In this document: piece by piece, positions 1-64,000 of the stretch
How the letters are laid out: every line of letters begins with the position of its first letter
How positions within the stretch are numbered: the stretch's first letter is position 1
Source of the DNA: Candidatus Saccharimonadia bacterium
GTDB lineage: Bacteria; Patescibacteriota; Saccharimonadia; CAILAD01; BJGX01
Assembly: GCA_039738635.1 (NCBI GenBank)
Contig: JBCLLN010000001.1
Location: 42,806-106,805 of the forward strand
Direction: 5' to 3'
Length of the DNA: 64,000 nt
The notes under the pieces: model-generated
Seen by the model: the letters and a program-made list of their open reading frames with translations, nothing else
Databases searched by the model: none
What the model was told of the DNA's origin: nothing
Translations under genes and position numbers: made by a program

Positions 1-438
1 AAATATTTTGAATGGGAAAGAAAAGGCATTCCACTCAGGCTTGAAGTTGGACCTAAAGATATTCAAAAAGAATCAGTTGTAGTCGTGGACAGAATCCTAG
101 GCAAGAAGGAGTTTGTTCAAAATGTAAAAAGAGCTCCTTATATAAAGGAAAGTTTGGAAAATATGCAAAAAACCTTACTCGAGAAATCAAGAAAGTTTAG
201 GTTAGAAAATACTCGTGAGGTTTCAGATTATGAAGAATTTAAAAAAGTTATGAATGAAAAATCCGGTTTTATCTTTGCTCATTTATGTTTGAATAAAAAT
301 TGCGAGGAAAAAATAAAAGAAGAGACAAACGCTAGCAGTAGATGTATCCCTTTTGATGGGGGTCTAGATAATACTGGTAAATGTATTTATTGCAAGAAGG
401 ATGCTCCTAATAAAGTCTTGTTTGCGAAGGCTTATTAA
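1..438 (+). CDS. proS: Prolyl-tRNA synthetase, 3' portion (5' truncated at window edge); archaeal/eukaryotic-type with C-terminal Zn-binding domain ending in conserved Tyr
   Basis: Frame-1 ORF is open from base 1 with no stop until 436-438. The translation KYFEWERKGIPLRLEVGPKD...CKKDAPNKVLFAKAY matches the ProRS C-terminal region and the Cys-rich Zn-domain/terminal Tyr signature. Confidence 0.75.
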   Translation, partial: KYFEWERKGIPLRLEVGPKDIQKESVVVVDRILGKKEFVQNVKRAPYIKESLENMQKTLLEKSRKFRLENTREVSDYEEFKKVMNEKSGFIFAHLCLNKNCEEKIKEETNASSRCIPFDGGLDNTGKCIYCKKDAPNKVLFAKAY

Positions 439-446
439 TCTTCGTT

Positions 447-3400
447 ATGAAAAATGTAGTTTCTTATTTTGAAAATCAGGTTACTAAATATCCTGATAAG
501 ATCGCTATTGAATATAAAAATTCAGTTATCACCTATTCAAAACTTAATGAGAAGTCAAACGAGCTTGCTCATTATTTATTGGGACTCAATGTTAAAAAAG
601 ACGATACGATCGCCTTGTTTTTAAGCAAATCAGTCGGGATGATATCGAGTATTTTTGGTATAGAAAAAACAGGTTGCGCTTACTTGCCCATAAATACCAA
701 TTACCCGATCAGTCGAGTGTTAGATATTTTAAATGATTCAAAAAGTAGGGTTTTGGTGACTGAACATAAGTTTAAAAATATAGCTCTGGAAGTTTTCTAT
801 AATGCTCCAATTGTAGAAAAGTTGATTTTTCTCGACAAGGATAATGGGCCTAAGACAGATTTCACCAATAGTAAAAAGTTATGGAATTTCGTATCCACTA
901 AAGATGATTTAATAGAATCTTCCGGATGGATTAGTAGTTATACGAAAAAGCCATTTAGTCGTTTAGAAATTGATGAACTGGTCGGAAATGTTGTTTCAAA
1001 AATTTCCGCTAATCTTAATAAAGATGCTACGGTATTGGAAATCGGGTCAGGTAGTGGTCTGATCGTAAAAGAAATAGCTCCAAAAGTGAGCAAGTACATT
1101 TGCGCGGACATATCTGACATAGTTTTGAAAAAATCAAAACAAATATTTCAGCATGAAGGAATAAATAATGTCGAATTTTTGCAAATAGATAATAACAACG
1201 CCTTTGATTTGAAGGATAAAGTAGATGTTGTAATTATTAACAGCGTTGTTCAATTTTATATAAACTATGGCGAATTAGAAAAAGTAATATTGCATTGTTT
1301 AGATAAGATAAATGAAGGGGGCATTGTTTTTATTGGCGATATTAGAGACCCTGAATTACGGGATTCCTTTTATGAGTCATTGTTACAGGAAAGTGAATCT
1401 ACCATTGATAAGAGCAGAGTCAATGCTATTGCCTTGAAGAAAAGTCTCGATAAAGATTTGTATGTGAACAAAAAATTCTTTATTGAGCTTTCAAAAAAAG
1501 CCACGAGAGTAAAATCCGTGGAGCTTTCCAATAAAATTGGCAAGCTCAAGAACGAGCTTTCGCTGTATAGGTATGACGTAGTCATTAAAAAGAAAAATAA
1601 TAGTACATCAAAAAATCTTGATAATTCAATAGTGTGTTTACCTGACATAAGGCATCTATCTGTTAATAATCCAAATATTGCAATTGATAATCAACAACTT
1701 GCGTATGTGATCTATACATCTGGTTCAACTGGAAAGCCCAAAGGAGTAATGATTGAACATGGTTCATTGTTCAACAGACTCAATTGGATGCAGAATGAAT
1801 ATTTTTTAGATGGGAATGATAAGATACTATTCAAGACCCCATATTCGTTTGATGTTTCTGTTTGGGAAATATTTTGGTGGTCGATGTACGGTTCACAACT
1901 CGTAATTCTTGAGGATGGCTTCGAGGGTGACCCACAAAAAATATTGGAAATAATTAGGATAAAAAATGTATCTATTTTGCATTTTGTTCCGTCGATGTTG
2001 AACGTGTTTCTTTCTTACATTGATACAAACAAAATTAATCTCTCCAGCGCCTCCCCTAAAAAGGTTTTTACGAGTGGTGAGACTTTGACGGTCGATAGTG
2101 TGAATAGATTTAAAAGATTGTTCAGCGTAAACGGCACAGAACTCCATAATCTTTATGGTCCCACAGAAGCTGCTATCGATGTCACGTATTTTGATTGCGA
2201 CAATCTATCTAAATCGAGCAAATTTGTACCTATCGGTAAGTCTATTCCTAATAATAAGGTTTTCATTGCCGACAAGAATCTAAACAAGGTGCCAAAGGGT
2301 GAAGAAGGTGAAATAGTAATTCAGGGAATAAATTTAGCAAGAGGTTACCTTAATAGTAAAGTAAAGACTGATGAGAGTTTTGTTATAGATCCATTTGGTG
2401 TTAGGACGTACAAGACCGGAGATTTTGGGGTTGAGCTTCCTGATGGAAATATTAAGTATTTGGGCCGTAAAGATAATCAGGTAAAAATCAGGGGTAATAG
2501 AATAGAGTTGGATGAAATTTGGAAAGTGATTTTGGAGAACTCGAGTATTCCAGAGTGTTGCGTTATTGATAGTGATGAGTTAAATGAGGATAAAAAAGTA
2601 ATCTGCTTCTACATATCCAACCAACCAATACACGAAGAAGGTCTTGTTCAAATTTTAGGACGTTATCTTCCAGCTTATTCCATTCCAAATCTTTTTATCA
2701 AAATTATAGAAATACCTACAACTTTACACGGAAAACTGGACAGAAACAAGTTGTTAAGTCTAGTTAATCAGGATGTTTCTATTGTTGCTGATAGTGAACA
2801 AAAAACATATACACAAACCCAACAATCTATTATTAAAATACTAAAGAATCATCTCAAAACAAAAGTAGGGATTGATTCTGATTTTTTCAGAATGGGTGGC
2901 AATTCCCTGCTTGCAATGGTTGTTATCAATGAAATTAACACCGAATTTAAAATAAAATTGTCAATAAGCTCTTTCTTTAAAAATCCGACTCCGTCGAAAC
3001 TTGCACATATCATTGATACACAAGAAAAGGAATTACGAAATGTAAATTTTAATCTGAAAATTCCAGCCGGAATATACCCTGCAAGCCATAATCAGATAAG
3101 AAGTTTTTTTCTTAATAACCTCGATAATTTTAGATTTTATAACATTGTGCAAGTTTGCGAATTGACTGCAAACACTGATTTAGATCGCCTAGAAAAGGCA
3201 ATAGAACTTGCTTTAAATAGCCATGACATTTTCAGAACTCTCCTTGTTGAGCACAAAGGTGGCATTTATCAAAAAATAGATAAATCTTCGAAGATAAAAG
3301 TGTCGCGACTTGAACTGGATGAAGTCGGGATGGAACAATTTATCAAAAAACAAAAAGAGTCTAGGATTGATCTGTGTAAAGATTTACCGATAAAGATTTT

Positions 3401-6400
3401 TCTAATAAAGAAAGGGCTGAAAAATCTTTTACTAATGAATATTCATCATTCAGCTTGCGATGCCAGGTCCCTTGAAATTTTAAACACCCAAATTTCCAAG
3501 TTTTATATAGATCCAAATAGTAAAGGTGGTAACCTGCCTAGCACATATATTGATTTTTCTTTGGCCGAAAGAGATACGGTGGCAATTGAAATGGAGAAGT
3601 CAGAATTTTTCTGGAGAAACTACTTACATGCATATACAGATACAAAATTGCCTATTGATCTAAATTTCAAAAGAGATGGCACTTCGGATGGATCACGATT
3701 ATTGAAACTCAAGATTAGTAAGAGTATTTCTAAAAGCATTTTAAAATATTGCCATAATAATGGCATTACAGAATTTAACCTTTTTATAACGCTTTTCACC
3801 ATTTTCTTATCAAAGATATCTTCCGAGCCAGAAGTTATTATAGGCACACCTATCGCCAATCGTATTGAAGAAAATTTTTGGGAAACCATTGGGTACTTTA
3901 CAAACACCGCACCCTTAAGGCTCAAGGTTGATAATAAATCAAGCTTTAGAGAACTATGTTCAGCCTTCAGGGGAAACTACTTGGAATGCATGGATAACGC
4001 TTTTGTTCCTTTTGACAAACTTATCGACAAGATAGGAGTTAAAAGAATTCCAAATACAAACCCTGTTTTTCAAACGCTATTTAGCTTCAAGGAAGCCTCC
4101 ACATTAAGGGAAGATTATATTCTTTCTGGGTCGCAGATAGTTTCTGATGAAGCTGGAGATATGAGTTTGATTTTTGACGTGATAAAGAGAGAAGCTAATT
4201 TTGAAATAAACTTAAGATTCAATTCTAAATTATTTCTACAGGATACTGTCAATAGATTTTTAGAGCACTTCGAGATCTTGGTACAAGCTATCTTTTCACA
4301 AGATATGGTTGATACGGAAATCGGAAAAATTAAAATAATGAATGAGAGACAAACCAAAGAGATAATTAGATTGTCTACGGGCAAAAGAGTGCCGTTTAAT
4401 AAAAAAAAGAAACTTTTCGATTATATTATAGAAGGTGCCCTCTTGAATCCGAAACGTATTGCCATCATCGATCATGACCGTTCTATAACGTACAAGGAAT
4501 TGGCTGAAAGAATCTTTAATTACGCCTATTTCTTGAAACAAAATGGGATAAAAGAGGGTGATTCTGTTCCAGTGATCATGGATAGGAATATTGCTTCGCT
4601 GGTATCAATATATTCAGTTATGTATTGTGGAGCGGCATATATACCCGTTGTTCCAGAGTATCCTGTCGAGAGAATCAGAAATATTATTGAAAGTAACGGG
4701 ATTTCAACTATTGTGAATGCAAGTAATTCTCACGAACTTGAAACCGAGCTAAGGAAAACATCACCCGAATTGTCTTGGTTGGATTACGCCGAGAATATCA
4801 GTGATATAAAGGCATTAGCTTTCAAAATCAAAAGGGATGAAGCAGATATTGCCTGTATATTTTATACATCCGGCTCAACGGGCAAACCAAAGGGTATTCT
4901 GTGTCCCCATTCTGGATATATAAATATTTTTGATTACATCGCACAAAAATATTCTTTAACCAAGAAGACGGTAGCTGGTCATACCTCCAATTTTACATTT
5001 GATATTTCTCTCGGGGTAATGAACGCCGTGTTCAGCAAGGGCGGTACTCTGATGCTATTTTCGTCCGATGAACTAAAAGATCCTGAACAAATCAGGATGG
5101 GTTTGATAAGAAACAAAATTAACTTTGTGCATTTTGTACCTACCATCCTAAATCATTTAAATCTAGAAGACATAGAATTGGAGTCCCTCGCTTCGGGTGC
5201 TGAAAAAATTTCACCGAGTTTAGCAAAAAGTTTATCTACCAAATTCAGTTTTTTCTTTGAGTACGGTCCGACTGAATCATCAATTTTTACAACAGTGTGG
5301 CAAAGGAGTGGTGAAGAGGTCATTGACGTAGTCCCTATCGGGAAACCAGTTGACAATACTAGAGTATATATTTTGGATGAGAATTTAAATTTCGTGCCAG
5401 TCGGAACTCCTGGCGAGATTTATATTGCTGGCGTTGGGGTGTCTAATGGGTATTTGAATGATCTTGATAAGACAAAAGAAGTTTTTATTCAGGACAAACT
5501 GAAGCCGACACAATACATGTATAAAACCGGGGATATCGGAAAATTTATTCATGACGGCAACATCGTATTCCTAGGCAGAAAAGACAATCAGATAAAAATC
5601 GGTGGTTACAGAATTGAAATCGGTGAAATCGAGAATCTGGCATTGAAGCACGAAGATGTATCCTCTTGTTTTGTTGACCTTCAAACAAATGACTCTGGAT
5701 TTTCAAGTATTATTTTGTACTACTCCTCAAAGAAAAAAATTGAGGGCCGAATTTTGAAAGCGTACTTGAGAGAATTCCTCCCTAATTACATGATCCCGGC
5801 TAAGGTGGTTTATGTGTCCAAGATGCCAAATAGGGTGAACGGGAAGATAGACGTCGATAAACTCAGACAAATCAAGGATGCATACGATATTCTCAACGAA
5901 GACTTAACACCAGAACAGAATATCATTAAAAATATATGGTGTAAGACACTAAACATTACCACACTAGATCTGTACAGTGACTTTTTTGAATTGGGCGGTA
6001 GTTCTTTGAAGATACTAGAGACAATCTATTATTTAAGGAAGGACTGTAATATAACTGTCTCAGTATCTGATTTTTACAGAAATACTATATTCAAAAACTT
6101 TTGTGATATTGTTTACTCTAAAAATGAACCTACTGGTGAGATGGCTAAAAATTTATTTGAAAAACCGATAAAACAAAAAATTAAAATACGAAATTTAACA
6201 ACAAGCAATAAAAAGGTTTTATTGACGGGCTCCACTGGTTTTCTTGGTGCACATATACTTAAGGAATTGATCGTTTCAGATTATTTCAGTAGTATTTGCT
6301 TACTTTTGCGCGGTCGAGATTTATTTGAAGCAGAGGGTAAAATTAGAGAAGAATTTAAGTTTTATTATCCCCATATAGATTTAGCAAAGACCAAGGTGAT

Positions 6401-7256
6401 CTTGGGTGAGCTTTCCATTAAGGATCTGGGAGTATCCAAAAAAGATAAATCGATTTTAACGGATGTCGACATCATAATTAATTGTGCAGCTAAAGTGCAG
6501 CATCTTGGAAAGCAAGAGGACTTTGAAAAGATCAATGCATATTCAGTAAAAAACATCATTGAAACTATAGGAAAGAAAGATCTTGAGTTTATTCAAATAT
6601 CTACATTGTCAATATTTGGAAAAGCACCTAATGACAGGGATGTTGTTTATGAGAATGACCTAGGAATAGGTCAAACTTTTCATAATTTTTATGACGAGAC
6701 GAAATTTAAGGCAGAGGTTTATCTAGAAGATTTTTATAAATCTGGGGGTAGAGGCGGTATTTTTAGATTGGGAAATATCATGAATGAATCTGACACAGGG
6801 CTTATGCAGAAGAATCTTGAAGAAAACGCATTCACGATGATGTTTCAATCAATTATCAACACAAAGAATCTTTGGGGGTTAGATAAGTATATAACAAATA
6901 TATCGCCAGTCGATAAATGTGCTGAATTTATTGTTAAATCAATCTGTAATTATAATTTACAAGGCAATACTGTTAATGTTTATAATCCAAATCTTATTTC
7001 CATGGGCGAATTAGTACAATTCGTAAACCACATGGGAAAATACGATATATCTGAGCTAAACAATGAGTCGGAAATGCCTGAAAAATATGTACCCTACTTA
7101 ACTAATTACTTAAATGCGGAAAAAAGAAGTGCTGTAAGGTACGATAGCACCAACTTCAATAAAATAGCAGAAGATCTGAAGTTTTCTTGGCCAATAATAG
7201 ACGCACCCTATGTGTCAAAAATTATTAAGTATATGATAAAATGTAAAATAATATGA
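447..7256 (+). CDS. Two-module non-ribosomal peptide synthetase: A(MT-interrupted)-T-C-A-T-R
   Basis: A1: A3 motif YTSGSTGKPKGV near nt 1714, NLYGPTE, YKTGD, GRKDNQVKIRGNRIELDEI. SAM-MT motif I VLEIGSGSG near nt 1032, inserted between A2 (AYLPINTNYP) and A3. T1: FFRMGGNSLLA near nt 2883. C: HHSACDA near nt 3445. A2: YTSGSTGKPKGI near nt 4862, EYGPTE, YKTGDIG, GRKDNQIKIGGYRIEIGEIE. T2: FFELGGSSL near nt 5982. R: Rossmann LLTGSTGFLGAHIL near nt 6221. Confidence 0.9.
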   Translation: MKNVVSYFENQVTKYPDKIAIEYKNSVITYSKLNEKSNELAHYLLGLNVKKDDTIALFLSKSVGMISSIFGIEKTGCAYLPINTNYPISRVLDILNDSKSRVLVTEHKFKNIALEVFYNAPIVEKLIFLDKDNGPKTDFTNSKKLWNFVSTKDDLIESSGWISSYTKKPFSRLEIDELVGNVVSKISANLNKDATVLEIGSGSGLIVKEIAPKVSKYICADISDIVLKKSKQIFQHEGINNVEFLQIDNNNAFDLKDKVDVVIINSVVQFYINYGELEKVILHCLDKINEGGIVFIGDIRDPELRDSFYESLLQESESTIDKSRVNAIALKKSLDKDLYVNKKFFIELSKKATRVKSVELSNKIGKLKNELSLYRYDVVIKKKNNSTSKNLDNSIVCLPDIRHLSVNNPNIAIDNQQLAYVIYTSGSTGKPKGVMIEHGSLFNRLNWMQNEYFLDGNDKILFKTPYSFDVSVWEIFWWSMYGSQLVILEDGFEGDPQKILEIIRIKNVSILHFVPSMLNVFLSYIDTNKINLSSASPKKVFTSGETLTVDSVNRFKRLFSVNGTELHNLYGPTEAAIDVTYFDCDNLSKSSKFVPIGKSIPNNKVFIADKNLNKVPKGEEGEIVIQGINLARGYLNSKVKTDESFVIDPFGVRTYKTGDFGVELPDGNIKYLGRKDNQVKIRGNRIELDEIWKVILENSSIPECCVIDSDELNEDKKVICFYISNQPIHEEGLVQILGRYLPAYSIPNLFIKIIEIPTTLHGKLDRNKLLSLVNQDVSIVADSEQKTYTQTQQSIIKILKNHLKTKVGIDSDFFRMGGNSLLAMVVINEINTEFKIKLSISSFFKNPTPSKLAHIIDTQEKELRNVNFNLKIPAGIYPASHNQIRSFFLNNLDNFRFYNIVQVCELTANTDLDRLEKAIELALNSHDIFRTLLVEHKGGIYQKIDKSSKIKVSRLELDEVGMEQFIKKQKESRIDLCKDLPIKIFLIKKGLKNLLLMNIHHSACDARSLEILNTQISKFYIDPNSKGGNLPSTYIDFSLAERDTVAIEMEKSEFFWRNYLHAYTDTKLPIDLNFKRDGTSDGSRLLKLKISKSISKSILKYCHNNGITEFNLFITLFTIFLSKISSEPEVIIGTPIANRIEENFWETIGYFTNTAPLRLKVDNKSSFRELCSAFRGNYLECMDNAFVPFDKLIDKIGVKRIPNTNPVFQTLFSFKEASTLREDYILSGSQIVSDEAGDMSLIFDVIKREANFEINLRFNSKLFLQDTVNRFLEHFEILVQAIFSQDMVDTEIGKIKIMNERQTKEIIRLSTGKRVPFNKKKKLFDYIIEGALLNPKRIAIIDHDRSITYKELAERIFNYAYFLKQNGIKEGDSVPVIMDRNIASLVSIYSVMYCGAAYIPVVPEYPVERIRNIIESNGISTIVNASNSHELETELRKTSPELSWLDYAENISDIKALAFKIKRDEADIACIFYTSGSTGKPKGILCPHSGYINIFDYIAQKYSLTKKTVAGHTSNFTFDISLGVMNAVFSKGGTLMLFSSDELKDPEQIRMGLIRNKINFVHFVPTILNHLNLEDIELESLASGAEKISPSLAKSLSTKFSFFFEYGPTESSIFTTVWQRSGEEVIDVVPIGKPVDNTRVYILDENLNFVPVGTPGEIYIAGVGVSNGYLNDLDKTKEVFIQDKLKPTQYMYKTGDIGKFIHDGNIVFLGRKDNQIKIGGYRIEIGEIENLALKHEDVSSCFVDLQTNDSGFSSIILYYSSKKKIEGRILKAYLREFLPNYMIPAKVVYVSKMPNRVNGKIDVDKLRQIKDAYDILNEDLTPEQNIIKNIWCKTLNITTLDLYSDFFELGGSSLKILETIYYLRKDCNITVSVSDFYRNTIFKNFCDIVYSKNEPTGEMAKNLFEKPIKQKIKIRNLTTSNKKVLLTGSTGFLGAHILKELIVSDYFSSICLLLRGRDLFEAEGKIREEFKFYYPHIDLAKTKVILGELSIKDLGVSKKDKSILTDVDIIINCAAKVQHLGKQEDFEKINAYSVKNIIETIGKKDLEFIQISTLSIFGKAPNDRDVVYENDLGIGQTFHNFYDETKFKAEVYLEDFYKSGGRGGIFRLGNIMNESDTGLMQKNLEENAFTMMFQSIINTKNLWGLDKYITNISPVDKCAEFIVKSICNYNLQGNTVNVYNPNLISMGELVQFVNHMGKYDISELNNESEMPEKYVPYLTNYLNAEKRSAVRYDSTNFNKIAEDLKFSWPIIDAPYVSKIIKYMIKCKII
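955..1350 (+). other. SAM-dependent methyltransferase domain embedded in NRPS A1 between core motifs A2 and A3 (approximate bounds)
   Basis: VLEIGSGSGLIVKEIA (motif I), DVVIINSV (motif II-like), NEGGIVFIGD (motif III-like). Flanked upstream by AYLPINTNY (A2) and downstream by YTSGSTGKPKG (A3). Confidence 0.7.
6180..7253 (+). other. C-terminal thioester reductase (R) domain of the NRPS, SDR-type, NAD(P)-binding (approximate bounds)
   Basis: KVLLTGSTGFLGAHILKEL (TGxxGxxG Rossmann motif) follows directly after the second PCP and runs to the stop; Y..K region YDETKFKAEVY. Confidence 0.7.
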
Positions 7257-8458
7257 GTAATATCTACAGTGAATTGTATCCTTTTCATTCTTGGGGAATG
7301 AAAATCGTAAGAGCAGAAGGAGTTTATTTATTTGATGAAGCTGGTAGAAAATTTATAGACTTAACTTCTTCTGCGAGTGTTGCAAATATTGGATATGCAA
7401 ACGAGAGAGTAATCTCAACGATGCGAACACAACTTGGTAAATTAATTTTCTGTCCGCCGTGGTGCATATCAGACGAAGCAGAAGAGCTCTCAGGAAAATT
7501 GATACGGTTATTTCCAAAATATTTGGATACGATTTTGAGAGTTACAACCGGCAGTGAATCCGTAGAAGTCGCTTTGAAGTTGGCGAAAAAATATACAGAA
7601 AGATCTAAATTTTTAAGTTTTGAACATTCTTATCATGGACACACAATCGCCTCAATGGCGATTGGCATGAATGATGGAACTAAGAAAGACTTCCTACCCC
7701 TCATAGAGTCAGACACATTGAAACATCCACACATTGCCAACGGGATACATATGACCGAATCAGATTTATCCAAGACTCTTGCTGAAATAGAAACAAGACT
7801 TAGTACAAAGGAATATGCGGCATTCGTTACGGAAACAATGGCTACAAGCGCGGGGAATTATATGCTTCCAAAAAGTTTTTTCGCGCACCTTAAAGAAATT
7901 TGTAGCAAATACGGGACATTATTGGTTATCGATGAAGTGTTAACAGGATTTGGAAGAGCTGGAAGAATGTTTTCTTTTGAAAGATTTGAAATCCAGCCAG
8001 ATATTGTTTGTATAGCCAAGGGGCTTGGGTGCGGTTATTCTCCGATAGCTGCCGCAATTACAAAAAAAGAAATTGCTGAAGGTTTTGATTATTTCGCAAC
8101 TTTCGCATGGAATCCATTAGCTTGTAAAACAGCGTCTGCTGTTTTAGATGAATATAAGAGATTAGATCTTGTAAAAAACTCTGAAAATGTGGGCTCAGAG
8201 GCTTTGTTGGAATTACAACAAAAACTTGGTAGCAATTTAAATGTTAAAGAAATTAGGGGGGCAGGCCTAAGGATCTCGATTGAGTTTAACAACGAACATT
8301 TCTTTAAGAAAGTAAAAGACAAGCTGTTGGTAAATGGTATTTTTTCTGGCTCGGCTGACTTGCCCAGTATATTAATTATTAGTCCGCCCCTATGTATTTC
8401 TTTAGAGGAAATGAAGTATGTTATTGCCACCATAGTTAATTGTGTTAACAATGAATAA
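7253..8458 (+). CDS. Class-III PLP-dependent aminotransferase (acetylornithine/GABA aminotransferase family)
   Basis: DEVLTGFGRAGRMF and PLP-lysine context CIAKGLGCG. ATGA start/stop overlap with the NRPS stop. Confidence 0.8.
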   Translation: MSNIYSELYPFHSWGMKIVRAEGVYLFDEAGRKFIDLTSSASVANIGYANERVISTMRTQLGKLIFCPPWCISDEAEELSGKLIRLFPKYLDTILRVTTGSESVEVALKLAKKYTERSKFLSFEHSYHGHTIASMAIGMNDGTKKDFLPLIESDTLKHPHIANGIHMTESDLSKTLAEIETRLSTKEYAAFVTETMATSAGNYMLPKSFFAHLKEICSKYGTLLVIDEVLTGFGRAGRMFSFERFEIQPDIVCIAKGLGCGYSPIAAAITKKEIAEGFDYFATFAWNPLACKTASAVLDEYKRLDLVKNSENVGSEALLELQQKLGSNLNVKEIRGAGLRISIEFNNEHFFKKVKDKLLVNGIFSGSADLPSILIISPPLCISLEEMKYVIATIVNCVNNE

Positions 8459-9104
8459 AATATCTGACGTGTTAATTTATCGGATCCCACTTACTAGAAC
8501 TGATAAATATACACCCAGAAATACAAATAATAATCTGCCATGTACTAACGCAAAAAATAAGTTTAGTGCAGGTCTTTACTTCTGCTCACTAATTTTGAAA
8601 AAAGATTTTAGAGTTTTTGCCAAAAAGTATATTTTCAATACAAATGGAAAGCCCATTTTGGAATCAGGAGAATGTGAATTTAGTATCTCCTATACGGATG
8701 ATCATGTATATATAGCAATAGTTAGAAGCGATATGATTGGTCTTGACGCTGAGAAGATTAAAGTTATTAATCTCAATGTTTCTAAGGAATTTATGTCAGA
8801 AAGAGAATTAGTAAAATTAAAGAGAACAACAAATAAATACAAATACTTCTATAAAATATGGACACTTAAGGAATCGTATATAAAACTCATTGGTTCAGGA
8901 ATTGATAATTCAATAACCGACATAGAATTTATCGAGGATAAAAACGGAAAAATCTCCATAGCTAAAGAAATTACCCCAAAAATATATTTTAGTAATTTTG
9001 TATCAAAAGATTGTATAATATCAGTTGCTTCGTTTAATTTAGTTAATTTCGAGATTATAGAATTTGATAACGCGAAAGAATTTTTAAAAAAATATGGCTA
9101 TTAA
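8451..9104 (+). CDS. Sfp-type 4'-phosphopantetheinyl transferase
   Basis: PPTase motifs GLDAEKI (GxD..E) and WTLKESYIKLIG (W/F-x-x-KE-x-x-x-K). The ORF begins at 8442; the ATG at 8451 (MNKISDVL) is chosen as start. Overlaps the aminotransferase stop. Confidence 0.7.
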   Translation: MNKISDVLIYRIPLTRTDKYTPRNTNNNLPCTNAKNKFSAGLYFCSLILKKDFRVFAKKYIFNTNGKPILESGECEFSISYTDDHVYIAIVRSDMIGLDAEKIKVINLNVSKEFMSERELVKLKRTTNKYKYFYKIWTLKESYIKLIGSGIDNSITDIEFIEDKNGKISIAKEITPKIYFSNFVSKDCIISVASFNLVNFEIIEFDNAKEFLKKYGY

Positions 9105-9840
9105 TACCCCAAATAACTTACCAGAGAAGCAATTAAAGGCATTTGCGGATATTGCAGAGAATCTTTTAAGTAATACAGAAATTGACACTTTATTTTTTTC
9201 AGGTTCTTTTTATCATGGCGACTCTGGACCTAATTCAGACCTAGATTTTATTGCAATTACGAAACCTGAATTTGATTATTCTCAGAGAATACAAGACATA
9301 AGTAATGGAATATTTTATGAACTATTTATTTATTCTGAAAATCAATTAAAAAAATCTTTTGAACGAATGGACTATCAGGACATGCATATGGTCGGTTATG
9401 GTTTCTTGGTTTTCTCAAAGAGTCAAAATTTTGAAAGTATTAAAAAACTTGCCAAAAGCTTGTTTGAAAAGGGACCAGCCAAGATATCAGATAATCAATT
9501 TGAATATGAAAAATATTTATTGTGGGATAAATATCATGATATTCTAGATATTATAATTAAGGATTCTAACTTAGCTGAGTCGCTTATGAATATATTGTTA
9601 TGGGATGCCCTAAGGCTTTTATATGTTGATAAGCGTATCTGGTTTCCTAAGCAGAAAAGATTATTTGAATCACTTATTAAGATTGATAGCGATATCTATA
9701 ACTTGGTTTGTGAGTTTCTAAATTCAGATAATGATAAGAAATATTTATTAGGTAATATTGCAAGAATAGTAGAAAATATAATTTACCCAAATAAACTTTC
9801 TGATCCGTTCATCTGGCAGAGTGAGAAAAAGGTCTTGTGA
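9094..9840 (+). CDS. Pol-beta-fold nucleotidyltransferase domain protein (aminoglycoside/KNTase-like NTase fold)
   Basis: FFSGSFYHGDSGPNSDLDFIAI fits the hG[GS]...D.D nucleotidyltransferase signature. Overlaps the PPTase gene by 11 nt, so it is the last gene of the operon. Confidence 0.5.
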   Translation: MAINTPNNLPEKQLKAFADIAENLLSNTEIDTLFFSGSFYHGDSGPNSDLDFIAITKPEFDYSQRIQDISNGIFYELFIYSENQLKKSFERMDYQDMHMVGYGFLVFSKSQNFESIKKLAKSLFEKGPAKISDNQFEYEKYLLWDKYHDILDIIIKDSNLAESLMNILLWDALRLLYVDKRIWFPKQKRLFESLIKIDSDIYNLVCEFLNSDNDKKYLLGNIARIVENIIYPNKLSDPFIWQSEKKVL

Positions 9841-10038
9841 TTATTTTGGCGAGGTTCCATCATCCTTCTGGGAACGTCGCGGTAAGATTATTGTTGATTC
9901 CCTACTCTGTATACTCATTCTAGCTATACTAGTTTTGGTTATTAAATTACTTAGCTCCTAATTGACTTATAATAACTGTATTAAGATGTTGGGAAACAAA
10001 ATTCACACTTAGTGGTTATAGTTAGGTGGTGGTTTTAA

Positions 10039-10374
10039 TTATTTGATAGCTTCAAGGTCTTTAAGACACTTATCGTATTGATCCTGTGCATCTTTCCGGC
10101 TTTCGGGGGTGTCTCCAGGGCGGTAAATTCGTGTACCCCTCTCACTTAGTTCTCTGAAGGTTGGGTCACTTGATAGGGGTTCTGCGGCTACGACATGCGC
10201 CTTTTCGATTATCGCTCTTCTTTCGTTATATGTAGTTAAGCAGCGTTGTTTCAGTTCAGCTTTTTTGACGCTTGCTACGCGTGCTTGATATGTATAGATA
10301 AAATATCCACCCAAGCCAAGTAATATCACTGTGGTACAAATTATTAGAGTATATTTGACTTTATTATCTTTCAT
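10039..10374 (-). CDS. Hypothetical small membrane-anchored protein (one N-terminal TM)
   Basis: 111-aa ORF with hydrophobic segment LIICTTVILLGLGGYFIY; no recognisable domain. Confidence 0.35.
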   Translation of the reverse strand: MKDNKVKYTLIICTTVILLGLGGYFIYTYQARVASVKKAELKQRCLTTYNERRAIIEKAHVVAAEPLSSDPTFRELSERGTRIYRPGDTPESRKDAQDQYDKCLKDLEAIK

Positions 10375-10482
10375 ATTTTCTCTTGATAGCCAAAATATAC
10401 TCTATTTCTGAGCAGATGTCTATGAGTATGCCATAAAAAGCGATGGCAATACGGGAGTTACCGTCATGGAAGAAGATGGCAT

Positions 10483-11274
10483 TTAACTCCCTGCCTTCCA
10501 CTTCTCATTGGAATCTATATATTTTCCGACTGTCGGGTGAGTTGTAAATGTCGATGGAAACCAAAGTATTACATAGGCCTCGTCCTCTTTGCTTGCCCTA
10601 GCTTCACCAAAGACAACTCCGCCATTATATATAGCGATTAAAGTTGTTTCAGATTTACTACCCATACTTTTTACATATGCTACGTTTGCCTGTATCTGCT
10701 CTTGTGTAGCAGAAAAGCCGTCGGGATACGGAAGTTGTGGGTCATAAGAATATTCCAGAACTTCTTTATCAGTATAAATATGGGCACCAAACTCAGGTTT
10801 TCCAGCTTTTTTCGCCAAGTCGGTGAATATTGCTTTAATTTGAGTTTTGAATGCGTCATTTGATAAATCAACTGGATTAATGAGTACATAATATTGTTCG
10901 TTCTTGGCAATACCTACATTATACTTTGTTTTAACTATTTCGTATTTTGGGATAACTACAAGTTCTTCTTTTTTCGTCTCTGCATTCTGTTGTGTTTTTG
11001 TTTCAGAGTTTGGTTTATTATTAGCTGGCTGTTCTACATCAGTATTTACTATAGCTGTCATAATCGGTAACATAACAATAGCTACAACAAAAGTAACTGC
11101 AATTTTAATATTTTTGCTCCAACTTGACTTAGCCCAAGCATACCAAATTAAAAAGTAAGGAAAAAATAATATTACTAAGACTAATCCCCAGCCGTGCTTA
11201 TACCATTCTTTTTTCTTGACTTCGGGTGTTTTAACTTCTGGCGTTGTTGGTTCTTTATTCTTTTTTTCTTCCAT
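10483..11274 (-). CDS. Membrane-anchored protein, paralog 1 (conserved N-terminal leader+TM, unique C-terminal domain)
   Basis: N-terminus MEEKKNKEPTTPEVKTPEVKKKEWY is identical to the downstream paralog, followed by a TM segment; 263 aa. Confidence 0.5.
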   Translation of the reverse strand: MEEKKNKEPTTPEVKTPEVKKKEWYKHGWGLVLVILFFPYFLIWYAWAKSSWSKNIKIAVTFVVAIVMLPIMTAIVNTDVEQPANNKPNSETKTQQNAETKKEELVVIPKYEIVKTKYNVGIAKNEQYYVLINPVDLSNDAFKTQIKAIFTDLAKKAGKPEFGAHIYTDKEVLEYSYDPQLPYPDGFSATQEQIQANVAYVKSMGSKSETTLIAIYNGGVVFGEARASKEDEAYVILWFPSTFTTHPTVGKYIDSNEKWKAGS

Positions 11275-11286
11275 AAGTCCTCACTA
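11200..11286 (-). repeat. 87-bp direct repeat, copy 1 (5' coding end + RBS region of paralog 1)
   Basis: Identical to 11824..11910: ataccattcttttttcttgacttcgggtgttttaacttctggcgttgttggttctttattctttttttcttccataagtcctcacta. Confidence 0.8.
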
Positions 11287-11898
11287 GTTATGGAACCTGA
11301 AGGCGCCGTAGCGTGTATTCCCATTTATCTTACACTTGATGACTACATTTTTAACAGCTGTTGTATCAGGATTAAACCTTGTGCCGTCACTTTTTGTAAA
11401 TAGTGGGTAAGGGTTGTTGAGTGGACTGTTTGGTTGAAGTGGATTTCTAATAGTTCGTTCATAATCACCGTTTAGCTTGATTTCACATTCGTCCCAAGCG
11501 ACAGTTTCAAGGTTTGTTACTTCAATACCTGGGACATCATAGGCTTTCTTGATTTCAGCTTTTAGGTCGCTAGTATCTTCCTTTGGCTCTTCTTTTTTAG
11601 GCTGTGCAGTTTGTTGTGTCTGGGTGGGCGTTTCGGTAGGGCTAGCAGTATTTGTAGTCGAATTGTTGCTGCCAGTTGACACAACACCCACGACAATCAA
11701 CAAAGCAATTAAGCCTGTTAACACCCATTTTATTTTATTGCTAGCTTTGGTTTTATTCCAAATCCACCATATACCAAAAAGTGGTAAAAATAGTATTGCA
11801 ATCACAACACCCCACCAATTCATATACCATTCTTTTTTCTTGACTTCGGGTGTTTTAACTTCTGGCGTTGTTGGTTCTTTATTCTTTTTTTCTTCCAT
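11284..11898 (-). CDS. Membrane-anchored protein, paralog 2 (same leader, different C-terminal domain)
   Basis: First 25 aa are identical to the 10483..11274 product, followed by a TM (W-rich), a Thr/Asn/Ser-rich linker and a distinct C-terminal domain; 204 aa. Confidence 0.5.
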   Translation of the reverse strand: MEEKKNKEPTTPEVKTPEVKKKEWYMNWWGVVIAILFLPLFGIWWIWNKTKASNKIKWVLTGLIALLIVVGVVSTGSNNSTTNTASPTETPTQTQQTAQPKKEEPKEDTSDLKAEIKKAYDVPGIEVTNLETVAWDECEIKLNGDYERTIRNPLQPNSPLNNPYPLFTKSDGTRFNPDTTAVKNVVIKCKINGNTRYGAFRFHN

Positions 11899-11910
11899 AA
11901 GTCCTCACTA
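11824..11910 (-). repeat. 87-bp direct repeat, copy 2 (5' coding end + RBS region of paralog 2)
   Basis: Identical to 11200..11286. Confidence 0.8.
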
Positions 11911-12095
11911 ATTATAGTTTTAGCATACTCCGAATTTTATATATATCAAACTAGGCTGGGCATACAATAGCAGAGTATACCTAAGCAATACAAACTTAAG
12001 AGTAGTTACCATATATAGTGAGTTAGATGGTGGGGTGTATAATAAGAAGAGTTCTAACCTGGTTCACAATGGCCAGCCATTAATGTGGTGTAATA

Positions 12096-12390
12096 TTGAC
12101 AAGGCGCTTATGATGTGCTAAGTTATCCTTACAACTGAATAAGCCAAAAAAGCGATTTAGTTGGGAAAATGGTCCCAACGAGCTGACTTGTGAACCATCC
12201 TACGGGAAAGTAGCAAGCTCCGGAAGAAGTCCGTTATCATACTTCAACCAACGCCACCCCCTGGGTAAACTGAGTTGGTACAGAGGTTAGCCTAGCAATA
12301 GGCTGGCGAAGCAAGGTGGCACCACCATAACGGTCCTTGCAAGTTCTTGAAGCTGTATAGCTTTGGGAGTTTGCAAGGGCTTTTTAGTTG
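12096..12390 (+). ncRNA. Candidate structured non-coding RNA (about 250 nt) or long structured 5' leader; family not identified
   Basis: TTGACA (12096-12101), 17-bp spacer, TAAGTT (12119-12124). No convincing ORF. Long-range complement ggttcacaa (12061) / ttgtgaacc (12188), hairpin AGCCTAgcaaTAGGCT (about 12288-12303), and terminator-like CCTTGCAA(12335)...TTGCAAGG(12378)-GC-TTTTT(12381-85). Confidence 0.2.
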
Positions 12391-12573
12391 GAGACTAAAG
12401 ATGAAGAACAAAACTATATCAATTTGGTGGCGATGGTGGCCTATGCGTAGCACGGATTGTCTTTGCTCCATCGCCAATGTCTCGTCCCCTGAGAAGCGTT
12501 TGTTTGAAACCGGCAGATAAGCACAAGTTTGTCTGCTGGAACAGCCAAAAGCCCTTTCACAAGGAGGAACAAG

Positions 12574-13158
12574 ATGCGCATCACCAGGACAACACCCGAT
12601 CTTGGGCTAGCAACCGAGATCGCGGCTAGCGGGTTCTGTCAACCAGTCACGCCTGAGTTAGAGCAAGATGTAGCAGGCCATCTAGATGGTGGCGAGCTTG
12701 TTTACACCGTCCACGAAGGTGAGCAGACGGTAGGCTTCGCCATCTTCAATGTCTGGGGTAGTAATGTGCTCTATTTGAGCGGGATCATCCTCGACACCGA
12801 CCATCAGCGCCAAGAGGCGGTCTCCAAGACCATTCATGCCGCCAGAAGTGTGGCAAAAGAAGTGGCATACCTATCACTACGCACACAATCTCTGCGTATG
12901 TGGGTGGCAGGGTCGAAAGTTTGTCGGGAGTGGCACCCAACCCACACAGACGAGGAAATCCCGCCATACTTGACCGAAGTCGGCCAAGAGACCGCTGATC
13001 GAATCAAATCGGTATTCCCGATAGAAGAGGGTTGCTATGACGGCCCACTTTACGGAGAGAAGCCGGTCTACCACGACCAGATACTCCAATTATGGTGGGA
13101 TGGCATCTGTAACTTCGAGCGAGGTGACGCAGTCATCTGTGTTGGTGTTCTCTTGTAA
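12574..13158 (+). CDS. Hypothetical protein in GC-rich (about 55%) island; no recognised domain
   Basis: The ORF opens at 12529, but the AAGGAGG RBS (12561-67) plus the ATG at 12574 is the likely start. Product MRITRTTPDLGLATEIAASGF...; composition is sharply different from the flanking AT-rich DNA. Confidence 0.4.
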   Translation: MRITRTTPDLGLATEIAASGFCQPVTPELEQDVAGHLDGGELVYTVHEGEQTVGFAIFNVWGSNVLYLSGIILDTDHQRQEAVSKTIHAARSVAKEVAYLSLRTQSLRMWVAGSKVCREWHPTHTDEEIPPYLTEVGQETADRIKSVFPIEEGCYDGPLYGEKPVYHDQILQLWWDGICNFERGDAVICVGVLL

Positions 13159-13287
13159 AACCGCTCAGATGATAGTAGGCGTTTAAGTCAGCATGTACCG
13201 TCATTCTGCTGGACATAGGCTGTCGTGGGTGGGTAGGTCTTCCGATCTACCCACCCAGCAACATTTAACTAAGTAAGGAGAAATCTC

Positions 13288-14013
13288 ATGAAGGTTATCC
13301 AAGGTAGGGGCAAAGTAGAATTAGCGGTCGTCTGCTGTCTACACGGCGACGAGGTTTTTGGTGAACAAATTTTTAGACATTATCAAGAATTGCTCGGCTC
13401 CAAAAGTGGTTTACGCTTAATACTGGCTAACGAAGAGGCGTTTAGGAAAGGTGTCCGCTATATTGATGACGATCTAAATAGAAGCTTCCCAGGCAGTACG
13501 AGTGGCAATCATGAGGCAAAGCTCGCCACAGAAATGATGCCGATTATTAAGGACGCACGATTTGTGCTTGATATACACACCACAACTTCGGATATAGAAA
13601 TGACCCCGATTGTATGTTCATTAAATCGCGACGTCAAAAAGGCTCTTAATTTAACGACAAGCAAAGAGATAGCTAAAATGGGCAAGCAAATCGCAAACCA
13701 TGCCTTAATTGGCCAAGTCAACGCTGGCATCTCATTAGAGTTCAATGAGGAGTATGCTAAGACCGGAAAAGCACTTACTGAAATGGTGAACGTGATAGAG
13801 GGCTTGTTGGGTGGTAAACAGAACCAACCTATCCAGAGACGTGTTTTTCAAATCAGTGGCACGATCCCCCTAACAGATAATTTGCCCGAGGAGACCCAAA
13901 ACTTCAGTAAGGTTGCGTCTCTCGGCATCTACCCATTCCTGTTACATGAAAGAGCATATAATAAGGCTCATCAAGGCTTTGCGGCACCTAGCTACACAAG
14001 TGTGGAGATTTAA
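13288..14013 (+). CDS. Succinylglutamate desuccinylase/aspartoacylase (AstE/AspA) family Zn hydrolase-like protein
   Basis: VVCCLHGDEVFG resembles the GxHGNE Zn-binding motif; DIHTTT downstream; RBS aaggag precedes the start. Confidence 0.45.
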   Translation: MKVIQGRGKVELAVVCCLHGDEVFGEQIFRHYQELLGSKSGLRLILANEEAFRKGVRYIDDDLNRSFPGSTSGNHEAKLATEMMPIIKDARFVLDIHTTTSDIEMTPIVCSLNRDVKKALNLTTSKEIAKMGKQIANHALIGQVNAGISLEFNEEYAKTGKALTEMVNVIEGLLGGKQNQPIQRRVFQISGTIPLTDNLPEETQNFSKVASLGIYPFLLHERAYNKAHQGFAAPSYTSVEI

Positions 14014-14150
14014 CGATGTCTCATGGCCGTAGGCCACAAAAAAAGTTCGGAGAATGTCCAGTAAACAATCAGGCTTCTGTATTTTTTTATAAATTATTAC
14101 GCTAGTGCTGCAAGTTTGCTGTAATAGAGCTTCTCACTGCTAGTCAATAT

Positions 14151-14795
14151 TTAATCAAATAAGTAAGTGTGCGGTGCCTCTAGAAATACCGGGAAGGCAT
14201 CATCTGCGAAGTGATGGTCTGCTCCCTCGGCAACTATGACGCTCATATGGTCTTCTGCGCCCTCAGGCACAAATTGCATGGCCTCATCCTTGGACGGATC
14301 TTCACTACCCACGAGAATGGTTACTTTGTCGCCCTTGAAATTCTTGAGACCCTGCTTAATCTTACTACCCCCAAGTCTTGCGGCAGGGTTGATAAGTAGT
14401 AGCCTTGATATATTAGGATACTCCCAGGCAATCTGCGCAATTATTGAGGCGCCGGCAGAGTGAGCCATGATTCGCAGCTCAAGATCGTCGGTGCCAGCAA
14501 TAGCCTTGGTATTGTCATTAATAAACTCTAATATGTGCCTGGCATTGCTCTCCCAGTGGTATGAAGAAATAAAGGGATTCTCCATACGTACCACCGCGAC
14601 CCCAAAGCGTTCCTGTGCAGTCTCGGCAATCGTCACATACTTGTCCTCATAGCCATCGAGTGAACCATCTACGCCCGGTATGGTCAGCAAGATTACGCTT
14701 GATTCAGCCGGATGTATGGCAATAGCCAGCGAGCAGTCTATTGCGAACTCGTTCATGCTCTCTTTCCATTCAATTGTACTGTGTTTTGCTAGCAT
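14151..14795 (-). CDS. Alpha/beta-hydrolase fold protein (esterase/lipase-like)
   Basis: Nucleophile elbow AHSAGAS (GxSxG); downstream Asp/His candidates (GSEDPS, GADHHF). Confidence 0.55.
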   Translation of the reverse strand: MLAKHSTIEWKESMNEFAIDCSLAIAIHPAESSVILLTIPGVDGSLDGYEDKYVTIAETAQERFGVAVVRMENPFISSYHWESNARHILEFINDNTKAIAGTDDLELRIMAHSAGASIIAQIAWEYPNISRLLLINPAARLGGSKIKQGLKNFKGDKVTILVGSEDPSKDEAMQFVPEGAEDHMSVIVAEGADHHFADDAFPVFLEAPHTYLFD

Positions 14796-14998
14796 TAATT
14801 CCTCTTTGACAATTATAACATGGGCTATTATCTCTAAAAGGCCTGGCCTTTATCATGTTAGGAATTTACATATTTGCCAGTAAAGTACTTTTGGGCTACC
14901 ACAGCCTTCTTAGCGTCTGTTGCATACCGCTTTGTACACCTTTTCATTCATCCCAGGGAGACACCCTGGATCACAATAGTTGAAGTTAATCCGGTTAC

Positions 14999-15556
14999 CT
15001 ACACTAAGGGCACGAAAACAAAACCAGGATGAATATTTGTTTCATATTCAGTAGCAGAGGTTTTGGTAATTTCTAGGATATTATTTTGGACGGGTATAAC
15101 CAGTTTGCCACCAACCTTTAGCTGAGCTAGCAATTCCTTTGGGAGTTTTTGTGCAGCAGCGCTTACTAAGATTCGATCGAATGGTGCGTGTTTAGGAAGC
15201 CCATAGCCATCACCAGCTTGAAAAAACCGAGCATTCTTAACCCCAATTCGTTCACAATTGTTGCGGCCAAAATCTACAAGTTCTGGTATACGCTCAGTCG
15301 CATAGACGCTACCCTTTAAGCCGACTATGTGAGAAATCAAGGCGGTAGTCCAGCCCGAACCAGAACCAATGTCTAAGACTTTGTTACTTGGCTCGGCTTC
15401 TAGCCATTCCAGCATAAGCTTGACTGTACTGGGTTGACTTATTGTTTGGCCAAAGCCGATAGGCAGAGGGGCATCAATAGCAGCCAACCCACGCTGGTCT
15501 GTAGTTACAAAATTAGCGCGGTTTATTTTTTGGAATGATTTTTCGATGTGATCCAT
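14999..15556 (-). CDS. pcm: Protein-L-isoaspartate O-methyltransferase
   Basis: TISQPSTVKLML, VLDIGSGSGWTTALISHIV (SAM motif I), FDRILVSAAA: canonical PIMT signature. Confidence 0.85.
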   Translation of the reverse strand: MDHIEKSFQKINRANFVTTDQRGLAAIDAPLPIGFGQTISQPSTVKLMLEWLEAEPSNKVLDIGSGSGWTTALISHIVGLKGSVYATERIPELVDFGRNNCERIGVKNARFFQAGDGYGLPKHAPFDRILVSAAAQKLPKELLAQLKVGGKLVIPVQNNILEITKTSATEYETNIHPGFVFVPLV

Positions 15557-15737
15557 ACAAGTTATTATATATCATTACAACTTTCATCAAAGCACATACA
15601 AGGAACTGAAATGGCCCCAGACCAAGATCTCCATCCATGACAAGTACTAAGTGATTGTAATAAATAGTATGTTAAAACATACTTTTATTCTGTTTTCAAT
15701 GGTAGACTGTTGTGATATTAAAAAGGAAGCAAATCTA

Positions 15738-17582
15738 ATGTGTGGCATTATAGGTTATCTCGGAAAGAAGCAATCAACACCTCTACTTATAGAGGGGTTA
15801 CATCGTCTAGAGTATCGAGGATACGATAGCGCTGGGATTGCAGTTGTTAACGCCGAAGGCATACATATCACAAAGACCAAGGGTCGAGTTGACGACCTAG
15901 AAGCGGAATCAAGTAAGTCAATTATAAAATCAACAATAGGCATCGGGCACACTCGTTGGGCTACTCACGGTATCCCTAATAAAATTAACGCACATCCTCA
16001 CTTAAGTGCAGATGGCAGTATTGCTTTAGTACATAATGGCATTATTGAAAATTACGCCCAGATAAAAGAAGGGCTATTAAAAAAGGGCGTCATCTTTAAA
16101 AGCCAGACCGATACAGAAGTTCTTGCAAATTTAATTGCTACTATTCAAAAAGAACAAAAAATATCAACTTTTGCGGCAGTTCAGGCGGCCTTAGCTCTAG
16201 TTAGAGGTGCCTATGCAATTGCCGTACTAAACAATGAGGACACGGATACACTGGTCGTAGCAAAAAAGAGCAGCCCATTAGCTATTGGCATCGGCGAGAA
16301 CGAGTTTATAGTCGGGTCTGATGCAACACCGATCGTCGCGCATACACAGCAGGTAATTTACATTAATGACGACGAGGTAGTTGAACTGCATCGAGACGGC
16401 ACCTACAATATAGTTTCTCTGCTCGGCACAAAAGTAAGCCCTGAGGTTCTGAAAATAGATATAGATTTGGATAAGCTTGAAAAGGGTGGCTATGCTCATT
16501 TTATGCTAAAGGAGATTAGCGAACAGCCGGAAGTTATCAGAAACACTATGCGAGGTCGGTTAAGCCTTGATCAGAGCACAGTCATGCTTGGGGGCATTAT
16601 CGATTATGAACAGCGCATATTGCGTGCGCCAAAACTAACTATTGTAGCCTGTGGTACCTCTTGGAACGCTGGACTCCTAGGCAAATACATAATTGAGGAG
16701 CTTGCCGGAATACCCGTAGAGGTTGAGTATGCTTCAGAATTTCGTTACCGAAAATCACCGCTTAATGAAAATGATGTAATCCTTGCAATTTCTCAATCAG
16801 GGGAAACAGCAGATACTTTAGCGGCAGTCGAACTTGCTAATAAGCATAAGGCCCTGACCCTTGGACTCGTAAATAATGTGGGTTCTTCGATAGCTAGAGC
16901 TACATGCGCAGGAGTATATACTCATGCTGGTCCAGAAATAAGCGTTGCTTCTACTAAGGCTTTTAGTGCACAGGTTACTGCCCTAACACTTATGGCTTTC
17001 AGGTTTGCTCAACAGCTTGGAACAATACAAAAATCTGAATTACAAAAACTATATCAACAGTTTGCGCAATTGCCTTCCTGGGTAGAAGAAACGCTCGAGA
17101 CCAAGAAAAAGGCACAAGACATATCTAAATATATAGCTGGACAAAAAATAGTTCTTTTCCTGGGTAGAAACAAATGCTATCCAGTAGCCCTGGAGGGAGC
17201 CCTAAAGCTTAAAGAAATTTCATATATTGCTTCAGAAGGTTACCCTGCCGGCGAAATGAAGCATGGCCCAATTGCATTAGTCAACAAAGGAACGCCTGTG
17301 TTTGTCATCATCCCAACAGAGACTGAGTTGAAAGACAAAATAATTAGTAGCATCCAAGAAATCAAAGCAAGAGGCGCTTATGTTATTGCTATCGGTGATG
17401 GTAAAGATAAGGAAATAAATAAAAGTATTGATGAATTGCTACAAATTCCCAGTGTTCCGGATCTTTTTTTACCAGTGGTTGCTACAACACCCCTGCAGTT
17501 TATCGCTTATTATTCGGCACTGACACTAGGAAATGATGTTGATAAACCTAGAAACTTAGCAAAATCAGTAACTGTTGAATAG
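15738..17582 (+). CDS. glmS: Glutamine--fructose-6-phosphate aminotransferase (isomerising)
   Basis: The ORF opens at a GTG at 15651, but the canonical MCGIIGY N-terminus (catalytic Cys2) marks the true start near 15738. Two SIS domains: SQSGETADTL and the C-terminal ...GNDVDKPRNLAKSVTVE. Confidence 0.9.
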   Translation: MCGIIGYLGKKQSTPLLIEGLHRLEYRGYDSAGIAVVNAEGIHITKTKGRVDDLEAESSKSIIKSTIGIGHTRWATHGIPNKINAHPHLSADGSIALVHNGIIENYAQIKEGLLKKGVIFKSQTDTEVLANLIATIQKEQKISTFAAVQAALALVRGAYAIAVLNNEDTDTLVVAKKSSPLAIGIGENEFIVGSDATPIVAHTQQVIYINDDEVVELHRDGTYNIVSLLGTKVSPEVLKIDIDLDKLEKGGYAHFMLKEISEQPEVIRNTMRGRLSLDQSTVMLGGIIDYEQRILRAPKLTIVACGTSWNAGLLGKYIIEELAGIPVEVEYASEFRYRKSPLNENDVILAISQSGETADTLAAVELANKHKALTLGLVNNVGSSIARATCAGVYTHAGPEISVASTKAFSAQVTALTLMAFRFAQQLGTIQKSELQKLYQQFAQLPSWVEETLETKKKAQDISKYIAGQKIVLFLGRNKCYPVALEGALKLKEISYIASEGYPAGEMKHGPIALVNKGTPVFVIIPTETELKDKIISSIQEIKARGAYVIAIGDGKDKEINKSIDELLQIPSVPDLFLPVVATTPLQFIAYYSALTLGNDVDKPRNLAKSVTVE

Positions 17583-17791
17583 CCTATACCTAATAATGGA
17601 GCTGTAGGTTCTAGACCCATATCCCAGCCAATCTGGACAATATTAACAAAAACCGACTTTTACTACAAAAACCGTTACTATGCCCATTGTATTCCCACAA
17701 TCCCACAAGGAGACTCCTTATAAGGAGGCTCCTTTTTCTATTTTTCTACAGCTACTATTTTTTCTATGGGATAGTGCGAAAGTCCTATATA

Positions 17792-18622
17792 ATGAATGTT
17801 ATGCTTGCAGCAATCGACATTGGTGGCACCAAAATTAGGCTCGTGGTCGCAACATCACCAGAAAATATTCTCGCTGAATCAGTCTTTCCAACCCCACCTG
17901 ACCAGGCCTCCGCTTTGGCAACCATGTCTAGTGAGCTATTAAAGCTGGCTGGACAGTCAGCTATCCGGGCTATTGGTATTGCCAGCCCCGGACCGCTTGA
18001 CCGCTCTAAGGGGATTATTCTTACTCCTCACAATATCCCCTGGCACAATGTTCATATTAATGACTATTTTACTTCAGAATTTGGCTGTCCTGTGGTATTG
18101 GAGCATGATGCCACAGCTGGCGGTGTGGCCGAGGCGCGGCTAGGTGCGGGCAAAGGTAGCCGAGTGGTGCTTTATGTAACTATTGCGACTGGCATAGGTA
18201 CCAGCATTATAGTAGATGGCCAACCGTTGCCTACCAAGTATAATTCCGAAGGCGGCTTGGAAGTTATTGAGCAAGGGGGTAGCACTGCAAAACACTTTGA
18301 AGAACTTGGCAGTGGCAAAGCTATCCTGCGCGACTATGGCAAGATAGCCCGTGACATACACAACAAATCCGACTGGGACCATATCGCGCGCGTGCTGGCC
18401 ACAGGAATCTTTGACATGATTACTATAGTTGAACCAGATGTTGTGGTACTAGCCGGAGGTGTTAGTGTGCATTTTAACAAATTTATTGCCCCGCTCACGA
18501 AACACATGGCCGAACTAGGACCGCTTTATCCACTGCCACCTATTAAGCAAGGCCGGTTTGTGGAGACGGCCCCAGCAGTTGGTATGCTACTATTATCCCA
18601 AGAGTTACTAAAGAAGAAATGA
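17792..18622 (+). CDS. ROK-family sugar kinase (glucokinase/N-acetylglucosamine kinase-like)
   Basis: AAIDIGGTKIRLVVAT ATP-binding motif, GIASPGP, EHDATAGG. The ORF opens at 17687; MNVMLAAIDIGG (ATG at 17792) is taken as start. Confidence 0.7.
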   Translation: MNVMLAAIDIGGTKIRLVVATSPENILAESVFPTPPDQASALATMSSELLKLAGQSAIRAIGIASPGPLDRSKGIILTPHNIPWHNVHINDYFTSEFGCPVVLEHDATAGGVAEARLGAGKGSRVVLYVTIATGIGTSIIVDGQPLPTKYNSEGGLEVIEQGGSTAKHFEELGSGKAILRDYGKIARDIHNKSDWDHIARVLATGIFDMITIVEPDVVVLAGGVSVHFNKFIAPLTKHMAELGPLYPLPPIKQGRFVETAPAVGMLLLSQELLKKK

Positions 18623-19845
18623 AAAAAGTTACTCCAAAAACCACCACATCTATCAGGGCCTATGAAAAAGCCGTAGGTACAGACACTATGGCAGAGCTAG
18701 AACTTGCCAGTAAACCACTCCAAGGATTGCGTATCGCCGAAATTAACGCAACAGCAGTTGGGGGTGGGGTAGCAGAGCTTTTGAACGGCCAAATACCGCT
18801 CGCTCGAGCCCTAGGCGTACTTTCAGATTGGTATGTTCTACCCCCTGACGAGAAGTTTTTTAAAACCACCAAGGGTCTCCATAACTGTCTGCAAGGCCAG
18901 TGCGCCCTAGAGACTGTTTTAGATTTTGAGTATTATCAACAATACCACGACTCAATAGCTCATAGCATACCAGAAGCTGACCTGTATATACTGCACGACC
19001 CCCAAACCCTTGGCTTGGTGCCATTTCTCAAGGGCAAACCAGTTGTTTGGCGATGCCACATTGATTTGACCCAGGCCGACCCCACTAGCCTGGATTGGTT
19101 ACGTAAATACTACCCTTATTTTCAAAAGGTCATATTCTCGCTAGAAGCATATGTACATGGGCTCGAACATTCCAAGGTCTCTATTGTTCACCCTGCTATT
19201 GATCCATTGAGTGATAAGAATATTGAGCTTCTTGGTCCTCAACAGCATGTTGCACTAAAAAAACTCAAGATTGACATTAAAAAACCATATATTTTACAAG
19301 TTTCACGGTTTGATAAATTCAAAGACCCTCTTGGTGTTATCAGGATTTACGAACAGTTAAGGAGAAAAATACCCGATTTGCAATGTGTACTGGCTGGCAA
19401 TTACGCCACCGATGACCCAGAAGGGATTGAATACTATGCCATGTCACAAGCCAAAGCCCAGCAAGTGCAAGGTGGTGGCGTGCACTTTGTACTAGGCGCC
19501 ACGGATACGCAGATTAATGCCTTGCAACAGAATGCGGCAATTGTTATTCAAAACTCTACTCGTGAAGGCTTTGGCTTAACAGTCACTGAGGCATTATGGA
19601 AAAAGAAGATCGTTTTTAGCCATCCGGTTGGCGGTATTGCTCTGCAAGTTATTAACGACAGGACTGGCTATTATATAAGTGATGATACTACCCAAGCCAT
19701 TGGCATAATGAGTGATGTTATTGATCGCCCGCATATCTATGCCATGATAGGCCTGGCTGCCCACGAACATGTCAAAAGACAGTTTGTGCTCCCTGTGATG
19801 CTCAAAGATTACTTCAACACTTATTCTGAAGCTCTTAATTCTTAA
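18619..19845 (+). CDS. GT4-family glycosyltransferase, trehalose synthase (TreT)-like
   Basis: N-terminal INATAVGGGVAELL motif recalled from TreT-type retaining GTs; C-terminal GT-B region ...EGFGLTVTEALWKKK (E-x7-E-like). ATGA overlap with the ROK kinase stop. Confidence 0.45.
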   Translation: MKKVTPKTTTSIRAYEKAVGTDTMAELELASKPLQGLRIAEINATAVGGGVAELLNGQIPLARALGVLSDWYVLPPDEKFFKTTKGLHNCLQGQCALETVLDFEYYQQYHDSIAHSIPEADLYILHDPQTLGLVPFLKGKPVVWRCHIDLTQADPTSLDWLRKYYPYFQKVIFSLEAYVHGLEHSKVSIVHPAIDPLSDKNIELLGPQQHVALKKLKIDIKKPYILQVSRFDKFKDPLGVIRIYEQLRRKIPDLQCVLAGNYATDDPEGIEYYAMSQAKAQQVQGGGVHFVLGATDTQINALQQNAAIVIQNSTREGFGLTVTEALWKKKIVFSHPVGGIALQVINDRTGYYISDDTTQAIGIMSDVIDRPHIYAMIGLAAHEHVKRQFVLPVMLKDYFNTYSEALNS

Positions 19846-20009
19846 AGTACCCAGGGTGTCTCCCTGGAATAATAGTAGTAATGTTCTAGACTAACACGCC
19901 CCAGCCAAGCTGGGCAATATTAACAAAGACCGGGTTCTATGACCCGTTTTTTTATTTTTTACTATAACTTTGTGTTGTTATATACTAAGGTGTATCAAAC
20001 CAATACTAA

Positions 20010-21458
20010 ATGATAGCCTACACAAACTACTTACTTAAGAGATTTTATGAATCTAGCAATATTCGCTTGCACCGGTTTGCCCAAAAAACTATTTTTGGGC
20101 AAAGACAGAGTGAGATTACTGATAAGAATTTCATAGACTTAGAGTCAACTGGTATAAACGTTGTAGTGAATAAGAAAATACCCAAGCTTGCTTGGCTTTG
20201 TGAAATTACTAAAGACCAATATACATTTTTTATTGGTCACATGGTAGAACATTCCAATAATTATATCTTCGAAGGTGCCTGGAATGGATCATTTAAGCAA
20301 GCAGATTTTGACAGAACAGAGTTTGTATTTGGCTCTGGAGCTAGATTACGTAAAAACAAAATTATCTTTGTACCGCCCAAACATGGGCTAGAGAGTATTT
20401 TTGTTTTGTATGACAAAAAACTTGATAAATATTATGTTTCAAACACAATTTGTTTTGTTCTTGCTCAATCAGCACTAACTATAAATGATAAGTTTTATAA
20501 AAAAACTGCCAAAGTATTATATGAAACCGGTAGAGTTGCTACTGAGATTGGCGTAGATAGGTATAATCGCATATTAGTAGAAGACAAAAATTATAAATTG
20601 CTAAGAATGACATATTATAATTTTTCTGTTGGCAAAAGTGGAAATATTAAACTCTACAATACAGCTATAGGTAAGCATTTTGAGTCTTACGCTGAATATA
20701 AAAAATTACTTCTTTCTACAGCAAAAAAAGTCATGCAAAACGCGACCGACAAAACCAGAAAGACAAAATATACAGCCATATCCTCAATATCTAAGGGCTA
20801 TGATTCTGTTGCGGTAACATCACTAGTAACGAGTCTGGGCCTAAAATCTGCCTTGACTCTGAGTGGTACTGTCTATAACTACAATGATTCTGGTGAAGAG
20901 ATAGCGAAAAAGCTGGGTCTAAAAGCATTTACCTTTAGACACATGTTAGCAAAAAACATTAAGAACCTAAACACCGACTTTCATAAAAGAAAAAAGAAGC
21001 AAGCGCTTGAGTTTATAGCTACCGAAGGGTTGGGCGACGATGTTGGATTTTTGCCGTTCGAGCCCAAACTTGGTAACAAACTGTACTTTTCGGGTGCTTA
21101 TGGGGACATTGTTTGGGGAAAGAACAAAAAACTACTGCCTGGCTTTATTAAGCCAAAATCCTTTGCCAAAAGCCTAACTGAATTTAGACTAAGAGTCGGA
21201 TTTGTTCATATTCCGCTTATCGCAGTGGGGTCGCGTTATGCCGCGCCACTAGCAAAAATTTCTTTTGGTAAAGATATGAAGCCGTATTCTATTGGTGGAG
21301 ATTATGATAGGCCAATCCCGCGGAGAATTGCTGAGGAGGCGGGGGTTACTCGGGAATCTTTTGGCATACAAAAAAGTGCCTCTTCTCCTCTAATAACTAA
21401 CAGGGCTGATATATTTGACGAGAGCATTACTTGTATTACAAAAAGATATAAGATATAG
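20010..21458 (+). CDS. Hypothetical protein; weak asparagine-synthetase-like PP-loop resemblance (SKGYDS)
   Basis: 482 aa, AT-rich; TAISSISKGYDSVAVTSL is loosely SGGxDS-like; no confident family assignment. Confidence 0.25.
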   Translation: MIAYTNYLLKRFYESSNIRLHRFAQKTIFGQRQSEITDKNFIDLESTGINVVVNKKIPKLAWLCEITKDQYTFFIGHMVEHSNNYIFEGAWNGSFKQADFDRTEFVFGSGARLRKNKIIFVPPKHGLESIFVLYDKKLDKYYVSNTICFVLAQSALTINDKFYKKTAKVLYETGRVATEIGVDRYNRILVEDKNYKLLRMTYYNFSVGKSGNIKLYNTAIGKHFESYAEYKKLLLSTAKKVMQNATDKTRKTKYTAISSISKGYDSVAVTSLVTSLGLKSALTLSGTVYNYNDSGEEIAKKLGLKAFTFRHMLAKNIKNLNTDFHKRKKKQALEFIATEGLGDDVGFLPFEPKLGNKLYFSGAYGDIVWGKNKKLLPGFIKPKSFAKSLTEFRLRVGFVHIPLIAVGSRYAAPLAKISFGKDMKPYSIGGDYDRPIPRRIAEEAGVTRESFGIQKSASSPLITNRADIFDESITCITKRYKI

Positions 21459-21544
21459 CCCTTTTTGTAATGAATTAGCTTGACAGACCTATATAAAATA
21501 CATAACAATAGAGCATAAGCATTTATTGCTAATAAATATTTGGT

Positions 21545-22384
21545 ATGATTCATAAGAAAAAATCAACAATGGTTAAATCAGATAAGTTCTACAATAAAGA
21601 ACTGATTTTTACTCCTCCCAAATTATTTGATAAAAAAATGTTAGTTTTTGTTGTCTTGTTCGTGGCAATTGGCAGTTACCTTCTCTTTACTAGCTTTGCA
21701 GCAACCATTCCACTCAGCAGTTATTATCCTAACTCTACTAGATATAAAGCTGGTTATTACCTAGAAGGCAATAACTACGCCAATCCTCAAGCACCAAGTC
21801 GTTCAGTGCTTTGGTTCCAATCAACTGGAGGAGGCTCATTTAAGCAGTTTAACTCTGCACCTTATGAGCAATGCCACTGGGATTTACTGAACTGGACTAA
21901 GACCACTCTTATTTATACCAAGACTCACAACCAGTGCGGTACAAACAATAATGAGATCGTTTACTCACCTGGTGTTAGCTTTATGCCTAAAAGCTTGAAT
22001 AGCAGCCAAACTTGGTCTGTGAGCGGAACTTCGGCAGCAACCTACTATAACCAAGGCAAGATAGTATGTACTGGTACAAATACTTGGAATTCCAAGGTCC
22101 TTGGTTGGGTAGCGCTTACTCCCGCCCAACAAGCATTGCATATCCAGAATAACCAATCCACCTATTGGACATCCGGATCGGATCCATCAGGTTGCTCAAT
22201 GGGATCTACCACCAAATGGCAAGAAAACTTCTATCTTGTAGCTAGTCTACCAATTACAGGAACTACAAATTCGGACCTAGCCCTTAAACGACAAGTAGGA
22301 GGCAACGTTGATAGTTACAACGCAACTCATCGGTGGAGTTATGATGTTTGGTTTGATAGCTGGAATAAATTGCCTACAAAATAA
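21545..22384 (+). CDS. Exported/membrane-anchored Ser/Thr/Asn/Trp-rich hypothetical protein
   Basis: N-terminal signal-anchor MLVFVVLFVAIGSYLLFTSFAA; the remainder is hydrophilic S/T/N/W-rich with several Cys. Confidence 0.4.
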   Translation: MIHKKKSTMVKSDKFYNKELIFTPPKLFDKKMLVFVVLFVAIGSYLLFTSFAATIPLSSYYPNSTRYKAGYYLEGNNYANPQAPSRSVLWFQSTGGGSFKQFNSAPYEQCHWDLLNWTKTTLIYTKTHNQCGTNNNEIVYSPGVSFMPKSLNSSQTWSVSGTSAATYYNQGKIVCTGTNTWNSKVLGWVALTPAQQALHIQNNQSTYWTSGSDPSGCSMGSTTKWQENFYLVASLPITGTTNSDLALKRQVGGNVDSYNATHRWSYDVWFDSWNKLPTK

Positions 22385-22404
22385 ATGCGTATCGTATGGC
22401 TGGA

Positions 22405-22472
22405 CTGGAGGACTGTCCTCTAACAGATAGAGCTTATGTGATACTATTCATTCCAGGGAGACACCCTGGATT
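22405..22472. repeat. 68-bp direct repeat copy A (contains two hairpins, including the CCAGGGAGACACCCTGG palindrome)
   Basis: ctggaggactgtcctctaacagatagagcttatgtgatactattcattccagggagacaccctggatt; about 90% identical to 22806..22873. Confidence 0.8.
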
Positions 22473-22514
22473 AAAGAAGCCGTCGAGGCTTCTTTTTGCT
22501 ATAATAAATGCGTA

Positions 22515-22790
22515 ATGAATTTATTAGATATTCTAACTATACTTTCGTATATTGCCCTAAATATAGATATTGCCTTCCAGATGAGACAGGTTTATATAAG
22601 CAAGTCATCAAAAAACCTTTCTTTGGTTGGTCTAACCATCCGTTATATGGCAATTATCATTATCCTCATTAAGTTTATGACCCTAAGTGATTTACCACTT
22701 ATTATAGGGCAAGGGCTGATTCTGGTGACCTTTACGGCCTATTTTGCACTGGCTGTTTTTTACTTCACTAAACGAAACAACAAACATTAA
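22515..22790 (+). CDS. Small hydrophobic membrane protein (91 aa, about 3 TM), flanked by the 68-bp direct repeats
   Basis: MNLLDILTILSYIALNIDIAF...LILVTFTAYFALAVFYFTKRNNKH; AT-rich. Confidence 0.3.
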   Translation: MNLLDILTILSYIALNIDIAFQMRQVYISKSSKNLSLVGLTIRYMAIIIILIKFMTLSDLPLIIGQGLILVTFTAYFALAVFYFTKRNNKH

Positions 22791-22805
22791 AAAGTAGTTG
22801 CTTTC

Positions 22806-22873
22806 CTGGAGGATTGTCCTCTAATAGATAGAGTTTATGTGATACTATTCATTCCAGGGAGACACCCTCGATT
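22806..22873. repeat. 68-bp direct repeat copy B
   Basis: ctggaggattgtcctctaatagatagagtttatgtgatactattcattccagggagacaccctcgatt. Confidence 0.8.
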
Positions 22874-22896
22874 AATCAATAAGAAAGGTTGTAATA

Positions 22897-23433
22897 ATGA
22901 AAAAAAAGATACTTTTTTTTGATGGTGATGGAACCCTATGGTATCCAACATCAACTAAGCGCACCGAAAAACCGCATTGGATATATCATAATCCACTTAC
23001 AAAAGATAATCATCTAGAACACCTTTCATTAACACCTGGAACACGAAAAACTCTTGCAGTGTTTAAGAAAAAAGGCATATATCTTGTCGTTGTGTCGGCA
23101 AATCCAAACCCCGAAGAACAGGCCGTGAAGGAGATTAAAGAACGCTTAGACTACTTTAAAATTAGTGATCTCTTTTATTCTTGTCGGGCTTCCGCCGGAG
23201 ATGATCCTAATGGAAAGGTCGCAATTATCCTTGATATAATAAAAAAACTCAACCTAACTAAAGAAGACGCCTTAATGGTTGGTGATAGTTACTTCTACGA
23301 CTATCTTGCCCCAAAAGAAGCTGGCATTGATGCATTATTCATTGAAAATGAAGTATCGAGAATGCCAGAAGAAATACCAACTAACCTACAAACCATAAAA
23401 GAGGTCTCGGACCTACTTGGTATATTAGAATAG
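22897..23433 (+). CDS. HAD-superfamily phosphatase
   Basis: Motif I FFDGDGTLW (DxDGT), motif II LVVVSANPN, motif IV VGDSYFYD. Confidence 0.65.
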   Translation: MKKKILFFDGDGTLWYPTSTKRTEKPHWIYHNPLTKDNHLEHLSLTPGTRKTLAVFKKKGIYLVVVSANPNPEEQAVKEIKERLDYFKISDLFYSCRASAGDDPNGKVAIILDIIKKLNLTKEDALMVGDSYFYDYLAPKEAGIDALFIENEVSRMPEEIPTNLQTIKEVSDLLGILE

Positions 23434-23473
23434 CTCTCCCCTCCTAATATATATTTGATGATATAATTTATAT

Positions 23474-23830
23474 ATGCACAGATACCTAATGGTCTTAATA
23501 TTCGCTTTGTTTTTCTTTTTGGCATTTTTGGTATCTCCCGAGTTCAAGTACGACAGGGTCTGCGTGGACCAGAACAACCCTTTTAGCTGTGAAGACAAGT
23601 GGAAGATTGATTATAAAAAAGTTAGATTCATGGGTGGAGCAAGCATTATTAAATTCGCCATAACCGGTAAGCCAATCGGTACAAATGGGGATTATGTTCC
23701 AGTTGTAGGCATTACACTAGCTAGCTCTACTATCATGGCACTAATACTGTCTTTTGTGACAATTAGAATATTTAATAACATAAGGCATTCAAAGCACTCT
23801 GTTCAAAAAAATCACAAAAAAAAAGAGTAG
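23474..23830 (+). CDS. Hypothetical small membrane protein
   Basis: N-terminal TM LMVLIFALFFFLAFLV and a second hydrophobic stretch; no domain recognised. Confidence 0.3.
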   Translation: MHRYLMVLIFALFFFLAFLVSPEFKYDRVCVDQNNPFSCEDKWKIDYKKVRFMGGASIIKFAITGKPIGTNGDYVPVVGITLASSTIMALILSFVTIRIFNNIRHSKHSVQKNHKKKE

Positions 23831-23961
23831 CGACACCTAGACGGTACATGACTGCCCGAGAACTTAATAACACTAATTGTGGTTTTAAGGTATAATCACT
23901 ACTCAAGGGCGTTATAGTTGGAGAGCCCGCTAATGCATAGTAATAGTATAAGGAGAATTAT

Positions 23962-25155
23962 ATGAATGAAATTGTATGCCCAAACTGTAAGAAAACATTT
24001 AAGCTAGATGGATCTGATTTTTCTAATATCCTCAAGCAGGTTCGTGACCATGAATTCAAAGAAGAGCTACAGGCGCGGGAGGCCCTTTTAAGACAAGAGG
24101 GTCTAAAAGACATAAAACTTGCCCAGGAACGAACAAAGAATGAATTGCAAGCTGAGCTAACAAAAAAAGACATCTTGCTGGCCGAATTAAATGCTAGAGT
24201 TAAATCGGCAGATACAGAAAAAACACTAGCCATTGCCGAGACAATCAATAGATCAGAAAAAGATCGCAACGAATTGCTGGTAGAATTAGCCACTAAAGAA
24301 AATGAGAAAAAACTGGTGGAAACAAACCTAAGGGATAAATACGAGGGCGAATTAAAACTAAAAGATGAGGCAATTGCCTATCATAAAGACTTTAAGGCCA
24401 GGCTTTCTACCAAGATGGTGGGCGAAACACTAGAACAGCACTGCGAGACAGAGTTTAATAAACTCCGCGCTACAGCCTTTGAGAATGCCTATTTTGAAAA
24501 AGATAACGACGCCAAGACTGGCAGTAAGGGCGACTACATCTATCGTGAAAATGATGGATCTGGAAATGAGATTATTTCTATTATGTTTGAGATGAAAAAC
24601 GAGACAGATACAACAGCAAGTAAGAAAAAAAATGAAGACTTTTTAAGAGAGCTAGACAAGGATCGTGCCGAGAAAAAGTGCGAATATGCTGTACTTGTTT
24701 CACTTTTAGAAGCCGACAGCGAGCTTTATAATACTGGCATTGTTGATGTATCGTACCGACAGACCAAAATGTATGTTATTCGCCCACAGTTCTTTATACC
24801 TATCATAACTCTACTGCGTAACGCCGCCCTAAATTCCATGAAGTATAAAGCTGAGCTGGCGCTGATGAAGAACCAAAATATTGATATCACCGACTTTGAA
24901 GACAATGTAGATCAGTTCAGGGAAGGGTTTGCTCGCAACTATGACCTGGCCAGCCGAAAGTTTAGGACCGCCATAGATGAGATAGATAAAACTATCGATC
25001 ACCTCCAAAAGACCAAGGATAATCTGTTGGCATCCGAGAATAACTTACGGCTCGCCAACGACAAGGCAGACGAGTTAACAATAAAAAAACTGACTCATAA
25101 CAACCCCACAATGACAGCCAAATTTGAGGAGCTTGAGGATAGTAAAGATAGCTAG
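23962..25155 (+). CDS. DUF2130-like protein: N-terminal CxxC zinc ribbon + long coiled coil
   Basis: [36 protein letters not shown], then heptad-rich E/K/L sequence; RBS aaggag precedes the start; terminator-like hairpin at 25311-25337. Confidence 0.4.
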
Positions 25156-25293
25156 AGAACTAGCCAGCGTATAATTATCGAGCTTTTGCCCTACGCTTTA
25201 GGACCGAACCTCCTTACTACATTACCCTCCCTCTCTGCTAAAAATTTAGCAAAAGTGTTTTTGATTGCTTTGGGCGCGCTGTTTACTGCATCA

Positions 25294-25337
25294 GCATATT
25301 TGTAATTCTCTAACCTGGAAAAGGCCAGGCCTTTTTT
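25294..25337. repeat. 43-bp direct repeat copy 1 with terminator-like hairpin (CCTGG-aaaagg-CCAGG-CC-T6)
   Basis: gcatatttgtaattctctaacctggaaaaggccaggcctttttt; near-identical to 26298..26340. Confidence 0.75.
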
Positions 25338-25374
25338 GTAGTGCATTGGGTGTTTTTTTGGTAAAATTAAAGTA

Positions 25375-26166
25375 ATGAAATCCTTATTCCTCACAAATCA
25401 AGAGATGTCGGCCGTTTACGAACAGAGAGAGCACGATGGGTTGAGCAATGAGCTCTATACCCTTAATCTCAATTCCGCATCAAGCCGGTTCATCTTTTGT
25501 GGGAGCCGACATACAAATATCCCAGAAGATAAACAGTTTGGAGAAATAGAAGCACTGTGGGCTGAGTTCACTTCCCTACCGGGCAACAAAGTTGCGTTCT
25601 GCGAAGGTAGGGTTCGGCCAATAGATGGCAAATCTCGTGAACAAGCAATCATCACAGGTGGTGACCCTGGTTTAATTTGTTATCTAGCAAAACGAGATGG
25701 CATCGAACTCATATCGCCTGAACCAGACATGAATCTTGAGGTCCGCAAGCTAGTTGCAGCATTTGGCCCAGAGAAAACCGCCCTCTACTACTTCGACCGC
25801 CAGATGTACCAATGGGCTCGGGCAGACTTTCGGCATCGTGGAAATGTCCAAGAATATATCCTAGGCTTTATCAAACAGTTTCCAACAGCAGAATTACAAG
25901 GTCTTAAGCTAACTCCAAATGTACTCTACAATATTTTTCAAAAGGAGACGGGCAAGGCGTTTTCGTTTATTGAAATACAAACTATCCATAACCTCTTGGC
26001 TCCGAATAGCAATGAGGTTGCGTCAATGTCGAGCCTACACCGCAATGAGAGCATCTTTGATACGGTCAAAAGCTATAAAGGTAATGGTTACAATATCTTT
26101 ATAGTCTACGGCTCGGGCCACGCTATCGTGCTGGAGCCAGCACTGAGAGAGTTATACGCAAAATGA
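25375..26166 (+). CDS. Hypothetical protein (263 aa), bracketed by the 43-bp direct repeats
   Basis: ORF with moderate GC; no recognisable motif. Confidence 0.35.
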   Translation: MKSLFLTNQEMSAVYEQREHDGLSNELYTLNLNSASSRFIFCGSRHTNIPEDKQFGEIEALWAEFTSLPGNKVAFCEGRVRPIDGKSREQAIITGGDPGLICYLAKRDGIELISPEPDMNLEVRKLVAAFGPEKTALYYFDRQMYQWARADFRHRGNVQEYILGFIKQFPTAELQGLKLTPNVLYNIFQKETGKAFSFIEIQTIHNLLAPNSNEVASMSSLHRNESIFDTVKSYKGNGYNIFIVYGSGHAIVLEPALRELYAK

Positions 26167-26297
26167 CACCAGCAGGCCGGCTCAGCGTTGGGGGCGAACC
26201 TATTGGTGACATTACCCTCCCGAAACATTACCGCGTAACCTCAATAACTAATAGTTATTCTGATGAGTCCTAATGTGAGGACGAAAGGTTACGGGGC

Positions 26298-26340
26298 GCA
26301 TATTTGTAATTCTCTAACCTGGAAAAGGCCAGGCCTTTTT
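26298..26340. repeat. 43-bp direct repeat copy 2
   Basis: gcatatttgtaattctctaacctggaaaaggccaggccttttt. Confidence 0.75.
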
Positions 26341-26419
26341 GCTTGGATTTGCAAACCATTGTCTTATATTGAATAAAGCCGTACAATGTCCTTAAGTTCC
26401 TTGACTTTAGGGAGGTAAA

Positions 26420-26899
26420 ATGAGTCCAATCGTCGCCGATAGGGTACGCTTTGTGGTGCGACATCTGCGCGACTTCATTAACACCTGTGGCTATCCGCAA
26501 ACGGAAGCCAGTTTTGACTCTGGTCGTGTTCACTATCACCAAATCACCAACGCTCCAAAGTTCACTGACGGAAATGACGAGCTCTCAGTTCATAAATTGC
26601 GGGTTTTTCATCCTTCTTCATTGAAAGCAAAGAAGGTTGTGGCACAGCTTCAATCAAACATGGGCCACATTGGCAGTTATGAAGTTAGCAGTTATGAAGT
26701 TCGTCTGGTGGTATATGAGCTGCAAATTGACGGAGTGATAACAAAATTTGAGGGTAACGACCAAGAATTTAGTACCGATCGCGTAACATTTTTTGGTTTA
26801 GGCCAAATAATCGAACGGGTCGATCTCGTGGTAGAACATGCCTTTACGGCTACAAGATTAGAGCAAATGCACTTTCCGCCAATTCGGCAACCAACATAA
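26420..26899 (+). CDS. Hypothetical protein (159 aa) with an internal 15-bp tandem duplication
   Basis: RBS gggagg upstream; agttatgaagttagc/agttatgaagttcgt encodes SYEVS-SYEVR. Confidence 0.3.
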   Translation: MSPIVADRVRFVVRHLRDFINTCGYPQTEASFDSGRVHYHQITNAPKFTDGNDELSVHKLRVFHPSSLKAKKVVAQLQSNMGHIGSYEVSSYEVRLVVYELQIDGVITKFEGNDQEFSTDRVTFFGLGQIIERVDLVVEHAFTATRLEQMHFPPIRQPT

Positions 26900-27189
26900 T
26901 CGGGTTATATCAAAAGTATGACCCGATTTTTATTTTACTGGACTTACGCAAAGCTCCCTCATCCCCAGACCAAATATGACCGGTTATACCATGAGCCTGT
27001 CGAATGGCTACAAACTGTTTTTCTTCTATCGACGTATCTACGGATACTTCTCCTTCAGATAAAACAGTTTTCACTCGACCAGATTTACCCTGGGAACGAG
27101 CGATTTTGCATAAGTCCAGTATTAAAAAGGGTGCCTGCAAGGTGAACATAAAGTCCACCCTGCAGGCACTAAGTTCCCTGGCAGGTTTT

Positions 27190-27560
27190 ATCCCACCAAG
27201 AATTGTAGATGATACGGATCGGCCAAGATATCGGCTGCGTCCTGGTTGGTCCAGGTAGCGACCCCAACATGGTTGAGGTCAGCTGGAAGGCATGGGCCAT
27301 CATGAACCATGGCGTCGACATGAAGCCCAGCGAACGCGCCGTGGTCGGTATCGGTGCCTACCACGAGCACGACGAGCTCACAATCGGGTGCTGTATCAAA
27401 CTTGATGACGGCGTCGACATGTCCGACACAGGTACTGACACAGCCAAGCCGTGTATGACGAAGCGCATTGCCCAACTCATTAACTATTGGACGAAGCGCC
27501 ACATTTGCTACGGTTGATCGCTGAATTCTTGAACTTCTACTATGCACTCTCACCTCCAAT
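27190..27560. pseudogene. GC-rich (about 60%) gene fragment of probable foreign origin; strand and frame ambiguous
   Basis: Abrupt GC jump relative to flanks. Overlapping ORFs on both strands (27188..27559 - and 27209..27517 +), with an out-of-frame continuation on the minus strand (26910..27158) suggesting a frameshifted remnant. Confidence 0.2.
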
Positions 27561-27671
27561 GAGTACCCACTTCGGTGTGCAATGTGCCTGCTGCTACGAG
27601 CTCCTGACTCTTAGTAAGAAACTACTCTTTATTATTATACTTACGTTTAAATTGTCAAGGTGTTTTTCGGG

Positions 27672-27715
27672 ATAAAAAAGAGCAGGGCCTGTTCGCATAA
27701 ATGCGAACAGGCCCT
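27672..27715 (-). terminator. Rho-independent terminator (15-bp perfect stem) for the 27730..27972 gene
   Basis: AGGGCCTGTTCGCAT-aa-ATGCGAACAGGCCCT, followed on the minus strand by CTCTTTTTTAT. Confidence 0.55.
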
Positions 27716-27729
27716 TTAATGCTTTGTAT

Positions 27730-27972
27730 CTACCTGCGAGGCTTGTTCTGGACTGGGTGCCGACTGCCCCATGAGCTGATGGCGAGCAGTGGAAAAATAG
27801 CAGATCCTCCGACGAGGGCTGCAAAAACGACGTAATTGGGATTGTGACCCAAGTAGAGGTTCGTCAGCCAAACACCGAGAAGAACCCAACAGACCACAGC
27901 GTACAAGATGTACGTGCCCTCGAATATCTTGCTGGTAATTTGCTTTGACGCTTGTCTCGCATCTCTGCTCAA
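27730..27972 (-). CDS. Hypothetical small membrane protein (2 TM)
   Basis: 80-aa ORF with two hydrophobic helices; strong terminator immediately downstream. Confidence 0.35.
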   Translation of the reverse strand: MSRDARQASKQITSKIFEGTYILYAVVCWVLLGVWLTNLYLGHNPNYVVFAALVGGSAIFPLLAISSWGSRHPVQNKPRR

Positions 27973-28173
27973 TCTATTACCTTCCTCTGATAGGACAACG
28001 AAAAGATGCCTTGATAAGCACTTTTCTAGATACAGAACAGAATTATTATATCTGGATTTACTGTTTTCGTCAAGGTTAGCTCAAAATGTATAAACGCCCG
28101 ATGATACAATTGCCAGCCTACTCTAGGCTATAAGAGTGCTAATATTTATTAGCTTGGCCTAAAGTTACAGAAC

Positions 28174-29175
28174 TTAAAGAGCAGCTACTTTTGTAGCCTT
28201 GCTGGTGGCATGGGATAAGCCTAGTTTAGCAATAGTTAGGATGACACTCTCATAATCTAGCTGGCAATTTAGCCTGCAGGCTCTTGTAAAGTATCCCCCT
28301 CCCAGTCCTGGAGCTAGGTTGGCTTCAAGAAAGTGGAGCTGCCCATGGGCATCCATCCTAAAATCAATCCTGCCGTAATCGCGAGCTCCAAGTGCTACAA
28401 ATATTCGCTTAGCAAGCCTTTTGAGTTCTTCTTCTAGAAAGGCATCCCCGATTGCAATCACCTCTTCGGTATCTTCCGTTTTGACGTCCTTACAAAGTAT
28501 CCTATCTCCTCTGCAATTTTTGACAGTTATTAGCTCGACTGGCATAACAAGAGCATCCCCTCCGTTGCCTAGAATAGCAACGCTGAACTCTCGCCCAGTA
28601 AGGTAGGGCTCTACTAAGGCCTTGGTAGCAAATCTGGCATAGATTGATTCTACCTTGTCACAAAATGACGAGTAGTTGTGCACTACTGAGTCTTTATCGA
28701 TGCCCTTACTCCCACCGGAGGCAATAGGCTTAATAAAGAGCGGGTAATCTATCATGAGCTTGGCCTGAGGCCCGTATTGGCCTGGCAAGGCAGTAAAGTA
28801 AGGCGATGTTTGTAAGCCGGCTAGGGCTGCAGTAGTCTTAGCTAACTCCTTATTGACACTGATTCTTATGGCAGATTTATGAGAGCCGGTGTAATTAATG
28901 TTGTGCTCATCAAGATACTCAGATAACCACACATTGGATGGCACGAGGCTCTCGCTTGGATCTGTACGCACCATAGAGACACCCGCCATAATTAAATCTG
29001 GAGCTTTTAGTATTAATTCATCAATGTCTTGCAAACCATCAACAAAGCTAATGCCAACTTTTCTATACTTCTTAGAAAGTACAGAATATACCATTGCAAG
29101 AGTAGCTTTACTCATACCAGCAGCGCGAGCTCTATTAGTGCAGACTATTTCAATGTGTTTGTTGGTCTTGTTCAT
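28174..29175 (-). CDS. ddl: D-alanine--D-alanine ligase family ATP-grasp enzyme
   Basis: GREFSVAILGN, DYGRIDFRMDAHGQLHFLEANLAPGLG (Ddl C-terminal ATP-grasp signature). The ORF opens at 29211; MNKTNKH (ATG at 29175) is taken as start. Confidence 0.65.
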   Translation of the reverse strand: MNKTNKHIEIVCTNRARAAGMSKATLAMVYSVLSKKYRKVGISFVDGLQDIDELILKAPDLIMAGVSMVRTDPSESLVPSNVWLSEYLDEHNINYTGSHKSAIRISVNKELAKTTAALAGLQTSPYFTALPGQYGPQAKLMIDYPLFIKPIASGGSKGIDKDSVVHNYSSFCDKVESIYARFATKALVEPYLTGREFSVAILGNGGDALVMPVELITVKNCRGDRILCKDVKTEDTEEVIAIGDAFLEEELKRLAKRIFVALGARDYGRIDFRMDAHGQLHFLEANLAPGLGGGYFTRACRLNCQLDYESVILTIAKLGLSHATSKATKVAAL

Positions 29176-29486
29176 GATATTAATAAAGTACAATAAAATA
29201 GCCAGATGCAAGCTAAGTAGCTACACCTAAGTAACTATTACGAAAGTAATTATTATATATAATTATAGCAGATAAAGACTTAATTATCCATGGCCAGTAG
29301 CCGCTACTAGATAAGCTTAAAAAAAATTAGTAATACTATTTGTAATAAATCATAAAATCATGTATAATAAGCGAGTTCTTAGATACTATGCTGCTACGGC
29401 TCTAATGGATTAGGAAATTAATTAAGTTCTGGGTGCAGCTAAACAGCCGACAAAGCTGGGATTCACCAGAGAGATAAGAAGGAACT

Positions 29487-29744
29487 ATGGCAAAGAATCT
29501 ATTTGTTGGTTCACTCCCATGGAGTGTAAACGACGAGCAACTTGCTCAAATTTTTGCAGAGGCCGGTTCAGTTGATTCAGCTCGTGTTATCACAGAGCGA
29601 GACAGCGGCCGATCTAAGGGTTTCGGATTTGTGGAAATGGCTACCGATGAGGAAGCCAAAAAAGCAGTCGAAATGCTAAATGGCAAAGAACTTGAAGGCC
29701 GTGCTATCACAGTGAACGAAGCCCGACCACGCGAAGAGCGCTAA
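29487..29744 (+). CDS. RRM-type RNA-binding protein
   Basis: RNP-2 LFVGSL and RNP-1 KGFGFVEM; RBS aaggaa upstream. Confidence 0.8.
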   Translation: MAKNLFVGSLPWSVNDEQLAQIFAEAGSVDSARVITERDSGRSKGFGFVEMATDEEAKKAVEMLNGKELEGRAITVNEARPREER

Positions 29745-29767
29745 AAGCGCTTTTAAAAATCAATCTA

Positions 29768-29801
29768 CCCCGCTCTGGCTATATAGTTATCGGGGTTTTT
29801 T
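29768..29801 (+). terminator. Putative intrinsic terminator after the RRM gene
   Basis: CCCCG...CGGGG stem followed by TTTTTT. Confidence 0.45.
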
Positions 29802-29821
29802 GATATGTATTTATTATGTAT

Positions 29822-31198
29822 TTATTGAGCTCTATGGACTAGTGTGCCCACCTGGGTATCACTGGCTACAAGGCCATGCTGACTTAAGAGTTTAGCTCGC
29901 AATGAATCTGAGAGACTAAAGTTCTTGTCTTTTCTTGCTAGCTCATAGCTATCTATCACTTCTAGCACTTCTGAGCTTAGTGGATTATCAACTATAATAC
30001 CAAGCCCCATAATATCATCTACCAGCCTCATAGCTTCCCTGGCGTCAACTGTATAGACCTTGCCTTCTATTAGGCGGAGTGCCGAGAGAGCCTTGGGGGT
30101 ATTAAGGTCATCACTAAGGGCCTGCTTAAACTCGGTGATGAACTGCTTAGTTTTTCCTGTATCATCAGCTTCTGGTAACTGCCCTACCCTAGCTAGCATT
30201 AGCTGGTCGGTGTAGGTGCGGATATTTTTAAGGCGCTCCTCTGCCGAGCTAATATCAGCTAAACAAAAGTCCATTTGGCTACGATAGTGAGCGCTGAGAA
30301 TTAAATACCTGAGGGCCATAGGGTCATTGATATCCTTAAGGGTCATGATATTGCCAAGTGATTTGCTCATTTTCTGAGACTTAATACTAAGATGCTCATT
30401 GTGAATATAATAATTAGCCTGCGTACCGCCACATTGAGCAAGCTCGTTCTCGTGATGTGGGAACTTCAAATCAACCCCCCCAGTATGAATATCAAATGGC
30501 TGACCCAAGAACTCCGTACTCATAGCCGAGCACTCTATATGCCAGCCTGGTCGGCCTGGATAATTTTTGCCAGAGATATTAAAATCCCAGAATGGCTCCC
30601 CTGGTTTGTGTGCTTTCCAGAGTACAAAGTCAGCCACTCCTTCTTTTTGATCCTGATCGTTGGTGACACGCGCCCTGGCACTAAAATCCAAGCTAACTAG
30701 CCTTCCATAGGTCTTTCCAGAGGCGATGTAATTTTTGACACTAAAATAGACACTTCCATCGGATACATATCCTATGCCATCGCTAATCAATTGGGTAATG
30801 ATGGTTTGAATGGGCGCAATGAAGTCAGTGGCCCTTGGCAAGTGGCTTATATCGTCTCGCCTAATACCGACCTTTTCGATATCATCAAGGAATATGTCAG
30901 TATACTTATCGGCTAATTTATTGATGGCATCAAGAGGCTCTTGGTTGGGGTAACTCTCGGAGGCTCTAGCTATCATCCTGTCGTCAATATCAGTAATATT
31001 CATGACCCAATCAACATTAAGACCCTCTAGCCTAGCTAGCACTCTCTGTAATAGGTCGGGCATTAAAAAGGCCCTAATGTTTCCGGCATGAATACGATCA
31101 TAGACAGTTGGTCCACAGCTATAAATACTTGCACTACCGGGGTTAATGGGTATAAAATCTTGCTTCTTATTGGTCAGCGAGTTGTAAAGCTTTAGCAT
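29822..31198 (-). CDS. cysS: Cysteinyl-tRNA synthetase
   Basis: HAGNIRAF (HIGH-type), KMSKSLGN, Zn-ligand CGPTVY...HIEC pattern. Confidence 0.9.
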   Translation of the reverse strand: MLKLYNSLTNKKQDFIPINPGSASIYSCGPTVYDRIHAGNIRAFLMPDLLQRVLARLEGLNVDWVMNITDIDDRMIARASESYPNQEPLDAINKLADKYTDIFLDDIEKVGIRRDDISHLPRATDFIAPIQTIITQLISDGIGYVSDGSVYFSVKNYIASGKTYGRLVSLDFSARARVTNDQDQKEGVADFVLWKAHKPGEPFWDFNISGKNYPGRPGWHIECSAMSTEFLGQPFDIHTGGVDLKFPHHENELAQCGGTQANYYIHNEHLSIKSQKMSKSLGNIMTLKDINDPMALRYLILSAHYRSQMDFCLADISSAEERLKNIRTYTDQLMLARVGQLPEADDTGKTKQFITEFKQALSDDLNTPKALSALRLIEGKVYTVDAREAMRLVDDIMGLGIIVDNPLSSEVLEVIDSYELARKDKNFSLSDSLRAKLLSQHGLVASDTQVGTLVHRAQ

Positions 31199-31201
31199 AT
31201 G

Positions 31202-31741
31202 TTAGTTATTATAAACCTTTCGAAGTACTTCTGCTGTAAGCTGGCAATCTTCTAGGGCATTATGTAGATTGCGCTTGGGCAGACCTAAAAATTCAAATGT
31301 CTGCTCGGAGCGCACTATATCTCCTCTGCCCTGACCTACCAAATGCATATAAGCTAGGCTCCAAATATCTAGATAGTGATAATCGTGCTCATAAATATCC
31401 TTGCCAATCCCACCAAGCATTCTACCAAGCATGCAGTGGTCAAGCATTTCGTTCCAGCTTGCCAGATAGACATCGGTGCCAAACTTTTCTAGAAATTGAT
31501 TAATTACTTCATCTTGGCTTGGAGAATTTTGTAGGTTTTCTTGTGTGATGCCATGTATCTTGGCTGACTCAGGGCTCATGCCGCTTAAGTCCTGCTTTAT
31601 AAAGCTCAGAAAATTATCTTGCTCTACTAAACTCTCTTTGTTGAGTAGTACTGCTCCAAGCTGAATAGGTAACGATTTTTTTAGGTCCAGCCCGGTAGTT
31701 TCAAAATCAATTATCAGTATGTCTTTACTAAAACCCTTCAT
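31202..31741 (-). CDS. DEDDh-family 3'-5' exonuclease (DnaQ/oligoribonuclease-like)
   Basis: Exo I ILIIDFETTGLD, Exo III HNALEDCQLTAEV. Confidence 0.7.
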   Translation of the reverse strand: MKGFSKDILIIDFETTGLDLKKSLPIQLGAVLLNKESLVEQDNFLSFIKQDLSGMSPESAKIHGITQENLQNSPSQDEVINQFLEKFGTDVYLASWNEMLDHCMLGRMLGGIGKDIYEHDYHYLDIWSLAYMHLVGQGRGDIVRSEQTFEFLGLPKRNLHNALEDCQLTAEVLRKVYNN

Positions 31742-32341
31742 CTAGAACGCCTGCCTGTTATCAAGTGCTCGGCTTAAGGTTAGCTGGTCGGCGTACTCTA
31801 AATCACCACCTATTGGTAGCCCATGGGCGAGTTTGCTGATTTTACCTTGATAGCCCTGGTCTTGAAGTTTGCGAGATATATAGATTGATGTTGTCTCACC
31901 TTCTATATTGGGGTTGGTAGCTAGAATTATTTCTTCTGGCTCTACAACGGCTACCCTATCTAGCAGGCTTTGAATCTCTAAATCGTCTGGGCCTACTCCA
32001 TCGATGGGGCTAATTACTCCATGCAGAATATGGTATTGCCCCCTAAATAGTCCGGTTCTCTCAATAGCGACTATATCCATAGGGCCCGAGACGACAGCAA
32101 TTAGCTCTGGGCTCCTAGTGGTGCTGGTGCAAATTGGGCAGAGCTCACCAGTGGCATAGTTCTTACAAGAAGAGCATCTTTGTAGGCCCTTGTTTAGATC
32201 CAGCATAACCTTGCCAAACTGATCTACATCACCACTGGCTAACAAATAAAACACCAGCCTTTCTGCTGACTTAGAGCCAATAGATGGAAGCTTTGCGAAC
32301 TCATCGATGAGATTAGTGATATTGTCGGGCAGTATTTGCAT
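31742..32341 (-). CDS. recR: Recombination protein RecR
   Basis: HhH LPSIGSKSAERL, C4 zinc finger CSSCKNYATGELCPIC, Toprim. Confidence 0.9.
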   Translation of the reverse strand: MQILPDNITNLIDEFAKLPSIGSKSAERLVFYLLASGDVDQFGKVMLDLNKGLQRCSSCKNYATGELCPICTSTTRSPELIAVVSGPMDIVAIERTGLFRGQYHILHGVISPIDGVGPDDLEIQSLLDRVAVVEPEEIILATNPNIEGETTSIYISRKLQDQGYQGKISKLAHGLPIGGDLEYADQLTLSRALDNRQAF

Positions 32342-32346
32342 CTTTG

Positions 32347-32655
32347 CTACATACCAGGCAACTTCATACTGCCAGCTATCTCTTGCATTTTAGTTGTGGC
32401 CTCTGCCATAAGTTCTTTATTGGCCTGATTAACTGCTGCCATGATAAGCTCTGACAATCTATCGAGATCTTCGGCTAAATCTGGCTGAATTTCAATCTTC
32501 CTTATCTCAACATTCATGCTTGTCTGGCTAATAGCTAGCCCTGCGGTAACTACTACCTCGCCGTCACCAGCTTCAGCTTCTATTTGCATTCGCTTCAAGT
32601 CTTTTTGTAATTTAAGGGCTTTTTGGGCTAATTTAGCTTTTTCTATCATTGACAT
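32347..32655 (-). CDS. ybaB: Nucleoid-associated protein YbaB/EbfC
   Basis: 102 aa, KLAQKALKLQKDLKRMQIE...GEVVVTAGLAISQ; sits immediately upstream of recR as is typical. Confidence 0.85.
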   Translation of the reverse strand: MSMIEKAKLAQKALKLQKDLKRMQIEAEAGDGEVVVTAGLAISQTSMNVEIRKIEIQPDLAEDLDRLSELIMAAVNQANKELMAEATTKMQEIAGSMKLPGM

Positions 32656-32688
32656 ATTGATACTCCTTTTGTTACTGATTAATACTCT

Positions 32689-34308
32689 CTATTGTATCTG
32701 ATAAAGCCTGGCTTCGCTATATCCCCCGCGATATGACTGCTTAAGCACCCAACTAGGCGGCACAGAATCATAATAATCATGCTGGCCAGTCTTGCCAATC
32801 AGCCAGACTCTGCCTGGTGGCAAGCTAGTAAATGAGTCCGTATAGACACCCTTATCGTAGAGGAGCCCAGACTCACCATAGCCATTAGGCCTACCATTAT
32901 GGGTATAGAGTAGTATTCTAGAGCCAGTTTGATTATAAAAGCTTGAATCAAAATATGTATAGAGCTCAGCTGAGATTATGCTATCACCTGGCAAATACTG
33001 CTGATTTAGGGCATCCATTACATTACCCATCTGATGATTACCCTGGGAGTAAACATTTCTAATCCCCACGAGCTGTAAGGATATAACTACCAGAGCCAGC
33101 GCTACTGCAACTGCGCGATGTTTTTTCACAAGCGAGCTAAAATAAATTGCTAGCAACATACAAACGCTAAGCGCACTAAAAACAAAATAGCGCTGATGGA
33201 AGACCGGCTTGACTAGCGAAATTACAATGACAGATAAAATTGGTAAAAGCGTAAAAATAGCTAGAAGCCGAACAAAGCGCTCCTTAGACTTGTCTAAAAT
33301 GGAAATATATAGGATAGCTGCCAAAACCCCCAGCGGCAGCACCCAATAAGAGATGGGGCCAATCAAGTGCGCGTCAGTAAAAGTAAAAAACTGCCAAATG
33401 GTGTCATTAAAAGTAGCGATGGATGTCTTAGATAGCCAGCCTAGCCCTTGACCGCTAGTAATTTGATTAATCATATTCGGTATCCACGGCAAAAAGATAA
33501 TCACTGCTAAAACATTAGCTCCCCACCAGCGCCAATCTGAGAGTAGTTTTATTTTCTTATTGCCTTTTACAATATAGAGGCTAGCCACATATAGCCAAAA
33601 GCTAGCTACCACTAGAACCGTAAAGTAATGGGTATAAAGACCAGCCGATATTCCAAGAATATACAATGCGTACCCTAGCCAACGATTATTACGACGGACT
33701 ATCATAATAAGTCCTAGCATAGCTACCAACATAAATACTCCCAGCACACCATACATTCTAGCTTCCTGGCTATAGCGAATCAAGAAAGGGTTAAGCGCTA
33801 GGATAACTCCAGCTAGTGCGGCAATATTATGTCGCTTAGTAATTTTATCAACTATTAAGTAGCCTAGCCCCACTACCGCAACTCCACATACAGCGCTTAA
33901 AGATCGCAGCGCAAGGGCTGAATTACCAAATATCACCGACCAGCCATGCAGTAGCTCGTAGTAGAGCGGTGGATGCACATCCCTAGCTGAACCAAGCCAA
34001 ATACCTAGCCAGTCCCTACTTGCCAACATAGCACTATATCCTTCATCGTGCCAAATGCTCGACTTTGTAATCCCAACCCACCGAGCGGTAACTGCCAAGA
34101 CTATAATTACACCAAACACCAAAACCCAATGCTCATTAAGATATTTACTAAACCTACTAGATGAATTAGATTTAATTTTTGTATTGGCCACGGAGTATCT
34201 GCCAGCGAATTTTAAGCAAATCACCAAAGGTCTGCACTGATGCCTTAATGGGTGAGCTACCGCTAATTTTACTGCCTTCCTTGACATCTTTCCAGTCAGG
34301 AACATCAA
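32689..34308 (-). CDS. GT39/GT83 (PMT/ArnT-like) polytopic membrane glycosyltransferase
   Basis: More than 10 TM helices, ArnT/PMT-like topology. True start is probably downstream of 34308, since this ORF overlaps the upstream GT2 gene by 137 nt. Confidence 0.55.
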   Translation of the reverse strand: MMFLTGKMSRKAVKLAVAHPLRHQCRPLVICLKFAGRYSVANTKIKSNSSSRFSKYLNEHWVLVFGVIIVLAVTARWVGITKSSIWHDEGYSAMLASRDWLGIWLGSARDVHPPLYYELLHGWSVIFGNSALALRSLSAVCGVAVVGLGYLIVDKITKRHNIAALAGVILALNPFLIRYSQEARMYGVLGVFMLVAMLGLIMIVRRNNRWLGYALYILGISAGLYTHYFTVLVVASFWLYVASLYIVKGNKKIKLLSDWRWWGANVLAVIIFLPWIPNMINQITSGQGLGWLSKTSIATFNDTIWQFFTFTDAHLIGPISYWVLPLGVLAAILYISILDKSKERFVRLLAIFTLLPILSVIVISLVKPVFHQRYFVFSALSVCMLLAIYFSSLVKKHRAVAVALALVVISLQLVGIRNVYSQGNHQMGNVMDALNQQYLPGDSIISAELYTYFDSSFYNQTGSRILLYTHNGRPNGYGESGLLYDKGVYTDSFTSLPPGRVWLIGKTGQHDYYDSVPPSWVLKQSYRGGYSEARLYQIQ

Positions 34309-34912
34309 TAAGCCCGATACTCATGCCCTTCTTTCGCGCAATAGCTAGTATTTCCATATCAAATCCCCAGCTCTCGATGGTCTGGAGCGGGAATATAATA
34401 TCTGCCGACTCCTTAGTGAAAGCCTTAAACCCACATTGGGTGTCTTTAATACCAGGCAAGAGCAATGTCTGCACTAGCATATTGCCAGTACTAGAAATGA
34501 TTTTACGAAGACCCTTGTGGCTGGCCTGGAGATTCCTAACACATATTGCTACCTGCTTGCCAGAGCCCAGCAGACTAATGGCGTCATCAATATACTTCAG
34601 TGGAGTAGCGAGATCGGCATCCATAAACAACACATACTTGCCCTTAGCTTTGAGCATTCCTTTTTTAACTTGTAGGCCCTTTATAAACTTGTCTTTTGGT
34701 TTGGGTCCTACATTAATTACCTCAAGGTCATTAAATAACGAGCTGCGACTTTTTACTTCATCGACCGTACCATCGGGACTTCCGGCATCAATTATTAGTA
34801 CTTGGGCATTTATCTTAGAATGATCAAGGTATTTTGATAGTTTATCCAAAGTGGCGCCAATCCTGCCAGCCTCATTGTAGGTGGGTATGACAATACTTAG
34901 AAAAGTACTCAT
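34172..34912 (-). CDS. GT2 polyprenyl-phosphate sugar synthase (DPM1/ArnC-like)
   Basis: LSIVIPTYNE, IIDAGSPDGT, LFMDADLATP (DXD). Confidence 0.8.
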   Translation of the reverse strand: MSTFLSIVIPTYNEAGRIGATLDKLSKYLDHSKINAQVLIIDAGSPDGTVDEVKSRSSLFNDLEVINVGPKPKDKFIKGLQVKKGMLKAKGKYVLFMDADLATPLKYIDDAISLLGSGKQVAICVRNLQASHKGLRKIISSTGNMLVQTLLLPGIKDTQCGFKAFTKESADIIFPLQTIESWGFDMEILAIARKKGMSIGLIDVPDWKDVKEGSKISGSSPIKASVQTFGDLLKIRWQILRGQYKN

Positions 34913-36471
34913 TGGCTAACCTCCACTGCGCTAAATAATAATTTGCCATTAAAGTCCGAGCGGATATCTATAACTTTAGCCTTTGGGAATTTGGCCTTGG
35001 TTAGCGTTATTAGCTTGTCGTGCTCATCGCCGGAGGAAATAATAATTAGCTTAGAGCCCCCAGATATTGGTAGCTCGGCTAGTTCTTGACTGCTTAGAAG
35101 CTGGTACTTAAGCTTCTTGTGGGTTAGGTATTGGATTGGATTGGCTTCATAGCCCCCCATAACGATATAATTAGCGGTGTTATTTTGTTGGCTCGTTATT
35201 AGGTATTTTGCGATCGTCACAGAGCCTTCATTGTAGGCCTCGTAGGTCTTAGGATCTTGGGCCCAGGCTACAAAGTACTGGCGATAGGCCAGCACTAGCG
35301 ATAACCCTAACAGTACGCATACAATTACTAACCCAAAGGTCCTGGCAAGCTTATTGATGGGGAAGGTCCTATACCAGATGAATAATAAATAATTAACTCC
35401 TACACCAGCTAAGATATAGACCGGCACAGCTGTGCCAATAGAGCGAAGGGCGTGGGGGAGTCCTTCGGCTGTCAATAGTGCTGGTAAAAGCATTGAACCA
35501 AACACAGCCAGCAATAATGCATAGCGAGGTTTATTAAAGTTAGTTAGGCATATTATAAGCCCCAGCAAGAACATAATACCCACAAATAAATTAAGTAGTG
35601 GCTGTCCTGCTAGATTATGGCGATTGTTTGCATCCCCCACATAGTGATATTGCAAAAGTGTCTTGGCAGTTCCGCTTAGGAGTGTTGGGATGGGCTGGCC
35701 ATTGTTGAGATCCTTATTAAGAAAGCTAGTCCCCCCAGTCCTTGCTGTAGAGCCGCCTGGATCCTTAAGTGTTGTAACAATCAGTGGCGTCATAACCAGC
35801 CCAAATACCACCAGGCTCAACACTAACTTCTTCCAGTGCTCCCCGAGCCACTTTCTGCGAAAAATTAGCATATAGATTGCACCCCCAAATATTGCCGTGA
35901 TAATCATTGCAAAGGCAGTGTAAGTATAAAAACCAAGCCCCAATGAGATGCCCGCTAAAACATAAAAAATAGCTTTATTGGTCTTATAGGCTTTGGCACC
36001 AAAGAGCATTACCAGCCCAATAAATAGTGGTACCAAGCTAGCCCTAAAGCCATCACGCTGAATAGTCACCACCCAAGGGCTAATGGCAAAAAGGAAGGCC
36101 GTAATAAGTGCTGTGCGGCGGCTAAACCACTCTTTAGTGGCAAAAAATATTACAATTACACTGAGTACTCCAAAGAGAGCTGGCGCGATTCTTAGGGCAA
36201 GAATAGTATTGCCCATAGCATACACGAAAATGGCTTGCAGATAAAAGAACAGTGCTTCCCTAGGCCCATTGGTGTCATATATTATTCTCCAGTCGCGGTT
36301 TTCTAAAATTCTAAAGATGTCTAGACCATTGGCTGCCTCGTCTGGATGAAGGCCTGGTGGTAGGCTATTGAGTTGATAGAATCTAAAAAACACTGCCAAT
36401 AATACAATTGCTAACAATAATATCCCTGACCAATATTTCTTAATAAAGTTTTGGATCTTATTTTTTTTCAT
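34909..36471 (-). CDS. GT39/GT83 (PMT/ArnT-like) membrane glycosyltransferase
   Basis: Periplasmic-loop motif PPGLHPDEAANG typical of PMT/ArnT family; about 12 TM. Confidence 0.6.
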   Translation of the reverse strand: MKKNKIQNFIKKYWSGILLLAIVLLAVFFRFYQLNSLPPGLHPDEAANGLDIFRILENRDWRIIYDTNGPREALFFYLQAIFVYAMGNTILALRIAPALFGVLSVIVIFFATKEWFSRRTALITAFLFAISPWVVTIQRDGFRASLVPLFIGLVMLFGAKAYKTNKAIFYVLAGISLGLGFYTYTAFAMIITAIFGGAIYMLIFRRKWLGEHWKKLVLSLVVFGLVMTPLIVTTLKDPGGSTARTGGTSFLNKDLNNGQPIPTLLSGTAKTLLQYHYVGDANNRHNLAGQPLLNLFVGIMFLLGLIICLTNFNKPRYALLLAVFGSMLLPALLTAEGLPHALRSIGTAVPVYILAGVGVNYLLFIWYRTFPINKLARTFGLVIVCVLLGLSLVLAYRQYFVAWAQDPKTYEAYNEGSVTIAKYLITSQQNNTANYIVMGGYEANPIQYLTHKKLKYQLLSSQELAELPISGGSKLIIISSGDEHDKLITLTKAKFPKAKVIDIRSDFNGKLLFSAVEVSQ

Positions 36472-37019
36472 CGCTTAAACACCAAATATTTATATGCTAG
36501 GTAGTTATAAACAAATACAATAGCGACTGCTCCAGCCAGGGCTACATTAGCAGTGTAGAAGGCTTGATCCATGGGTAAATATAATGCTTGACCAATAGAG
36601 TAGGCAACACTAGATGGCCATTGCCAACTCTGCGTGAAAAAACTCAAAATTGGTGGTCTTATGGCATAGAGCCCAAAGGTTGTAACAACAAAAAACATCA
36701 CAATGCCAGAGATTCCGACATTCTTAGACTTAAAAGTGAAACGCTGATTAAAAATAAAGCTATTAATCATCGCCAATGTGCCAGAAATTACTCCAGCAAT
36801 TATCAGTCCGGTTATGGCTAGGCCAAAGATACTAAAAAATTCTTCATTTTGTGGCAAAGTGGTGCGAATTAGGATATTTAATACTGAAAAATCTATTAAG
36901 GTATTGAGCACCCCAACTAAACCAAAGCGACCAACTTGGGCCACCTCAGAGTGTTTTGGAGAAGATTTAGATTTTAGATTTTTATCACTCATAACACTTA
37001 TGTATTTATTATACCCCAC
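36468..37019 (-). CDS. GtrA-family protein (polyprenyl-phosphate sugar translocation)
   Basis: VGRFGLVGVLNTLIDFSVLNILI GtrA signature; 4 TM. Confidence 0.65.
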   Translation of the reverse strand: MGYNKYISVMSDKNLKSKSSPKHSEVAQVGRFGLVGVLNTLIDFSVLNILIRTTLPQNEEFFSIFGLAITGLIIAGVISGTLAMINSFIFNQRFTFKSKNVGISGIVMFFVVTTFGLYAIRPPILSFFTQSWQWPSSVAYSIGQALYLPMDQAFYTANVALAGAVAIVFVYNYLAYKYLVFKR

Positions 37020-37039
37020 ACTAGCTAGATGCCCTATAG

Positions 37040-38395
37040 CTAGTTTTTAGCTCTATCAATAGACCTAAAAAGCGTCTGCTCGGGTTGGAAAAATAGTTCT
37101 ACATTACCCGTTGGGCCATTGCGGTGTTTTTTGATGAGTATATCGGCGATGTTTTTCTTGTCTGTTTCTTTATCATAGTAATCCTCTCTATAAATAAACA
37201 TCACTACATCGGCATCCTGCTCGATAGATCCAGAGTCGCGTAAGTCTGATAGCTGGGGAATCTTAGGCGAGCGTTGCTCGACAGAACGCGATAACTGCGA
37301 TAGTGCGATAACGGGCACATTAAGCTCACGGGCAAGGCCTTTGAGCCCACGGGTGATCTCGGAAATTTCTTGCACCCGGTTTTCACCAGAATTACGCCCA
37401 CTCATTAGCTGTAAGTAATCAATTACAAGTAGCCCTAGGTCATGTTCGGACTGTAAGCGTCTAGCCTTAGTGCGCATCTCCATAACATTAGCCATAGCTG
37501 AATCATCAATAAATATTGGTGCCTCTGCCAAAATCCCCATAGCCTTATTAATTTTTTCAAAATCCTTATCTTCGAGGTTACCTGTTCGTAATTTCCAGCT
37601 ATCTATCCCCGCCTCAGATGCTAGTAGGCGGTCTATTAATTGCTCCTTACTCATCTCTAGACTAAATACACCAACCGGTACGCCTTCCTTGGTGGCGACA
37701 TTTTGGGCAATATTAAGCGCTAAGCTGGTCTTGCCCATACTAGGACGAGCAGCAATTATAATTAAATCGGACTTTTGAAGGCCAGCTAGGATATTATCAA
37801 TTCCTTTAAAACCAGTAGGGACTCCCCGCAGACTGCCCTTGTCCTTGTGCAAGCTATCGAGCCTATCAAAGCTCTCTACGAGCACATCTTTGATGGATAC
37901 AAAGTTTTGGCGGAGGTGCTTTTGGCTAACATCAAAGAGTGTTTTTTCGGCATTGTCTAATAATGTATCAAGCTGCTGATCCTCATCGTAGGCCATGGTG
38001 TTAATTTGGCTGGCTGCTTCAATTAACCTCCTGAGAGTGGCTTTCTGGGCAACAATTTGGGCATACTGTATGACATGGGAGGCTGTAGGAACGCCATTAA
38101 CTAGCTCTGTTAAATAGCTAGCCCCCCCAATGTCTTTGAGCGCTGATTGTTTTTCTAATTGTTCCGATAGGGTCACGATATCTACAGGCTCGCGTTTTTC
38201 ATATAGCCGCAAAATAGCTTCAAATATTAAGCCATTTTTTTCAACATAAAAATCACCAATATGCACGATGTCGGCTATTTTTATGATGGCATCCTTATCT
38301 AGCAATAATGAGCCCACTAGGCTAGCCTCGGCCTGTGGATTCTGGGGTGGTAGCTTAGCGCTAAGCACATCCTTGACACTGATATTTTTAGCCAT
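37040..38395 (-). CDS. dnaB: Replicative DNA helicase
   Basis: Walker A ARPSMGKTSLALNIA, DnaB C-terminal RecA-like motifs (LVIDYLQLM, SQLSR). Confidence 0.9.
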   Translation of the reverse strand: MAKNISVKDVLSAKLPPQNPQAEASLVGSLLLDKDAIIKIADIVHIGDFYVEKNGLIFEAILRLYEKREPVDIVTLSEQLEKQSALKDIGGASYLTELVNGVPTASHVIQYAQIVAQKATLRRLIEAASQINTMAYDEDQQLDTLLDNAEKTLFDVSQKHLRQNFVSIKDVLVESFDRLDSLHKDKGSLRGVPTGFKGIDNILAGLQKSDLIIIAARPSMGKTSLALNIAQNVATKEGVPVGVFSLEMSKEQLIDRLLASEAGIDSWKLRTGNLEDKDFEKINKAMGILAEAPIFIDDSAMANVMEMRTKARRLQSEHDLGLLVIDYLQLMSGRNSGENRVQEISEITRGLKGLARELNVPVIALSQLSRSVEQRSPKIPQLSDLRDSGSIEQDADVVMFIYREDYYDKETDKKNIADILIKKHRNGPTGNVELFFQPEQTLFRSIDRAKN

Positions 38396-39827
38396 CTATA
38401 ACCTCCCCGCCAAGTATGGCCATGGCTGAGCTAACTAGATCCTGGGTAGCATTTTCTGTGGTATGATTTGGGGTAGGCACAAGCTCGGTAACTAAATGCA
38501 TACTATGGCCATAGACCTTGCTAAAGGCTTTCTCAACTAGGCTGGTGTTATGAGCCTCAGAGACTCTGTCCTTATGGAAGCTAAAACGACACTTGACCCT
38601 AATCTCTGTGCCATTAACGCTCATTTCCGAGCCCATAAGTACGGCATAAAGTGAATTATTGTGGTTTTTTATTACACTGAGAGATTTAATCAGTTGCTCC
38701 TCTTGTTTAACGCTCGATGGTACTATAGTGGGCAATATGGGGCTAGCGGGGTGGGTGCCGACTGGTGAGATAACTCTGCTGGGTGTGGATTTTATCTGTT
38801 CTAACTCTGGGGCTAGCTTGAACGAGGTAGGAGCTAATAATGATTGGCTTGATCTGGCTAGCCCGACCTGCAAGACAAGCTGTGGTAGGCTGGAATGGCG
38901 CATATTTGCTTGAGCCCAATGTAGATTCTCGGCAGTTTGAATTAAAAAAGCACTATCATGGGTTTTGCCTTCTAATAAAAGAGCTTGGATGTGATCAAGC
39001 ATTTGTTGGGTTAGGAGTGAGGCATCGGCACCAATATTAAATAAATCCTGCAGTAAGGAAACTACTTTATTTATATCATGGCTTTTACTGGCATCAAATA
39101 TCTGCTCTATTCTGCTGGTGTCTTGAAGGCCAGTAAAATTAGCCAGTATATCAACGGTAATGGGCCCATCAAGAGTTGATATTTGATCTAGGAGGTTGAT
39201 GGCGTCCCTAAAACCACCTCGGCTGATTGTGGTGATTAGCTCTAGGGCGTTATCATCGATATCGATTTTTTCTTGCTTAGCAATATAGCGCAAATGCTTG
39301 GTCATAGCAGCAGGTGGAATGGACCTAAAGTCAAATCTCTGCGTTCTGGATATGATAGTTGCTGGGAGTTTATGGGCTTCAGTGGTAGCAAAAATAAAAA
39401 CCACATGAGCTGGAGGTTCTTCTAGTGTTTTGAGGAGGGCATTGAAGGCTGGGGTAGTGAGCATATGCACCTCATCAATAATATAAACCTTATACTCTAG
39501 CCTGGCTGGTAAAACTTGGACTTTTTCTCGGAGGCTTCTGATTTCGTCGATACCCCGATTACTAGCGCCATCTATCTCAATAATGTCCAAGTAGTCGGCT
39601 ATGACATCGTCCTTGCCTAGACCGTTGAGCTGTTTCGCGATAAGCCTGGCGATGGTTGTCTTACCTACTCCTCTTGGCCCAGTCAGTAGATAAGCATGGC
39701 TATGCTTGCCAGATGAAATTGCATTAGTAAGCGTGCCCACGACATGCTCCTGGCCGACTACTTGGGCAAATTCAGCCGAACGGTATTTGCGATATAGAGC
39801 CAAATTAGACAAAATTACCTCCCTCAT
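38388..39827 (-). CDS. dnaX: DNA polymerase III subunit gamma/tau
   Basis: LLTGPRGVGKTTIARLIAK, DEVHMLT, ATIISRTQRFDF (SRC-like). Confidence 0.9.
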   Translation of the reverse strand: MREVILSNLALYRKYRSAEFAQVVGQEHVVGTLTNAISSGKHSHAYLLTGPRGVGKTTIARLIAKQLNGLGKDDVIADYLDIIEIDGASNRGIDEIRSLREKVQVLPARLEYKVYIIDEVHMLTTPAFNALLKTLEEPPAHVVFIFATTEAHKLPATIISRTQRFDFRSIPPAAMTKHLRYIAKQEKIDIDDNALELITTISRGGFRDAINLLDQISTLDGPITVDILANFTGLQDTSRIEQIFDASKSHDINKVVSLLQDLFNIGADASLLTQQMLDHIQALLLEGKTHDSAFLIQTAENLHWAQANMRHSSLPQLVLQVGLARSSQSLLAPTSFKLAPELEQIKSTPSRVISPVGTHPASPILPTIVPSSVKQEEQLIKSLSVIKNHNNSLYAVLMGSEMSVNGTEIRVKCRFSFHKDRVSEAHNTSLVEKAFSKVYGHSMHLVTELVPTPNHTTENATQDLVSSAMAILGGEVIDG

Positions 39828-39870
39828 TCCATTTCATTATAGCTGATTAGAGAGCTATTTTATAGATAAA

Positions 39871-40413
39871 TTATACAGTAGAGATTAGAGCTTCAATAGC
39901 TGCCCAGGTGGCCTCGGAGTTGGCAGGGACTACAATGGTAACTTCATCGCCTGATTGAGCTTTAAAGTAGGTAACGCTAGCGTACAAGACTCGATATTGT
40001 CTATCGGCTACAACTGCTACATACTGGCCGTTTTCAAGCGACATCTTAGCAATTATTTTCTTTCGCTCCACAGGACCAATTTGCTTGTATATAAAGCTTC
40101 CATCTTGGGCGATAGTGAGCTTTAGGGTATCGCCTTCTACTAATTTGGATTTAGAGGCATAATTAGCGGGTACTGGATAAGCCTTAGAGTCAGGGCCAAT
40201 CATATTCTGACCATCAAACTGGCCTTCGATAATTTTACCTACCGAATCTTGGGAACCCGGCTGAACAATATTTTGTTTTTTAGGCTTGGGAAGATCGCTG
40301 GAGCTAATACCAAGTTTTTTAAGCTCACCTTCTACCTGCTTAATGGTATCCTGAGCCAATTGCATTTGTACTGCTAAATTTTGCAATACTTGTTGTTTAT
40401 CTTTATCCTTCAT
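39871..40413 (-). CDS. Hypothetical protein (180 aa)
   Basis: Clean ORF; coiled-coil N-terminus; no motif recognised. Confidence 0.3.
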   Translation of the reverse strand: MKDKDKQQVLQNLAVQMQLAQDTIKQVEGELKKLGISSSDLPKPKKQNIVQPGSQDSVGKIIEGQFDGQNMIGPDSKAYPVPANYASKSKLVEGDTLKLTIAQDGSFIYKQIGPVERKKIIAKMSLENGQYVAVVADRQYRVLYASVTYFKAQSGDEVTIVVPANSEATWAAIEALISTV

Positions 40414-40610
40414 TTTGTTTGCCTACCTTACATAAATTACTTTTGCTAATAGTGTAGCAAAGAAAAGCCTAAATGCCAAACAAATGTAGTGGTTCACTTG
40501 CATCGTGGACACTTCACTCTCTAGTTTGGCCCTGTACTCGTCTGGTGTCAAATAGCCCAAAAGTAACAGAGGGCTGTCCTCTATCTGGAAGAGGACAGTC
40601 CTCTATCTCT

Positions 40611-40658
40611 ACTACAACTATAAAAAAGACCCCGAAGGGTCTTTTTTATAGTTGTAGC
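40611..40658 (-). terminator. Bidirectional intrinsic terminator within a 22-bp perfect palindrome, downstream of rplL
   Basis: ACTACAACTATAAAAAAGACCC-cgaa-GGGTCTTTTTTATAGTTGTAG. Confidence 0.7.
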
Positions 40659-40739
40659 AATTAAGGGCTTACTGTAATTCTACAGTAGCGTCCTTCGACA
40701 CGTCTTCGACCGTGACCTCAGACCAAATCGGCTCAGGGC

Positions 40740-41219
40740 TTACTGTAATTCTACAGTAGCGCCGGCTGCTTCAAGCTTTTTCTTGGCTTCTTCGGCTTCT
40801 ACGGCAGGGACATCTTCTTTGACCATTTTAGGGGCGCTGTCTACTACGGCCTTGCTTTCAGCTAAGCCAAGTCCAGATACTTCACGGACAGCCTTGATGG
40901 CATCAATTTTCTTCTCACCGGCAGCAATTAACATCACATTATACGAGCTCTTAGTTTCGGGGGCATCATCTTCGTCGCCTGTGGCCGGGCCAGTTTCGAC
41001 CACGGCTGCTGGAGCGCTCGCACTAACGCCAAAATGACCTTCTAAGACCTTAACTAATTCAGCTAGGTCAAGAACGCTTAACTCTGCGATTTGGTCAACT
41101 AGAGCCTTAAACTTTTTTGGTATAATTGTCTTTTCTTGCTTAGAATCCTCTGGCGCAGCAGAAGCTTCTTTCACGACCTCTTCTTTTGGTTGATCTTTCT
41201 TTGTAGTTTCCTCGGACAT
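40740..41219 (-). CDS. rplL: 50S ribosomal protein L7/L12 with about 45-aa Lys/Glu-rich N-terminal extension
   Basis: C-terminal domain ...KAVREVSGLGLAESKAVVD...AGATVELQ. Start taken at MSEETTKK (41219), directly abutting the rplJ stop. Confidence 0.8.
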   Translation of the reverse strand: MSEETTKKDQPKEEVVKEASAAPEDSKQEKTIIPKKFKALVDQIAELSVLDLAELVKVLEGHFGVSASAPAAVVETGPATGDEDDAPETKSSYNVMLIAAGEKKIDAIKAVREVSGLGLAESKAVVDSAPKMVKEDVPAVEAEEAKKKLEAAGATVELQ

Positions 41220-41220
41220 T

Positions 41221-41751
41221 TTACGCTTTTCCTTTCTTTTCCTGAATGGCACCTAGGGCATACAGGAATTGGGTTATATTACCGTTTAATACTCTTACAA
41301 AACCACTAAGCGGGGCGGCAATTGTTCCTACAACTTGAGCGATTAGAACATCACGGCTGGGAAGCTTAGCTAGCTCCAAGACGACCTCACGGCTAAGAGT
41401 CTCGCCAGACTCATTGATCGCACCTAGGATATTAAGCTTTTGATTATCCTTGGCAAAATCTGCAATTATCTTGCAGGTTTGGGCTTCGTCATTACCAAAG
41501 GCGATGGCCATTGGGCCAGAGAATACCGATGTATCGGCATCCTTGAGATTGGTGTTAGCGATAGCAACTTTTATTAAGGTGTTTTTACTCACCTTATAGC
41601 TTATATCTGCCTCTCGCAAATTATTGCGCAATTGACTTATAGCTGAGACATTTAATCCTCGGTAGTCAGTCATAACGGCAATCTTACTAGCAGAAAAGGC
41701 CTCAGCTAGGGCAGCTACATCAGCTTCTTTTTGCTCACGCGTCTTTGCCAT
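41221..41751 (-). CDS. rplJ: 50S ribosomal protein L10
   Basis: MAKTREQKEADVAALAEAFSASKIAVMTDYRGLNVS... typical L10. Confidence 0.85.
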   Translation of the reverse strand: MAKTREQKEADVAALAEAFSASKIAVMTDYRGLNVSAISQLRNNLREADISYKVSKNTLIKVAIANTNLKDADTSVFSGPMAIAFGNDEAQTCKIIADFAKDNQKLNILGAINESGETLSREVVLELAKLPSRDVLIAQVVGTIAAPLSGFVRVLNGNITQFLYALGAIQEKKGKA

Positions 41752-41964
41752 AGGCTCTCTCCAATACTTTTTAGTTAATGTGCTTGATTACCAAACAAAA
41801 AAATCTTTGGACTAAGCCAAAGAATCTAAAGTTTGAAAATCTATTTAAAAGATTTGTAACCTCTTGCTAGCAAATTTAAGTCTTTTGAACTGCTACAGTC
41901 TTTGGTAATCAAGAATAATTCTAACAGATATGCATAAATATATCAAGCTATTGCTAGGTAGCCT
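41752..41964 (-). promoter_or_regulatory. Candidate rplJ (L10) leader with long-range stem
   Basis: 13-bp perfect inverted repeat CTTGATTACCAAA (about 41789-41801) / TTTGGTAATCAAG (about 41894-41906) in the untranslated region upstream of rplJ. Confidence 0.3.
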
Positions 41965-43215
41965 CTATTCGTACCACCAAGCCAGGCTTGTTGCTAGCTT
42001 ACTGGAATAGTCTTGGAGTGCGCTAGAATCTATCTTGCCAAGGATAGCTTCGGCTAATACTTGGCCCAAACCGTTGGCCTGCGCAATACTTAATCCACGG
42101 CTAGTGAGGGCTGGCATACCTAGCCTTAGGCCACCTGGCTTCCATGGCGACTTAACATCGTTGGGTATGGCATTGCGGTTGGTGATGACCCCACAGGACT
42201 CTAGCCTCTGTTGAAGCTCCAAGCTATCAACATTCTCTGGCAACTTACAAAGGGTAAGGTGGTTTTGTGACTTAGCAGTAAGCTCTACTCCCCCACCCAC
42301 CAAGCCATCTTCTAGCGCGCGAGTATTAGCCAGAACGCTTGCAATATAATTTTTAAAGGGTAGCTTATCTGGGTATTTGTCCTGATTGAGAGCCTCAAGT
42401 AAGCACTGCCCTACGGCGGCTATTTGATTCAGATGCGGACCCCCGCTTGTTCCTGGGAAGACAGTCTTATTGATAGCAGAGATATGGTCATTCTTAGCGA
42501 ACAATAATGCTGATCTGGGACCTCTAAGAGTTTTGTGGGTGGTGGTGGTCACAAAGTCCGCTCCGCTATCACCGCTAACAAATGGACTGCTGTGCTCCCC
42601 TACCGCTACCAAGCCTGCGATGTGCGCGATATCAGCTAGCACCAAGCAACCGTGCCGATGAGCAATTTGGCAGTATTGCTCAAATTCATACTTTCTGGGG
42701 TATGAAGAAAATCCCAGTACCACTAGCTTAGGTTTGTATTCTAGAATTTTTTTATTAAAATCATCAACATCTAGCTCGTAGCCATCTGGGCCACGGCTAA
42801 GATGATAGGATTGGTGCTTAAAAAATTTTAGGTAACTGCTGGTGGAATGTAGGTGGCTAAGATGCCCTCCACTAGCCAAATCAAGGCTTAGAACCGTATC
42901 GCCTAGATTTAGGACCGTCAAATAAACCATTGCATTGGCTGGGCTACCCGATAAAACCTGGACATTCACTCTGTATTCACCAGTTGGGTCAAAGAGTTCT
43001 AACGCTCTAGATTGCACAAACTCCTCCAACTCATCTGATAAAACATTGCCCGCATAGTAGCGCTGGCCAGGATAACCTTCGGCATATTTATCATTCCAGA
43101 TAGATCCCAGTAGGCTTAGTACTTTAGGGCTAGGGTAATTCTCTGAGGCAATCAGATTAAGGCTATTTTTCTGACGCTGTGACTCGGCTTGAGTTAATTC
43201 AAATATTTTGTTCAT
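41965..43215 (-). CDS. glyA: Serine hydroxymethyltransferase
   Basis: VTTTTHKTLRGPRSAL (PLP-Lys), SHMT N-terminal NLIASENY. Confidence 0.9.
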   Translation of the reverse strand: MNKIFELTQAESQRQKNSLNLIASENYPSPKVLSLLGSIWNDKYAEGYPGQRYYAGNVLSDELEEFVQSRALELFDPTGEYRVNVQVLSGSPANAMVYLTVLNLGDTVLSLDLASGGHLSHLHSTSSYLKFFKHQSYHLSRGPDGYELDVDDFNKKILEYKPKLVVLGFSSYPRKYEFEQYCQIAHRHGCLVLADIAHIAGLVAVGEHSSPFVSGDSGADFVTTTTHKTLRGPRSALLFAKNDHISAINKTVFPGTSGGPHLNQIAAVGQCLLEALNQDKYPDKLPFKNYIASVLANTRALEDGLVGGGVELTAKSQNHLTLCKLPENVDSLELQQRLESCGVITNRNAIPNDVKSPWKPGGLRLGMPALTSRGLSIAQANGLGQVLAEAILGKIDSSALQDYSSKLATSLAWWYE

Positions 43216-43317
43216 AAGTTTATATTATACATCAAAATAATTATAGCCCTCAGATATTCCGAAGGCTATAAATAAATTGCTTTAAGTAGAATCAATCTTT
43301 TAAAAGATAACTAATGA

Positions 43318-45105
43318 TTACTTATCTTTAGATCTTTTTATGCTTAAGCGCTGTTCGGACGCGGCCCGACTAAGGCCATACGCGTTATGATCAACATAAC
43401 TCATGGCATTGCCAATAACCGGATCTACGGCACAAACTAACTTGTGCATTTGCTGGCCCACTTTGCGATATGCGGGGTGGCCATCTCGGCCGGTGCGCAG
43501 TTCCAGCATAAACATCAACGCCCTGGCGTTAATATTCATTATTACTCGCATCCGATATGCCAAGCAAGTGACATACTGGGCTGATAGCGGGTAGTCTGGC
43601 GAAAGTAACATGTATAGCATGCGGCTAAGATCCATAGCTTGCTTATAAAGCACAGTTTGACCCATGTCCTCAATGACTGGAGACATTGTCCACCCTAGCG
43701 ATGGTCCAACTTCCCCCCACTCCATAGTCAGTAGACGGTGGCGTTTCCAGTCACGCATAATGCCAAAGTCAATTAACATATCAAAAGAGTAAGTGGCATG
43801 TTCAAAAGCTCTTCCAGGCTTCCACCGACGGTTGCCGGTGGCGCTATCAAAGCTTCCACGGTCGCCACAATAGGCAGTTACCAGCCGCTCTTGAGCTTGT
43901 GGGCCAATACTATTGGCTAGCTCACGGCTCTCAAAAAAGGTTTGATTTGTCGAGCTTTGCTCAAAAATGATAGCCGAAGCTACCTTGAGTAGGTTGTCTG
44001 GATCGCTCCAGCCTAGCGCTACCTCATTATCACTTAGCTCGGCTCTGCTAGTGCCAGTGGCTTTAGTGTTTTGCTTTTCATAAGCACCTACCAGCTCTTT
44101 GACGCTAGCCCGAGTATCTCTTTTATATTTAATCCATTCAAGACCCTTTTTAGGGTCATCAACTTGATTAAAAAATGCCGGAGATGCATCAGGATGGCGA
44201 AGCTCGGTAAGCGCCAATAGGCCGATAGCTCTGGCCTCTGGAAGACCGGAGCTCATGAGCCGTCGAAGCATATTAGCGGCTGCTTGAGCACTGCCATAAA
44301 AGCCAACATTACTAACAATGCCAGCAGGCAGAATAGGCCGAACTGCATCCAGAGCCTGGGCTTTAATTGAAGCTTGGTAGGCCCTGTTATCTCCATCAAA
44401 TTCACTTCTGGGATTTTGGGTCTGGAAGTACTCTTTGGCATGCTCGAGCATCTGTTGGTAGATACCAAACAACTGATCCATTGCTTGGCAATAGTGCTTA
44501 CCATGACGCCCGTCCAAAATACTAGAAGGTAGGTAGTAGCGGAAACGGCCATCGGCCATAGCTAACGAGTAATCAATATAGCGAGTGGACTGCTCAAGAT
44601 AAGCAGCCAGCCTTCCCCTCTCAATTTCATTGATTACAATATTACTTACCTGCTCAAAGACAATATGTACTCCACCAATCTGGCTCACCGAATCGTCCCC
44701 GTACTCATCAAAAATCCGCCGATAAAGATTCTCGGCATGGTCCGTTGAAAAGATAGGGTCTTGAGATTCCCTAGCCAAGGTTTTGGCTATATAGTAAAAA
44801 CAGCTTGATGGATTGTCTTCCCAAGCTTTTTCAGCTTCGGTTTGCGAGATAAATTTAGCCATGCATGATATGGCTATCTCCTTTCTTGCTACAAACTCAT
44901 CTAAGAAAAGTCGCCTGGTACTCTTAGGGCTCCGTGAATATCGAGCAAAAAGCGCTCCTATCAGTATCTGGGGCAAGTTAATGGGGCAAAACACTGGCCC
45001 ATCGATATTGGTGAAGTACTGACGAAGGATATATGCTTCATTCTCGGTAAAGCTCTCCACCACATACACACTGCCGGAGTTGGGGATGGCCATGAATTGC
45101 TCCAT
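43318..45105 (-). CDS. thyX: Tandem (pseudo-dimeric) ThyX/Thy1-like FAD-dependent thymidylate synthase domain protein, 595 aa
   Basis: C-terminal half carries RDWKRHR (RHR motif) and NINARALMFMLELRTGRDGH (ThyX ...NAR.L..F..LR...H). The N-terminal half has a degenerate second copy (FARYSRS; ILPAGIVSNVGFYGSAQAAANMLRRL). Confidence 0.45.
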   Translation of the reverse strand: MEQFMAIPNSGSVYVVESFTENEAYILRQYFTNIDGPVFCPINLPQILIGALFARYSRSPKSTRRLFLDEFVARKEIAISCMAKFISQTEAEKAWEDNPSSCFYYIAKTLARESQDPIFSTDHAENLYRRIFDEYGDDSVSQIGGVHIVFEQVSNIVINEIERGRLAAYLEQSTRYIDYSLAMADGRFRYYLPSSILDGRHGKHYCQAMDQLFGIYQQMLEHAKEYFQTQNPRSEFDGDNRAYQASIKAQALDAVRPILPAGIVSNVGFYGSAQAAANMLRRLMSSGLPEARAIGLLALTELRHPDASPAFFNQVDDPKKGLEWIKYKRDTRASVKELVGAYEKQNTKATGTSRAELSDNEVALGWSDPDNLLKVASAIIFEQSSTNQTFFESRELANSIGPQAQERLVTAYCGDRGSFDSATGNRRWKPGRAFEHATYSFDMLIDFGIMRDWKRHRLLTMEWGEVGPSLGWTMSPVIEDMGQTVLYKQAMDLSRMLYMLLSPDYPLSAQYVTCLAYRMRVIMNINARALMFMLELRTGRDGHPAYRKVGQQMHKLVCAVDPVIGNAMSYVDHNAYGLSRAASEQRLSIKRSKDK

Positions 45106-45221
45106 ATCTACTAGGTAATATTGAATTATGAAGGTTCTTTAAAGCCAAAAATATTGTAGTCTTATTATGGATTAAATAAAACCATTAGAACTACTAAGAT
45201 AATGCTTTCGTTGCAATACTA

Positions 45222-46238
45222 CTATTGCTTGGCAGTCTTAACGGCTTCACTGCGATCTAGCTTAATACTAGGGCTCATTGAGGAACTAAGGAACATATTC
45301 CTTATAAAGACACCCTTAACGCCACTGGGTTTAGCAGACGATAAAGACTTAATGGCAGACTTGGCATTAGTAAATAGATCCTCGGACTTAAAGCTCAACT
45401 TTCCGATAGATATATGAACCACGCCATTGGCATCATTTTTGATCTCTATTTTGCCTTGCTTGAATTCTTCGACTGCGTGGGCTGGATCAGTGGTAACTGT
45501 GCCATTTTTGGGTGATGGCATAAGCCCCTTTGGGCCAAGTACCTTGGCTAGCTTACCTAGTTCGCCCATTTTTTCGGGGGTAGCAATTAATACATCAAAG
45601 TTGAATTTTTCCTGAGTGATTTGACTGATGATAGCTTCGGCGTCATACATATCAGCCCCTGAAGCTTTAGCGGCCTCTGCCTCTGGCTCGGCTGCTACTA
45701 CGGCCACCTTAAGAACCTTTCCGGTCCCCGCTGGCAATATTGAGTTGGTGCGGACTATCTGGTCGGCCTGGCGAGGATCGATATTAAGAGTAATGTGCAA
45801 TTCTGCGGTGGCATCAAACTTGACAGAAGATATTTGAGGCAATAGCTCGATGGCTTCCTTAAGTGGATATAGTTTGTCCTTTGAGATAAGTTCTCTGGCT
45901 ACTTTTTGATTCTTGGTATACCTTATAACTCGAGGTTTTTGAATTGGCTTGGGGGCTTCAATGGCCTTTTTAGCTTCTACCTTTTTGGCTTGTCTTGCTT
46001 CTTCCTTGAGCACCTCAGCCTTGACCTTGGCGCTACGCTTACCAGCCTTGGCTACGGCTGTATCCTCAAGGGCTTCGTCTGCTTTGGGTTGAACTATTTC
46101 AGCTTCAGGTTGAGCTATTGCTGGTTTAGATGATACTTTTTTTGTTAGCTTTTTTGGTTTGATATCATTTGACGATTGTTGCTTATCTTTTGGCATTACT
46201 ACTCTTTCCGTGGTGCAAACCCGTTCGACTACGCTCAC
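45222..46238 (-). CDS. rplA: 50S ribosomal protein L1 with about 100-aa Lys/Ala/Glu-rich N-terminal extension
   Basis: C-terminal 230 aa match L1 (FDATAELHITLNIDPRQADQIVRTNSILPAGTGK...); the N-terminal extension KKVSSKPAIAQPEAE...AKKVEAKKAIEAPKP is histone-H1-like. Confidence 0.8.
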   Translation of the reverse strand: MSVVERVCTTERVVMPKDKQQSSNDIKPKKLTKKVSSKPAIAQPEAEIVQPKADEALEDTAVAKAGKRSAKVKAEVLKEEARQAKKVEAKKAIEAPKPIQKPRVIRYTKNQKVARELISKDKLYPLKEAIELLPQISSVKFDATAELHITLNIDPRQADQIVRTNSILPAGTGKVLKVAVVAAEPEAEAAKASGADMYDAEAIISQITQEKFNFDVLIATPEKMGELGKLAKVLGPKGLMPSPKNGTVTTDPAHAVEEFKQGKIEIKNDANGVVHISIGKLSFKSEDLFTNAKSAIKSLSSAKPSGVKGVFIRNMFLSSSMSPSIKLDRSEAVKTAKQ

Positions 46239-46259
46239 GGTCCCACAAAATTAAAATTA

Positions 46260-46691
46260 TTATTCTACTTCTACTCCCATGGAACGAGCTGTTCCGGCAA
46301 TTATCTTTTTGGCGGCCTCAACATCGTTGGTATTAAGATCGGGAATTTTCTTTTCTGCGATCTCGGTCAGCTGAGTCTGTGTTAATTTACCAACCTTATC
46401 TTTATTAGGAACTCCTGAGGCTTTTTTAAGCTTTAGGGCTTCTTTGATGAGTGTTTTGGTGGGAGTTCCCTTAATAACAAAACTCATTGATTTATCAGCA
46501 TAAATAGTTACTAAAACTGGTGTTGGCTGCCCTTTACGGTCTTGTGTCTGCTCGTTAAATGGATTAATAAAGTCCATCATATTAACCCCGTGTTGTCCAA
46601 GTGAGGACCCAACAGGTGGAGCTGGTGTGGCTTGGCCTCCCATAATTATCATTTTGACTCTAGCGTGTGGTTTTTTTGCTTCTTTTGCCAT
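46260..46691 (-). CDS. rplK: 50S ribosomal protein L11
   Basis: MAKEAKKPHARVKMIIMGGQATPAPPVGSSLGQHGVNMMDF... canonical L11. Confidence 0.9.
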   Translation of the reverse strand: MAKEAKKPHARVKMIIMGGQATPAPPVGSSLGQHGVNMMDFINPFNEQTQDRKGQPTPVLVTIYADKSMSFVIKGTPTKTLIKEALKLKKASGVPNKDKVGKLTQTQLTEIAEKKIPDLNTNDVEAAKKIIAGTARSMGVEVE

Positions 46692-46704
46692 AATAATTCC
46701 CTTC

Positions 46705-47238
46705 CTAAATCCTCTTTACCTGAAGTGAATCAAGCTCCACCGGAGTTTCTCTTCCAAACATACTAACTAAGACCTTGATCTTGCCTTTTTGTTCGTCTAT
46801 TTCATTGACCTGCCCATCAAAACCCTTAAATGGTCCGTCGATAATATTAACAACTTCATCAATCTTGAAATCAATACTGTATTTTGGCTCGTCAATGCCC
46901 ATCCGGCGTTGAATTGATTTAACTTCATCATCACCCAGTGGCGATGGTGCGGTGCTGGTACCAACAAAACCCGTCACATTTGGTGTGTTGCGTACCATGA
47001 ACCATGAATCCTCGGTGATGACCATATGGATCATTATATATCCGGGGAATATCTTGCGCTCTACGGTGCGACGGTGCCCATTTTTAATTTCAATTTGCTT
47101 TTCCTTGGGTACAATAATATCAAAAATCTTGTCTTTCATGTCTAGGGATTCAATTCGTTGACGCAAAGCATCGGCTACTTGATCTTCATATCCAGAGTAG
47201 GTGTGTATAACAAACCAATTTTTTTGTTCTGTAGGCAT
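46705..47238 (-). CDS. nusG: Transcription termination/antitermination factor NusG
   Basis: NGN domain WFVIHTYSGYE, C-terminal KOW GPFKGFDGQVNEID. Confidence 0.85.
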   Translation of the reverse strand: MPTEQKNWFVIHTYSGYEDQVADALRQRIESLDMKDKIFDIIVPKEKQIEIKNGHRRTVERKIFPGYIMIHMVITEDSWFMVRNTPNVTGFVGTSTAPSPLGDDEVKSIQRRMGIDEPKYSIDFKIDEVVNIIDGPFKGFDGQVNEIDEQKGKIKVLVSMFGRETPVELDSLQVKRI

Positions 47239-47429
47239 TATGGAATCCTTAAAATTAATGTTTTGAGGACGGTTCTCCAGATAGTATCAAGGCCTGCTAA
47301 AATTACGCCCAGAATAAGTGAGGCAATAATTATCAAAACCGTAAGCTGCAAGGCCTGTTTTTTGGTGGGCCAAACTACTTTTTGCATTTCTGCAACTGAG
47401 TTCTTGATGTAGGTGGTAAATCCGCGCAT
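47238..47429 (-). CDS. secE: Preprotein translocase subunit SecE
   Basis: 63 aa, EMQKVVWPTKKQ + single TM; position upstream of nusG. Confidence 0.75.
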   Translation of the reverse strand: MRGFTTYIKNSVAEMQKVVWPTKKQALQLTVLIIIASLILGVILAGLDTIWRTVLKTLILRIP

Positions 47430-47508
47430 AAATTGTATTTAATCTAAAAAAGCCTTTTTTCGGCCTTTTGTTTATTCTACCTAATAAATATGCCCGTTGT
47501 CAATGATT

Positions 47509-48735
47509 TCATTGGGGTTTGGGAAGGCTAAGCTGGAACGAGGAAGGTAGCTTATTATAGAGCGAGGTTAGAGATTGTATTATCTGGTCTGAGTATAGGT
47601 AGGCTAGAATTAGGTATGCTGCGATTATGGCTAGGGCTATAACAATCACCCCAAGATAGCGCCAATATTTTAATTCCTCTTCCTGGGATAGCACTAGTCC
47701 CAGCATATTACTCTTAGCCTGGGCCAGCTTAGACCAATATCCAGCCTGCCAGGCAGTCCAGATAGTCCAGAGGATATATAGACTTGTAGTAGTAAGAGAT
47801 AATAGCAAAAACAATATAAGACCAGATAAATCTGAGCTAAGAATGTAAATATTTAACCCCACCAGCAACAAGCTAAAAAATAGCACCGCCAAAAAAGAAA
47901 TAAGCGAATTAAGCCCATAGCCAAGGTTAGCTAGGGGATGAAAAAATACTTGCTTAAGGGCTAATGTGGTTTTATTTGGGCCATCCTTGCCACCGACTGC
48001 TACACCAACCAACAGCCAAAACTTAAAGCTATTATAGAGAGTCAATAAAACTAGCGCCACCACTGCACTAACGCCATATAAAATGAGCCCAAGACTTACA
48101 GAGCCATAACTCAGTACATAGGCCACATAAAAAGTTCCAAAAACTATTACCACAAACAGCACGAATGCCATAGACTTAATAATTTTCTGGCCCACAATAC
48201 TAAATACCAACCCTGCTGATTGTTTTAATGATTTACCTATCTTGGGCTTACGGCTATCAAGTTGTTGGAAACGGAATCTTATAATTGCCGGTGATATTAA
48301 TGTGTCCGCTAGTCCGCTAACTATAACTATCAACCCTAAAACTCCCATAGCTACAACTATCTGAAAGGCATTTTGAGGATCAACTACAGACTTAAGGTAG
48401 CTTAATATTTCATCTGGCCTGAGAGTTGCTAAATACTTTACTTGAAAGCTAATGATCGGCAGCGCTGCAATTGATATGACCTTTAGGCTTAAGATATTAC
48501 GAATAAAAGCCAATTCAAATATATCGGCACTAAACACTGCCCCCCAAGATGCTTTAATAAGCGCCAAGTAGCGCAGCTTGCCACTACTGTGCCTGCTCAT
48601 GCGGACCGGCTGATTGGCCACAGACTCTCTGTGAGGATGGATTGGTTTTGGAGGCTGGGTCGGGCTAGTCTTGGGACGGGCGACAATTGGGCCTTTACGA
48701 ACCTTAACGATATCGATTTTTTTTAGATTAGACAT
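47509..48735 (-). CDS. Hypothetical polytopic membrane protein (about 8 TM) with Pro-rich N-terminal region
   Basis: Long ORF; hydrophobic helices throughout; no motif recognised. Confidence 0.4.
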   Translation of the reverse strand: MSNLKKIDIVKVRKGPIVARPKTSPTQPPKPIHPHRESVANQPVRMSRHSSGKLRYLALIKASWGAVFSADIFELAFIRNILSLKVISIAALPIISFQVKYLATLRPDEILSYLKSVVDPQNAFQIVVAMGVLGLIVIVSGLADTLISPAIIRFRFQQLDSRKPKIGKSLKQSAGLVFSIVGQKIIKSMAFVLFVVIVFGTFYVAYVLSYGSVSLGLILYGVSAVVALVLLTLYNSFKFWLLVGVAVGGKDGPNKTTLALKQVFFHPLANLGYGLNSLISFLAVLFFSLLLVGLNIYILSSDLSGLILFLLLSLTTTSLYILWTIWTAWQAGYWSKLAQAKSNMLGLVLSQEEELKYWRYLGVIVIALAIIAAYLILAYLYSDQIIQSLTSLYNKLPSSFQLSLPKPQ

Positions 48736-48931
48736 AATTTTGCTTATGTTTAATTATAACTCTAATCACGCAAGCGAGCAAAACTTTTTTTAAGCCTTAC
48801 GGCCCTGCCCATCGTGGTGTATAATATGAACTCAATTATTAATAATATAATAATCACTTTTCTTGCTTAAAGAATTTAGGTTGCTTGGTGGTGGTGCTCG
48901 TACTCCCCGCTCTATTGAAAAAACTTATGTC

Positions 48932-50956
48932 ATGAACAAGACCTCAACAAAAAAGAATCCCAGGCTAAGCATTAAGGAAATGCTAGCAAGCTCAAGGCCA
49001 CTTAGCTGGGTCAATACAGCAGCTCCGTTTTTTGTGGGATATTTACTAGCCCATGGCTCTATAAATATTGCCTCTATGATAGGTGTTATTTACTTTAGCT
49101 TTTTTTATAATTTTTTATTATGCGGGGTAGGTGATATTTATGATGATAAATCAGATATTAAAAATCCTCGCAAAAACTCCATTGAGGAAGCTGTCGCGAA
49201 TAAGCACAAGCATAAGCTTATGTTTTATTTTATTGCAGGCAGTAATCTGCCAATTGTACTATACCTGCTTGTTACGGGGACCCTTGCTAGTGGTGTCCTG
49301 CTAATAATAGTGATATTTTTAGCTTTGAGCTATTGGGTCAAACCTTTTAGATTTAAGGAAGTTCCAATTCTAGATTCTATTAACTCTAGCCTGCATTTTG
49401 TGATGCCATTTATATTTGGGTTGGTATATGGTAACGCGCAGTCCCTGCCCTGGCCGGCAATTATTGCCTTTTTTATGTGGGGCATAGCCTCACATTCCCT
49501 TGGCTCCATCGCAGACATTAAGCCAGACCGGGCTCGCATAATTAGCTCTATCGCCACTAAGCTAGGGGCTAAATTCACCAATACTTATAGCCTTGTATTT
49601 TACTGCCTGAGTTGTCTGGTAGTTATTATATTCTATTTTCCGTGGGGTTTAGTTGCTGGAATTATACTATCTCCCTACGCGGTTAATGTGGTATTTTTTA
49701 GAAAGTATAAATCCGATGCTAAAAGCGATGAGTACAGGCGGGCCTGGAAGAATTTTATTTGGCTTAATGTGATATGCGGAGCATGGCTATCGCTACTGCT
49801 ATTATTTATATTTGACCCATTTGGTTTAGGTGCAACGAGAGTAGGCTGGGTGGGTGGATTTTTAATTGTCTTTGCTACTGTGCAATTTGCCCTGACCTAC
49901 TATAACTACAAAAAAATCGCCAGACCCAAGACCAAGCGACTTGGAGAGTTGCCCAATATCAATATATTATTACACTCCATCGGGAATCAAGACGACATCG
50001 CCTCTACCCTGCTAGCTTTAATCGGTCAGAATTACCCACACTTTGATATATATTATGCCAATCTAGATCACAATCCACAGTCCTATAAAATAGCCGAGGG
50101 CTACCAAGATAGTAGGCTTCATATTATAAGAGTAGATAAAACTCCAAGTGGGTGGACTCAGCAAGCCTGGGCTACCCATACACTACTAGCTAAAACAAAC
50201 TCCGAGCTGGTGGTCTTACTTGGGGCAGATACTATTCTTTTACCTAATACTCTCTCGGTTATTGCTAGCCTCTTTGACTCCCAAGGACTTGACTTAGTTT
50301 CGTTACTTCCGGCCGACCAAAATAAATCATTTTGGCAACAGTTAGTGATGAGCCAAGAACAGTATTTGCTGATGGGGCTATGCCCACCCGCATATCTTAC
50401 TCAATACTTTCCTTTTCTTGCGACTGCCTACAGTAGTTTGATTGCATTTAAAAAGTCTGCCATCAAAAAAATTGGAGGCTTCGAGGTTGTCCGCTTGAGC
50501 CCCCTAGAAGATCTTGATATTGCCAATAAGGCTAGGGAGAAAGGATTAAACACTCAGTTTTATGCAGCCAGCGAGCTGGCGGTAAGCCAAAATAAGTCTA
50601 GTTTTATAGAGCTTTATAAATACAATAAGCAACGGCTCTACCCCAGCCTGCACTTTAATATGCCGTTGAGCTTGGCGCTGATTTCTGGTGGGCTATTGGT
50701 GATTACATTCCCGCCGATCCTGCTAGTGACCTTACTATTACTGGGCGCCTATGAGGGTACAATATTGCTAGCCATTGCTTGCGTCCTGATGTTATGGAAC
50801 AGGCTATATGTGATGATTCGCTCCAGGCAGAGTATTGTTGGCGGTTTACTCTACCCTATTGGCACAATGATAATGCTACTTGCGGTAATTAGCTCTATGG
50901 CTGGCTACGAAATTAAAAAGCCTCACTGGGAAAGTCGGCTAGATATACCATCATAG
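48932..50956 (+). CDS. Fusion protein: UbiA-family prenyltransferase (N-terminal) + GT2-like glycosyltransferase (C-terminal)
   Basis: UbiA Asp-rich motifs GVGDIYDDKSD and SIADIKPDRARI within a 7-9 TM N-terminal half. C-terminal about 330 aa GT-A-like (LLGADTIL DXD-like, IGGFE) followed by extra C-terminal TMs. The ORF opens at 48863; the ATG at 48932 is taken as start. Confidence 0.5.
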   Translation: MNKTSTKKNPRLSIKEMLASSRPLSWVNTAAPFFVGYLLAHGSINIASMIGVIYFSFFYNFLLCGVGDIYDDKSDIKNPRKNSIEEAVANKHKHKLMFYFIAGSNLPIVLYLLVTGTLASGVLLIIVIFLALSYWVKPFRFKEVPILDSINSSLHFVMPFIFGLVYGNAQSLPWPAIIAFFMWGIASHSLGSIADIKPDRARIISSIATKLGAKFTNTYSLVFYCLSCLVVIIFYFPWGLVAGIILSPYAVNVVFFRKYKSDAKSDEYRRAWKNFIWLNVICGAWLSLLLLFIFDPFGLGATRVGWVGGFLIVFATVQFALTYYNYKKIARPKTKRLGELPNINILLHSIGNQDDIASTLLALIGQNYPHFDIYYANLDHNPQSYKIAEGYQDSRLHIIRVDKTPSGWTQQAWATHTLLAKTNSELVVLLGADTILLPNTLSVIASLFDSQGLDLVSLLPADQNKSFWQQLVMSQEQYLLMGLCPPAYLTQYFPFLATAYSSLIAFKKSAIKKIGGFEVVRLSPLEDLDIANKAREKGLNTQFYAASELAVSQNKSSFIELYKYNKQRLYPSLHFNMPLSLALISGGLLVITFPPILLVTLLLLGAYEGTILLAIACVLMLWNRLYVMIRSRQSIVGGLLYPIGTMIMLLAVISSMAGYEIKKPHWESRLDIPS

Positions 50957-50971
50957 TGCTGGAATAATATG

Positions 50972-51826
50972 CTACCGTTTCTTTTCTTTGATTTTTTTAT
51001 CACTGCGTTTAAAGATGACTTTTGAGATTATTATGCCAAACACACTAGCCCCTGCGATTACAAGAAATACCGGAATTGTCTGAGATATAAGTGTCGCTAC
51101 AATAGCGCCGATCATCCCAACTCCAAAATCGGTCTGCGAGGTAGGTGAGCCGATACCTAGCGCAGAATATAATATTGTCGTTAGCCCGGCCACTATTAAC
51201 CCAATTATTGAACCTGCCAAAAAGGCAGTAAAAACTCTAGAGAGCTTTTTGCTGCCTTTTTTGATATTAAGTAGTGCTACCAATACTGAGCCCCCAATTA
51301 TTACAGCCCACAGAATTGGTATAAGTGTGACAGCAGTGGCATATATTGACCTAGCCTTATCTAGCTGGCCCAATACATTTTGGTCGGTTTTGTCCTTGCT
51401 AATAATAGTAAGATAGTCTGGCAGTATTTTACTAACTTCAAATTTAGCCTTAGGGTCATCGAGTTTGCTGTTGATACTTTTTTTAATAGGCTGCAAATCT
51501 ATTTCTATCTCAATTGATTGTGATGAATTATTGAGCCATTCTATAATACTTATTTGGCTATCCTGTAAGATGCTCTTAACTAATTCTGGCGAGACAGCAC
51601 TGCTAATACCATTTTGAACTATAGTAACCACATCCCCGCTGCCTACTACCTGAGACTTTAGCGAGCTACTAAGGCTCATGGCTGTTGACTTATAAAACCC
51701 AGACTCGTCGAGAACCTGCGTAATCTTTTGGTTAGAAGAAAATACCCCCACAAATGTCATAGCATAAACCAATAACACAACAGATATACAGATAATAAAC
51801 TGAAGGAGTTTATTCAATAGTGACAT
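50972..51826 (-). CDS. Hypothetical membrane protein
   Basis: N-terminal TM plus a C-terminal cluster of TMs; last gene of the ECF-sigma operon. Confidence 0.35.
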   Translation of the reverse strand: MSLLNKLLQFIICISVVLLVYAMTFVGVFSSNQKITQVLDESGFYKSTAMSLSSSLKSQVVGSGDVVTIVQNGISSAVSPELVKSILQDSQISIIEWLNNSSQSIEIEIDLQPIKKSINSKLDDPKAKFEVSKILPDYLTIISKDKTDQNVLGQLDKARSIYATAVTLIPILWAVIIGGSVLVALLNIKKGSKKLSRVFTAFLAGSIIGLIVAGLTTILYSALGIGSPTSQTDFGVGMIGAIVATLISQTIPVFLVIAGASVFGIIISKVIFKRSDKKIKEKKR

Positions 51827-51903
51827 TACTGCTTGGCTTTCATGCTTGATATTTTAAAGCATAAGGCCATAGATAGCTAGCAAATATGAGAGTAGTAATG
51901 GGA

Positions 51904-52653
51904 TTATTTGTTGTAGTGTGTTAAAAACTGCTCTTTAAGGTCAAAGCTGGTCTGTTTAAAGGTGGCCAAAATGGAATCTAAGGCTTGGTTTCTTGTGGTT
52001 ATGAGCTTTTGAATTTTGGCTTTATCTAGCGCCATATTAATCTTAATACTCACAAACTCTTGTTTGGCGGAATTAATATCCGCACTGAATTTTATCTTAA
52101 CATCAGGGCTGGCTTGACCGTTAGCACAGGCCGCGCGAGCTTGGGTCGAGATAGATTCAATGTTGCTCATAAATTTAACCTCTGAGCGAGATACTATATC
52201 GTCATGCGTGGCAACCAACGACCCTAGGCTATCCCTAAACTCTTTCCTTATCGCATCTATACTACTTCGCCTAATATTAATTGCTAGAGTAATTCCCGCA
52301 CGGTACTCTGCCACCGCCGTAATCTGCTCAGTGCTTTTGGTTAATTTGTTAATTTGACCATAATGCTCTACCCGGCTCTTATCGACATCAAGACGCAATT
52401 TGGCTAACTTAGTATCAATGATGTCCTCTGATAGCTTACTCCTAGTATCCTTGGCAGTTGCTTCATTTTCATTATGTCGCTGGTGTATATTTTTATAATT
52501 TTCATTTGCTATAGATTCAATACGCTCACAAAATGGTAGGGCTTGGATGTTGGATTGTTCGCGAGATTGGGCCAAGCCAGTGGTAATAAAAGTAATATTA
52601 AATAATACTAATCCCACCAAAACTATTAAAAATAATTTTTTAATTGCCAGCAT
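51904..52653 (-). CDS. Hypothetical membrane-anchored coiled-coil protein
   Basis: N-terminal TM LFLIVLVGLVLFNITFITTGLA; overlaps the upstream gene by 14 nt. Confidence 0.35.
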   Translation of the reverse strand: MLAIKKLFLIVLVGLVLFNITFITTGLAQSREQSNIQALPFCERIESIANENYKNIHQRHNENEATAKDTRSKLSEDIIDTKLAKLRLDVDKSRVEHYGQINKLTKSTEQITAVAEYRAGITLAINIRRSSIDAIRKEFRDSLGSLVATHDDIVSRSEVKFMSNIESISTQARAACANGQASPDVKIKFSADINSAKQEFVSIKINMALDKAKIQKLITTRNQALDSILATFKQTSFDLKEQFLTHYNK

Positions 52654-53161
52654 TTATAACCTCATCTAAATTAGACTCGTTCGATAGCTTAGCCTCGGCT
52701 TGCTGAGTGGCGGCATTATCTGTGGCAGAATTACTAATGTCGTTTTCGGCATCAGCCAAATTAAGGTTATGAAGATTATCAACCGTGCCATTAGCCTTCA
52801 AGGCTACGCTAGAGAGTGGGTCTGCTGGCCCTCTAGAGTTAAATATAGCTAGCCCTCCGGCCATCATAAATACAACAAACACTGCCAGCACGGAAGTTGT
52901 TAGCCTTAATCTGCTAGGCCATAATTTTGCCGCTAGTGAGCTGGGCCTGTTGGGGGTGGTATCGATAACCTTAAGAGTTTGAGACATGGCATGCTTACCG
53001 CGGCTCGGCTTAGCCCGCAAGCCCATAGCCTGAGTTTGGATATCTAAAACCAGCTGAAGTTTTTTTACTTCAGCTGGGCTAAGCCCACTGGTGTGTTTAG
53101 GGGATGCTTTTTTAAGATTATTATCTAGGTGATATTGAAGTATTTGTTGATAGTTATTCAT
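52640..53161 (-). CDS. Putative anti-sigma factor (single central TM)
   Basis: Immediately downstream of the ECF sigma with an 8-nt overlap; central TM VLAVFVVFMMAGGLAIF. Confidence 0.35.
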   Translation of the reverse strand: MNNYQQILQYHLDNNLKKASPKHTSGLSPAEVKKLQLVLDIQTQAMGLRAKPSRGKHAMSQTLKVIDTTPNRPSSLAAKLWPSRLRLTTSVLAVFVVFMMAGGLAIFNSRGPADPLSSVALKANGTVDNLHNLNLADAENDISNSATDNAATQQAEAKLSNESNLDEVINAGN

Positions 53162-53726
53162 TGGTTTTTTCCTTGTTCATTTCTAGCTGAAGCTTTTGGA
53201 TGCCCCTAGAATATAATTTTCTAGTGGTTACGTCGCTCTTTTTTATTATTCTAGCAATCTCTGGATTGGTAAGGCCATCCACTAGCCTTAATGATACTAC
53301 TTCTTGGTAATTGTTGGGTAGCCGCCTAATGGCAGTAATTATCTCAGAGGTAGCTTCCCTGGAATTTGCCAGCTCATGTGGCCCTTGGGCTGTATCAACT
53401 AACAGCGGTAGTATCGTCTCCGAGTTTGATACTGGGCGAATTTTGTTTGAACGCCAATAGTCTGCTATCACACTTCTGGCGATAGTAAATACATACGCCA
53501 ATGGAGAATAGCCTTGGTCTTTCCAGTTTGCAAGGTTTTTATAAAAGCGAATAAACACTTGCTGGGCTAGATCCTCGGCATCATCACCAGTGGGGACTCT
53601 AAAGGCTATGAATCTTAATATAGGCTCATAGAACTCAACATAAAGTTTCTCAAAGGCCTGATCATCGCCAGCCTGAGCTGAACTAATCAATTCTAGCAAA
53701 TATTTTTGCTGGCTATCTGCAGCCAT
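53154..53726 (-). CDS. ECF-type RNA polymerase sigma-70 family factor
   Basis: Region 2 EDLAQQVFIRFYKNL..., region 4 HTH EIARIIKKSDVTTRKLYSRGIQKLQ. Confidence 0.8.
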   Translation of the reverse strand: MAADSQQKYLLELISSAQAGDDQAFEKLYVEFYEPILRFIAFRVPTGDDAEDLAQQVFIRFYKNLANWKDQGYSPLAYVFTIARSVIADYWRSNKIRPVSNSETILPLLVDTAQGPHELANSREATSEIITAIRRLPNNYQEVVSLRLVDGLTNPEIARIIKKSDVTTRKLYSRGIQKLQLEMNKEKTNE

Positions 53727-53965
53727 AATAACGCTTCATATCCTTAGTTTGTGACATCCGATGATTATACAGCATTTTGACTTATTATTTAAGCTTATTT
53801 ATGCCCCCTACCAGATATGTTATAATAAGCTTTGGTAGAAAATTAAAAAATACGATTTGTAAAACCAAGCCGCTAGGCTGTTTGACAAATCGATAGGAAA
53901 AATATGGCGATAACTGGAGTAATTTGCCTATAAAAATTACGAAAGTCTAAGCCGTATTTAGACGA

Positions 53966-54042
53966 AGGGGTGTAGCTCAGTTGGCTAGAGCGTCGGTCTC
54001 CAAAACCGAAGGCCGCGGGTTCGATTCCTGCCACCCCTGCCA
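53966..54042 (+). tRNA. tRNA-Trp (anticodon CCA)
   Basis: Cloverleaf: acceptor AGGGGTG/CACCCCT, D-arm GCTC-AGTTGGCTA-GAGC, anticodon stem TCGGT/ACCGA with loop CTCCAAA, T-arm GCGGG-TTCGATT-CCTGC, encoded CCA. Confidence 0.85.
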
Positions 54043-54144
54043 TCCTTCGCTGAAGCTCCGGACTGGCAAGCCGGTATGAAGCCTTGTCGAAATACGGTAG
54101 ACCATGAACCAAAGCAATTATCAAAACAAGTGTATAATAAACAT

Positions 54145-54528
54145 ATGAAATTCTGGAAGAAAAAGACACCAATTATTGTACAAAAAAGTTCTGAGCCCTT
54201 AGTATGGCCACAACGACCCTATGCTATACAGCTATTGGTTGATAGCGGTAATAATCTATCTGAGCTAAAAAAACTACTAGCTGGCATAGAACGCCCAGAT
54301 TTGTTACCTTGCCCAGCCTGTAAAAGTAGCGATCTAGTAACTACAATGGACTGGGGGCTTATGCTAGAGCCCGAGGAGCCGTGGAGAAGTTATGGGCTTA
54401 CAAGCTCTGGTGGGTATCCTGGTGGTTGTTGTATAAGTTATCCCGAGGCACGATGGGTATGTCTTGATTGTGGAGCTCAATTTTTCCCGAACGGACGAAT
54501 CCTTACTAAGGCAGAGGATGGAGAATAA
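54145..54528 (+). CDS. Hypothetical Cys-rich (zinc-ribbon-like) protein
   Basis: CPAC...CLDC pairs. The ORF opens at 54076; start probably MKFWKKK (54145). Confidence 0.3.
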   Translation: MKFWKKKTPIIVQKSSEPLVWPQRPYAIQLLVDSGNNLSELKKLLAGIERPDLLPCPACKSSDLVTTMDWGLMLEPEEPWRSYGLTSSGGYPGGCCISYPEARWVCLDCGAQFFPNGRILTKAEDGE

Positions 54529-54555
54529 TTTTATAGATATTGATACACTATATCT

Positions 54556-54990
54556 ATGAAAGTATTTATTGAAAACGAAGCCGGCAAGGCTATCAAGAAC
54601 ATCCATAATGAAAAGACGCTCGAGTTTAAGAAGTCTTACGAACTCAAGCTGGCTTATCCTTATCCGTACGGATTTATCCTCAACACCACCAGCGGCGATG
54701 GTGATAACTTGGATTGTTTTGTACTCACAAATCAAAAACTAAAAACCGGCCAAACAGTTGATTGCGAGCCGATTGCTCTGATGAAACAGGTAGAAAACGG
54801 CAATGAAGACTACAATGTAATTGCTGTACTCAAAGGCGAGTCTACTGAATTAACTCCAGGAATCAAAGAGAAATTAACACAGTTTACATTGCATGTTTTT
54901 GACCACTGGGAGTGGATAAAAGACATGCGAGTAGAAGGCTTTGATAGCAAAGAGGCTGCCCTTAAATACATTGAGTCTTGTAAAGATTAG
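54556..54990 (+). CDS. ppa: Inorganic pyrophosphatase (family I), short form
   Basis: YPYPYGFILNTTSGDGDNLDCFVL matches the PPase active-site signature (YP..YGFIP.T...DGDPLD). Confidence 0.65.
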   Translation: MKVFIENEAGKAIKNIHNEKTLEFKKSYELKLAYPYPYGFILNTTSGDGDNLDCFVLTNQKLKTGQTVDCEPIALMKQVENGNEDYNVIAVLKGESTELTPGIKEKLTQFTLHVFDHWEWIKDMRVEGFDSKEAALKYIESCKD

Positions 54991-55063
54991 TTCTAGCATC
55001 CATAACCACCTGGAGCCAAGTATTATGCTTAAAAGATTAAAGGATTTTTGTTATCATTAGTCT

Positions 55064-55594
55064 ATGAAGTCTCAATTATTACAGAACCCAGAGATTAAAC
55101 GAGAACACCTAGTTCCACCAGTAAAACTGGCTCTAGTGTATCTCAACAAACCACTAGATGTTGCATTGACTGCCCAGCTTACTATTGCTACTGGACATAT
55201 AGAAACGACATTTGTTGGTAAAAGTATGGATTATAAACATAAAAAAGTGGCTGATAAGGTTGCATCCTGGGGGTTTAGTAAAGAATCAATTAAAAGTTTA
55301 CCAGAAGATAAGGTGCAGACAGTAACTGAACTTATAGAGAGAAATCCTAATAGTCGATTAATTGGATGTGTGGTATCTGGTGGTTCTAACCCATTTGAAT
55401 TTGATTGGAGCGATGAAGATATACTCGTAATCGGTGGTGCAAATGGGCTGTCCAGGGCTGACCAAGAGTTAATGGATGGGCTAGTGACGATTCCGACAAC
55501 TGAAGCAACATCATTTATGACTGTTTCAAATGTGGTATCTGCTCTTACCTACCATATCCTTACCCAGCGTGGACTTTGGAATAAGATAAGATAG
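55064..55594 (+). CDS. SPOUT (SpoU/TrmH-family) RNA 2'-O-methyltransferase
   Basis: ILVIGGANGLS and IPTTEATSFMTVSNVVSALTY (SPOUT knot motifs). Confidence 0.55.
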   Translation: MKSQLLQNPEIKREHLVPPVKLALVYLNKPLDVALTAQLTIATGHIETTFVGKSMDYKHKKVADKVASWGFSKESIKSLPEDKVQTVTELIERNPNSRLIGCVVSGGSNPFEFDWSDEDILVIGGANGLSRADQELMDGLVTIPTTEATSFMTVSNVVSALTYHILTQRGLWNKIR

Positions 55595-55820
55595 TAATTT
55601 TTGATACAATGAAAATACTGGCTGATGCGACAGTTAATATGATATTGACTAGGTAGGCGTGTAGCCCCTAGATACCACAGAAAGAAGTTATAATAGCATG
55701 AAAATCATTGAAGCAAGGCTTGCTGGATATGGCCAGTGTGTGGTGCCTTAAACCAGGCAAACATGATATATTGACGAGTGAAAGGCCTATGCCAGCTACT
55801 TGCGAGAGGTCGTAAGTCTT

Positions 55821-56771
55821 TTATCTAGGTTTAGTGCTCGTAAAAGTGATAGACCGCGGACTATCAAGCGCTACGGTCGCACCGCTTATAATTTCTCCGA
55901 CTTTGACCTGACCTGAACGAACAATCCGGTCAATCTCACCAACAGCTCTCCTGCCAGGGTTGATACCTAATCCTACTGTATCGTTAGTGGCACTAACTGC
56001 GACAATAAAATCGTCAGCCTTAGCTTCTAGTTCGGTAACCACCCTTTCGCCCTTCTTGGACTTATCCATTCCAAAACTTGACACCGAGAGGGGTAGGCCG
56101 TTAACCGTTAGCTTATACTTATTAGGCTGTATCTGATCAAACCCCTGACCTTCATTGGTAACAGTGCGTAGTAACCCATCGTAACTTATTGAGATTCTTA
56201 TTACTTCCGTTCCGCTAGCTCCGTAAAAATCTAAACCATTTTTGGTAGGCACCAAGATTGGATTAACCATATCCACCGCATCACCCCCTTCAGTATCCTT
56301 GAAAAATTCTTTACCATCTGGCCCAACCGCTATTAGTTTAGCGGCTGTCATTGGCCCTTCATAATGGACACTGCCGAGTAATATGGACTTATGTTCTTTA
56401 AGTTCGCTCCATTGAATTTCTGCCATAGGACTAGATTCATCAACTACGACAGAATCACCTGCTGGCTTGACTCCAGTATGTTGTAACGTCTCAACCACAC
56501 GTAGGTCAATGCTATCTCCAAGTTTTGCCTTAAGCGCATCCACCTCCGCCTGGGAGTTAATACCCCGATCAGCATTAGCAACAGCGTTATTCAGTTCAAG
56601 CACATGTTCGGATATATCTTGAGCTTCAACTTTGTTTGTATCTTCCACTGCACTATTAATACCTAGGGCGACTCCGGCTGCAGTAACTCCCGCTACGCCT
56701 ATTGCAACATTACGCCAGAACTTACTGTTACGTGTTGATCTTCGTTCGGCAAATCGTTCATTTTCAATCAT
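55821..56771 (-). CDS. Exported/membrane-anchored hypothetical protein
   Basis: N-terminal TM VAIGVAGVTAAGVALGI; 316 aa; flanked by a 45-bp repeat containing AATATGATATT. Confidence 0.4.
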   Translation of the reverse strand: MIENERFAERRSTRNSKFWRNVAIGVAGVTAAGVALGINSAVEDTNKVEAQDISEHVLELNNAVANADRGINSQAEVDALKAKLGDSIDLRVVETLQHTGVKPAGDSVVVDESSPMAEIQWSELKEHKSILLGSVHYEGPMTAAKLIAVGPDGKEFFKDTEGGDAVDMVNPILVPTKNGLDFYGASGTEVIRISISYDGLLRTVTNEGQGFDQIQPNKYKLTVNGLPLSVSSFGMDKSKKGERVVTELEAKADDFIVAVSATNDTVGLGINPGRRAVGEIDRIVRSGQVKVGEIISGATVALDSPRSITFTSTKPR

Positions 56772-56894
56772 TGCGAGACCTTTCTATTATAGGTATATAC
56801 TACAATGAAATACTGGCCGAGACAACAGTTAATATGATATTGTTTAGCTAAAGAATGGCAATGCTAGAGGAATCAATCTATACTAATTAAGAGT

Positions 56895-58985
56895 ATGAAA
56901 TATCCCTTTACTAAGAAAGAATCAGTCAAAGAAATTCTGCATGGCGTTACTATAGTTGATGATTATCGCTGGCTTGAAGATAGTGATAGTAGCGAAGTAT
57001 TAGCGTGGACTAAAAAGCAAAATGAATTTACCCATGAACAAATCACAAACCATGCAAATATAGCGGATTATAAAAATGAGTTAAAGGCGTTTTACAATGT
57101 CGATGATTTTAGTGTCCCTCATCATTGGGCGGGCTACTATTACTGGTCTGAACTAAAAGCTGGCCAGAACCAATTTGTACTCTATAGGAAAAAAGGATTG
57201 AATGGTGAGCCAGAGTTACTTGTTGATCCTAATGGTATAAGAAAAGACGACGCCATTACATTACAAGCTTGGGCAGTTTCACCTAAAGGAAAGTTTTTGG
57301 CTTATACATTATCAGAAAGTGGTAGCGAGTACAGCAAAATATACATTGTAGACTTGAAGACTAGAAAAAAATTGGAAAAAGATACTATACCACTTACTTG
57401 GCATCCCGACATAATCTGGTTAGCAGATGAAGCTAGTTTCTTTTACACCGCTATTCCTGACCCCTCCACTGTTCCAAAGAATGAAGAGCATTATCATCAG
57501 CGACTTAAGTTACATGTAATTGGCCAGAACACAAAAGATGATGATATTATCTTTGGCGAAGGACGTCATAAAGAAGATACTTATGCGGTAGACATATCTG
57601 ATGACCGCAAATGGCTCACAATTAGTGCTGCGCGCAACTGGACTAACAATGAAGTCTATATCTATGAGATTGAAACACAAATCCTGACACCACTTATTGA
57701 GGGAATTGATGCTGAGTTTTATGCCTCTATTACCAAAGGTCAAATTTACGTTTGGTCGGATTATGAAGCAGAATTTGGTAGGGTATATAGTTTGCCTATC
57801 AACAACCCCCCAAATTTAGATAACTGGCCAGTAATTATTGCTGAACGTGATTATGCACTCAGTGGTTTTAATTTAACCAGTGAGTATATTGTAGCCCACT
57901 ACATCAAAAATGCTTGTTCATATACAGAAGTATTGGATTACAATGGCAAAAAAATAAAAGAATTAAAATATCCGGAGTACTCCACTCTAAATAGCTTTGT
58001 AGCAAATTACGATGAAGCTGAATATTTCTACAGTTATACAAATTTTTTAAGCTGTAACGTTATTTATCATTACAATCCAGATGATAAGTCGACTAAATGT
58101 TATCGAGAAGTACCATCACTTATAAACGCAGAAGACTTCGTTGTCCAACAAAAATGGTGCGAGAGTTACGATGGCACGCAAATCCCAATGTTTTTGGTAT
58201 ATAAAAAGGGTTTAAAGCAAAATGGCCAAAACCCAACTTTATTGACTGGTTACGGGGGTTTTAACTCGTCTGAGATGCCATATTTTAATGCTGGTATCAT
58301 GCCCTTTATTGAACGGGGTGGCATATATGTAGTAGCCAATATTCGTGGTGGCGGAGAATTTGGTAGGAAATGGCACGAAGCTGCTATGTTACACAAGAAA
58401 CAGAATTCCTTTGACGATTTTATTGTAGTTGCAGAGTTTCTTAATAAACAGAACTACACAAGTCCAGATAAACTAGCTATAATTGGTGGCTCAAACGGTG
58501 GTCTGTTAGTTGCAGCGTGTGCCGTGCAAAAACCAAAGCTATTTAAAGCAGTTGTCTGTCAGGTACCCTTACTCGATATGATTAGGTTCCCATTATTCTT
58601 GATGGCGAGTCGCTGGACTGGTGAATACGGCGACCCAAAGAAAAAAGCTGATTTTGATTTAATCCTCAAATGGAGCCCTTATCACAATGTTCTTCAGGGT
58701 ACTGAATATCCAGCATTTTTAATCACGACAGCAGATCATGATTCGCGAGTCGAGCCATTACATGCTAGAAAAATGGCTGCTTTACTCCAATCAGTTAACC
58801 GTACAAACCCTATTTTAATACGAACTGAGGTTGAGTCAGGACACGGTGGCGGTGTACCAGTAGAAAAATATATTAACGCACAAGTAGATTTACTCGCGTT
58901 TTTAGACTGGCAGTTATTAATCGGTAGCAGTAAAGCCAAACGACCCAACAGAATTAGCAAATCAAGTAAAAAAACTACTTCATGA
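56895..58985 (+). CDS. Prolyl oligopeptidase (S9A family)
   Basis: N-terminal DDYRWLED signature; catalytic GGSNGGLL (GxSxGG); C-terminal His/Asp region. Confidence 0.85.
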   Translation: MKYPFTKKESVKEILHGVTIVDDYRWLEDSDSSEVLAWTKKQNEFTHEQITNHANIADYKNELKAFYNVDDFSVPHHWAGYYYWSELKAGQNQFVLYRKKGLNGEPELLVDPNGIRKDDAITLQAWAVSPKGKFLAYTLSESGSEYSKIYIVDLKTRKKLEKDTIPLTWHPDIIWLADEASFFYTAIPDPSTVPKNEEHYHQRLKLHVIGQNTKDDDIIFGEGRHKEDTYAVDISDDRKWLTISAARNWTNNEVYIYEIETQILTPLIEGIDAEFYASITKGQIYVWSDYEAEFGRVYSLPINNPPNLDNWPVIIAERDYALSGFNLTSEYIVAHYIKNACSYTEVLDYNGKKIKELKYPEYSTLNSFVANYDEAEYFYSYTNFLSCNVIYHYNPDDKSTKCYREVPSLINAEDFVVQQKWCESYDGTQIPMFLVYKKGLKQNGQNPTLLTGYGGFNSSEMPYFNAGIMPFIERGGIYVVANIRGGGEFGRKWHEAAMLHKKQNSFDDFIVVAEFLNKQNYTSPDKLAIIGGSNGGLLVAACAVQKPKLFKAVVCQVPLLDMIRFPLFLMASRWTGEYGDPKKKADFDLILKWSPYHNVLQGTEYPAFLITTADHDSRVEPLHARKMAALLQSVNRTNPILIRTEVESGHGGGVPVEKYINAQVDLLAFLDWQLLIGSSKAKRPNRISKSSKKTTS

Positions 58986-59096
58986 TGCAGATCTCAGAGC
59001 TCGGCTAGGTAGAAAAGCTAGAGCGCAGGTCCAGCCAGATTGGGCATGAGATAAAAGGATTATGGAACTAGAAAAAGTATTTTAAGAAGGCTCTAA

Positions 59097-59603
59097 ATGG
59101 ATAACATCAAAATGACATGGGTGACAAGTAACCAAATCAAGCAAATTGATGCAGGCTTACCAATATTACAGGTTTATATATGGATTATAACAACCGACAA
59201 GCATATTGTGATTGTGTCAAAAGATGGCAAACATTGGCAGTTCCCTGGTGGTAAACCAGAACCAAATGAGGAGATTACCGACACAGCTATTCGTGAAACG
59301 ACCGAAGAAACCAGCCTAGACTTATCACCATATAAAAACAAGTTAAACTTTTTTGGGTATTATGTTGTAGAGGATAATAACAAACAAAATGATAATCAAT
59401 TTATTCAAGTTCGTTTATACTGCAATATAAATAAACTAGCCAGCGATATGAATGTTCACGCAGGCAAAGAAGACTTAAACCAGGCAGATAGTGAGAAGAT
59501 CAAGTTTGTTCGGGTTGTGACTATTAATGAAGCCACCCAATTGATTCCGTGGCTGAAGAGCTCGGGCGAGTACACTACCCTACTCAAGATGGGAACTATT
59601 TAA
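59097..59603 (+). CDS. NUDIX hydrolase
   Basis: Nudix box GGKPEPNEEITDTAIRETTEETS. Confidence 0.75.
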   Translation: MDNIKMTWVTSNQIKQIDAGLPILQVYIWIITTDKHIVIVSKDGKHWQFPGGKPEPNEEITDTAIRETTEETSLDLSPYKNKLNFFGYYVVEDNNKQNDNQFIQVRLYCNINKLASDMNVHAGKEDLNQADSEKIKFVRVVTINEATQLIPWLKSSGEYTTLLKMGTI

Positions 59604-59823
59604 TTACGAAAGACGACCTGAATATCGAAAGTCAGATGTATATGCAAACAATTGGGATTGCAGGGTCATTAGGAGATGAATGTGGTATGATTCTTTATAA
59701 GGATGCTATCTTGTTTACGGTATTAAACATAAAAAAGCATTAAAAGGTTGTGATATTTGACTAAAAAGCACTTATAAGAAAGTGCCAAATTATTGCGTGC
59801 GATGTAATGAGCACTAGGAGGGC

Positions 59824-60531
59824 TTGGAATTGGGAGTTTATAGCAACACACAAATAGAAAATGCCATAAAGGAAGGGCATATTATATTTCACCCTTACAT
59901 GCCCAGACATATAGGTGGTAGCAGTATTGATGTAACTTTGGGCCATTGGTATTACCGTACAGAAAAACCGAGTGAAGGCGGCTTCTATAACCCCATGGAT
60001 GAGACGGCCGTAAATAAATACTTTGATGGCCCACATCATGCCGAAAATCACGGAACCTGGGCCAAAAAACACGGACGACATTTATTTAAAAACATCCCAG
60101 CCAACCATCCGATAATTGTTCTGCGTCCAGGCCAGCGCATACTAACCCATACTCACGAATTTATCGGCATAAAAGCTCCTGGTACCAGTGCTTTGCAAGC
60201 GCGCAGTACCTGGGGTAAAAATGGCGTGTCAGTATGTTTAGATGCCGGCTGGGGAGATCCGGGTTATATAAACCGCTGGACTATGGAAATTTATAATATG
60301 AACCAGCACGAAAGCGTGGTTATACCAGTCGGTGAGCGTGTGGCGCAAATGGTGTTTTATGATACTGGCCCGGTAAGAGGTGAATATAAAAAGCTAAGTG
60401 GCAAATACCAATCTGGGAAAAGCGATGATTTAAATTACATCATTAAAAACTGGCGACCGGAGCAAATGCTACCCAAAGCTTATAAAGACAAGCGCAATCT
60501 ACCAAAAACCATAAAAGGGCTTGAAGGGTGA
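59824..60531 (+). CDS. dcd: dCTP deaminase/dUTPase-superfamily protein (Dcd-like, longer than canonical)
   Basis: GSSIDVTLG and GWGDPGYINRWTMEIYNMNQHESVVIPVGERVAQMVF resemble Dcd motifs. Confidence 0.55.
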   Translation: MELGVYSNTQIENAIKEGHIIFHPYMPRHIGGSSIDVTLGHWYYRTEKPSEGGFYNPMDETAVNKYFDGPHHAENHGTWAKKHGRHLFKNIPANHPIIVLRPGQRILTHTHEFIGIKAPGTSALQARSTWGKNGVSVCLDAGWGDPGYINRWTMEIYNMNQHESVVIPVGERVAQMVFYDTGPVRGEYKKLSGKYQSGKSDDLNYIIKNWRPEQMLPKAYKDKRNLPKTIKGLEG

Positions 60532-60587
60532 CTAAAACTTAGTATTTAAGCATAATAACTATCCAAATATCGGTTATAATAGTAGCT

Positions 60588-62297
60588 ATGGACAATTCCG
60601 AAAAGCTCGCTAAAACTTATGATGATACAATACTCCGGCCCAAGGTAGTTACACCCCTGGTAATACTTGTGGCGTTGCTAACCTGGCTGGCCTACTACCA
60701 GGGGTTGACCTACACAAAAAGTCCACTACTTGTAGCTATTCTAATTATCTCTTTAATATTATCCTCTTTGATTCACTTCAACCCCCAACGCTTCTTAAAG
60801 CACCCCGCTCTCTACCTTACCTTCTTCCATATCATATTAGCCCTAATGTTGATCTTTGTATTCCCTACGCTATCCCCCGCTATGCTATTTTGGCTATTGA
60901 TGACCTACTTAACGGAATATTATTACAAAAAAGTGGGGCTATTTATGAGTCTCTCTGGACTACTAATTACATTAATTACTAGCACATTATTACAAAAGCC
61001 TCCTTTTAGCTGGACTCTAATGCTAACGCTACTCCCCTGGTTTGTAGTAATATCTGCTGTAGCGATGGTGGTTAGTAGTGTAATAATAGTAAGCCGTGAA
61101 GCACGTCTAGCGGTGGCTAATCAACTAATGCGAGCGGAGTACGAACACCAGAGAGTCATATCGTTAATTAATAGTATGGTTGAAGCCGTGATAGCTGTAG
61201 ACGACCAGGGCATAATTAATATTTATAATTCTGCAGCTATTGAATTGCTGGATACCAATGTAGATTTATTAAACCAAAATATCAACTCTATAATGCACTT
61301 AACGGATATTAATCATAATGAGATTAATATTATAGATATGGCGGCTAATGCCCCCAAGGCCCTAAGCAAGGCCGGAGTGTACTTGGATATTAGCGCTACG
61401 GATCGCCGGGCACTAGAAATTAATATTAGCCGAACCTCGCTATTTTCATCCACATCTCAGCAAAAAGGCTACACCTTCTTAATTCATGATGTAACCGCAG
61501 AAAAGAGCCTTAATGAGGAGCGTGATGATTTTATATCGGTAGTTAGCCATGAGCTTAGAACACCAATTGCGATTGCCGAGGCCAATGTAGCTATGGCTCA
61601 GCTTGCCTATAAAAACCCTAGTCATACACCTCAAGAAATATCTGAATCGCTAGCAAACACCCACAAGCAAGTAATGTTCTTATCCCAGATGATTAACGAC
61701 CTAGCTACTCTTTCTAGAGCCGAACGAGCTGGCGCTGAGGTTGCAGTAGAAAGTTTTGATATAACTAGAGCTATGACGGATATAGACAGCATCTACAGAG
61801 TTCAGGCCGAGAACAAGGGCTTGAGCTTTAATGTCCTAGTTGACCAAAATATCCCAGCCTTTAATGCCTCGGAGCTATACATCAAAGAAATCCTTCAAAA
61901 CCTAATATCTAATGCCATCAAATACACTAGCTCCGGTGGAGTAAAAGTAGTGGCCCATACCACCCCTGAGAGCACACTAATGATAGCGGTTACAGACACT
62001 GGTATAGGTATCAAAAAAGCCGAGCAGCACAATTTATTTCAAAAGTTCTGGAGATCAGAGAATACCCGAACCAAAGAAACAGATGGCACAGGGCTAGGGC
62101 TATATATATCAGATAAGCTGGCTCGCCAAATAGGTGCTAAAATTACGCTAGTAAGTGATGACAATAAAGGCTCTACCTTTACTTTGACTATACCAATGCC
62201 TAAAGCCAGTAGTACCTCACAACTCCCTACTAGGCGTAGAAACCGCGAGCAGGCTGGCACTGAGAGTGAAGGAATTATTCAAAGTGATAAAGATTAG
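60588..62297 (+). CDS. Sensor histidine kinase (6 TM sensor region, HisKA + HATPase_c)
   Basis: H-box FISVVSHELRTPIAI, N-box ILQNLISNAIKYT, G-boxes DTGIGI / GTGLGLYIS. No adjacent response regulator. Confidence 0.8.
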   Translation: MDNSEKLAKTYDDTILRPKVVTPLVILVALLTWLAYYQGLTYTKSPLLVAILIISLILSSLIHFNPQRFLKHPALYLTFFHIILALMLIFVFPTLSPAMLFWLLMTYLTEYYYKKVGLFMSLSGLLITLITSTLLQKPPFSWTLMLTLLPWFVVISAVAMVVSSVIIVSREARLAVANQLMRAEYEHQRVISLINSMVEAVIAVDDQGIINIYNSAAIELLDTNVDLLNQNINSIMHLTDINHNEINIIDMAANAPKALSKAGVYLDISATDRRALEINISRTSLFSSTSQQKGYTFLIHDVTAEKSLNEERDDFISVVSHELRTPIAIAEANVAMAQLAYKNPSHTPQEISESLANTHKQVMFLSQMINDLATLSRAERAGAEVAVESFDITRAMTDIDSIYRVQAENKGLSFNVLVDQNIPAFNASELYIKEILQNLISNAIKYTSSGGVKVVAHTTPESTLMIAVTDTGIGIKKAEQHNLFQKFWRSENTRTKETDGTGLGLYISDKLARQIGAKITLVSDDNKGSTFTLTIPMPKASSTSQLPTRRRNREQAGTESEGIIQSDKD

Positions 62298-62300
62298 AGC

Positions 62301-62516
62301 TTACGATTTTTTGCTATCCGGCATTACCATAGCGCTAAAAATAAAATAAATAATGATTCCCGGTATAATGCCTGTCATAATAATAAAAATCAATACTACT
62401 ATCCGTGCTAATGATACATCTATACCTAAATGCTCGGCCATGCCACCTACAACTCCAAAAACTTTTTTATCTTTTGAGAGTGCTAGTTGGGGTTTATTGA
62501 TAGGCTTTTTTTCCAT
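62301..62516 (-). CDS. PspC-domain membrane protein
   Basis: KKVFGVVGGMAEHLGIDVSLARIVVLIFIIM + TM. The ORF opens at 62555; start taken at MEKKPINK (62516). Confidence 0.55.
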   Translation of the reverse strand: MEKKPINKPQLALSKDKKVFGVVGGMAEHLGIDVSLARIVVLIFIIMTGIIPGIIIYFIFSAMVMPDSKKS

Positions 62517-62525
62517 TGAAATAGA

Positions 62526-62601
62526 TGGGGCCGACGGTGGGACTCGAACCCGCAACCTGCTGTTTACAAAACAGCTGCTCTGCCAATTGAGCTACGTCGG
62601 C
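62526..62601 (-). tRNA. tRNA-Thr (anticodon UGU)
   Basis: RC reads GCCGACG-TA-GCTC-AATTGGCA-GAGC-A-GCTGT-TTTGTAA-ACAGC-AGGTT-GCGGG-TTCGAGT-CCCAC-CGTCGGC-C-CCA. Confidence 0.8.
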
Positions 62602-62602
62602 T

Positions 62603-62688
62603 TGGTGCCGGGTGAGAGATTTGAACTCCCGAAGACATAAGTCAGCTGATTTACAGTCAGCCCCCGTTGACCACTTGGGTAACCCGGC
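62603..62688 (-). tRNA. tRNA-Tyr (anticodon GUA), long variable arm
   Basis: RC reads GCCGGGT-TA-CCC...GGG, anticodon stem GCTGA/TCAGC with loop CTGTAAA, long variable arm, T-arm GGGAG-TTCAAAT-CTCTC, ACCCGGC-A-CCA. Confidence 0.8.
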
Positions 62689-62698
62689 ATGTTATTTA

Positions 62699-62773
<75 letters not shown>

Positions 62774-62819
62774 GTAGGCGGTAATTTACAGATGTAAAAG
62801 CAGATTATAGTCTACCAGT

Positions 62820-63521
62820 TTACTGGAATTTCTTCAAGGCTGGATTAGAGCTTAGGGCCTGCTTGGCACGAACATTATTTGGCTCTAGGTGGATAATAGA
62901 CTTAAATATTTGAGCTGCCTGCTGGGGCTGATTCTGATGCAGGTGGCTTTCCGCTAGTAAAAGCATTATAGCAATACTCTTTGGCTCTAGCTTGAGCGCC
63001 CTATTAAGCATTATAACTTGTTGGTCGTATTGGCCAATAACCCTATAAACTCTAGCCAACGAGACGAGCCGAGCAATAGTTTCCTCCATATCAATAGATT
63101 TTTCTAGGGCTTTGGCTGATTGCTTGAACTTATGACTCTTAAAGAGCATCATCGCCAAATTATAGTAGCTGGCGGCGTTGGGATAATTATCGGCAACTAT
63201 CTCAAAGCACTCAATGGCATCATCGACTTGCCCAAAGTGAGAATAGATAAACCCGAGCCTACTGTAGGCTAGGGAGTTCTTACGATCCACCTTTAATACT
63301 TTGAGGTAGGCCTTCTCTGCGGCTAGGTAGTTTTTCTCGGCGTAGTACCTGCCGGCAATTTCTGTTAAGGACTCTAGCCTAGAATCGTTGCTGACAGGCA
63401 GAATCGCTAGGCTATCGACGATGTAGTCTAGGAATCTTATTTTATACCTACTAAGCAGTAGGAAGGTTAAAATAAATAATAATACAAATAGGGTGACTTC
63501 TAGGGTGACTTCTAAAATCAT
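62820..63521 (-). CDS. TPR-repeat protein with N-terminal membrane anchor
   Basis: Repeated W-LG-Y / A-F-P TPR consensus (YYAEKNYLAAEKAYLKVLKVD..., YYNLAMMLFKSHKFKQSAKALEKSI...). Confidence 0.65.
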   Translation of the reverse strand: MILEVTLEVTLFVLLFILTFLLLSRYKIRFLDYIVDSLAILPVSNDSRLESLTEIAGRYYAEKNYLAAEKAYLKVLKVDRKNSLAYSRLGFIYSHFGQVDDAIECFEIVADNYPNAASYYNLAMMLFKSHKFKQSAKALEKSIDMEETIARLVSLARVYRVIGQYDQQVIMLNRALKLEPKSIAIMLLLAESHLHQNQPQQAAQIFKSIIHLEPNNVRAKQALSSNPALKKFQ

Positions 63522-64000
63522 TCAAACTCCAATGCTAGAGATTCAATTACGAACTTTGGACTACCATTATTGTACAGATGTAGTTGGGCTAAAATCAAGC
63601 TATTAGAGCGCTTTAGCCAAAGTGTAGATGGGCTCTGAGCCTGTAATTTGACAGCTAGGGCGCTAATTATTGCTGCTGCTTTGGGTTTTGAATCAATGCT
63701 AGAGGCCACTATTAGCCTGTCTGGTAGGCTGGTGCTAAGCATAGCTTCGGCCTGAATATTAATTTCAATAATATGATTTAACTCCTCCTGGCTACAAGAC
63801 TGCTCTAGCTTGGCTGGAACTCGGCCGATAATATTAGTGATTTCTGCTGGGATATTAAGCGTTTCAATTAATCCTGCCAGCTGAGCTTTGGTTGGTGCAT
63901 AAAAATTAATTAATTGCAGGCGGGATAGGATTGTTTTAGGAAGTGAATCGATTGAGTCAGAAACAAAAATTATAACAGTAGATGGAGGGGGCTCCTCAAT
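63518..64000 (-). CDS. holB: DNA polymerase III subunit delta' (clamp-loader), C-terminal portion; 5' end lies beyond the window
   Basis: Minus-strand frame is open to the window edge. Manual translation gives ...IEEPPPSTVIIFVSDSIDSLPKTILSRLQL..., which matches the LPTI(L/R)SR(C)Q clamp-loader motif. Confidence 0.5.
   Translation of the reverse strand: MEEPPPSTVIIFVSDSIDSLPKTILSRLQLINFYAPTKAQLAGLIETLNIPAEITNIIGRVPAKLEQSCSQEELNHIIEINIQAEAMLSTSLPDRLIVASSIDSKPKAAAIISALAVKLQAQSPSTLWLKRSNSLILAQLHLYNNGSPKFVIESLALEFE

Follow-up and report, generated by a model that had tools for sequence, protein, structure and literature searches.

AusA and AusB, known from aureusimine/phevalin biosynthesis in Staphylococcus aureus, and the dipeptide-aldehyde NRPSs of gut bacteria combine the domain order A-T-C-A-T-R with an Sfp-type 4'-phosphopantetheinyl transferase (PPTase). 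No transaminase is needed for dipeptide aldehydes of the AusA type to cyclise, which they do spontaneously, giving dihydropyrazinones. In MxcG/MxcL (myxochelin B), PigE, TamH and the actinobacterial polyketide alkaloids, a terminal reductase delivers an aldehyde, and a class-III aminotransferase acting after it makes this a primary amine. In the literature that we searched, biosynthetic gene clusters of Patescibacteria (CPR) are described as rare, with a role yet to be assigned, and the examples given are RiPPs and a terpene, without an NRPS among them, in line with the rarity of secondary-metabolite clusters asserted by a first-pass annotation of the DNA studied here. Within a 64-kb window, the whole stretch of DNA that we analysed, we describe a cassette of NRPS, aminotransferase, PPTase and nucleotidyltransferase genes that is a new variant of this known NRPS logic. 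Given its likeness to AusA/AusB in domain order and PPTase, aldehyde release of the AusA kind is expected. The cassette differs in a first adenylation domain predicted to be specific for Ser rather than Val and interrupted by a putative N-methyltransferase, in its second adenylation domain, in the added aminotransferase and nucleotidyltransferase, and in its position in a CPR proS operon. On balance, we consider it probable, with the chemistry inferred, that the locus is a functional, self-sufficient NRPS cassette for an N-methyl-seryl dipeptide amine that is nucleotidylylated and whose production is coupled to proS.

The window begins inside proS, the 3' part of which (1..438, stop codon 436-438) encodes a ProRS-C_1 domain (Pfam, 83 bits) and is 100% identical to P0186, a 501-aa prolyl-tRNA synthetase (ProRS) from a 108,908-bp contig. 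After a spacing of 8 nt come the bimodular NRPS of 2269 aa, with the order A1(M)-T1-C-A2-T2-R (447..7256), a class-III (omega-type) PLP aminotransferase of 401 aa (7253..8458), the Sfp-type PPTase (8442..9104 from a GTG start, or from ATG 8451) and ORF5, a putative two-domain nucleotidyltransferase of 248 aa (9094..9840), all on the forward strand. Adjacent cassette genes overlap by 4-17 nt: the aminotransferase start overlaps the NRPS end by 4 nt (ATGA), the PPTase gene overlaps the aminotransferase gene, and ORF5 overlaps the PPTase by 11 nt. Re-examination of the ORF list showed that the ORF positions of the first-pass annotation were exact, and its proposal of a translationally coupled unit agrees with these overlaps and with the distance to proS. 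All four cassette ORFs are unbroken and every catalytic motif is present. A promoter and terminator scan of 1-12.5 kb was uninformative, with promoter-like sites no more frequent than in shuffled sequence.

Judged by its sequence, the NRPS is a modular (type I) enzyme that meets all the expectations for adenylation, carrier and condensation domains. Pfam detects AMP-binding (476 bits, in three stretches) and two PP-binding domains, and A1 and A2 each carry TSGSTGKPKG, FDxS, YGPTE, YKTGD and GRKDNQxKI. The equivalents of Asp235 lie in FDVS468 (A1) and FDIS1518 (A2), and those of Lys517, in motif a10, in HGKLD761 (A1) and NGKID1798 (A2). Carrier domain T1 (2865..3011; PP-binding, residues 807-855) has its phosphopantetheine Ser820 within FFRMGGNSL (motif from 813; nt 2904-2906), and T2 (5936..6131, the second PP-binding stretch) has Ser1853 within FFELGGSSL (motif from 1846; nt 6003-6005). 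The condensation domain (3069..4364; Pfam Condensation, 225 bits) keeps the His-His pair and the Asp of its active site at 1000, HHSACDA, with the final Gly of HHxxxDG replaced by Ala. Pfam, NCBIfam and motif searches thus confirmed the domain order and the two complete modules with all core motifs that had been claimed. None of the losses named beforehand as grounds for refutation, of the Asp235 or Lys517 equivalents or of the serines in GGNSL and GGSSL, was encountered.

The A1 motifs a3-a10 occupy 1716..2741. Aligned to a fragment of GrsA, as A2 was too, A1 gives the specificity code DVWHFSLIDK, which is the canonical one for Ser. In most of 24 family members, including relatives with 36-39% identity, this code is invariant save for I/V at one position (DVWHFSL(I/V)DK), and A1 is where the NCBIfam model of EntF, which activates Ser, aligns best. 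A methyltransferase (M) domain (921..1574; Pfam methyltransferase matches at residues 180-317) is inserted between motif a2 (KTGCAYLPI, residue 74) and motif a3 (residue 424). M domains inserted between a2 and a3 are N- or S-methylating, and motif definitions are available for types IV and V (PMC8341866). All five type V motifs tested (mb-i, ii, iii, iv and vi, with iii matched in relaxed form) were found, namely SGWISSY159, VLEIGSGSG196, YICADIS217, DVVIINSVVQ260 and NELSLYRY369, and neither of the two type IV (S-methylating) motifs was found in the M domain of the window. In the relatives at 36-39% identity, the motifs of the M domain have partly decayed. Family 4 interrupted A domains (A2-Mb-A3, such as TtbB module 5) share both the a2/a3 position and the five type V motifs, although their substrate is Tyr rather than the Ser predicted here. 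We ruled out a KtzH-like O-methyltransferase, since the KtzH M domain sits between a8 and a9 (PMC8341866), whereas the present insertion lies between a2 and a3 and carries N-methylating motifs. The Ser code together with the type V motifs leads us to predict backbone N-methylation of Ser, so that residue 1 would be N-methyl-Ser, with the methylating activity itself inferred. Of the N- or S-methylated product foreseen by the first-pass annotation, N-methylation stands as a prediction and S-methylation does not.

The same annotation had called for specificity codes on both adenylation domains. For A1 this exercise gave Ser, whereas for A2 (4446..5852) it yielded a code, DIGHAGEIFK, to which no substrate can be assigned. 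This code matches no specificity code known to us, and the A2 code strings are absent from the searchable literature. It varies between lineages, with DIGHGGEILK, DTLLAGTIFK and DPSRNGTIFK in relatives. The roomy A2 pocket with Glu322 is merely a hint to the identity of residue 2. We dropped a Gly specificity suggested by a PDB match to LgrA, because its 488 bits only add two separate A-domain alignments (241 + 244 bits). AusA selects Val with A1 and Tyr/Phe with A2, which DVWHFSLIDK and DIGHAGEIFK do not fit.

The NRPS ends in a thioester reductase (R) domain of the short-chain dehydrogenase/reductase fold (6213..7253; Pfam NAD_binding_4, 116 bits), with TGSTGFLG at 1927 (TGxxGxxG, NAD(P)H) and YDETK at 2082 (catalytic YxxxK); among solved structures, the AusA reductase domain is its best relative (4f6c, E 5e-19). 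The aminotransferase matches Pfam Aminotran_3 (PF00202) at 281 bits against a cut-off of 30.5, and its translation shows DEVLTGFGR and the CIAKGLG Lys. Among solved structures it comes nearest to acetylornithine and putrescine aminotransferases and to omega-transaminases. It reaches no NCBIfam equivalog cut-off; its matches include PigE, a reductase-transaminase fusion, and the MxcG and PigE models, both among the NCBIfam matches, stay well under their cut-offs. The PPTase scores 56.9 bits with Pfam ACPS (cut-off 25) and shows the motifs IGLD and WTLKESYIK. It has 220 aa from GTG 8442 or 217 aa from ATG 8451; the latter start is likelier, as 217 aa is the length called in relatives. The scores and motifs bear out the proposed R domain followed by a class-III aminotransferase, and score, length and motifs fit a dedicated Sfp-type PPTase.

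ORF5 falls below the Pfam gathering thresholds (NTP_transf_2, 18.3 vs 21 bits; Polbeta, 20.1 vs 26.9 bits) and has no match in NCBIfam, including the ANT equivalogs; more distant family members pass NTP_transf_2 at 27-28 bits. In its predicted model (pLDDT 92.5) both domains superpose on the ANT(4') kanamycin and LinB lincosamide nucleotidyltransferases. This likeness extends over the full length, with a sequence identity of only 14-16%, and the known enzymes are encoded on resistance elements, whereas ORF5 lies within a biosynthetic operon. S38, D49, D51 and E76, which make up the pol-beta pattern G[SG]...DxD plus third carboxylate, are invariant in 22 homologues. Model and residues uphold the earlier nucleotidyltransferase call, and on the strength of the model ORF5 is a two-domain nucleotidyltransferase of the ANT(4')/LinB structural type, the substrate of which can at most be inferred.

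About 20 full-length homologues of the NRPS are 64-100% identical to it. The cassette family is small and was found only on Patescibacteria-type contigs, the next NRPSs being no more than 33% identical, and NRPS, aminotransferase, PPTase and nucleotidyltransferase stay together even where NRPS identity falls to 33-40%. These pairwise protein identities point to long retention of the cassette in this radiation. The taxonomic placement rests on how homologues are labelled: those close to the NRPS, ORF5 and ProRS carry the names Levybacteria, Paceibacterota, Nomurabacteria or Patescibacteria, consistent with the reduced-genome setting inferred earlier. No transporter is conserved with the cassette across the loci.

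The first-pass annotation had placed the cassette 8 nt after proS as a mere neighbour. The distance is correct, but the neighbour view falls short: proS is within the cassette operon in all loci with enough flanking sequence, from at least four deeply divergent lineages whose NRPSs share 33-40% identity, and no other flanking gene is common to the cassette loci compared. The linkage holds in each of three gene orders and with two ProRS types that are unrelated. In type I, an archaeal-type proS precedes NRPS, aminotransferase, PPTase and nucleotidyltransferase genes (the window, L001, L006, L004 and L024), with a variant, L033, that has folC between proS and the NRPS. Type II reads HTH-nucleotidyltransferase-NRPS-aminotransferase-PPTase-proS (L003, L011), where proS is of the bacterial type with a tRNA_edit insertion and overlaps the PPTase by 4 nt. 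Type III reads nucleotidyltransferase-NRPS-aminotransferase-PPTase-proS, with proS of the archaeal type (L012, L034). An apparently proS-less cassette, L017, was rejected because the full contig (L033) reads proS-folC-NRPS. In cassette-free genomes, genes for ProRS with 77-80% identity lie in unrelated housekeeping contexts. That the cassette has been retained in the proS operon across deep divergence, apparently by natural selection, suggests a functional link, of either its product or its expression, to ProRS; the link itself is untested and its nature is unresolved.

We propose the following pathway. The PPTase would turn both carrier domains holo. Module 1 would activate L-Ser, to be N-methylated by the methyltransferase inserted in A1, and the condensation domain would couple N-methyl-Ser to a second amino acid selected by A2. 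The AusA-like R domain may then free N-Me-Ser-Xaa as an aldehyde, which the omega-type aminotransferase would convert into a primary amine, following the logic of MxcG/MxcL and of pathways pairing a thioester reductase with a transaminase. MxcG/MxcL-type substrates are catecholate-lysine or polyketide, whereas a dipeptide is expected here. The ANT(4')/LinB-like ORF5 could nucleotidylylate the product, with the free Ser hydroxyl as the obvious acceptor, either as tailoring or as producer self-protection. The cassette, which appears to have no promoter of its own in the window, would be transcribed by read-through from proS, and the likeliest tie is co-expression of the compound with ProRS as its target or as a sensitive enzyme. 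The analysis shows the gene and domain content, the intact motifs, the Ser code, the type of N-methyltransferase, the nucleotidyltransferase fold and the conserved linkage to proS; the identity of substrate 2, release as an aldehyde, its transamination, the acceptor of the nucleotidyltransferase and what the proS link means are inferred.

This pathway presupposes that the locus is genuine and intact. Its GC content is 5-10 points below that of the rest of the window (0.28-0.37 vs 0.42), and two relatives come from MAGs labelled Bacteroidetes and Lentimicrobiaceae, as might be seen with an assembly chimera, a contaminant contig or a decaying pseudogene cluster. We nevertheless regard such an origin as very nearly ruled out, given that the four ORFs are uninterrupted with all catalytic motifs in place and that the same junction with proS recurs in many independent assemblies (ENA, JGI, Logan and NCBI). 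Relatives show the same GC offset, 54 kb of housekeeping genes are contiguous with the cassette, and the oddly labelled relatives are probably mis-binned, because they are 11.5-kb contigs carrying a CPR-type proS; the concern about a contaminating contig raised at the outset is thus not met. ORF5 might still stand outside the pathway, as a stand-alone resistance, toxin-antitoxin or defence (MNT-HEPN-like) nucleotidyltransferase that travels with the cassette. This is improbable, as ORF5 accompanies the NRPS in all lineages, lying at either the 5' or the 3' operon end, and its best full-length structural matches are small-molecule O-nucleotidyltransferases. Matches to defence models reach merely 15-18 bits and the conserved HEPN motif Rx4-6H was not found in ORF5, on which grounds we rejected a HEPN-toxin reading. 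As for the product, the N-Me-Ser-Xaa aldehyde could instead cyclise on its own N-terminal amine to an AusA-like pyrazinone or dihydropyrazinone, with the aminotransferase acting elsewhere, for example in making the A2 substrate from an oxo or aldehyde precursor. AusA and AusB are indeed the best NCBIfam models of the NRPS and the PPTase, no solved structure is closer to the R domain than the AusA reductase, and an A2 code so unusual and so variable between lineages would suit a non-proteinogenic substrate. Against this, the NRPS scores 925 bits with the AusA model (NF047350; residues 396-2264 only) and the PPTase 62 bits with AusB, far under the equivalog cut-offs of 2500 and 225, neither of which is met. 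Furthermore, the aminotransferase, whose translation is coupled directly to that of the R domain, is conserved in every lineage and groups with enzymes acting on terminal amines and aldehydes, and an N-methylated N-terminal amine would block formation of the neutral cyclic imine. Cyclisation therefore seems unlikely to us, though it deserves to be kept in mind, and we retain the primary amine as the preferred product.

The proS adjacency, too, could be without function if a promoter-less cassette needs a constitutive operon and spreads by recombination through the conserved proS. There is no room for a promoter between proS and the NRPS, the cassette occurs on either side of folC, which shows local mobility, and its GC is below that of the host in all loci, which suggests horizontal spread. 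The linked ProRS also resemble ordinary housekeeping enzymes: they lie interspersed in a series of CPR ProRS whose identities run without a break from 100% to 60%. The window enzyme is an archaeal/eukaryote-like ProRS with a ProRS-C_1 domain. Comparison with about 80 presumably unlinked CPR ProRS revealed no substitutions common to the cassette-linked enzymes; five columns set the window-group ProRS apart, and none of these is shared by the linked L004, L012 and L024. A modified, resistant ProRS target is thus not supported, and no second proS lies within the window. What speaks against a functionless adjacency is that proS lies upstream in one of the three gene orders and downstream in two, and that the partner in L003 and L011 is an unrelated bacterial-type ProRS, so that recombination through an archaeal-type proS cannot explain the linkage there. 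Additionally, the ProRS relationships, ((L004,L012),window group), conflict with those of the cassette, and the chance that one given gene becomes the neighbour is about 0.2% per independent event in a genome of about 1000 genes. We hold an adjacency without function to be unlikely rather than negligible, and a functional tie between cassette and ProRS remains our preferred reading.

Aminoacyl-tRNA synthetase genes are known from other biosynthetic clusters, including those for the AlaRS AcmD (ascamycin) and the IleRS-like SbzA (SB-203208), and both self-resistance and biosynthetic roles have precedents (PMC12945691). These cases resemble the present locus in that a synthetase gene shares its location and its transcription with a small-molecule pathway, but the known synthetases are extra, diverged copies, whereas the cassette ProRS has the appearance of an ordinary housekeeping orthologue. 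Further cases of synthetase genes in clusters are mupM, borO and obaO. A limited literature search found no ProRS gene inside a biosynthetic cluster.

Patescibacteria are thought to be metabolically minimal symbionts, and this intact and compact NRPS pathway of 9.4 kb should be easy to express. Its invariant embedding in the operon of an essential translation enzyme is the type of signal used in target-directed genome mining and gives a concrete, testable hypothesis on the target of the molecule. Should the ProRS link turn out to be regulatory, the locus would still give tractable access to CPR chemistry towards hosts or competitors. More speculatively, and as a long shot, the product may be a natural ProRS inhibitor, with proS co-transcription providing dosage immunity; it would then be the first NRPS-derived ProRS-directed metabolite, a weapon or host-control agent of CPR episymbionts. 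Under this hypothesis, the invariant N-methyl-seryl head group, a secondary amine, mimics proline in the active site, and residue 2, once reduced and transaminated, acts as a linker. With the nucleotide added by the ANT-like enzyme, the compound would become a bisubstrate resembling an aminoacyl-adenylate or a Trojan horse, or else stay inert within the producer. A scan of species-representative genome contigs, which do not include the genome of the window, retrieved only three loci with ORF5. A close ORF5 homologue also occurs without any NRPS (L029, P0156), which weighs against the proposed pathway; at L029 the orphan gene adjoins proS and tRNA-Pro, and if the product inhibits ProRS, such orphans in non-producers would be immunity genes.

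The cassette at window positions 447-9840 lies directly behind proS, the prolyl-tRNA synthetase (ProRS) gene, whose 3' end runs to position 438. According to the six-frame ORF list, it comprises, like proS on the forward strand, an NRPS of 2269 aa (447-7256), an aminotransferase of 401 aa (7253-8458), a PPTase of 220 aa (8442-9104; 217 aa if counted from an alternative ATG at 8451, as is called in relatives) and the nucleotidyltransferase ORF5 of 248 aa (9094-9840). The ORFs overlap by 4 nt (NRPS/aminotransferase), 8-17 nt (aminotransferase/PPTase) and 11 nt (PPTase/ORF5), and 8 nt separate the proS stop from the NRPS start (TAA-tcttcgtt-ATG); the tight overlaps and short spacing reported in the first-pass annotation are thus borne out by the ORF coordinates. 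Its ORFs and domain order also hold against the ORF list and Pfam. The NRPS matches AMP-binding, which falls into three stretches owing to the split first A domain, together with two PP-binding domains, Condensation, NAD_binding_4 and a methyltransferase (residues 180-317). The aminotransferase is an Aminotran_3 protein (281 bits) and the PPTase an ACPS protein (57 bits), and ORF5 has only sub-threshold matches to Polbeta and NTP_transf_2. A motif scan found all the catalytic residues whose absence had been named as refuting, namely the equivalents of Asp235 (FDVS and FDIS) and Lys517 (HGKLD and NGKID) and the carrier-domain serines (GGNSL and GGSSL), along with the a3 motif TSGSTGKPKG in both A domains, HHSACDA in the C domain and, in the R domain, TGSTGFLG and YDETK. 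At a GC of 0.28-0.37, the cassette is richer in AT than the remainder of the window (0.42).

Full-length homologues of the NRPS number about 20 at 64-100% identity; beyond these come a few proteins of the same architecture at 36-39%, and the next NRPSs are unrelated, larger and at most 33% identical. The positions of the cassette genes were mapped in 35 related loci (contigs with L numbers below). The order NRPS-aminotransferase-PPTase (NRPS-AT-PPT) is invariant across the mapped loci, ORF5 (NT) stands at one or other end of the cassette in every one, and proS is in the operon in all mapped cassette loci with enough flanking sequence. Type I, [HTH]-proS-NRPS-AT-PPT-NT with gaps of 5-18 nt, is the arrangement of the window group and of L004/L005 and L024/L025. 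Type II, HTH-NT-NRPS-AT-PPT-proS, is found in L003 and L011, the latter a MAG labelled Saccharibacteria; here proS overlaps the PPTase gene by 4 nt and encodes a bacterial-type ProRS with a tRNA_edit insertion, unrelated to the archaeal-type ProRS. Type III, NT-NRPS-AT-PPT-proS with an archaeal-type ProRS, is present in L012/L013 and L034/L035, which have differing upstream flanks. The contig L017, considered as a cassette without proS, was ruled out as such, the whole contig reading HTH-proS-folC-NRPS-AT-PPT-NT; the related L006 reads HTH-proS-NRPS-AT-PPT-NT-folC, and the folC genes of both are orthologous.

Between lineages, identity is 33-40% for the NRPS, 42-57% for the aminotransferase and 34-46% for ORF5, and the cassette lineages are deep. 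No flanking gene other than proS is common to the loci, and none of the window genes at 10-17.6 kb was found in any related locus. In cassette-free genomes, ProRS proteins that share 77-80% identity with the linked ProRS stand in ordinary, mutually different housekeeping contexts. Moreover, ProRS relationships disagree with cassette relationships: L004 and L012 share 73% identity in ProRS but only 39% in the NRPS, and their gene orders differ. It follows from this conflict that cassette and proS have come together, or stayed together, on more than one occasion. In a genome of about 1000 genes, the chance of lying next to one particular gene is of the order of 0.2% per event, and we take the linkage as selected.

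Proteins identical to the window's NRPS, ORF5 and ProRS are recorded on a single NCBI contig of 108,908 bp. Close homologues of the NRPS, ORF5 and ProRS are labelled Candidatus Levybacteria, Paceibacterota, Nomurabacteria, Parcubacteria or "Patescibacteria group". MAGs with the cassette include GCA_964365045.1, GCA_965027525.1 and a Saccharibacteria MAG to which CAZYGB010000012.1 belongs. The first-pass annotation had allowed that a contaminating contig would undo its reading. This is not the case, and an assembly chimera is likewise excluded, since the proS-cassette junction is also seen in independent assemblies from ENA, JGI, Logan and NCBI. The window also carries an Rfam L10 leader (41788-41923, reverse strand), a tRNA-Trp gene (53966-54042) and a Thr/Tyr/Thr tRNA cluster (62526-62773), ordinary housekeeping content consistent with a real chromosomal contig. 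Two GTDB species-representative MAGs labelled Lentimicrobiaceae and Bacteroidetes include the cassette (L009, CAYLSW010000050.1; L010, CAIJYD010000116.1). The 11.5-kb contigs in question are probably binning errors in the public records, because they consist only of a CPR-type proS and the cassette.

We read the adenylation codes by aligning the two A domains to a fragment of GrsA-PheA, which yields its published code, DAWTIAAICK, supporting the numbering. The A1 code is DVWHFSLIDK, the canonical serine code in Stachelhaus nomenclature, the same as in EntF save for I/V at one position. Of 24 family members examined, most retain it, relatives at only 36-39% identity among them, and the best alignment of the EntF NCBIfam model falls on A1. 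The methyltransferase (M) is inserted between a2 (residue 74) and a3 (residue 424). Interrupted A domains with a2-a3 insertions are either S-methylating (type IV, as in TioN) or backbone N-methylating (type V, as in TtbB), and O-methylating domains have not been found there (PMC8341866), which rules out an O-methylating, KtzH-like reading. All five type V motifs are present in the window domain and neither of the two diagnostic type IV motifs is; where an N- or S-methylated product had been proposed, N-methylation and not S-methylation is therefore predicted. From the Ser code and the type V motifs, residue 1 is predicted to be N-methyl-L-serine. The A2 code, DIGHAGEIFK, matches no assignable substrate code and varies across lineages (DIGHGGEILK, DTLLAGTIFK, DPSRNGTIFK); these codes were not found in any searchable paper. 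A 488-bit PDB match of A2 to LgrA was dropped as specificity evidence, since two ordinary A-domain matches add up to that score.

The analysis shows directly the gene and motif content, the Ser code, the type of methyltransferase, the nucleotidyltransferase fold and the synteny; all chemical steps of the pathway are inferred from the named families. In the most likely pathway, the PPTase would prime T1 and T2, A1(M) would load Ser and N-methylate it, and the C domain would condense N-methyl-Ser with the A2 substrate. The R domain would then release a dipeptide aldehyde, which the aminotransferase would turn into a primary amine. This enzyme groups with acetylornithine and putrescine aminotransferases and omega-transaminases, which act on terminal amines or aldehydes. 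ORF5 would finally nucleotidylylate the product, most obviously at the Ser hydroxyl, for tailoring or self-protection.

ORF5 belongs to a small family: an exhaustive profile search of 1.84 billion representatives returned only 11 at E <= 1e-30, with a wider halo of 487 at E <= 1e-10, whose tested members lie above the Pfam NTP_transf_2 threshold; a word-indexed search found 46 relatives among 5.8 billion proteins. Its C-terminal helical domain resembles HEPN domains but has no conserved Rx4-6H RNase motif, and matches to defence models are negligible. One 400-aa database representative (P0325) fuses a NUDIX domain to an ORF5-type nucleotidyltransferase, and in L034 (4799-9794) the 5 kb or so upstream of the cassette contain three NUDIX genes, the last being the nearest protein-coding gene before it; both hint that nucleotide conjugates are turned over. 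Some nucleotidyltransferases of the ORF5 family stand without an NRPS, in L029 (4362-7826) and around the database protein P0156. They are flanked by a SET-domain protein and by an uncharacterised protein of 253 aa, of which L029 has a second paralogue (2537-3298). In L029 the group runs convergently to a proS that shares 74% identity with the linked proS genes. Such homologues may be orphan immunity genes or what is left of a lost cassette.

The cassette uses the module logic of AusA, a dipeptide reductase NRPS with a dedicated PPTase, the reductase-transaminase pairing of MxcG/MxcL, and an interrupted A domain of family 4. The R domain is nearest to that of AusA, and the best NCBIfam models are AusA for the whole NRPS (925 bits against a cut-off of 2500) and AusB for the PPTase (62 bits against 225), scores that we read as resemblance, not membership. 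Judged by sequence alone, the cassette combines three known modules and is a member of no curated equivalog; its additions are the ANT/Lnu-like nucleotidyltransferase, the restriction to Patescibacteria and the constant proS partner. In the papers searched, biosynthetic clusters of CPR genomes are called rare and their role unknown, RiPPs and a terpene having been reported (PMC7298704, PMC9765116), and two cultivated Saccharibacteria were reported without NRPS/PKS (PMC8694215). Our literature search found no paper naming both Levybacteria and NRPS.

Why proS should accompany the cassette admits several explanations. Aminoacyl-tRNA synthetase genes within clusters for inhibitors of these enzymes confer self-resistance, and some are also biosynthetic, such as AcmD and SbzA (PMC12945691). 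On this classical reading the linked proS would be a self-resistance copy of the target. A literature search on prolyl-tRNA synthetase, self-resistance and biosynthetic gene clusters turned up one review, with no ProRS case in it (PMC12945691). Three results speak against a target modified for resistance. The linked ProRS proteins fall within a smooth continuum of Patescibacteria ProRS at 100-60% identity, and in L001, L003, L004 and L006 the GC content of proS is host-like, not cassette-like. Only five alignment columns set the window-group ProRS apart from some 80 others, and none is common to the independently linked ProRS of L004, L012 and L024. The 64-kb window contains no second proS. 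It is also conceivable, if unlikely, that neutral read-through together with a recombination anchor explains the adjacency.

We consider functional coupling of the cassette with ProRS the probable explanation, the leading mechanism being that a sensitive or target enzyme is co-expressed. There are still observations in favour of a tie to proline decoding. What stays constant in the predicted product is N-methyl-Ser, which like proline is a secondary amine, and the second residue differs between lineages. Genes for tRNA-Pro(UGG), none of which is found in the window, occur near cassette or ORF5 homologues: in L034 (9871-9942, forward), 58 nt upstream of the NT-NRPS-AT-PPT-proS operon; in L018 (12305-12376, reverse), 1.6 kb downstream of ORF5; and in L029 (4331-4402, forward), just upstream of the SET-NT-253aa-proS group, which has no NRPS.

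Beyond the cassette, two tandem paralogous predicted membrane proteins are encoded on the reverse strand at window positions 10483-11274 and 11284-11898. They share an identical 25-aa N-terminus (MEEKKNKEPTTPEVKTPEVKKKEWY), and their genes contain a 188-nt direct repeat of 79% identity; no Pfam family matches them, and none of the related loci has them. A long terminator-like hairpin at 12333-12380 (forward strand), with a 20-pair stem followed by a T-run, coincides with a rise in GC from about 0.35 to about 0.45 and may mark the edge of the low-GC segment. Upstream of HTH-proS in L006 (3041-6211), a ThiF-like gene followed by a gene with faint nitroreductase-family matches lies between two histidine-kinase genes. 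The pair may represent a separate RiPP-type cluster, such as CPR genomes are reported to carry.

What the first reader, a model, noticed from the sequence alone, without database searches (positions are those of the whole stretch)
447..2700. Interrupted adenylation domain: methyltransferase inserted between A2 and A3 (TioN-like architecture)
A1 opens with normal A1/A2 motifs (LTYSKLNEKSNELA; AYLPINTNYP). About 130 residues of a class-I SAM methyltransferase follow (VLEIGSGSG...DVVIINSV...GGIVFIGD), and the A domain then resumes with A3 (YTSGSTGKPKGV) through A10. Most interrupted A domains carry the MT between a8 and a9. The a2-a3 placement is the rarer type known from thiocoraline TioN (S-methylation of Cys). 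It predicts a methylated first residue.
Basis: partly seen in the sequence, partly recalled or inferred. Interest (0 to 1): 0.6.

Follow-up and report, generated by a model that had tools for sequence, protein, structure and literature searches.

The report
N-methylating interrupted adenylation domain
The first module of a two-module peptide synthetase really has a methyltransferase spliced into its amino-acid-activating domain, but it is the already catalogued backbone N-methylating type (predicting an N-methyl-serine start), not the rarer sulfur-methylating TioN type.

Summary
ORF 447-7256 (2269 aa) is an NRPS with domain order A(M)-T-C-A-T-R. Its first A domain is split between core motifs a2 (aa 73-83) and a3 (aa 418-433) by an insert of about 270 residues with a class-I SAM methyltransferase fold.

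The TioN reading does not hold. The insert carries the motifs of backbone N-methylating M domains: GWxSSY, VLEIGSGSG, D221, NSVVQ with N265, and NELxxYRY with three residues between L and R. Its best solved relative by sequence and by fold is the N-methylating TioS domain (5WMM). It groups with a2-a3 M domains that sit in A domains of many specificities, including Gly. The two TioN-like (type IV) sequences recovered are distant from it.

The A1 specificity code is DVWHFSLIDK, a Ser code, not a Cys code. The M insert is under purifying selection (dN/dS 0.13-0.25).

This is therefore a family-4 (A2MbA3, TtbB-like) interrupted A domain, a known kind. It predicts an N-methyl-Ser starter.

More unusual is the setting. 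A low-GC cassette of NRPS, aminotransferase, PPTase and a nucleotidyltransferase-like gene sits next to proS, and it recurs in contigs binned to candidate-phyla-radiation bacteria.

The parts
447..7256 (+). NRPS gene, 2269 aa, domain order A1(M)-T1-C-A2-T2-R
   Evidence: ORF list and translation. Pfam: AMP-binding x3 stretches, Methyltransf, PP-binding x2, Condensation, NAD_binding_4.
447..830 (+). A1 N-terminal piece (aa 1-128) with core motifs a1 (aa 28-41) and a2 (aa 73-83)
   Evidence: Pfam AMP-binding profile 1-101, E=4e-25. Motif coordinates. Model pLDDT is 86-97 over aa 1-130.
831..1661 (+). Inserted M domain (aa ~129-405). It has a disordered linker at aa 135-159, then a class-I SAM methyltransferase. 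Motifs: SGWISSY 159-165, VLEIGSGSG 196-204, KYICADIS 216-223 (D221), DVVIINSVVQFY 260-271 (N265), GGIVFIGD 291-298, NELSLYRY 369-376.
   Evidence: Pfam methyltransferase families. phmmer to 5WMM M domain, E=1.4e-18 over 228 aa. Foldseek best hit 5wmm_A, E=5.9e-16, TMq 0.69. Motif statistics in relatives. dN/dS 0.13-0.25.
1662..2756 (+). A1 C-terminal piece (aa 406-770) with a3 (418-433), a4 (468-471), a5 (568-574), a6 (621-635), a7 (655-660), a8 (673-692), a9 (741-747) and a10 (761-766). Specificity code DVWHFSLIDK (Ser).
   Evidence: Pfam AMP-binding profile 164-384, E=1.6e-49. Motifs. Code. Pocket region best PDB hits: 8xjz_C (unnamed 'Peptide synthetase') first and LgrA next, with EntF, Txo1/2 and FscH (labelled Ser-activating or serine modules in the PDB descriptions) also among the top ten.
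2799..3011 (+). T1 carrier domain. The phosphopantetheine Ser lies in FFRMGGNSL (aa 813-821).
   Evidence: Pfam PP-binding 807-855. Motif.
3069..4364 (+). Condensation domain with HHSACDA at aa 1000-1006
   Evidence: Pfam Condensation 875-1306, E=1.4e-66. Motif.
4446..5846 (+). A2, uninterrupted. Specificity code DIGHAGEIFK, substrate not assignable.
   Evidence: Pfam AMP-binding 1334-1670 and AMP-binding_C 1727-1800. Code.
5934..6131 (+). T2 carrier domain (FFELGGSSL, aa 1846-1854)
   Evidence: Pfam PP-binding, second stretch. Motif.
6213..7046 (+). Terminal thioester reductase (R) domain. NAD(P) motif GSTGFLG at aa 1928-1934; YDETK at aa 2082-2086.
   Evidence: Pfam NAD_binding_4 1926-2162, E=1.9e-33. 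Motifs.
7253..8458 (+). Class-III (omega) aminotransferase. Its start overlaps the NRPS stop.
   Evidence: Pfam Aminotran_3, E=1.3e-83. NCBIfam omega-transaminase families, all below equivalog cut-offs. Conserved next to the NRPS in L001, L002, L009, L013 and L016.
8442..9104 (+). Sfp-type 4'-phosphopantetheinyl transferase, closest to AusB
   Evidence: Pfam ACPS, E=2.5e-15. NCBIfam 4PPT_AusB, E=5e-17, below cut-off.
9094..9840 (+). Conserved 248-aa protein with a Pol-beta-type nucleotidyltransferase signature (GS...DSDLD). Role unknown.
   Evidence: Weak Pfam Polbeta hit. 40-44% identical orthologues sit in the same cassette in L009 and L013.
1..438 (+). 3' end of proS (prolyl-tRNA synthetase). 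Its stop is 8 nt before the NRPS start.
   Evidence: Pfam ProRS-C_1, E=1.4e-23. Sequence. Full-length gene in L001/L002.

Best explanation
A1 is a bifunctional, family-4 (A2MbA3) interrupted adenylation domain. The two halves of the A core fold together and activate L-Ser, or a very Ser-like amino acid, as the adenylate. They load it onto T1.

The ~270-residue type-V M domain is looped out between a2 and a3. It then uses SAM to methylate the alpha-amino group of Ser-S-T1, giving N-methyl-Ser as the starter unit.

The C domain joins the starter to the A2 substrate, which is unknown. The R domain releases the N-methyl dipeptide as an aldehyde. The co-transcribed class-III aminotransferase most likely converts that aldehyde to an amine, as MxcL does in the MxcG/MxcL system.

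Shown here: domain order, insertion site, motif integrity, relatedness, Ser-type code, purifying selection.

Inferred from the family: N-regiochemistry, methylation on the carrier-bound thioester, the order of steps, and the fate of the aldehyde.
For: 1. Insertion site and intact A fold.
- The Pfam split falls at profile positions 101/164.
- All of a1-a10 are present.
- The AlphaFold model has pLDDT 82 and pTM 0.83. Stand-alone A domains superpose across the whole chain with TM (by target) of 0.86-0.90.

2. M domain type.
- phmmer puts the N-methylating TioS M4 domain (5WMM) first at E=1.4e-18. The next PDB hit is at 1e-4.
- Foldseek on the M-only model puts 5wmm_A first at E=5.9e-16. The next hit is at 4e-11.
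- The window matches the type V motifs i, ii, iv core and vi of PMC8341866 Table 1.
- The SAM-contacting N of NSVVQ is present (N265). 93 of 97 a2-a3 relatives have N there.

3. Relatives.
- 4413 representatives match at E<=1e-10.
- a2-a3 M domains score 100-185 bits against the window's M. a8-a9 M domains score 40-108 bits.
- In an NJ tree the window falls in an all-a2-a3 clade of 16. The two type-IV-like sequences form their own pair elsewhere and rank 130th and 165th of 238 by distance.

4. Backbone rather than side chain.
- The a2-a3 relatives sit in A domains with Gly (about 16 of 95), Asn, Val, Thr, Phe, Tyr, Orn, Leu and Ser codes.
- The nearest non-orthologous relatives (P0150, P0158) are in Gly-coded domains. 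Gly has no side chain to methylate.

5. Ser code.
- A1 reads DVWHFSLIDK. The code is conserved in all cassette orthologues.
- The pocket region's top PDB hits are 8xjz_C (an unnamed 'Peptide synthetase' whose aligned pocket residues match the same code) and LgrA; EntF, Txo1/2 and FscH, labelled Ser-activating or serine modules in the PDB descriptions, also rank in the top ten.

6. Function is retained. dN/dS of the insert is 0.25 (vs L001) and 0.13 (vs L002), like the other domains.

7. Published biochemistry. M domains of interrupted A domains act on the T-bound aminoacyl thioester after adenylation (PMC11355689). TtbB module 5 N-methylates Tyr (PMC8341866).
Against: - No biochemistry exists for this protein or for any Ser-activating family-4 member that I could find.
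- Type IV and type V M domains are close relatives, and Ser is isosteric with Cys. A switch to O-methylation cannot be excluded by sequence alone.
- Motif iii (KYICADIS) and the second half of motif iv (FYINYGEL) deviate from the published type V consensus.
The type IV comparison rests on two database sequences identified by the published motifs and by Cys-like codes.
- The Stachelhaus positions were assigned by motif anchoring. They were validated only by the recovery of canonical codes in relatives, which I recognised from my own knowledge.
- The A2 substrate and the role of the aminotransferase are inference.
Confidence: 0.7

Rival explanations
1. TioN-like side-chain methylation. The M domain would methylate the side-chain heteroatom of the loaded residue. 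Here that would be O-methylation of Ser, giving an O-methyl-Ser starter.
For: - The insertion site is the same as in TioN and MarQ.
- Type IV and type V M domains are phylogenetically close.
- The A1 code is for Ser, the oxygen analogue of Cys.
Against: - The diagnostic type IV features are absent. The window has N265 where type IV has a conserved Ala, and three rather than two residues between L and R in the last motif.
- The type-IV-like sequences recovered pair with Cys-like codes and are far from the window's M.
- According to PMC8341866, no O-methylating M domain has been found at a2-a3.
- The known Ser O-methylating type II motifs (DVGxNxG, EIFxxxxY...) are absent.
Confidence: 0.1
2. The M insert is a catalytically dead or purely structural remnant. 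The NRPS would then start with plain Ser.
For: - a2-a3 interrupted A domains were originally proposed to be inactive (PMC8341866 introduction).
- Motif iii and part of motif iv deviate from the consensus.
Against: - The GxGxG motif, the acidic residue at the end of beta2 (D221), N265, D298 and the NELxxYRY motif are all intact.
- The fold is predicted with confidence.
- dN/dS of 0.13-0.25 equals that of the catalytic domains.
- The insert is retained in orthologues down to 35-38% identity.
Confidence: 0.07
3. The M domain is active but acts on a different nucleophile or at a different stage. Candidates are the amide or amine of the T2-bound dipeptide, or the amine made by the aminotransferase.
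For: - This is a small two-module enzyme in which both carrier domains could reach the M domain.
- No data on timing exist for family 4 members in initiation modules.
Against: - Characterised interrupted A domains methylate their own T-loaded amino acid and do not accept free substrate.
- The M domain is embedded in A1, not in A2.
Confidence: 0.08

Closest known systems
Family 4 interrupted A domains (A2MbA3, type V M domain; representative TtbB module 5 of thalassospiramide synthetase; Lundy, Mori & Garneau-Tsodikova 2020, PMC8341866)
   Same: - The M domain lies between a2 and a3.
- The insert is about 270 aa, against the published 270 +/- 6.
- Motifs i, ii, the iv core and vi match, and the SAM-contacting Asn is present.
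- The census finds the family mainly in Firmicutes and the FCB group. The nearest named M-domain relatives here are Fulvivirga, Roseivirga and Pedobacter.
   Different: - The domain activates Ser, where TtbB module 5 takes Tyr.
- It sits in an initiation module of an A-T-C-A-T-R enzyme.
- Motif iii and the tail of motif iv diverge from the consensus.
- The host appears to be a candidate-phyla-radiation bacterium, a group absent from the 2020 census.
TioN / MarQ (family 3, A2Ms(S)A3, type IV M domain; S-methylation of Cys)
   Same: The insertion point is the same (a2-a3), the insert size is similar, and the M domain clade is related.
   Different: - The diagnostic Ala is Asn here.
- The spacing in the last motif is one residue longer.
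- The A code is Ser, not Cys.
- The domain is not stand-alone.
- No MbtH-like partner gene is in the window.
TioS(A4-M4-A4), PDB 5WMM (family 1, type I backbone N-methylating M domain between a8 and a9)
   Same: It is the best sequence and fold match for the M domain. It shares GW.SSY, LEIG.GSG, D.S, NSVVQ, GG...GD.R and NEL..RY.
   Different: The insertion site differs (a8-a9). Type I carries about 120 extra C-terminal residues that the window's insert lacks.
AusA/AusB (aureusimine/pyrazinone NRPS A-T-C-A-T-R plus PPTase) and MxcG/MxcL (reductive release followed by transamination)
   Same: - The module order and terminal reductase are the same. AusA is the top NCBIfam hit for aa 396-2264, and AusB is the top hit for the PPTase.
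- An R domain together with a class-III aminotransferase parallels MxcG/MxcL. That parallel comes from my own knowledge; an MxcG hit appears.
   Different: - Scores are far below the equivalog cut-offs (925 against 2500 bits).
- AusA has no M insertion. Window aa 2-113 map to profile positions 413-525, and the match resumes at 529.
- An N-methylated N-terminus cannot form the neutral cyclic imine that leads to pyrazinones (inference).

Membership tests
Family 4 interrupted A domain (A2MbA3, type V M) | A single M domain inserted between A-domain core motifs a2 and a3 | tested here: met
   a2 is at aa 73-83 and a3 at aa 418-433. The Pfam AMP-binding profile breaks at 101/164. a6-a7 and a8-a9 have normal spacing.
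Family 4 interrupted A domain (A2MbA3, type V M) | M domain size of about 270 +/- 6 aa, lacking the ~120-aa C-terminal extension of type I | tested here: met
   The a2-to-a3 spacing is 334 aa in A1 and 65 aa in the protein's own A2, so about 269 aa are extra (and a count on the sequence). The alignment to 5WMM ends at the NEL..RY motif.
Family 4 interrupted A domain (A2MbA3, type V M) | Motifs mb(a2-a3) i xxGGWx(S/N)x(Y/F), ii (V/I)LE(I/L)Gx(A/S/G)xG, iii xY(V/Y/L)(G/A)(T/V/I)Dd(S/T/A), iv Dx(V/I)(V/I)dNSV(V/I)(Q/E)xF..., vi (N/F/P/S)(E/D)Lxx(F/Y)x(F/Y) | tested here: met
   - Motif i, ESSGWISSY: one G-to-S change, also seen in 21 of 97 relatives.
- Motif ii, VLEIGSGSG: full match.
- Motif iii, KYICADIS: Y, D and S kept, with three conservative deviations.
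- Motif iv, DVVIINSVVQFY: core full, tail deviates.
- Motif vi, NELSLYRY: full match.

Family 4 interrupted A domain (A2MbA3, type V M) | M domain clusters with type V rather than type I or type IV M domains | tested here: met
   Proxy test without the named references. Scores against the window's M were higher for a2-a3 M domains than for a8-a9 ones. The window falls in an all-a2-a3 NJ clade, and the type-IV-like pair is separate.
Family 4 interrupted A domain (A2MbA3, type V M) | Backbone N-methylation of the T-bound amino acid | not testable with these tools
   Only indirect evidence. Relatives sit in Gly-coded and many other A domains. The closest solved homologue is an N-methyltransferase.
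Family 3 (TioN-like, A2Ms(S)A3, type IV M) | Motif ms(S)ii Dd(V/I)d(L/I)AS(T/V/A)dQF(F/L)PxxxY(L/T), with Ala in place of the SAM-contacting Asn | tested here: not met
   The window reads DVVIINSVVQFYINYGEL, with N265 and no QF(F/L)P. The type-IV-like P0149 and P0183 read ...ILASTIQFFP....
Family 3 (TioN-like, A2Ms(S)A3, type IV M) | Motif ms(S)iii x(E/V)LxxR(Y/F)D, with two residues between L and R | tested here: not met
   NELSLYRYD has three residues between L and R. P0149 and P0183 show the one-residue deletion in the alignment.
Family 3 (TioN-like, A2Ms(S)A3, type IV M) | Cys-activating A domain, usually a stand-alone A(M)A protein | tested here: not met
   The A1 code is DVWHFSLIDK (Ser), against DLYDFSL(V/I)W in the type-IV-like sequences. 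The domain is part of a six-domain NRPS.
AusA-type aureusimine/pyrazinone synthetase (NCBIfam NF047350) | Whole-protein score above the curated equivalog cut-off | tested here: not met
   925 bits against a cut-off of 2500. The match excludes the M insert.

The most novel reading that the evidence does not exclude
The interrupted A domain is the entry point of a conserved four-gene cassette. The cassette comprises an A(M)-T-C-A-T-R NRPS, an omega-aminotransferase, a PPTase and a nucleotidyltransferase-like protein. It is genuinely encoded by ultra-small Patescibacteria/CPR bacteria and is kept next to proS for a functional reason.

In this reading the N-methyl-Ser-X aldehyde or amine, possibly nucleotidylated, would be an inhibitor related to aminoacyl-tRNA synthetases. 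The adjacent ProRS would be the target or the immunity determinant. N-methylation would serve to block pyrazinone cyclisation, so that the aldehyde survives for transamination.
Probability: 0.12. Interest if true: 0.75.

Novelty: new member of a known kind. Interest (0 to 1): 0.35.

Why it matters
For NRPS enzymology this is a further member of an under-studied but catalogued family, the a2-a3 N-methylating interrupted A domains. No member of that family has a solved structure, and very few have been tested.

A Ser-activating, initiation-module example from a compact two-module enzyme would be a convenient model. It could show how an M domain looped out of the N-terminal A subdomain reaches the carrier-bound substrate.

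The practical consequence is for structure prediction of the product. The starter should be N-methyl-Ser, not an S- or O-methylated residue.

The larger potential value lies in the context. Biosynthetic clusters are rarely reported in candidate-phyla-radiation genomes (PMC7298704, PMC9765116). This cassette recurs in many contigs binned to such lineages, always beside proS.

Tried and rejected
- Exact look-ups of the window's own NRPS, aminotransferase and ProRS in the contig index found nothing. The upstream 45 kb of the source contig could therefore not be read.
- A scan of viral contigs for the A(M) domain found no relative.
- A paper search for PDB 8XJZ, the best pocket match, returned only an unrelated paper.
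- My first Stachelhaus extraction placed positions 299 and 301 one residue too early and gave non-canonical codes. It was corrected when the relatives' codes then resolved into canonical Gly, Asn, Val, Thr, Phe and Orn codes.
- The Biopython NJ run timed out and was replaced by my own implementation.
- I considered that AusA might itself carry an a2-a3 insertion, because the match started at profile position 529. This was rejected. The window's a1-a2 piece maps to profile 413-525, so the extra AusA-model positions are N-terminal, not an insert.
- I considered a link to azetidine-2-carboxylate (proline mimic) clusters, which occur in CPR bacteria with aaRS genes (PMC11794875). This was rejected. 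Reading the 248-aa ORF (alignment) and the M insert, I found none of the AzeJ motifs (PFNxxGN, RxxYYxxC), and the M domain has the NRPS N-methyltransferase motifs.
- I considered proS to be part of a mobile cassette. This was weakened by L019, where a 90.6% identical HTH-proS locus lacks the NRPS.
- A supplementary alignment with the TioN and TtbB sequences is not held.
Full report
**What is in the sequence**

A single ORF runs from 447 to 7256 on the + strand and encodes 2269 aa. Pfam reads it as AMP-binding, methyltransferase, AMP-binding, PP-binding, Condensation, AMP-binding, PP-binding and NAD_binding_4. That is an NRPS with domain order A1(M)-T1-C-A2-T2-R.

Scanning the three pieces of the first A domain separately gives these matches:
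- AMP-binding profile positions 1-101 in aa 8-107, E=4e-25.
- Four generic class-I methyltransferase families in aa ~191-317, E down to 1e-13.
- AMP-binding profile positions 164-384 in aa 418-635, E=1.6e-49.

All ten A-domain core motifs are present. a1 is at aa 28-41, a2 at 73-83, a3 at 418-433 and a10 at 761-766.

The a2-to-a3 distance is 334 aa in A1 and 65 aa in the same protein's A2. About 269 residues are therefore extra.
- The insert is about 270 residues, not about 130.
- a10 lies at nt 2727-2744, just past the stated end of 2700.
- The a1 motif begins with I, not L.

**Is the A domain still an A domain?**

An AlphaFold2 model of aa 1-780 has mean pLDDT 82 and pTM 0.83. In the model the N-terminal piece (aa 1-128) and the C-terminal piece (aa 406-780) pack together. 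Stand-alone A domains such as ApnA-A1, PltF and DltA superpose over the whole chain with target-normalised TM-scores of 0.86-0.90. Only the entry linker (aa 135-159) is predicted disordered.

**What kind of M domain is it?**

Lundy, Mori and Garneau-Tsodikova's census (PMC8341866) gives two single-insert families at a2-a3:
- Family 3 (TioN, type IV M, S-methylation of Cys; n=64).
- Family 4 (TtbB module 5, type V M, backbone N-methylation; n=188).

A di-interrupted family 7 also exists. The published discriminators are:
- A conserved Ala replaces the SAM-contacting Asn of ...NS(V/I)xQ... in type IV.
- Type IV has two residues between L and R in the last motif, where types I and V have three.

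The window reads SGWISSY, VLEIGSGSG, KYICADIS, DVVIINSVVQFY and NELSLYRY. That means Asn265, three residues between L and R, and the GW.S.Y motif. These are the type V / type I signature.

Against all PDB sequences, the insert's best hit by far is the N-methylating M domain of TioS(A4M4A4), 5WMM. The hit has E=1.4e-18 over 228 aligned residues covering every motif. The next hit is at 1e-4. A model of the insert alone (pLDDT 77) finds 5wmm_A first by Foldseek, with E=5.9e-16 and TMq 0.69. The next hit is at 4e-11.

**Relatives**

An exhaustive HMMER search with the insert found 4413 cluster representatives at E<=1e-10. I classified the M domains of the 150 best hits by their flanking A motifs:
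- M domains at a2-a3 score 100-185 bits against the window's insert.
- M domains at a8-a9 score 40-108 bits.

In an alignment of 239 M domains, 93 of 97 a2-a3 members have Asn at the diagnostic column.

Only two sequences show the full type IV signature, P0149 aa 39-290 and P0183 aa 1615-1850. Both read ILASTIQFFP and have a one-residue-shorter NEL-R spacing. Their A domains have Cys-like codes, DLYDFSL(V/I)W. They form a separate pair in an NJ tree and rank 130th and 165th of 238 by distance from the window. The window itself sits in an all-a2-a3 clade of 16.

I did not have the authentic TioN or TtbB sequences. This is therefore a proxy test that relies on the published motifs.

**Backbone or side chain?**

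I extracted specificity codes for 95 A domains that host an a2-a3 M domain. The extraction recovered canonical codes for Gly (about 16 domains), Asn, Val, Thr, Phe, Tyr, Orn, Leu and Ser. I recognised these codes from my own knowledge.

An M clade that serves Gly and this range of side chains must act on the common alpha-amino group. The nearest non-orthologous relatives of the window's M domain (P0150 from Fulvivirga, and P0158, whose cluster-mate P0281 is from Roseivirga; 37-40% identity) sit in Gly-coded domains.

**Substrate**

A1's code is DVWHFSLIDK. It differs from EntF's Ser code DVWHFSLVDK at one position and is conserved in every orthologue examined. The pocket region's best PDB hit is 8xjz_C, an unnamed 'Peptide synthetase' whose aligned pocket residues match the same code, followed by LgrA. 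EntF, Txo1, Txo2 and FscH, labelled Ser-activating or serine modules in the PDB descriptions, also rank in the top ten. A2's code, DIGHAGEIFK, matches nothing I can name.

**Is the insert functional?**

The following residues are intact: GxGxG (G200/G202/G204), the acidic residue after beta2 (D221), N265, D298 and the C-terminal NEL..RY motif.

Nei-Gojobori dN/dS for the insert is 0.25 against L001 and 0.13 against L002. This falls within the range of the other domains, 0.10-0.37. The insert is also retained in orthologues that are only 35-38% identical.

**Mechanism proposed**

1. A1 adenylates Ser and loads it on T1.
2. The M domain transfers a methyl group from SAM to the alpha-amine of Ser-S-T1. 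The order of steps is taken from characterised interrupted A domains (PMC11355689).
3. The C domain forms N-Me-Ser-X on T2.
4. The R domain (GSTGFLG, YDETK) releases an aldehyde.
5. The translationally coupled class-III aminotransferase (7253-8458) probably converts the aldehyde to an amine, as MxcL does after MxcG.

The MxcG/MxcL parallel is an analogy from my own knowledge, and MxcG and AusA are the top NCBIfam neighbours.

A secondary N-methyl amine cannot give the neutral cyclic imine that leads AusA-type products to pyrazinones. N-methylation may therefore keep the aldehyde available for transamination. This is inference.

**Context, beyond the finding**

The genes proS(3' end)-NRPS-aminotransferase-PPTase-248-aa NTase-like ORF are tightly packed, with an 8-nt gap or overlapping stops and starts.

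The same order recurs elsewhere:
- In L001, L002 and L016, at 70-87% nt identity.
- In L013, whose NRPS is about 40% identical.
- In L009/L010, with proS on the other side.
- In L017/L018, with an extra FolC-like gene and a large serine recombinase upstream.

The cassette is low in GC (0.28-0.37) compared with the rest of the window (0.42). Nucleotide similarity to L001/L002 stops at 9844-9847.

The taxonomic signals disagree:
- The window's CysRS is closest to proteins named Candidatus Saccharibacteria.
- The cassette-linked ProRS is closest to Nomurabacteria, Parcubacteria, Paceibacterota and Levybacteria proteins.

In L019, a low-GC genome, a 90.6% identical HTH-proS locus lacks the cassette. 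proS therefore looks resident and the cassette variable.

Whether the window's low-GC segment is a real island or an assembly chimera cannot be decided here.

**Verdict**

The feature is a new member of a known kind, the family 4 backbone N-methylating interrupted A domain. Its predicted product feature is an N-methyl-Ser starter. Interest in the finding itself is modest. The CPR-associated, proS-linked cassette is the more unusual lead.

Noticed in passing
window 1-9845, against window 12000-64000: The NRPS cassette and the proS 3' end have GC of 0.28-0.37. The rest of the window has 0.42 and reaches 0.45-0.54 by 12-13 kb. CysRS (29822-31198) is Saccharibacteria-like, while the cassette-linked ProRS is Parcubacteria/Microgenomates-like. 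This is either a horizontally acquired island in a CPR genome or a chimeric contig. NRPS clusters are rarely reported in CPR bacteria.
   Followed up: partly
window 1-9840; L001, L002, L009-L011, L013, L016-L018: The cassette NRPS-aminotransferase-PPTase-~250-aa NTase-like ORF is always adjacent to proS, even in relatives whose NRPS is only ~25-50% identical across its domains. In L009 proS is on the other side. L019 has a 90.6% identical HTH-proS without the cassette. L017/L018 add a FolC-like ligase and have a large serine recombinase upstream.
   Followed up: partly
P0149 (aa 39-290 and 651-870) and P0183 (aa 1615-1850 and 2228-2457): Two database proteins carry a type-IV-like (TioN-type) M domain at a2-a3 and a type-I M domain at a8-a9 in the same Cys-coded A domain. 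This natural di-interrupted architecture is not among the seven families of the 2020 census. It would make N,S-dimethyl-Cys in cis.
   Followed up: partly
window 447-7256 against L001 1895-8704: Synonymous divergence is mosaic along the NRPS gene. dS is 0.62 in the A1 N-part, 0.12-0.17 in the M insert and A1 C-part, and 1.09 in A2. The A2 codes also differ (DIGHAGEIFK vs DVGHGGEILK; DTWLVGAICK in L009). This points to recombination or module exchange among cassette variants.
   Followed up: partly
L003 1-1260 (Saccharibacteria MAG contig CAZEUI010000002.1): A 93% identical fragment of the NRPS (window 715-1862) ends right after the a4 motif FDVSV. It is followed by about 2.5 copies of a 23-nt tandem repeat (TGTATAAGCTTGTTTACAACTCA) and then unrelated genes. 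This is either a disrupted copy or a misassembly.
   Followed up: partly
window 9094-9840: A conserved 248-aa ORF has a Pol-beta nucleotidyltransferase signature (SGSFYHGDSGPNSDLDF). It is 40-44% identical in distant cassettes and has no NCBIfam match. It may modify the product or confer resistance.
   Followed up: partly
window 12333-12380: A long hairpin with a 20-bp stem, followed by a T run, lies at the point where GC rises. It looks like a strong terminator and sits at the edge of the low-GC segment.
   Followed up: no
window 43318-45105 (-) and 48863-50956 (+): A 595-aa protein has only a C-terminal ThyX-like stretch. A 697-aa protein fuses a prenyltransferase to an HpnB/HpnI-like glycosyltransferase. 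Both are unusual architectures. I did not examine them further.
   Followed up: no

Follow-up and report, generated by a model that had tools for sequence, protein, structure and literature searches.

Two genes, A and B, lie in tandem on the reverse strand of the window, the whole 64-kb stretch of Candidatus Saccharimonadia DNA that was analysed. Gene B is the upstream gene, and a gap of 9 nt separates its stop codon from the start of gene A. In the direction of transcription, the elements of the locus are the following.

11922..11949, minus strand: weak sigma-70-like promoter candidate upstream of gene B (TTGATA-16-TATGCT, 9/12 consensus matches)
11284..11898, minus strand: gene B, an ORF of 204 aa
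11668..11829, minus strand: anchor-coding part of gene B (residues 24-77), a diverged family member (HMM E=3e-24)
10483..11274, minus strand: gene A, an ORF of 263 aa
11044..11205, minus strand: anchor-coding part of gene A (residues 24-77), matched by the family-anchor HMM with E=6e-33 (alignment A1)
10039..10374, minus strand: N-terminally anchored ORF of 111 aa, 108 nt downstream of gene A, with no family match

Both gene copies are complete, each with its own ribosome-binding site and ATG, and genes B and A are probably co-transcribed from the promoter candidate; the 111-aa ORF possibly belongs to the same transcription unit. A consensus scan finds promoter-like sites no more commonly than expected by chance, and the candidate upstream of gene B is therefore putative.

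Protein A consists of an N-tail (residues 1-23), a near-consensus anchor (24-77), a linker (78-104) and a cargo domain (105-263). Protein B comprises a K/E/P/T-rich N-tail (1-23), a Trp-rich two-helix anchor (24-77), a T/Q/P/K/E linker (78-109) and a cargo modelled as a beta-sandwich (110-204). The N-tail is the same in both. In the A anchor, helix 1 is GWGLVLVILFFPYFLIWYAWA, followed by the loop KSSWSKNIKI and then helix 2; the AlphaFold model of protein B places the helices at 28-49 and 54-72. The sequence-only reading had described paralogs in tandem that share an identical 5' module and a Trp-rich membrane anchor but have entirely different C-terminal domains; the repeat match and BLASTP bear this description out in all its parts. 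Full-length homologs of protein B are 45-63% identical to it, the closest relative standing at 63%, and homologs of the A anchor, at 65-76% identity, occur on proteins that carry other cargo. A and B themselves are database singletons, each found on one contig only.

A and B are members of an uncurated family of membrane-tethered extracytoplasmic proteins. This family, whose anchor is defined in the present analysis by alignment A1, occurs mainly in Patescibacteria (Saccharibacteria, Moranbacteria and others) and in a few other MAGs. Its layout is a short Lys-rich N-tail, a Trp/Tyr-rich two-helix anchor, a flexible T/Q/P/K/E linker and one small interchangeable ectodomain; the low-complexity linker and the single small cargo domain are present in A, in B and in the family. 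The anchor consensus, KEWYKHGWGLVxAILFFPYFLIWYAWAKSxWSKNxKI, precedes a second hydrophobic helix, and residues W5, Y6, P20, W28 and T42 are invariant in alignment A1. The anchor motif is found with all its elements: W-Y-x3-W/G-G, the invariant Pro of helix 1, the W-x-W-x-K-S-x-W-S-K loop and the second hydrophobic helix. This one anchor carries at least 21 unrelated cargo classes, including Ltp, DUF3761, SNase and Excalibur, and the combination of conserved anchor and variable cargo proposed from the two genes thus extends across the family. Tandem arrays are atypical: only 1 of 65 family loci has two members, and the 5' ends of those two are not shared. A search of a 5.8-billion-protein set with the anchor-alignment profile returned only two fragments and is uninformative. 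The literature search found no description of the family, and likewise no gene-level account of gene conversion or superinfection exclusion in Saccharibacteria.

The cargo is predicted to lie outside the cell because homologs have lipoboxes and Cys pairs and because other cargos on this anchor include Ltp, Excalibur and SNase. Across 72 members the net charge is +3.1 in the inter-helix loop and -0.9 in the stretch after helix 2, a bias in keeping with this placement. Helix 1 is flanked by positive charge on both sides, which would fit either a re-entrant helix 1 or an N-tail on the outside.

YSIRK and KxYKxGKxW signal peptides are conserved N-terminal export or anchor motifs found on unrelated Gram-positive surface proteins. 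The present anchor resembles them as a strongly conserved N-terminal hydrophobic module placed before highly diverse surface domains, and its WYKHGWG stretch loosely resembles YKxGKxW. It differs in that a Lys-rich loop joins its two hydrophobic helices, in having an invariant Pro in mid-helix, in finding no match among NCBIfam and Pfam models and in giving no hint of cleavage or of a dedicated export pathway.

Neither cargo has a significant match in Pfam, NCBIfam or PDB families. The B cargo (110-204) is confidently modelled as a generic Ig-like beta-sandwich, with seven strands and a pLDDT >90 in AlphaFold; it has two invariant Cys residues, which probably form a disulfide, and some of its homologs have single-TM anchors. 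The A cargo is an uncurated domain of ~150-160 aa, 'PKYEI...VGKYxxxExWKP' (also written 'PKYEI...EQWKP'), whose family has 176 representatives at E<=1e-3; the domain is also present in lipoproteins, and homologs of it bear lipoboxes or single signal-anchors. Its model, built from a two-sequence alignment, has a pLDDT of 37 and is unusable, and the sole match of its profile in the PDB is to the lipoprotein leader region of LpqN, outside the domain.

The identity between the two genes is concentrated in a short module that spans their translation starts.

11823..11910, minus strand: module copy 2, the 12 nt upstream of gene B, TAGTGAGGACTT, with GAGGA, plus the first 76 nt of gene B; an exact match to copy 1
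11199..11286, minus strand: module copy 1, the gene B stop TAG, the 9-nt spacer with a ribosome-binding site and the first 76 nt of gene A

At offset 624 the exact in-register match extends to 88 bp at its longest (11199-11286 = 11823-11910). The repeat had earlier been given as a perfect 87-bp direct repeat (11200-11286 and 11824-11910); its perfect identity stands, while its extent gives way to the 88-bp match in which it is nested. No other exact repeat in the 64-kb window is as long, the runners-up being 43, 34 and 27 nt. The window, which covers 64 kb of a 108.9-kb contig, holds no third copy of the module with up to 15 mismatches allowed, and the back-translated TPEVKKKEWY pattern finds no further copies in 185,579 GTDB species genomes and the JGI metagenomes, both of which lack the source genome. 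Read in sense orientation, the repeat runs TAG-TGAGGACTT-ATG..., with 12 nt upstream that include the GAGGA ribosome-binding site, and its coding part of 76 nt runs through codons 1-25 (MEEKKNKEPTTPEVKTPEVKKKEWY) to the first base of codon 26. The borders are abrupt, at -12 and +76. The TAG in gene A's module copy doubles as the gene B stop codon, and gene B and the 9-nt spacer together make up the repeat period of 624 nt. A chance origin of the match is excluded because 88 consecutive matches at ~60% identity, the level of the adjoining homologous stretch, have p ~3e-20. Taken alone, the 88-bp identity is what local recombination routinely leaves behind and is of little weight.

More telling is the sequence around it. 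Nucleotide identity between A and B is 88/88 in the repeat, 55% over codons 26-62 and ~32% over codons 63-88. Inside the tract 25/25 codons are identical; over codons 26-62 only 5/13 of the degenerate codons for the same amino acid are, and synonymous sites outside the repeat are therefore saturated. Protein similarity stops at residue ~86 in BLASTP, which detects no similarity between the two C-terminal domains. Beyond this point a linker island keeps the same register.

10964..10995, minus strand: linker island of gene A (CDS nt 280-311), 27/32 identical to 11588-11619 in the same 624-nt register
11588..11619, minus strand: linker island of gene B, partner of 10964-10995

The score of 27/32 is reached neither in 5000 local shuffles nor in 300 other registers. 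With the island included, the homology of A and B is in register across ~104 codons. The idea that a third gene copy had decayed upstream of B was also considered and rejected as unconvincing (39% in-register identity over 44 nt, p=0.03).

B is 37% identical to A over a 62-residue anchor alignment and 60-63% identical to its own full-length orthologs, and the two anchors belong to different subfamilies. A-type and B-type architectures are both present in other lineages and are therefore both old. The anchor is far better conserved at the protein level than the N-tail module, yet its nucleotide identity between the two genes is only 55%. The N-tail is the most variable segment across the family, the opposite of what would be expected if selection preserved the 88-bp identity.

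The best explanation, to which we give a probability of about 0.6, is that a short tract was recently transferred, by gene conversion or patch replacement, between paralogs that are old and collinear. In their N-terminal halves (~104 codons), A and B would be old collinear homologs of different anchor subfamilies, and the 88-bp tract, with its ribosome-binding site and 25 codons, would have been copied recently from one gene to the other. The copies lie 624 bp apart, and the likely route is gene conversion or template switching between them; the microhomology used may have come from the conserved bases that encode KEWY and from the ...ATAAY-TAG bases. The outcome would be identical translation-initiation regions and N-tails, predicted to be cytoplasmic, on proteins with different ectodomains. 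The sequence is consistent with conversion as the mechanism. The homology that classical gene conversion requires in the flanks is poor here (39% over 44 nt upstream, p=0.03; 55% in the anchor downstream), so that microhomology-mediated template switching and RecA-dependent conversion are equally plausible. The direction A to B is weakly favoured. The B orthologs P0034-39 begin MNKQKEWY, with short tails, but the B-type relative P0041 has a long K/P/T-rich tail. The perfect identity had been taken as a sign of ongoing recombination: recombination is upheld by the contrast between 100% in the module and 55% in the adjacent anchor, and "ongoing" is not, since one recent event suffices for what a single assembly shows.

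Short-tract gene conversion between nearby bacterial paralogs has examples in Salmonella tufA/tufB and the Neisseria opa genes. The module resembles these in forming a sharp-edged block of perfect identity in diverged, closely spaced paralogs, with synonymous sites homogenised within the tract only. It differs in that the tract is very short (88 bp), takes in a ribosome-binding site and the least conserved segment of the protein, and has weak flanking homology.

One rival account is a single, recent partial tandem duplication. In this account a 624-bp unit of module, B body and spacer was duplicated, the second body was then replaced by or fused to A sequence, and the 88 bp are the youngest surviving part of the duplication. 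The 624-nt period of gene B plus the 9-nt spacer fits it, as do the in-register homology to codon ~104 and the inclusion in the repeated unit of TAG, the gene B stop codon. One age, however, cannot yield 100% identity over 88 bp abutting 55% with saturated synonymous sites; the A anchor is 65-76% identical to the anchors of other proteins and just 37% to that of B; and both architectures are old and present in other lineages. The identity contrast, the separate anchor subfamilies and the old architectures together call for at least two events of different age, the younger being conversion or patch replacement, and we regard a single duplication as unlikely.

Selection at the nucleotide level could in principle keep the 88 bp identical, if they formed an initiation or regulatory RNA element, a site for an sRNA or protein, or a recombination site for programmed deletion of gene B. 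The tract does hold a ribosome-binding site and start codon and is purine-rich and unstructured, like good initiation regions, and direct repeats around the B body would permit a RecA-mediated deletion that left A behind B's promoter. The constraint on an initiation region, however, spans ~-20 to +15, not 76 coding bases with all synonymous sites fixed. The RNA structure of the module is neither stable nor unusual (z-scores -0.24 to +0.40), Rfam has no match over the 5' part of gene B including the module copy, conservation across the family is lowest in the N-tail, and the back-translated TPEVKKKEWY pattern is absent from the GTDB species genomes and JGI metagenomes. Furthermore, the two TPEVK units within the module differ at three synonymous sites, so the module sequence is not intrinsically frozen. 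Such selection is quite improbable.

No better placed is a polymorphic surface or toxin cassette system, in which recombination joins a conserved leader to one or another C-terminal effector cassette. Polymorphic toxin systems with orphan C-terminal cassettes include CdiA-CT/CdiI, Rhs and MafB. A and B share with them a conserved N-terminal part, variable C-terminal domains and recombination through the conserved part; the unrelated C-termini run through the family with its at least 21 cargo classes, and the local identity shows recombination at the 5' end. The genes are unlike these systems in being small, complete and independently translatable, with no toxin domains, immunity genes, large delivery protein, secretion system or truncated cassettes. 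Pfam, NCBIfam and PHROGs give no toxin family in A or B, and no toxin or enzyme domain is detected in either. The 9-nt gap between B and A leaves no immunity gene there, and after gene A there is only the 111-aa ORF with no family match. The 64-kb window holds only two module copies and two anchor ORFs, both copies complete and translatable and neither a 5'-truncated silent cassette. The identical tract is the N-tail rather than a junction beside the variable domain, and 64 of the 65 family loci are single-copy. The analogy with polymorphic toxins and silent cassettes, raised by the sequence-only reading, thus falls away: the cargo has no significant Pfam, NCBIfam or PDB match, and immunity gene and truncated cassettes are absent from the window.

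An assembly artefact, in which a metagenome assembler fused a B-bearing and an A-bearing strain variant through the shared 88 bp, is very improbable despite the MAG origin of the contig and the singleton status of both proteins, as 88 bp is below ordinary short-read length, hence reads cover the entire repeat, the junction of B 3' end, TAG and module requires real spanning k-mers, each copy is flanked on both sides by unique coding sequence with intact reading frames, and 88 is, to our knowledge, not a usual assembler k-mer or overlap length.

Conversion between old paralogs would account for the module; the family to which the genes belong raises the separate matter of function. Of 36 non-redundant loci (>=6 kb) from other genomes, 23 have a large serine recombinase no more than 6 kb from the anchor gene, and in 12 it is directly adjacent. 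Locus L017 has the order ParB-MTase, MTase, TerS, TerL, recombinase, anchor gene. The 64-kb window has no recombinase, no phage gene lies near A or B, and the first 30 kb of the window show no synteny with any related locus. A phage origin by direct similarity was rejected, the anchor finding no match in IMG/VR viral contigs or isolated phage genomes. The proximity of recombinases suggests, by analogy, a prophage 'moron' or superinfection-exclusion-like role, and the function we favour would be surface display of binding domains as 'moron' proteins of prophages or mobile elements.

A superinfection-exclusion-like function is proposed because of the analogy with Ltp. Ltp of phage TP-J34 is a surface-tethered lipoprotein, encoded by a lysogeny-module gene, that blocks DNA injection, and superinfection-exclusion lipoproteins of this type (Pfam PF07553) are found in temperate Streptococcus phages (PMC3952083). 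The likeness is direct in that the Ltp domain itself is the cargo in 7/56 other anchor-family members. A and B, by contrast, lack this domain, and their tether is the Trp-rich two-helix anchor, not a lipobox. The integrases of the anchor family are large serine recombinases, and the window copies have no integrase nearby.

A broader reading, which we hold only tentatively and consider doubtful, is that the anchor is a scaffold of Patescibacteria prophages or integrative elements for interchangeable ectodomains and at the same time a recombination linker, with the B-A tandem a post-decay snapshot. In a phylum where CRISPR is largely lacking, display on the lysogen surface would serve lysogenic conversion or superinfection exclusion. 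The conserved anchor-coding sequence would be the linker through which cargo and 5' ends shuffle, and the 88-bp identical start would be a trace of that shuffling after decay of the element.

Two domain families that Pfam and NCBIfam lack are defined here: one is the anchor, the other the 'PKYEI...EQWKP' cargo domain. With one uncurated anchor, many ectodomains and a serine integrase as the usual neighbour, the anchor family could outweigh the 88-bp repeat in importance. If the proteins are prophage surface proteins that act in superinfection exclusion, receptor masking or adhesion, their genes would be concrete candidates for the interactions of these ultra-small episymbionts with their phages and hosts.

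Genes A and B are co-oriented on the minus strand and share an identical 5' module and a Trp-rich anchor, with unrelated C-terminal domains:

10483..11274, minus strand: gene A, an ORF of 263 aa
11284..11898, minus strand: gene B, an ORF of 204 aa

A scan at offset 624 confirmed the repeat that joins them. Positions 11199–11286 and 11823–11910 are identical over 88 bp, one base more than the 87 bp claimed by the sequence-only reading. With background identity taken as 60%, 88 matches in a row have p ~3e-20. This is the longest exact repeat of the 64-kb window, where the runners-up measure 43, 34 and 27 nt and no third module copy is present with up to 15 mismatches permitted. In sense orientation the repeat reads TAG-TGAGGACTT-ATG and continues through 25 codons (MEEKKNKEPTTPEVKTPEVKKKEWY) plus one base. 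The TAG of the copy preceding A doubles as the stop codon of B, explaining the 9-nt gap between the genes. Upstream of −12 the match is at best marginal (39% identity over 44 nt, p=0.03), while downstream of +76 identity drops immediately to ~55% over the hydrophobic anchor and then to background. The exception past the anchor is a 32-nt linker island in the same 624-nt register with 27 of 32 matches, a score that neither 5000 local shuffles nor 300 other registers reached. A 120-aa ORF antisense to B (11549..11911, plus strand) is not a gene; it is an artefact arising from sense-strand conservation, because its BLASTP match falls on the antisense frame of a related anchor locus (L059).

The divergence of the two anchors is old. 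A and B specify the same amino acid at 16 of 37 positions across codons 26–62, and identical codons occur in 5 of the 13 such positions with synonymous alternatives, meaning that synonymous sites are saturated. Family-wide, the anchor is the best-conserved protein segment and the Lys-rich N-tail before it is free in length and sequence, so that purifying selection is expected to keep the anchor and not the tail. The 100% identical part of A and B, composed of the N-tail and the ribosome-binding site, reverses this pattern. Two TPEVK units within the module carry three synonymous differences. The module is unstructured as RNA (z-scores −0.24 to +0.40), and an E-value scan of 11850–12650 gave no Rfam matches in the 5' region of B or in the module copy that it contains. 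Comparison of the two sequences suggests, as the simplest reading, that 88 bp were recently copied in one direction from one old paralog to the other, across a distance of 624 bp. The transfer may have proceeded by gene conversion or by template switching between the copies, for which conserved KEWY-coding bases and the ...ATAAY-TAG bases could provide microhomology. The short MNKQKEWY starts of most B orthologs hint that A may have been the donor, although one B-type relative, P0041, has a long K/P/T-rich tail. Locally, what happened fits a well-known process, short-tract gene conversion between paralogs; the repeat is real and has an ordinary explanation, one recent conversion-like event.

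An assembly chimera is an unlikely source of the B–A arrangement, on the reasoning that an ordinary read would span the whole repeat and that the passage from the 3' end of B into the module needs genuine spanning sequence. The polymorphic toxin or silent-cassette system proposed from sequence is not supported by gene content, cargo and loci counts, and A and B lack every testable feature of that pattern. The window holds two anchor genes only, each with its own ribosome-binding site and ATG; no toxin domain is detected in either cargo (the ectodomain behind the linker), and no immunity-like gene is interposed between them. Genomes and metagenomes supplied 65 related loci, of which one (L015) has two anchor genes; these lie ~3 kb apart with non-identical 5' ends. 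The back-translated pattern of TPEVKKKEWY has 0 matches in 185,579 GTDB species genomes and JGI metagenomes, and further module copies that could serve as silent cassettes are absent from these collections and from the window.

Several other features stand out in the window:

447..9840, plus strand: low-GC NRPS block (GC 0.26–0.39 versus 0.41 for the window)
12146–12341, plus strand: T-box-leader-like element (RF00230, 43 bits versus a gathering score of 93, E=4.4e-8)
12333–12380: terminator-like hairpin after the T-box-like element
12529/12574..13158, plus strand: weak GNAT-like acetyltransferase ORF downstream of the T-box-like element
22403–22470 and 22804–22871, plus strand: ~68-nt direct repeat, ~90% identical, with a 34-nt exact core and two hairpins
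25294–25336 and 26298–26340, plus strand: exact 43-nt repeat, each copy following one of two consecutive genes and containing a terminator hairpin (CCTGGAAAAGGCCAGGCCTTTTT)

The NRPS (2269 aa) has two modules, with an A domain carrying an embedded methyltransferase, followed by T, C, A, T and a terminal reductase; further products of the block are a class-III aminotransferase, a 4'-phosphopantetheinyl transferase and a nucleotidyltransferase. This island looks horizontally acquired and would be unusual in a Saccharibacteria-type genome. The T-box-like element precedes the GNAT-like ORF, across which GC rises to 0.52–0.55, in place of the aminoacyl-tRNA synthetase or amino-acid gene usually found there. 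Copies of the ~68-nt repeat precede two consecutive genes. One encodes a 91-aa membrane protein that apparently has three hydrophobic segments; the other is an ORF judged HAD-type hydrolase-like from sequence only. The repeat has no Rfam match even at E<=1; it may be a cis-regulatory RNA or a promoter element that is present twice.

A and B are database singletons, both from one 108,908-bp NCBI contig, that match hypothetical proteins only, the named ones from Candidatus Saccharibacteria or Saccharimonadales MAGs. Judged by these best matches, the source is probably a bacterium of the Saccharibacteria group. Their anchor follows the consensus xKKEWYKHGWGLVxAILFFPYFxIWYAWAKSxWSKNxKI, then a second hydrophobic helix, with W5, Y6, P20, W28 and T42 invariant. 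The anchor of A is near-consensus, with 65–76% identity to anchors of unrelated proteins; that of B is a diverged member, 37% identical to A over a 62-residue anchor alignment. The anchor falls outside every Pfam, NCBIfam and PHROGs model, sub-threshold matches coming from transmembrane or low-complexity sequence only. It loosely resembles the Gram-positive YSIRK and KxYKxGKxW signal motifs, but the curated models give no match, and no description of the family was found in the literature.

A cargo outside the cell is suggested by homologs that are lipoproteins or single-TM proteins, by cysteine pairs and by the extracellular nature of cargo families. Across 72 non-identical anchors, net charge is +3.1 in the inter-helix loop and −0.9 after helix 2, as would be expected if the loop is cytoplasmic and helix 2 crosses the membrane outwards. 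The flank preceding helix 1 is also positive (+2.2). Lys-rich flanks on both sides of helix 1 (equivalents of A 16–97), together with an outside cargo, imply either that helix 1, which has an invariant proline mid-helix, forms a re-entrant hairpin or that the Lys-rich N-tail is exported.

The cargos themselves are diverse: 87 unique sequences cluster into 21 classes. Pfam-scanned cargos include Ltp (7 members), SNase and Excalibur, and the database's precomputed annotation places DUF3761 (PF12587) on many anchor matches. AlphaFold predicts a seven-strand beta-sandwich for B residues 110–204 (pLDDT >90), with two invariant cysteines; fold searches of PDB and BFVD returned generic Ig-like folds only, with no PDB match at E<0.01. 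The C-terminal ~160 residues of A fall into an uncurated family, 'PKYEI...DPVDLSND.FK...VGKYVG.EQWKP', of which 176 representatives reach E<=1e-3. This family has neither a Pfam nor a PDB relative, and the structure predicted for the A domain was unusable (pLDDT 37). Among its members are many lipoproteins, bearing LAGC-type lipoboxes, and single signal-anchor proteins. In the nearest homologs of the A cargo (P0002, P0046 and P0047), the A-type domain follows an ordinary N-terminal hydrophobic segment and precedes an extension with the conserved motif CFIATAAYG...LR.FRD, which by its sequence may be a sorting or anchoring module. Neither A nor B is a fresh fusion, since both architectures recur in other lineages.

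When all ORFs of the related loci were clustered, one neighbour family turned up in roughly half of the loci. Its members are large serine recombinases carrying Resolvase, Recombinase and Zn_ribbon_recom domains. In raw counts, uncorrected for background recombinase density, a recombinase lies within the fetched ±6 kb of 23 of 36 non-redundant anchor genes (loci >=6 kb) and directly adjacent (gap <=700 nt) to 12 of all 57 non-redundant anchor genes. Many cargo classes are represented among the 27 loci linked to a recombinase, B-type (L004, L009, L015, L023, L035) and A-type (L017, L019, L022) among them. In L017 the order is ParB-methyltransferase, methyltransferase, small terminase, large terminase (phrog_38, E=3e-78), recombinase and anchor gene. 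This prophage-like block (L017:446–6744) is also seen in L018, L021 and L022; the MAGs concerned bear Bdellovibrionales or Moraniibacteriota labels. Binning errors may explain why some anchor loci are assigned to Bdellovibrionales, Betaproteobacteria or Gammaproteobacteria. Other common neighbours are DNA methylases, restriction genes and toxin-antitoxin genes. Repeated intergenic elements of 68–83 nt occur in L005 (5676–5817 and 6608–6678) and L015 (6189–6271 and 7341–7423, including a terminator and a TTGACA promoter box), where they flank the anchor gene, and in L012 (244–311 and 1094–1161), where the pair lies ~5 kb upstream. They suggest moron-like units whose regulatory ends are reused.

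By analogy, the position of the anchor gene would be the classic one for lysogenic-conversion or superinfection-exclusion genes. Ltp, a surface-tethered lipoprotein of the phage TP-J34 lysogeny module, blocks DNA injection (PMC3952083); it is the prototype superinfection-exclusion protein as well as one cargo on this anchor. Ltp-type or other membrane-tethered prophage surface proteins may be comparable to A and B in how they work, but A and B have no Ltp domain, lipobox or nearby integrase in the window. The window contains no recombinase and no phage genes near A and B, and gene order in its first 30 kb is not shared with any related locus. Neither IMG/VR nor isolated phage genomes contain the anchor. 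Literature on Patescibacteria offered only general statements that lysogeny is seemingly common, and no gene-level superinfection exclusion was found there.

The leading functional inference is that the family is a prophage or mobile-element moron acting at the surface, in exclusion or adhesion, a role for which A and B themselves are candidates only. The anchor family and its serine-integrase link are a modestly novel by-product and merit systematic follow-up.
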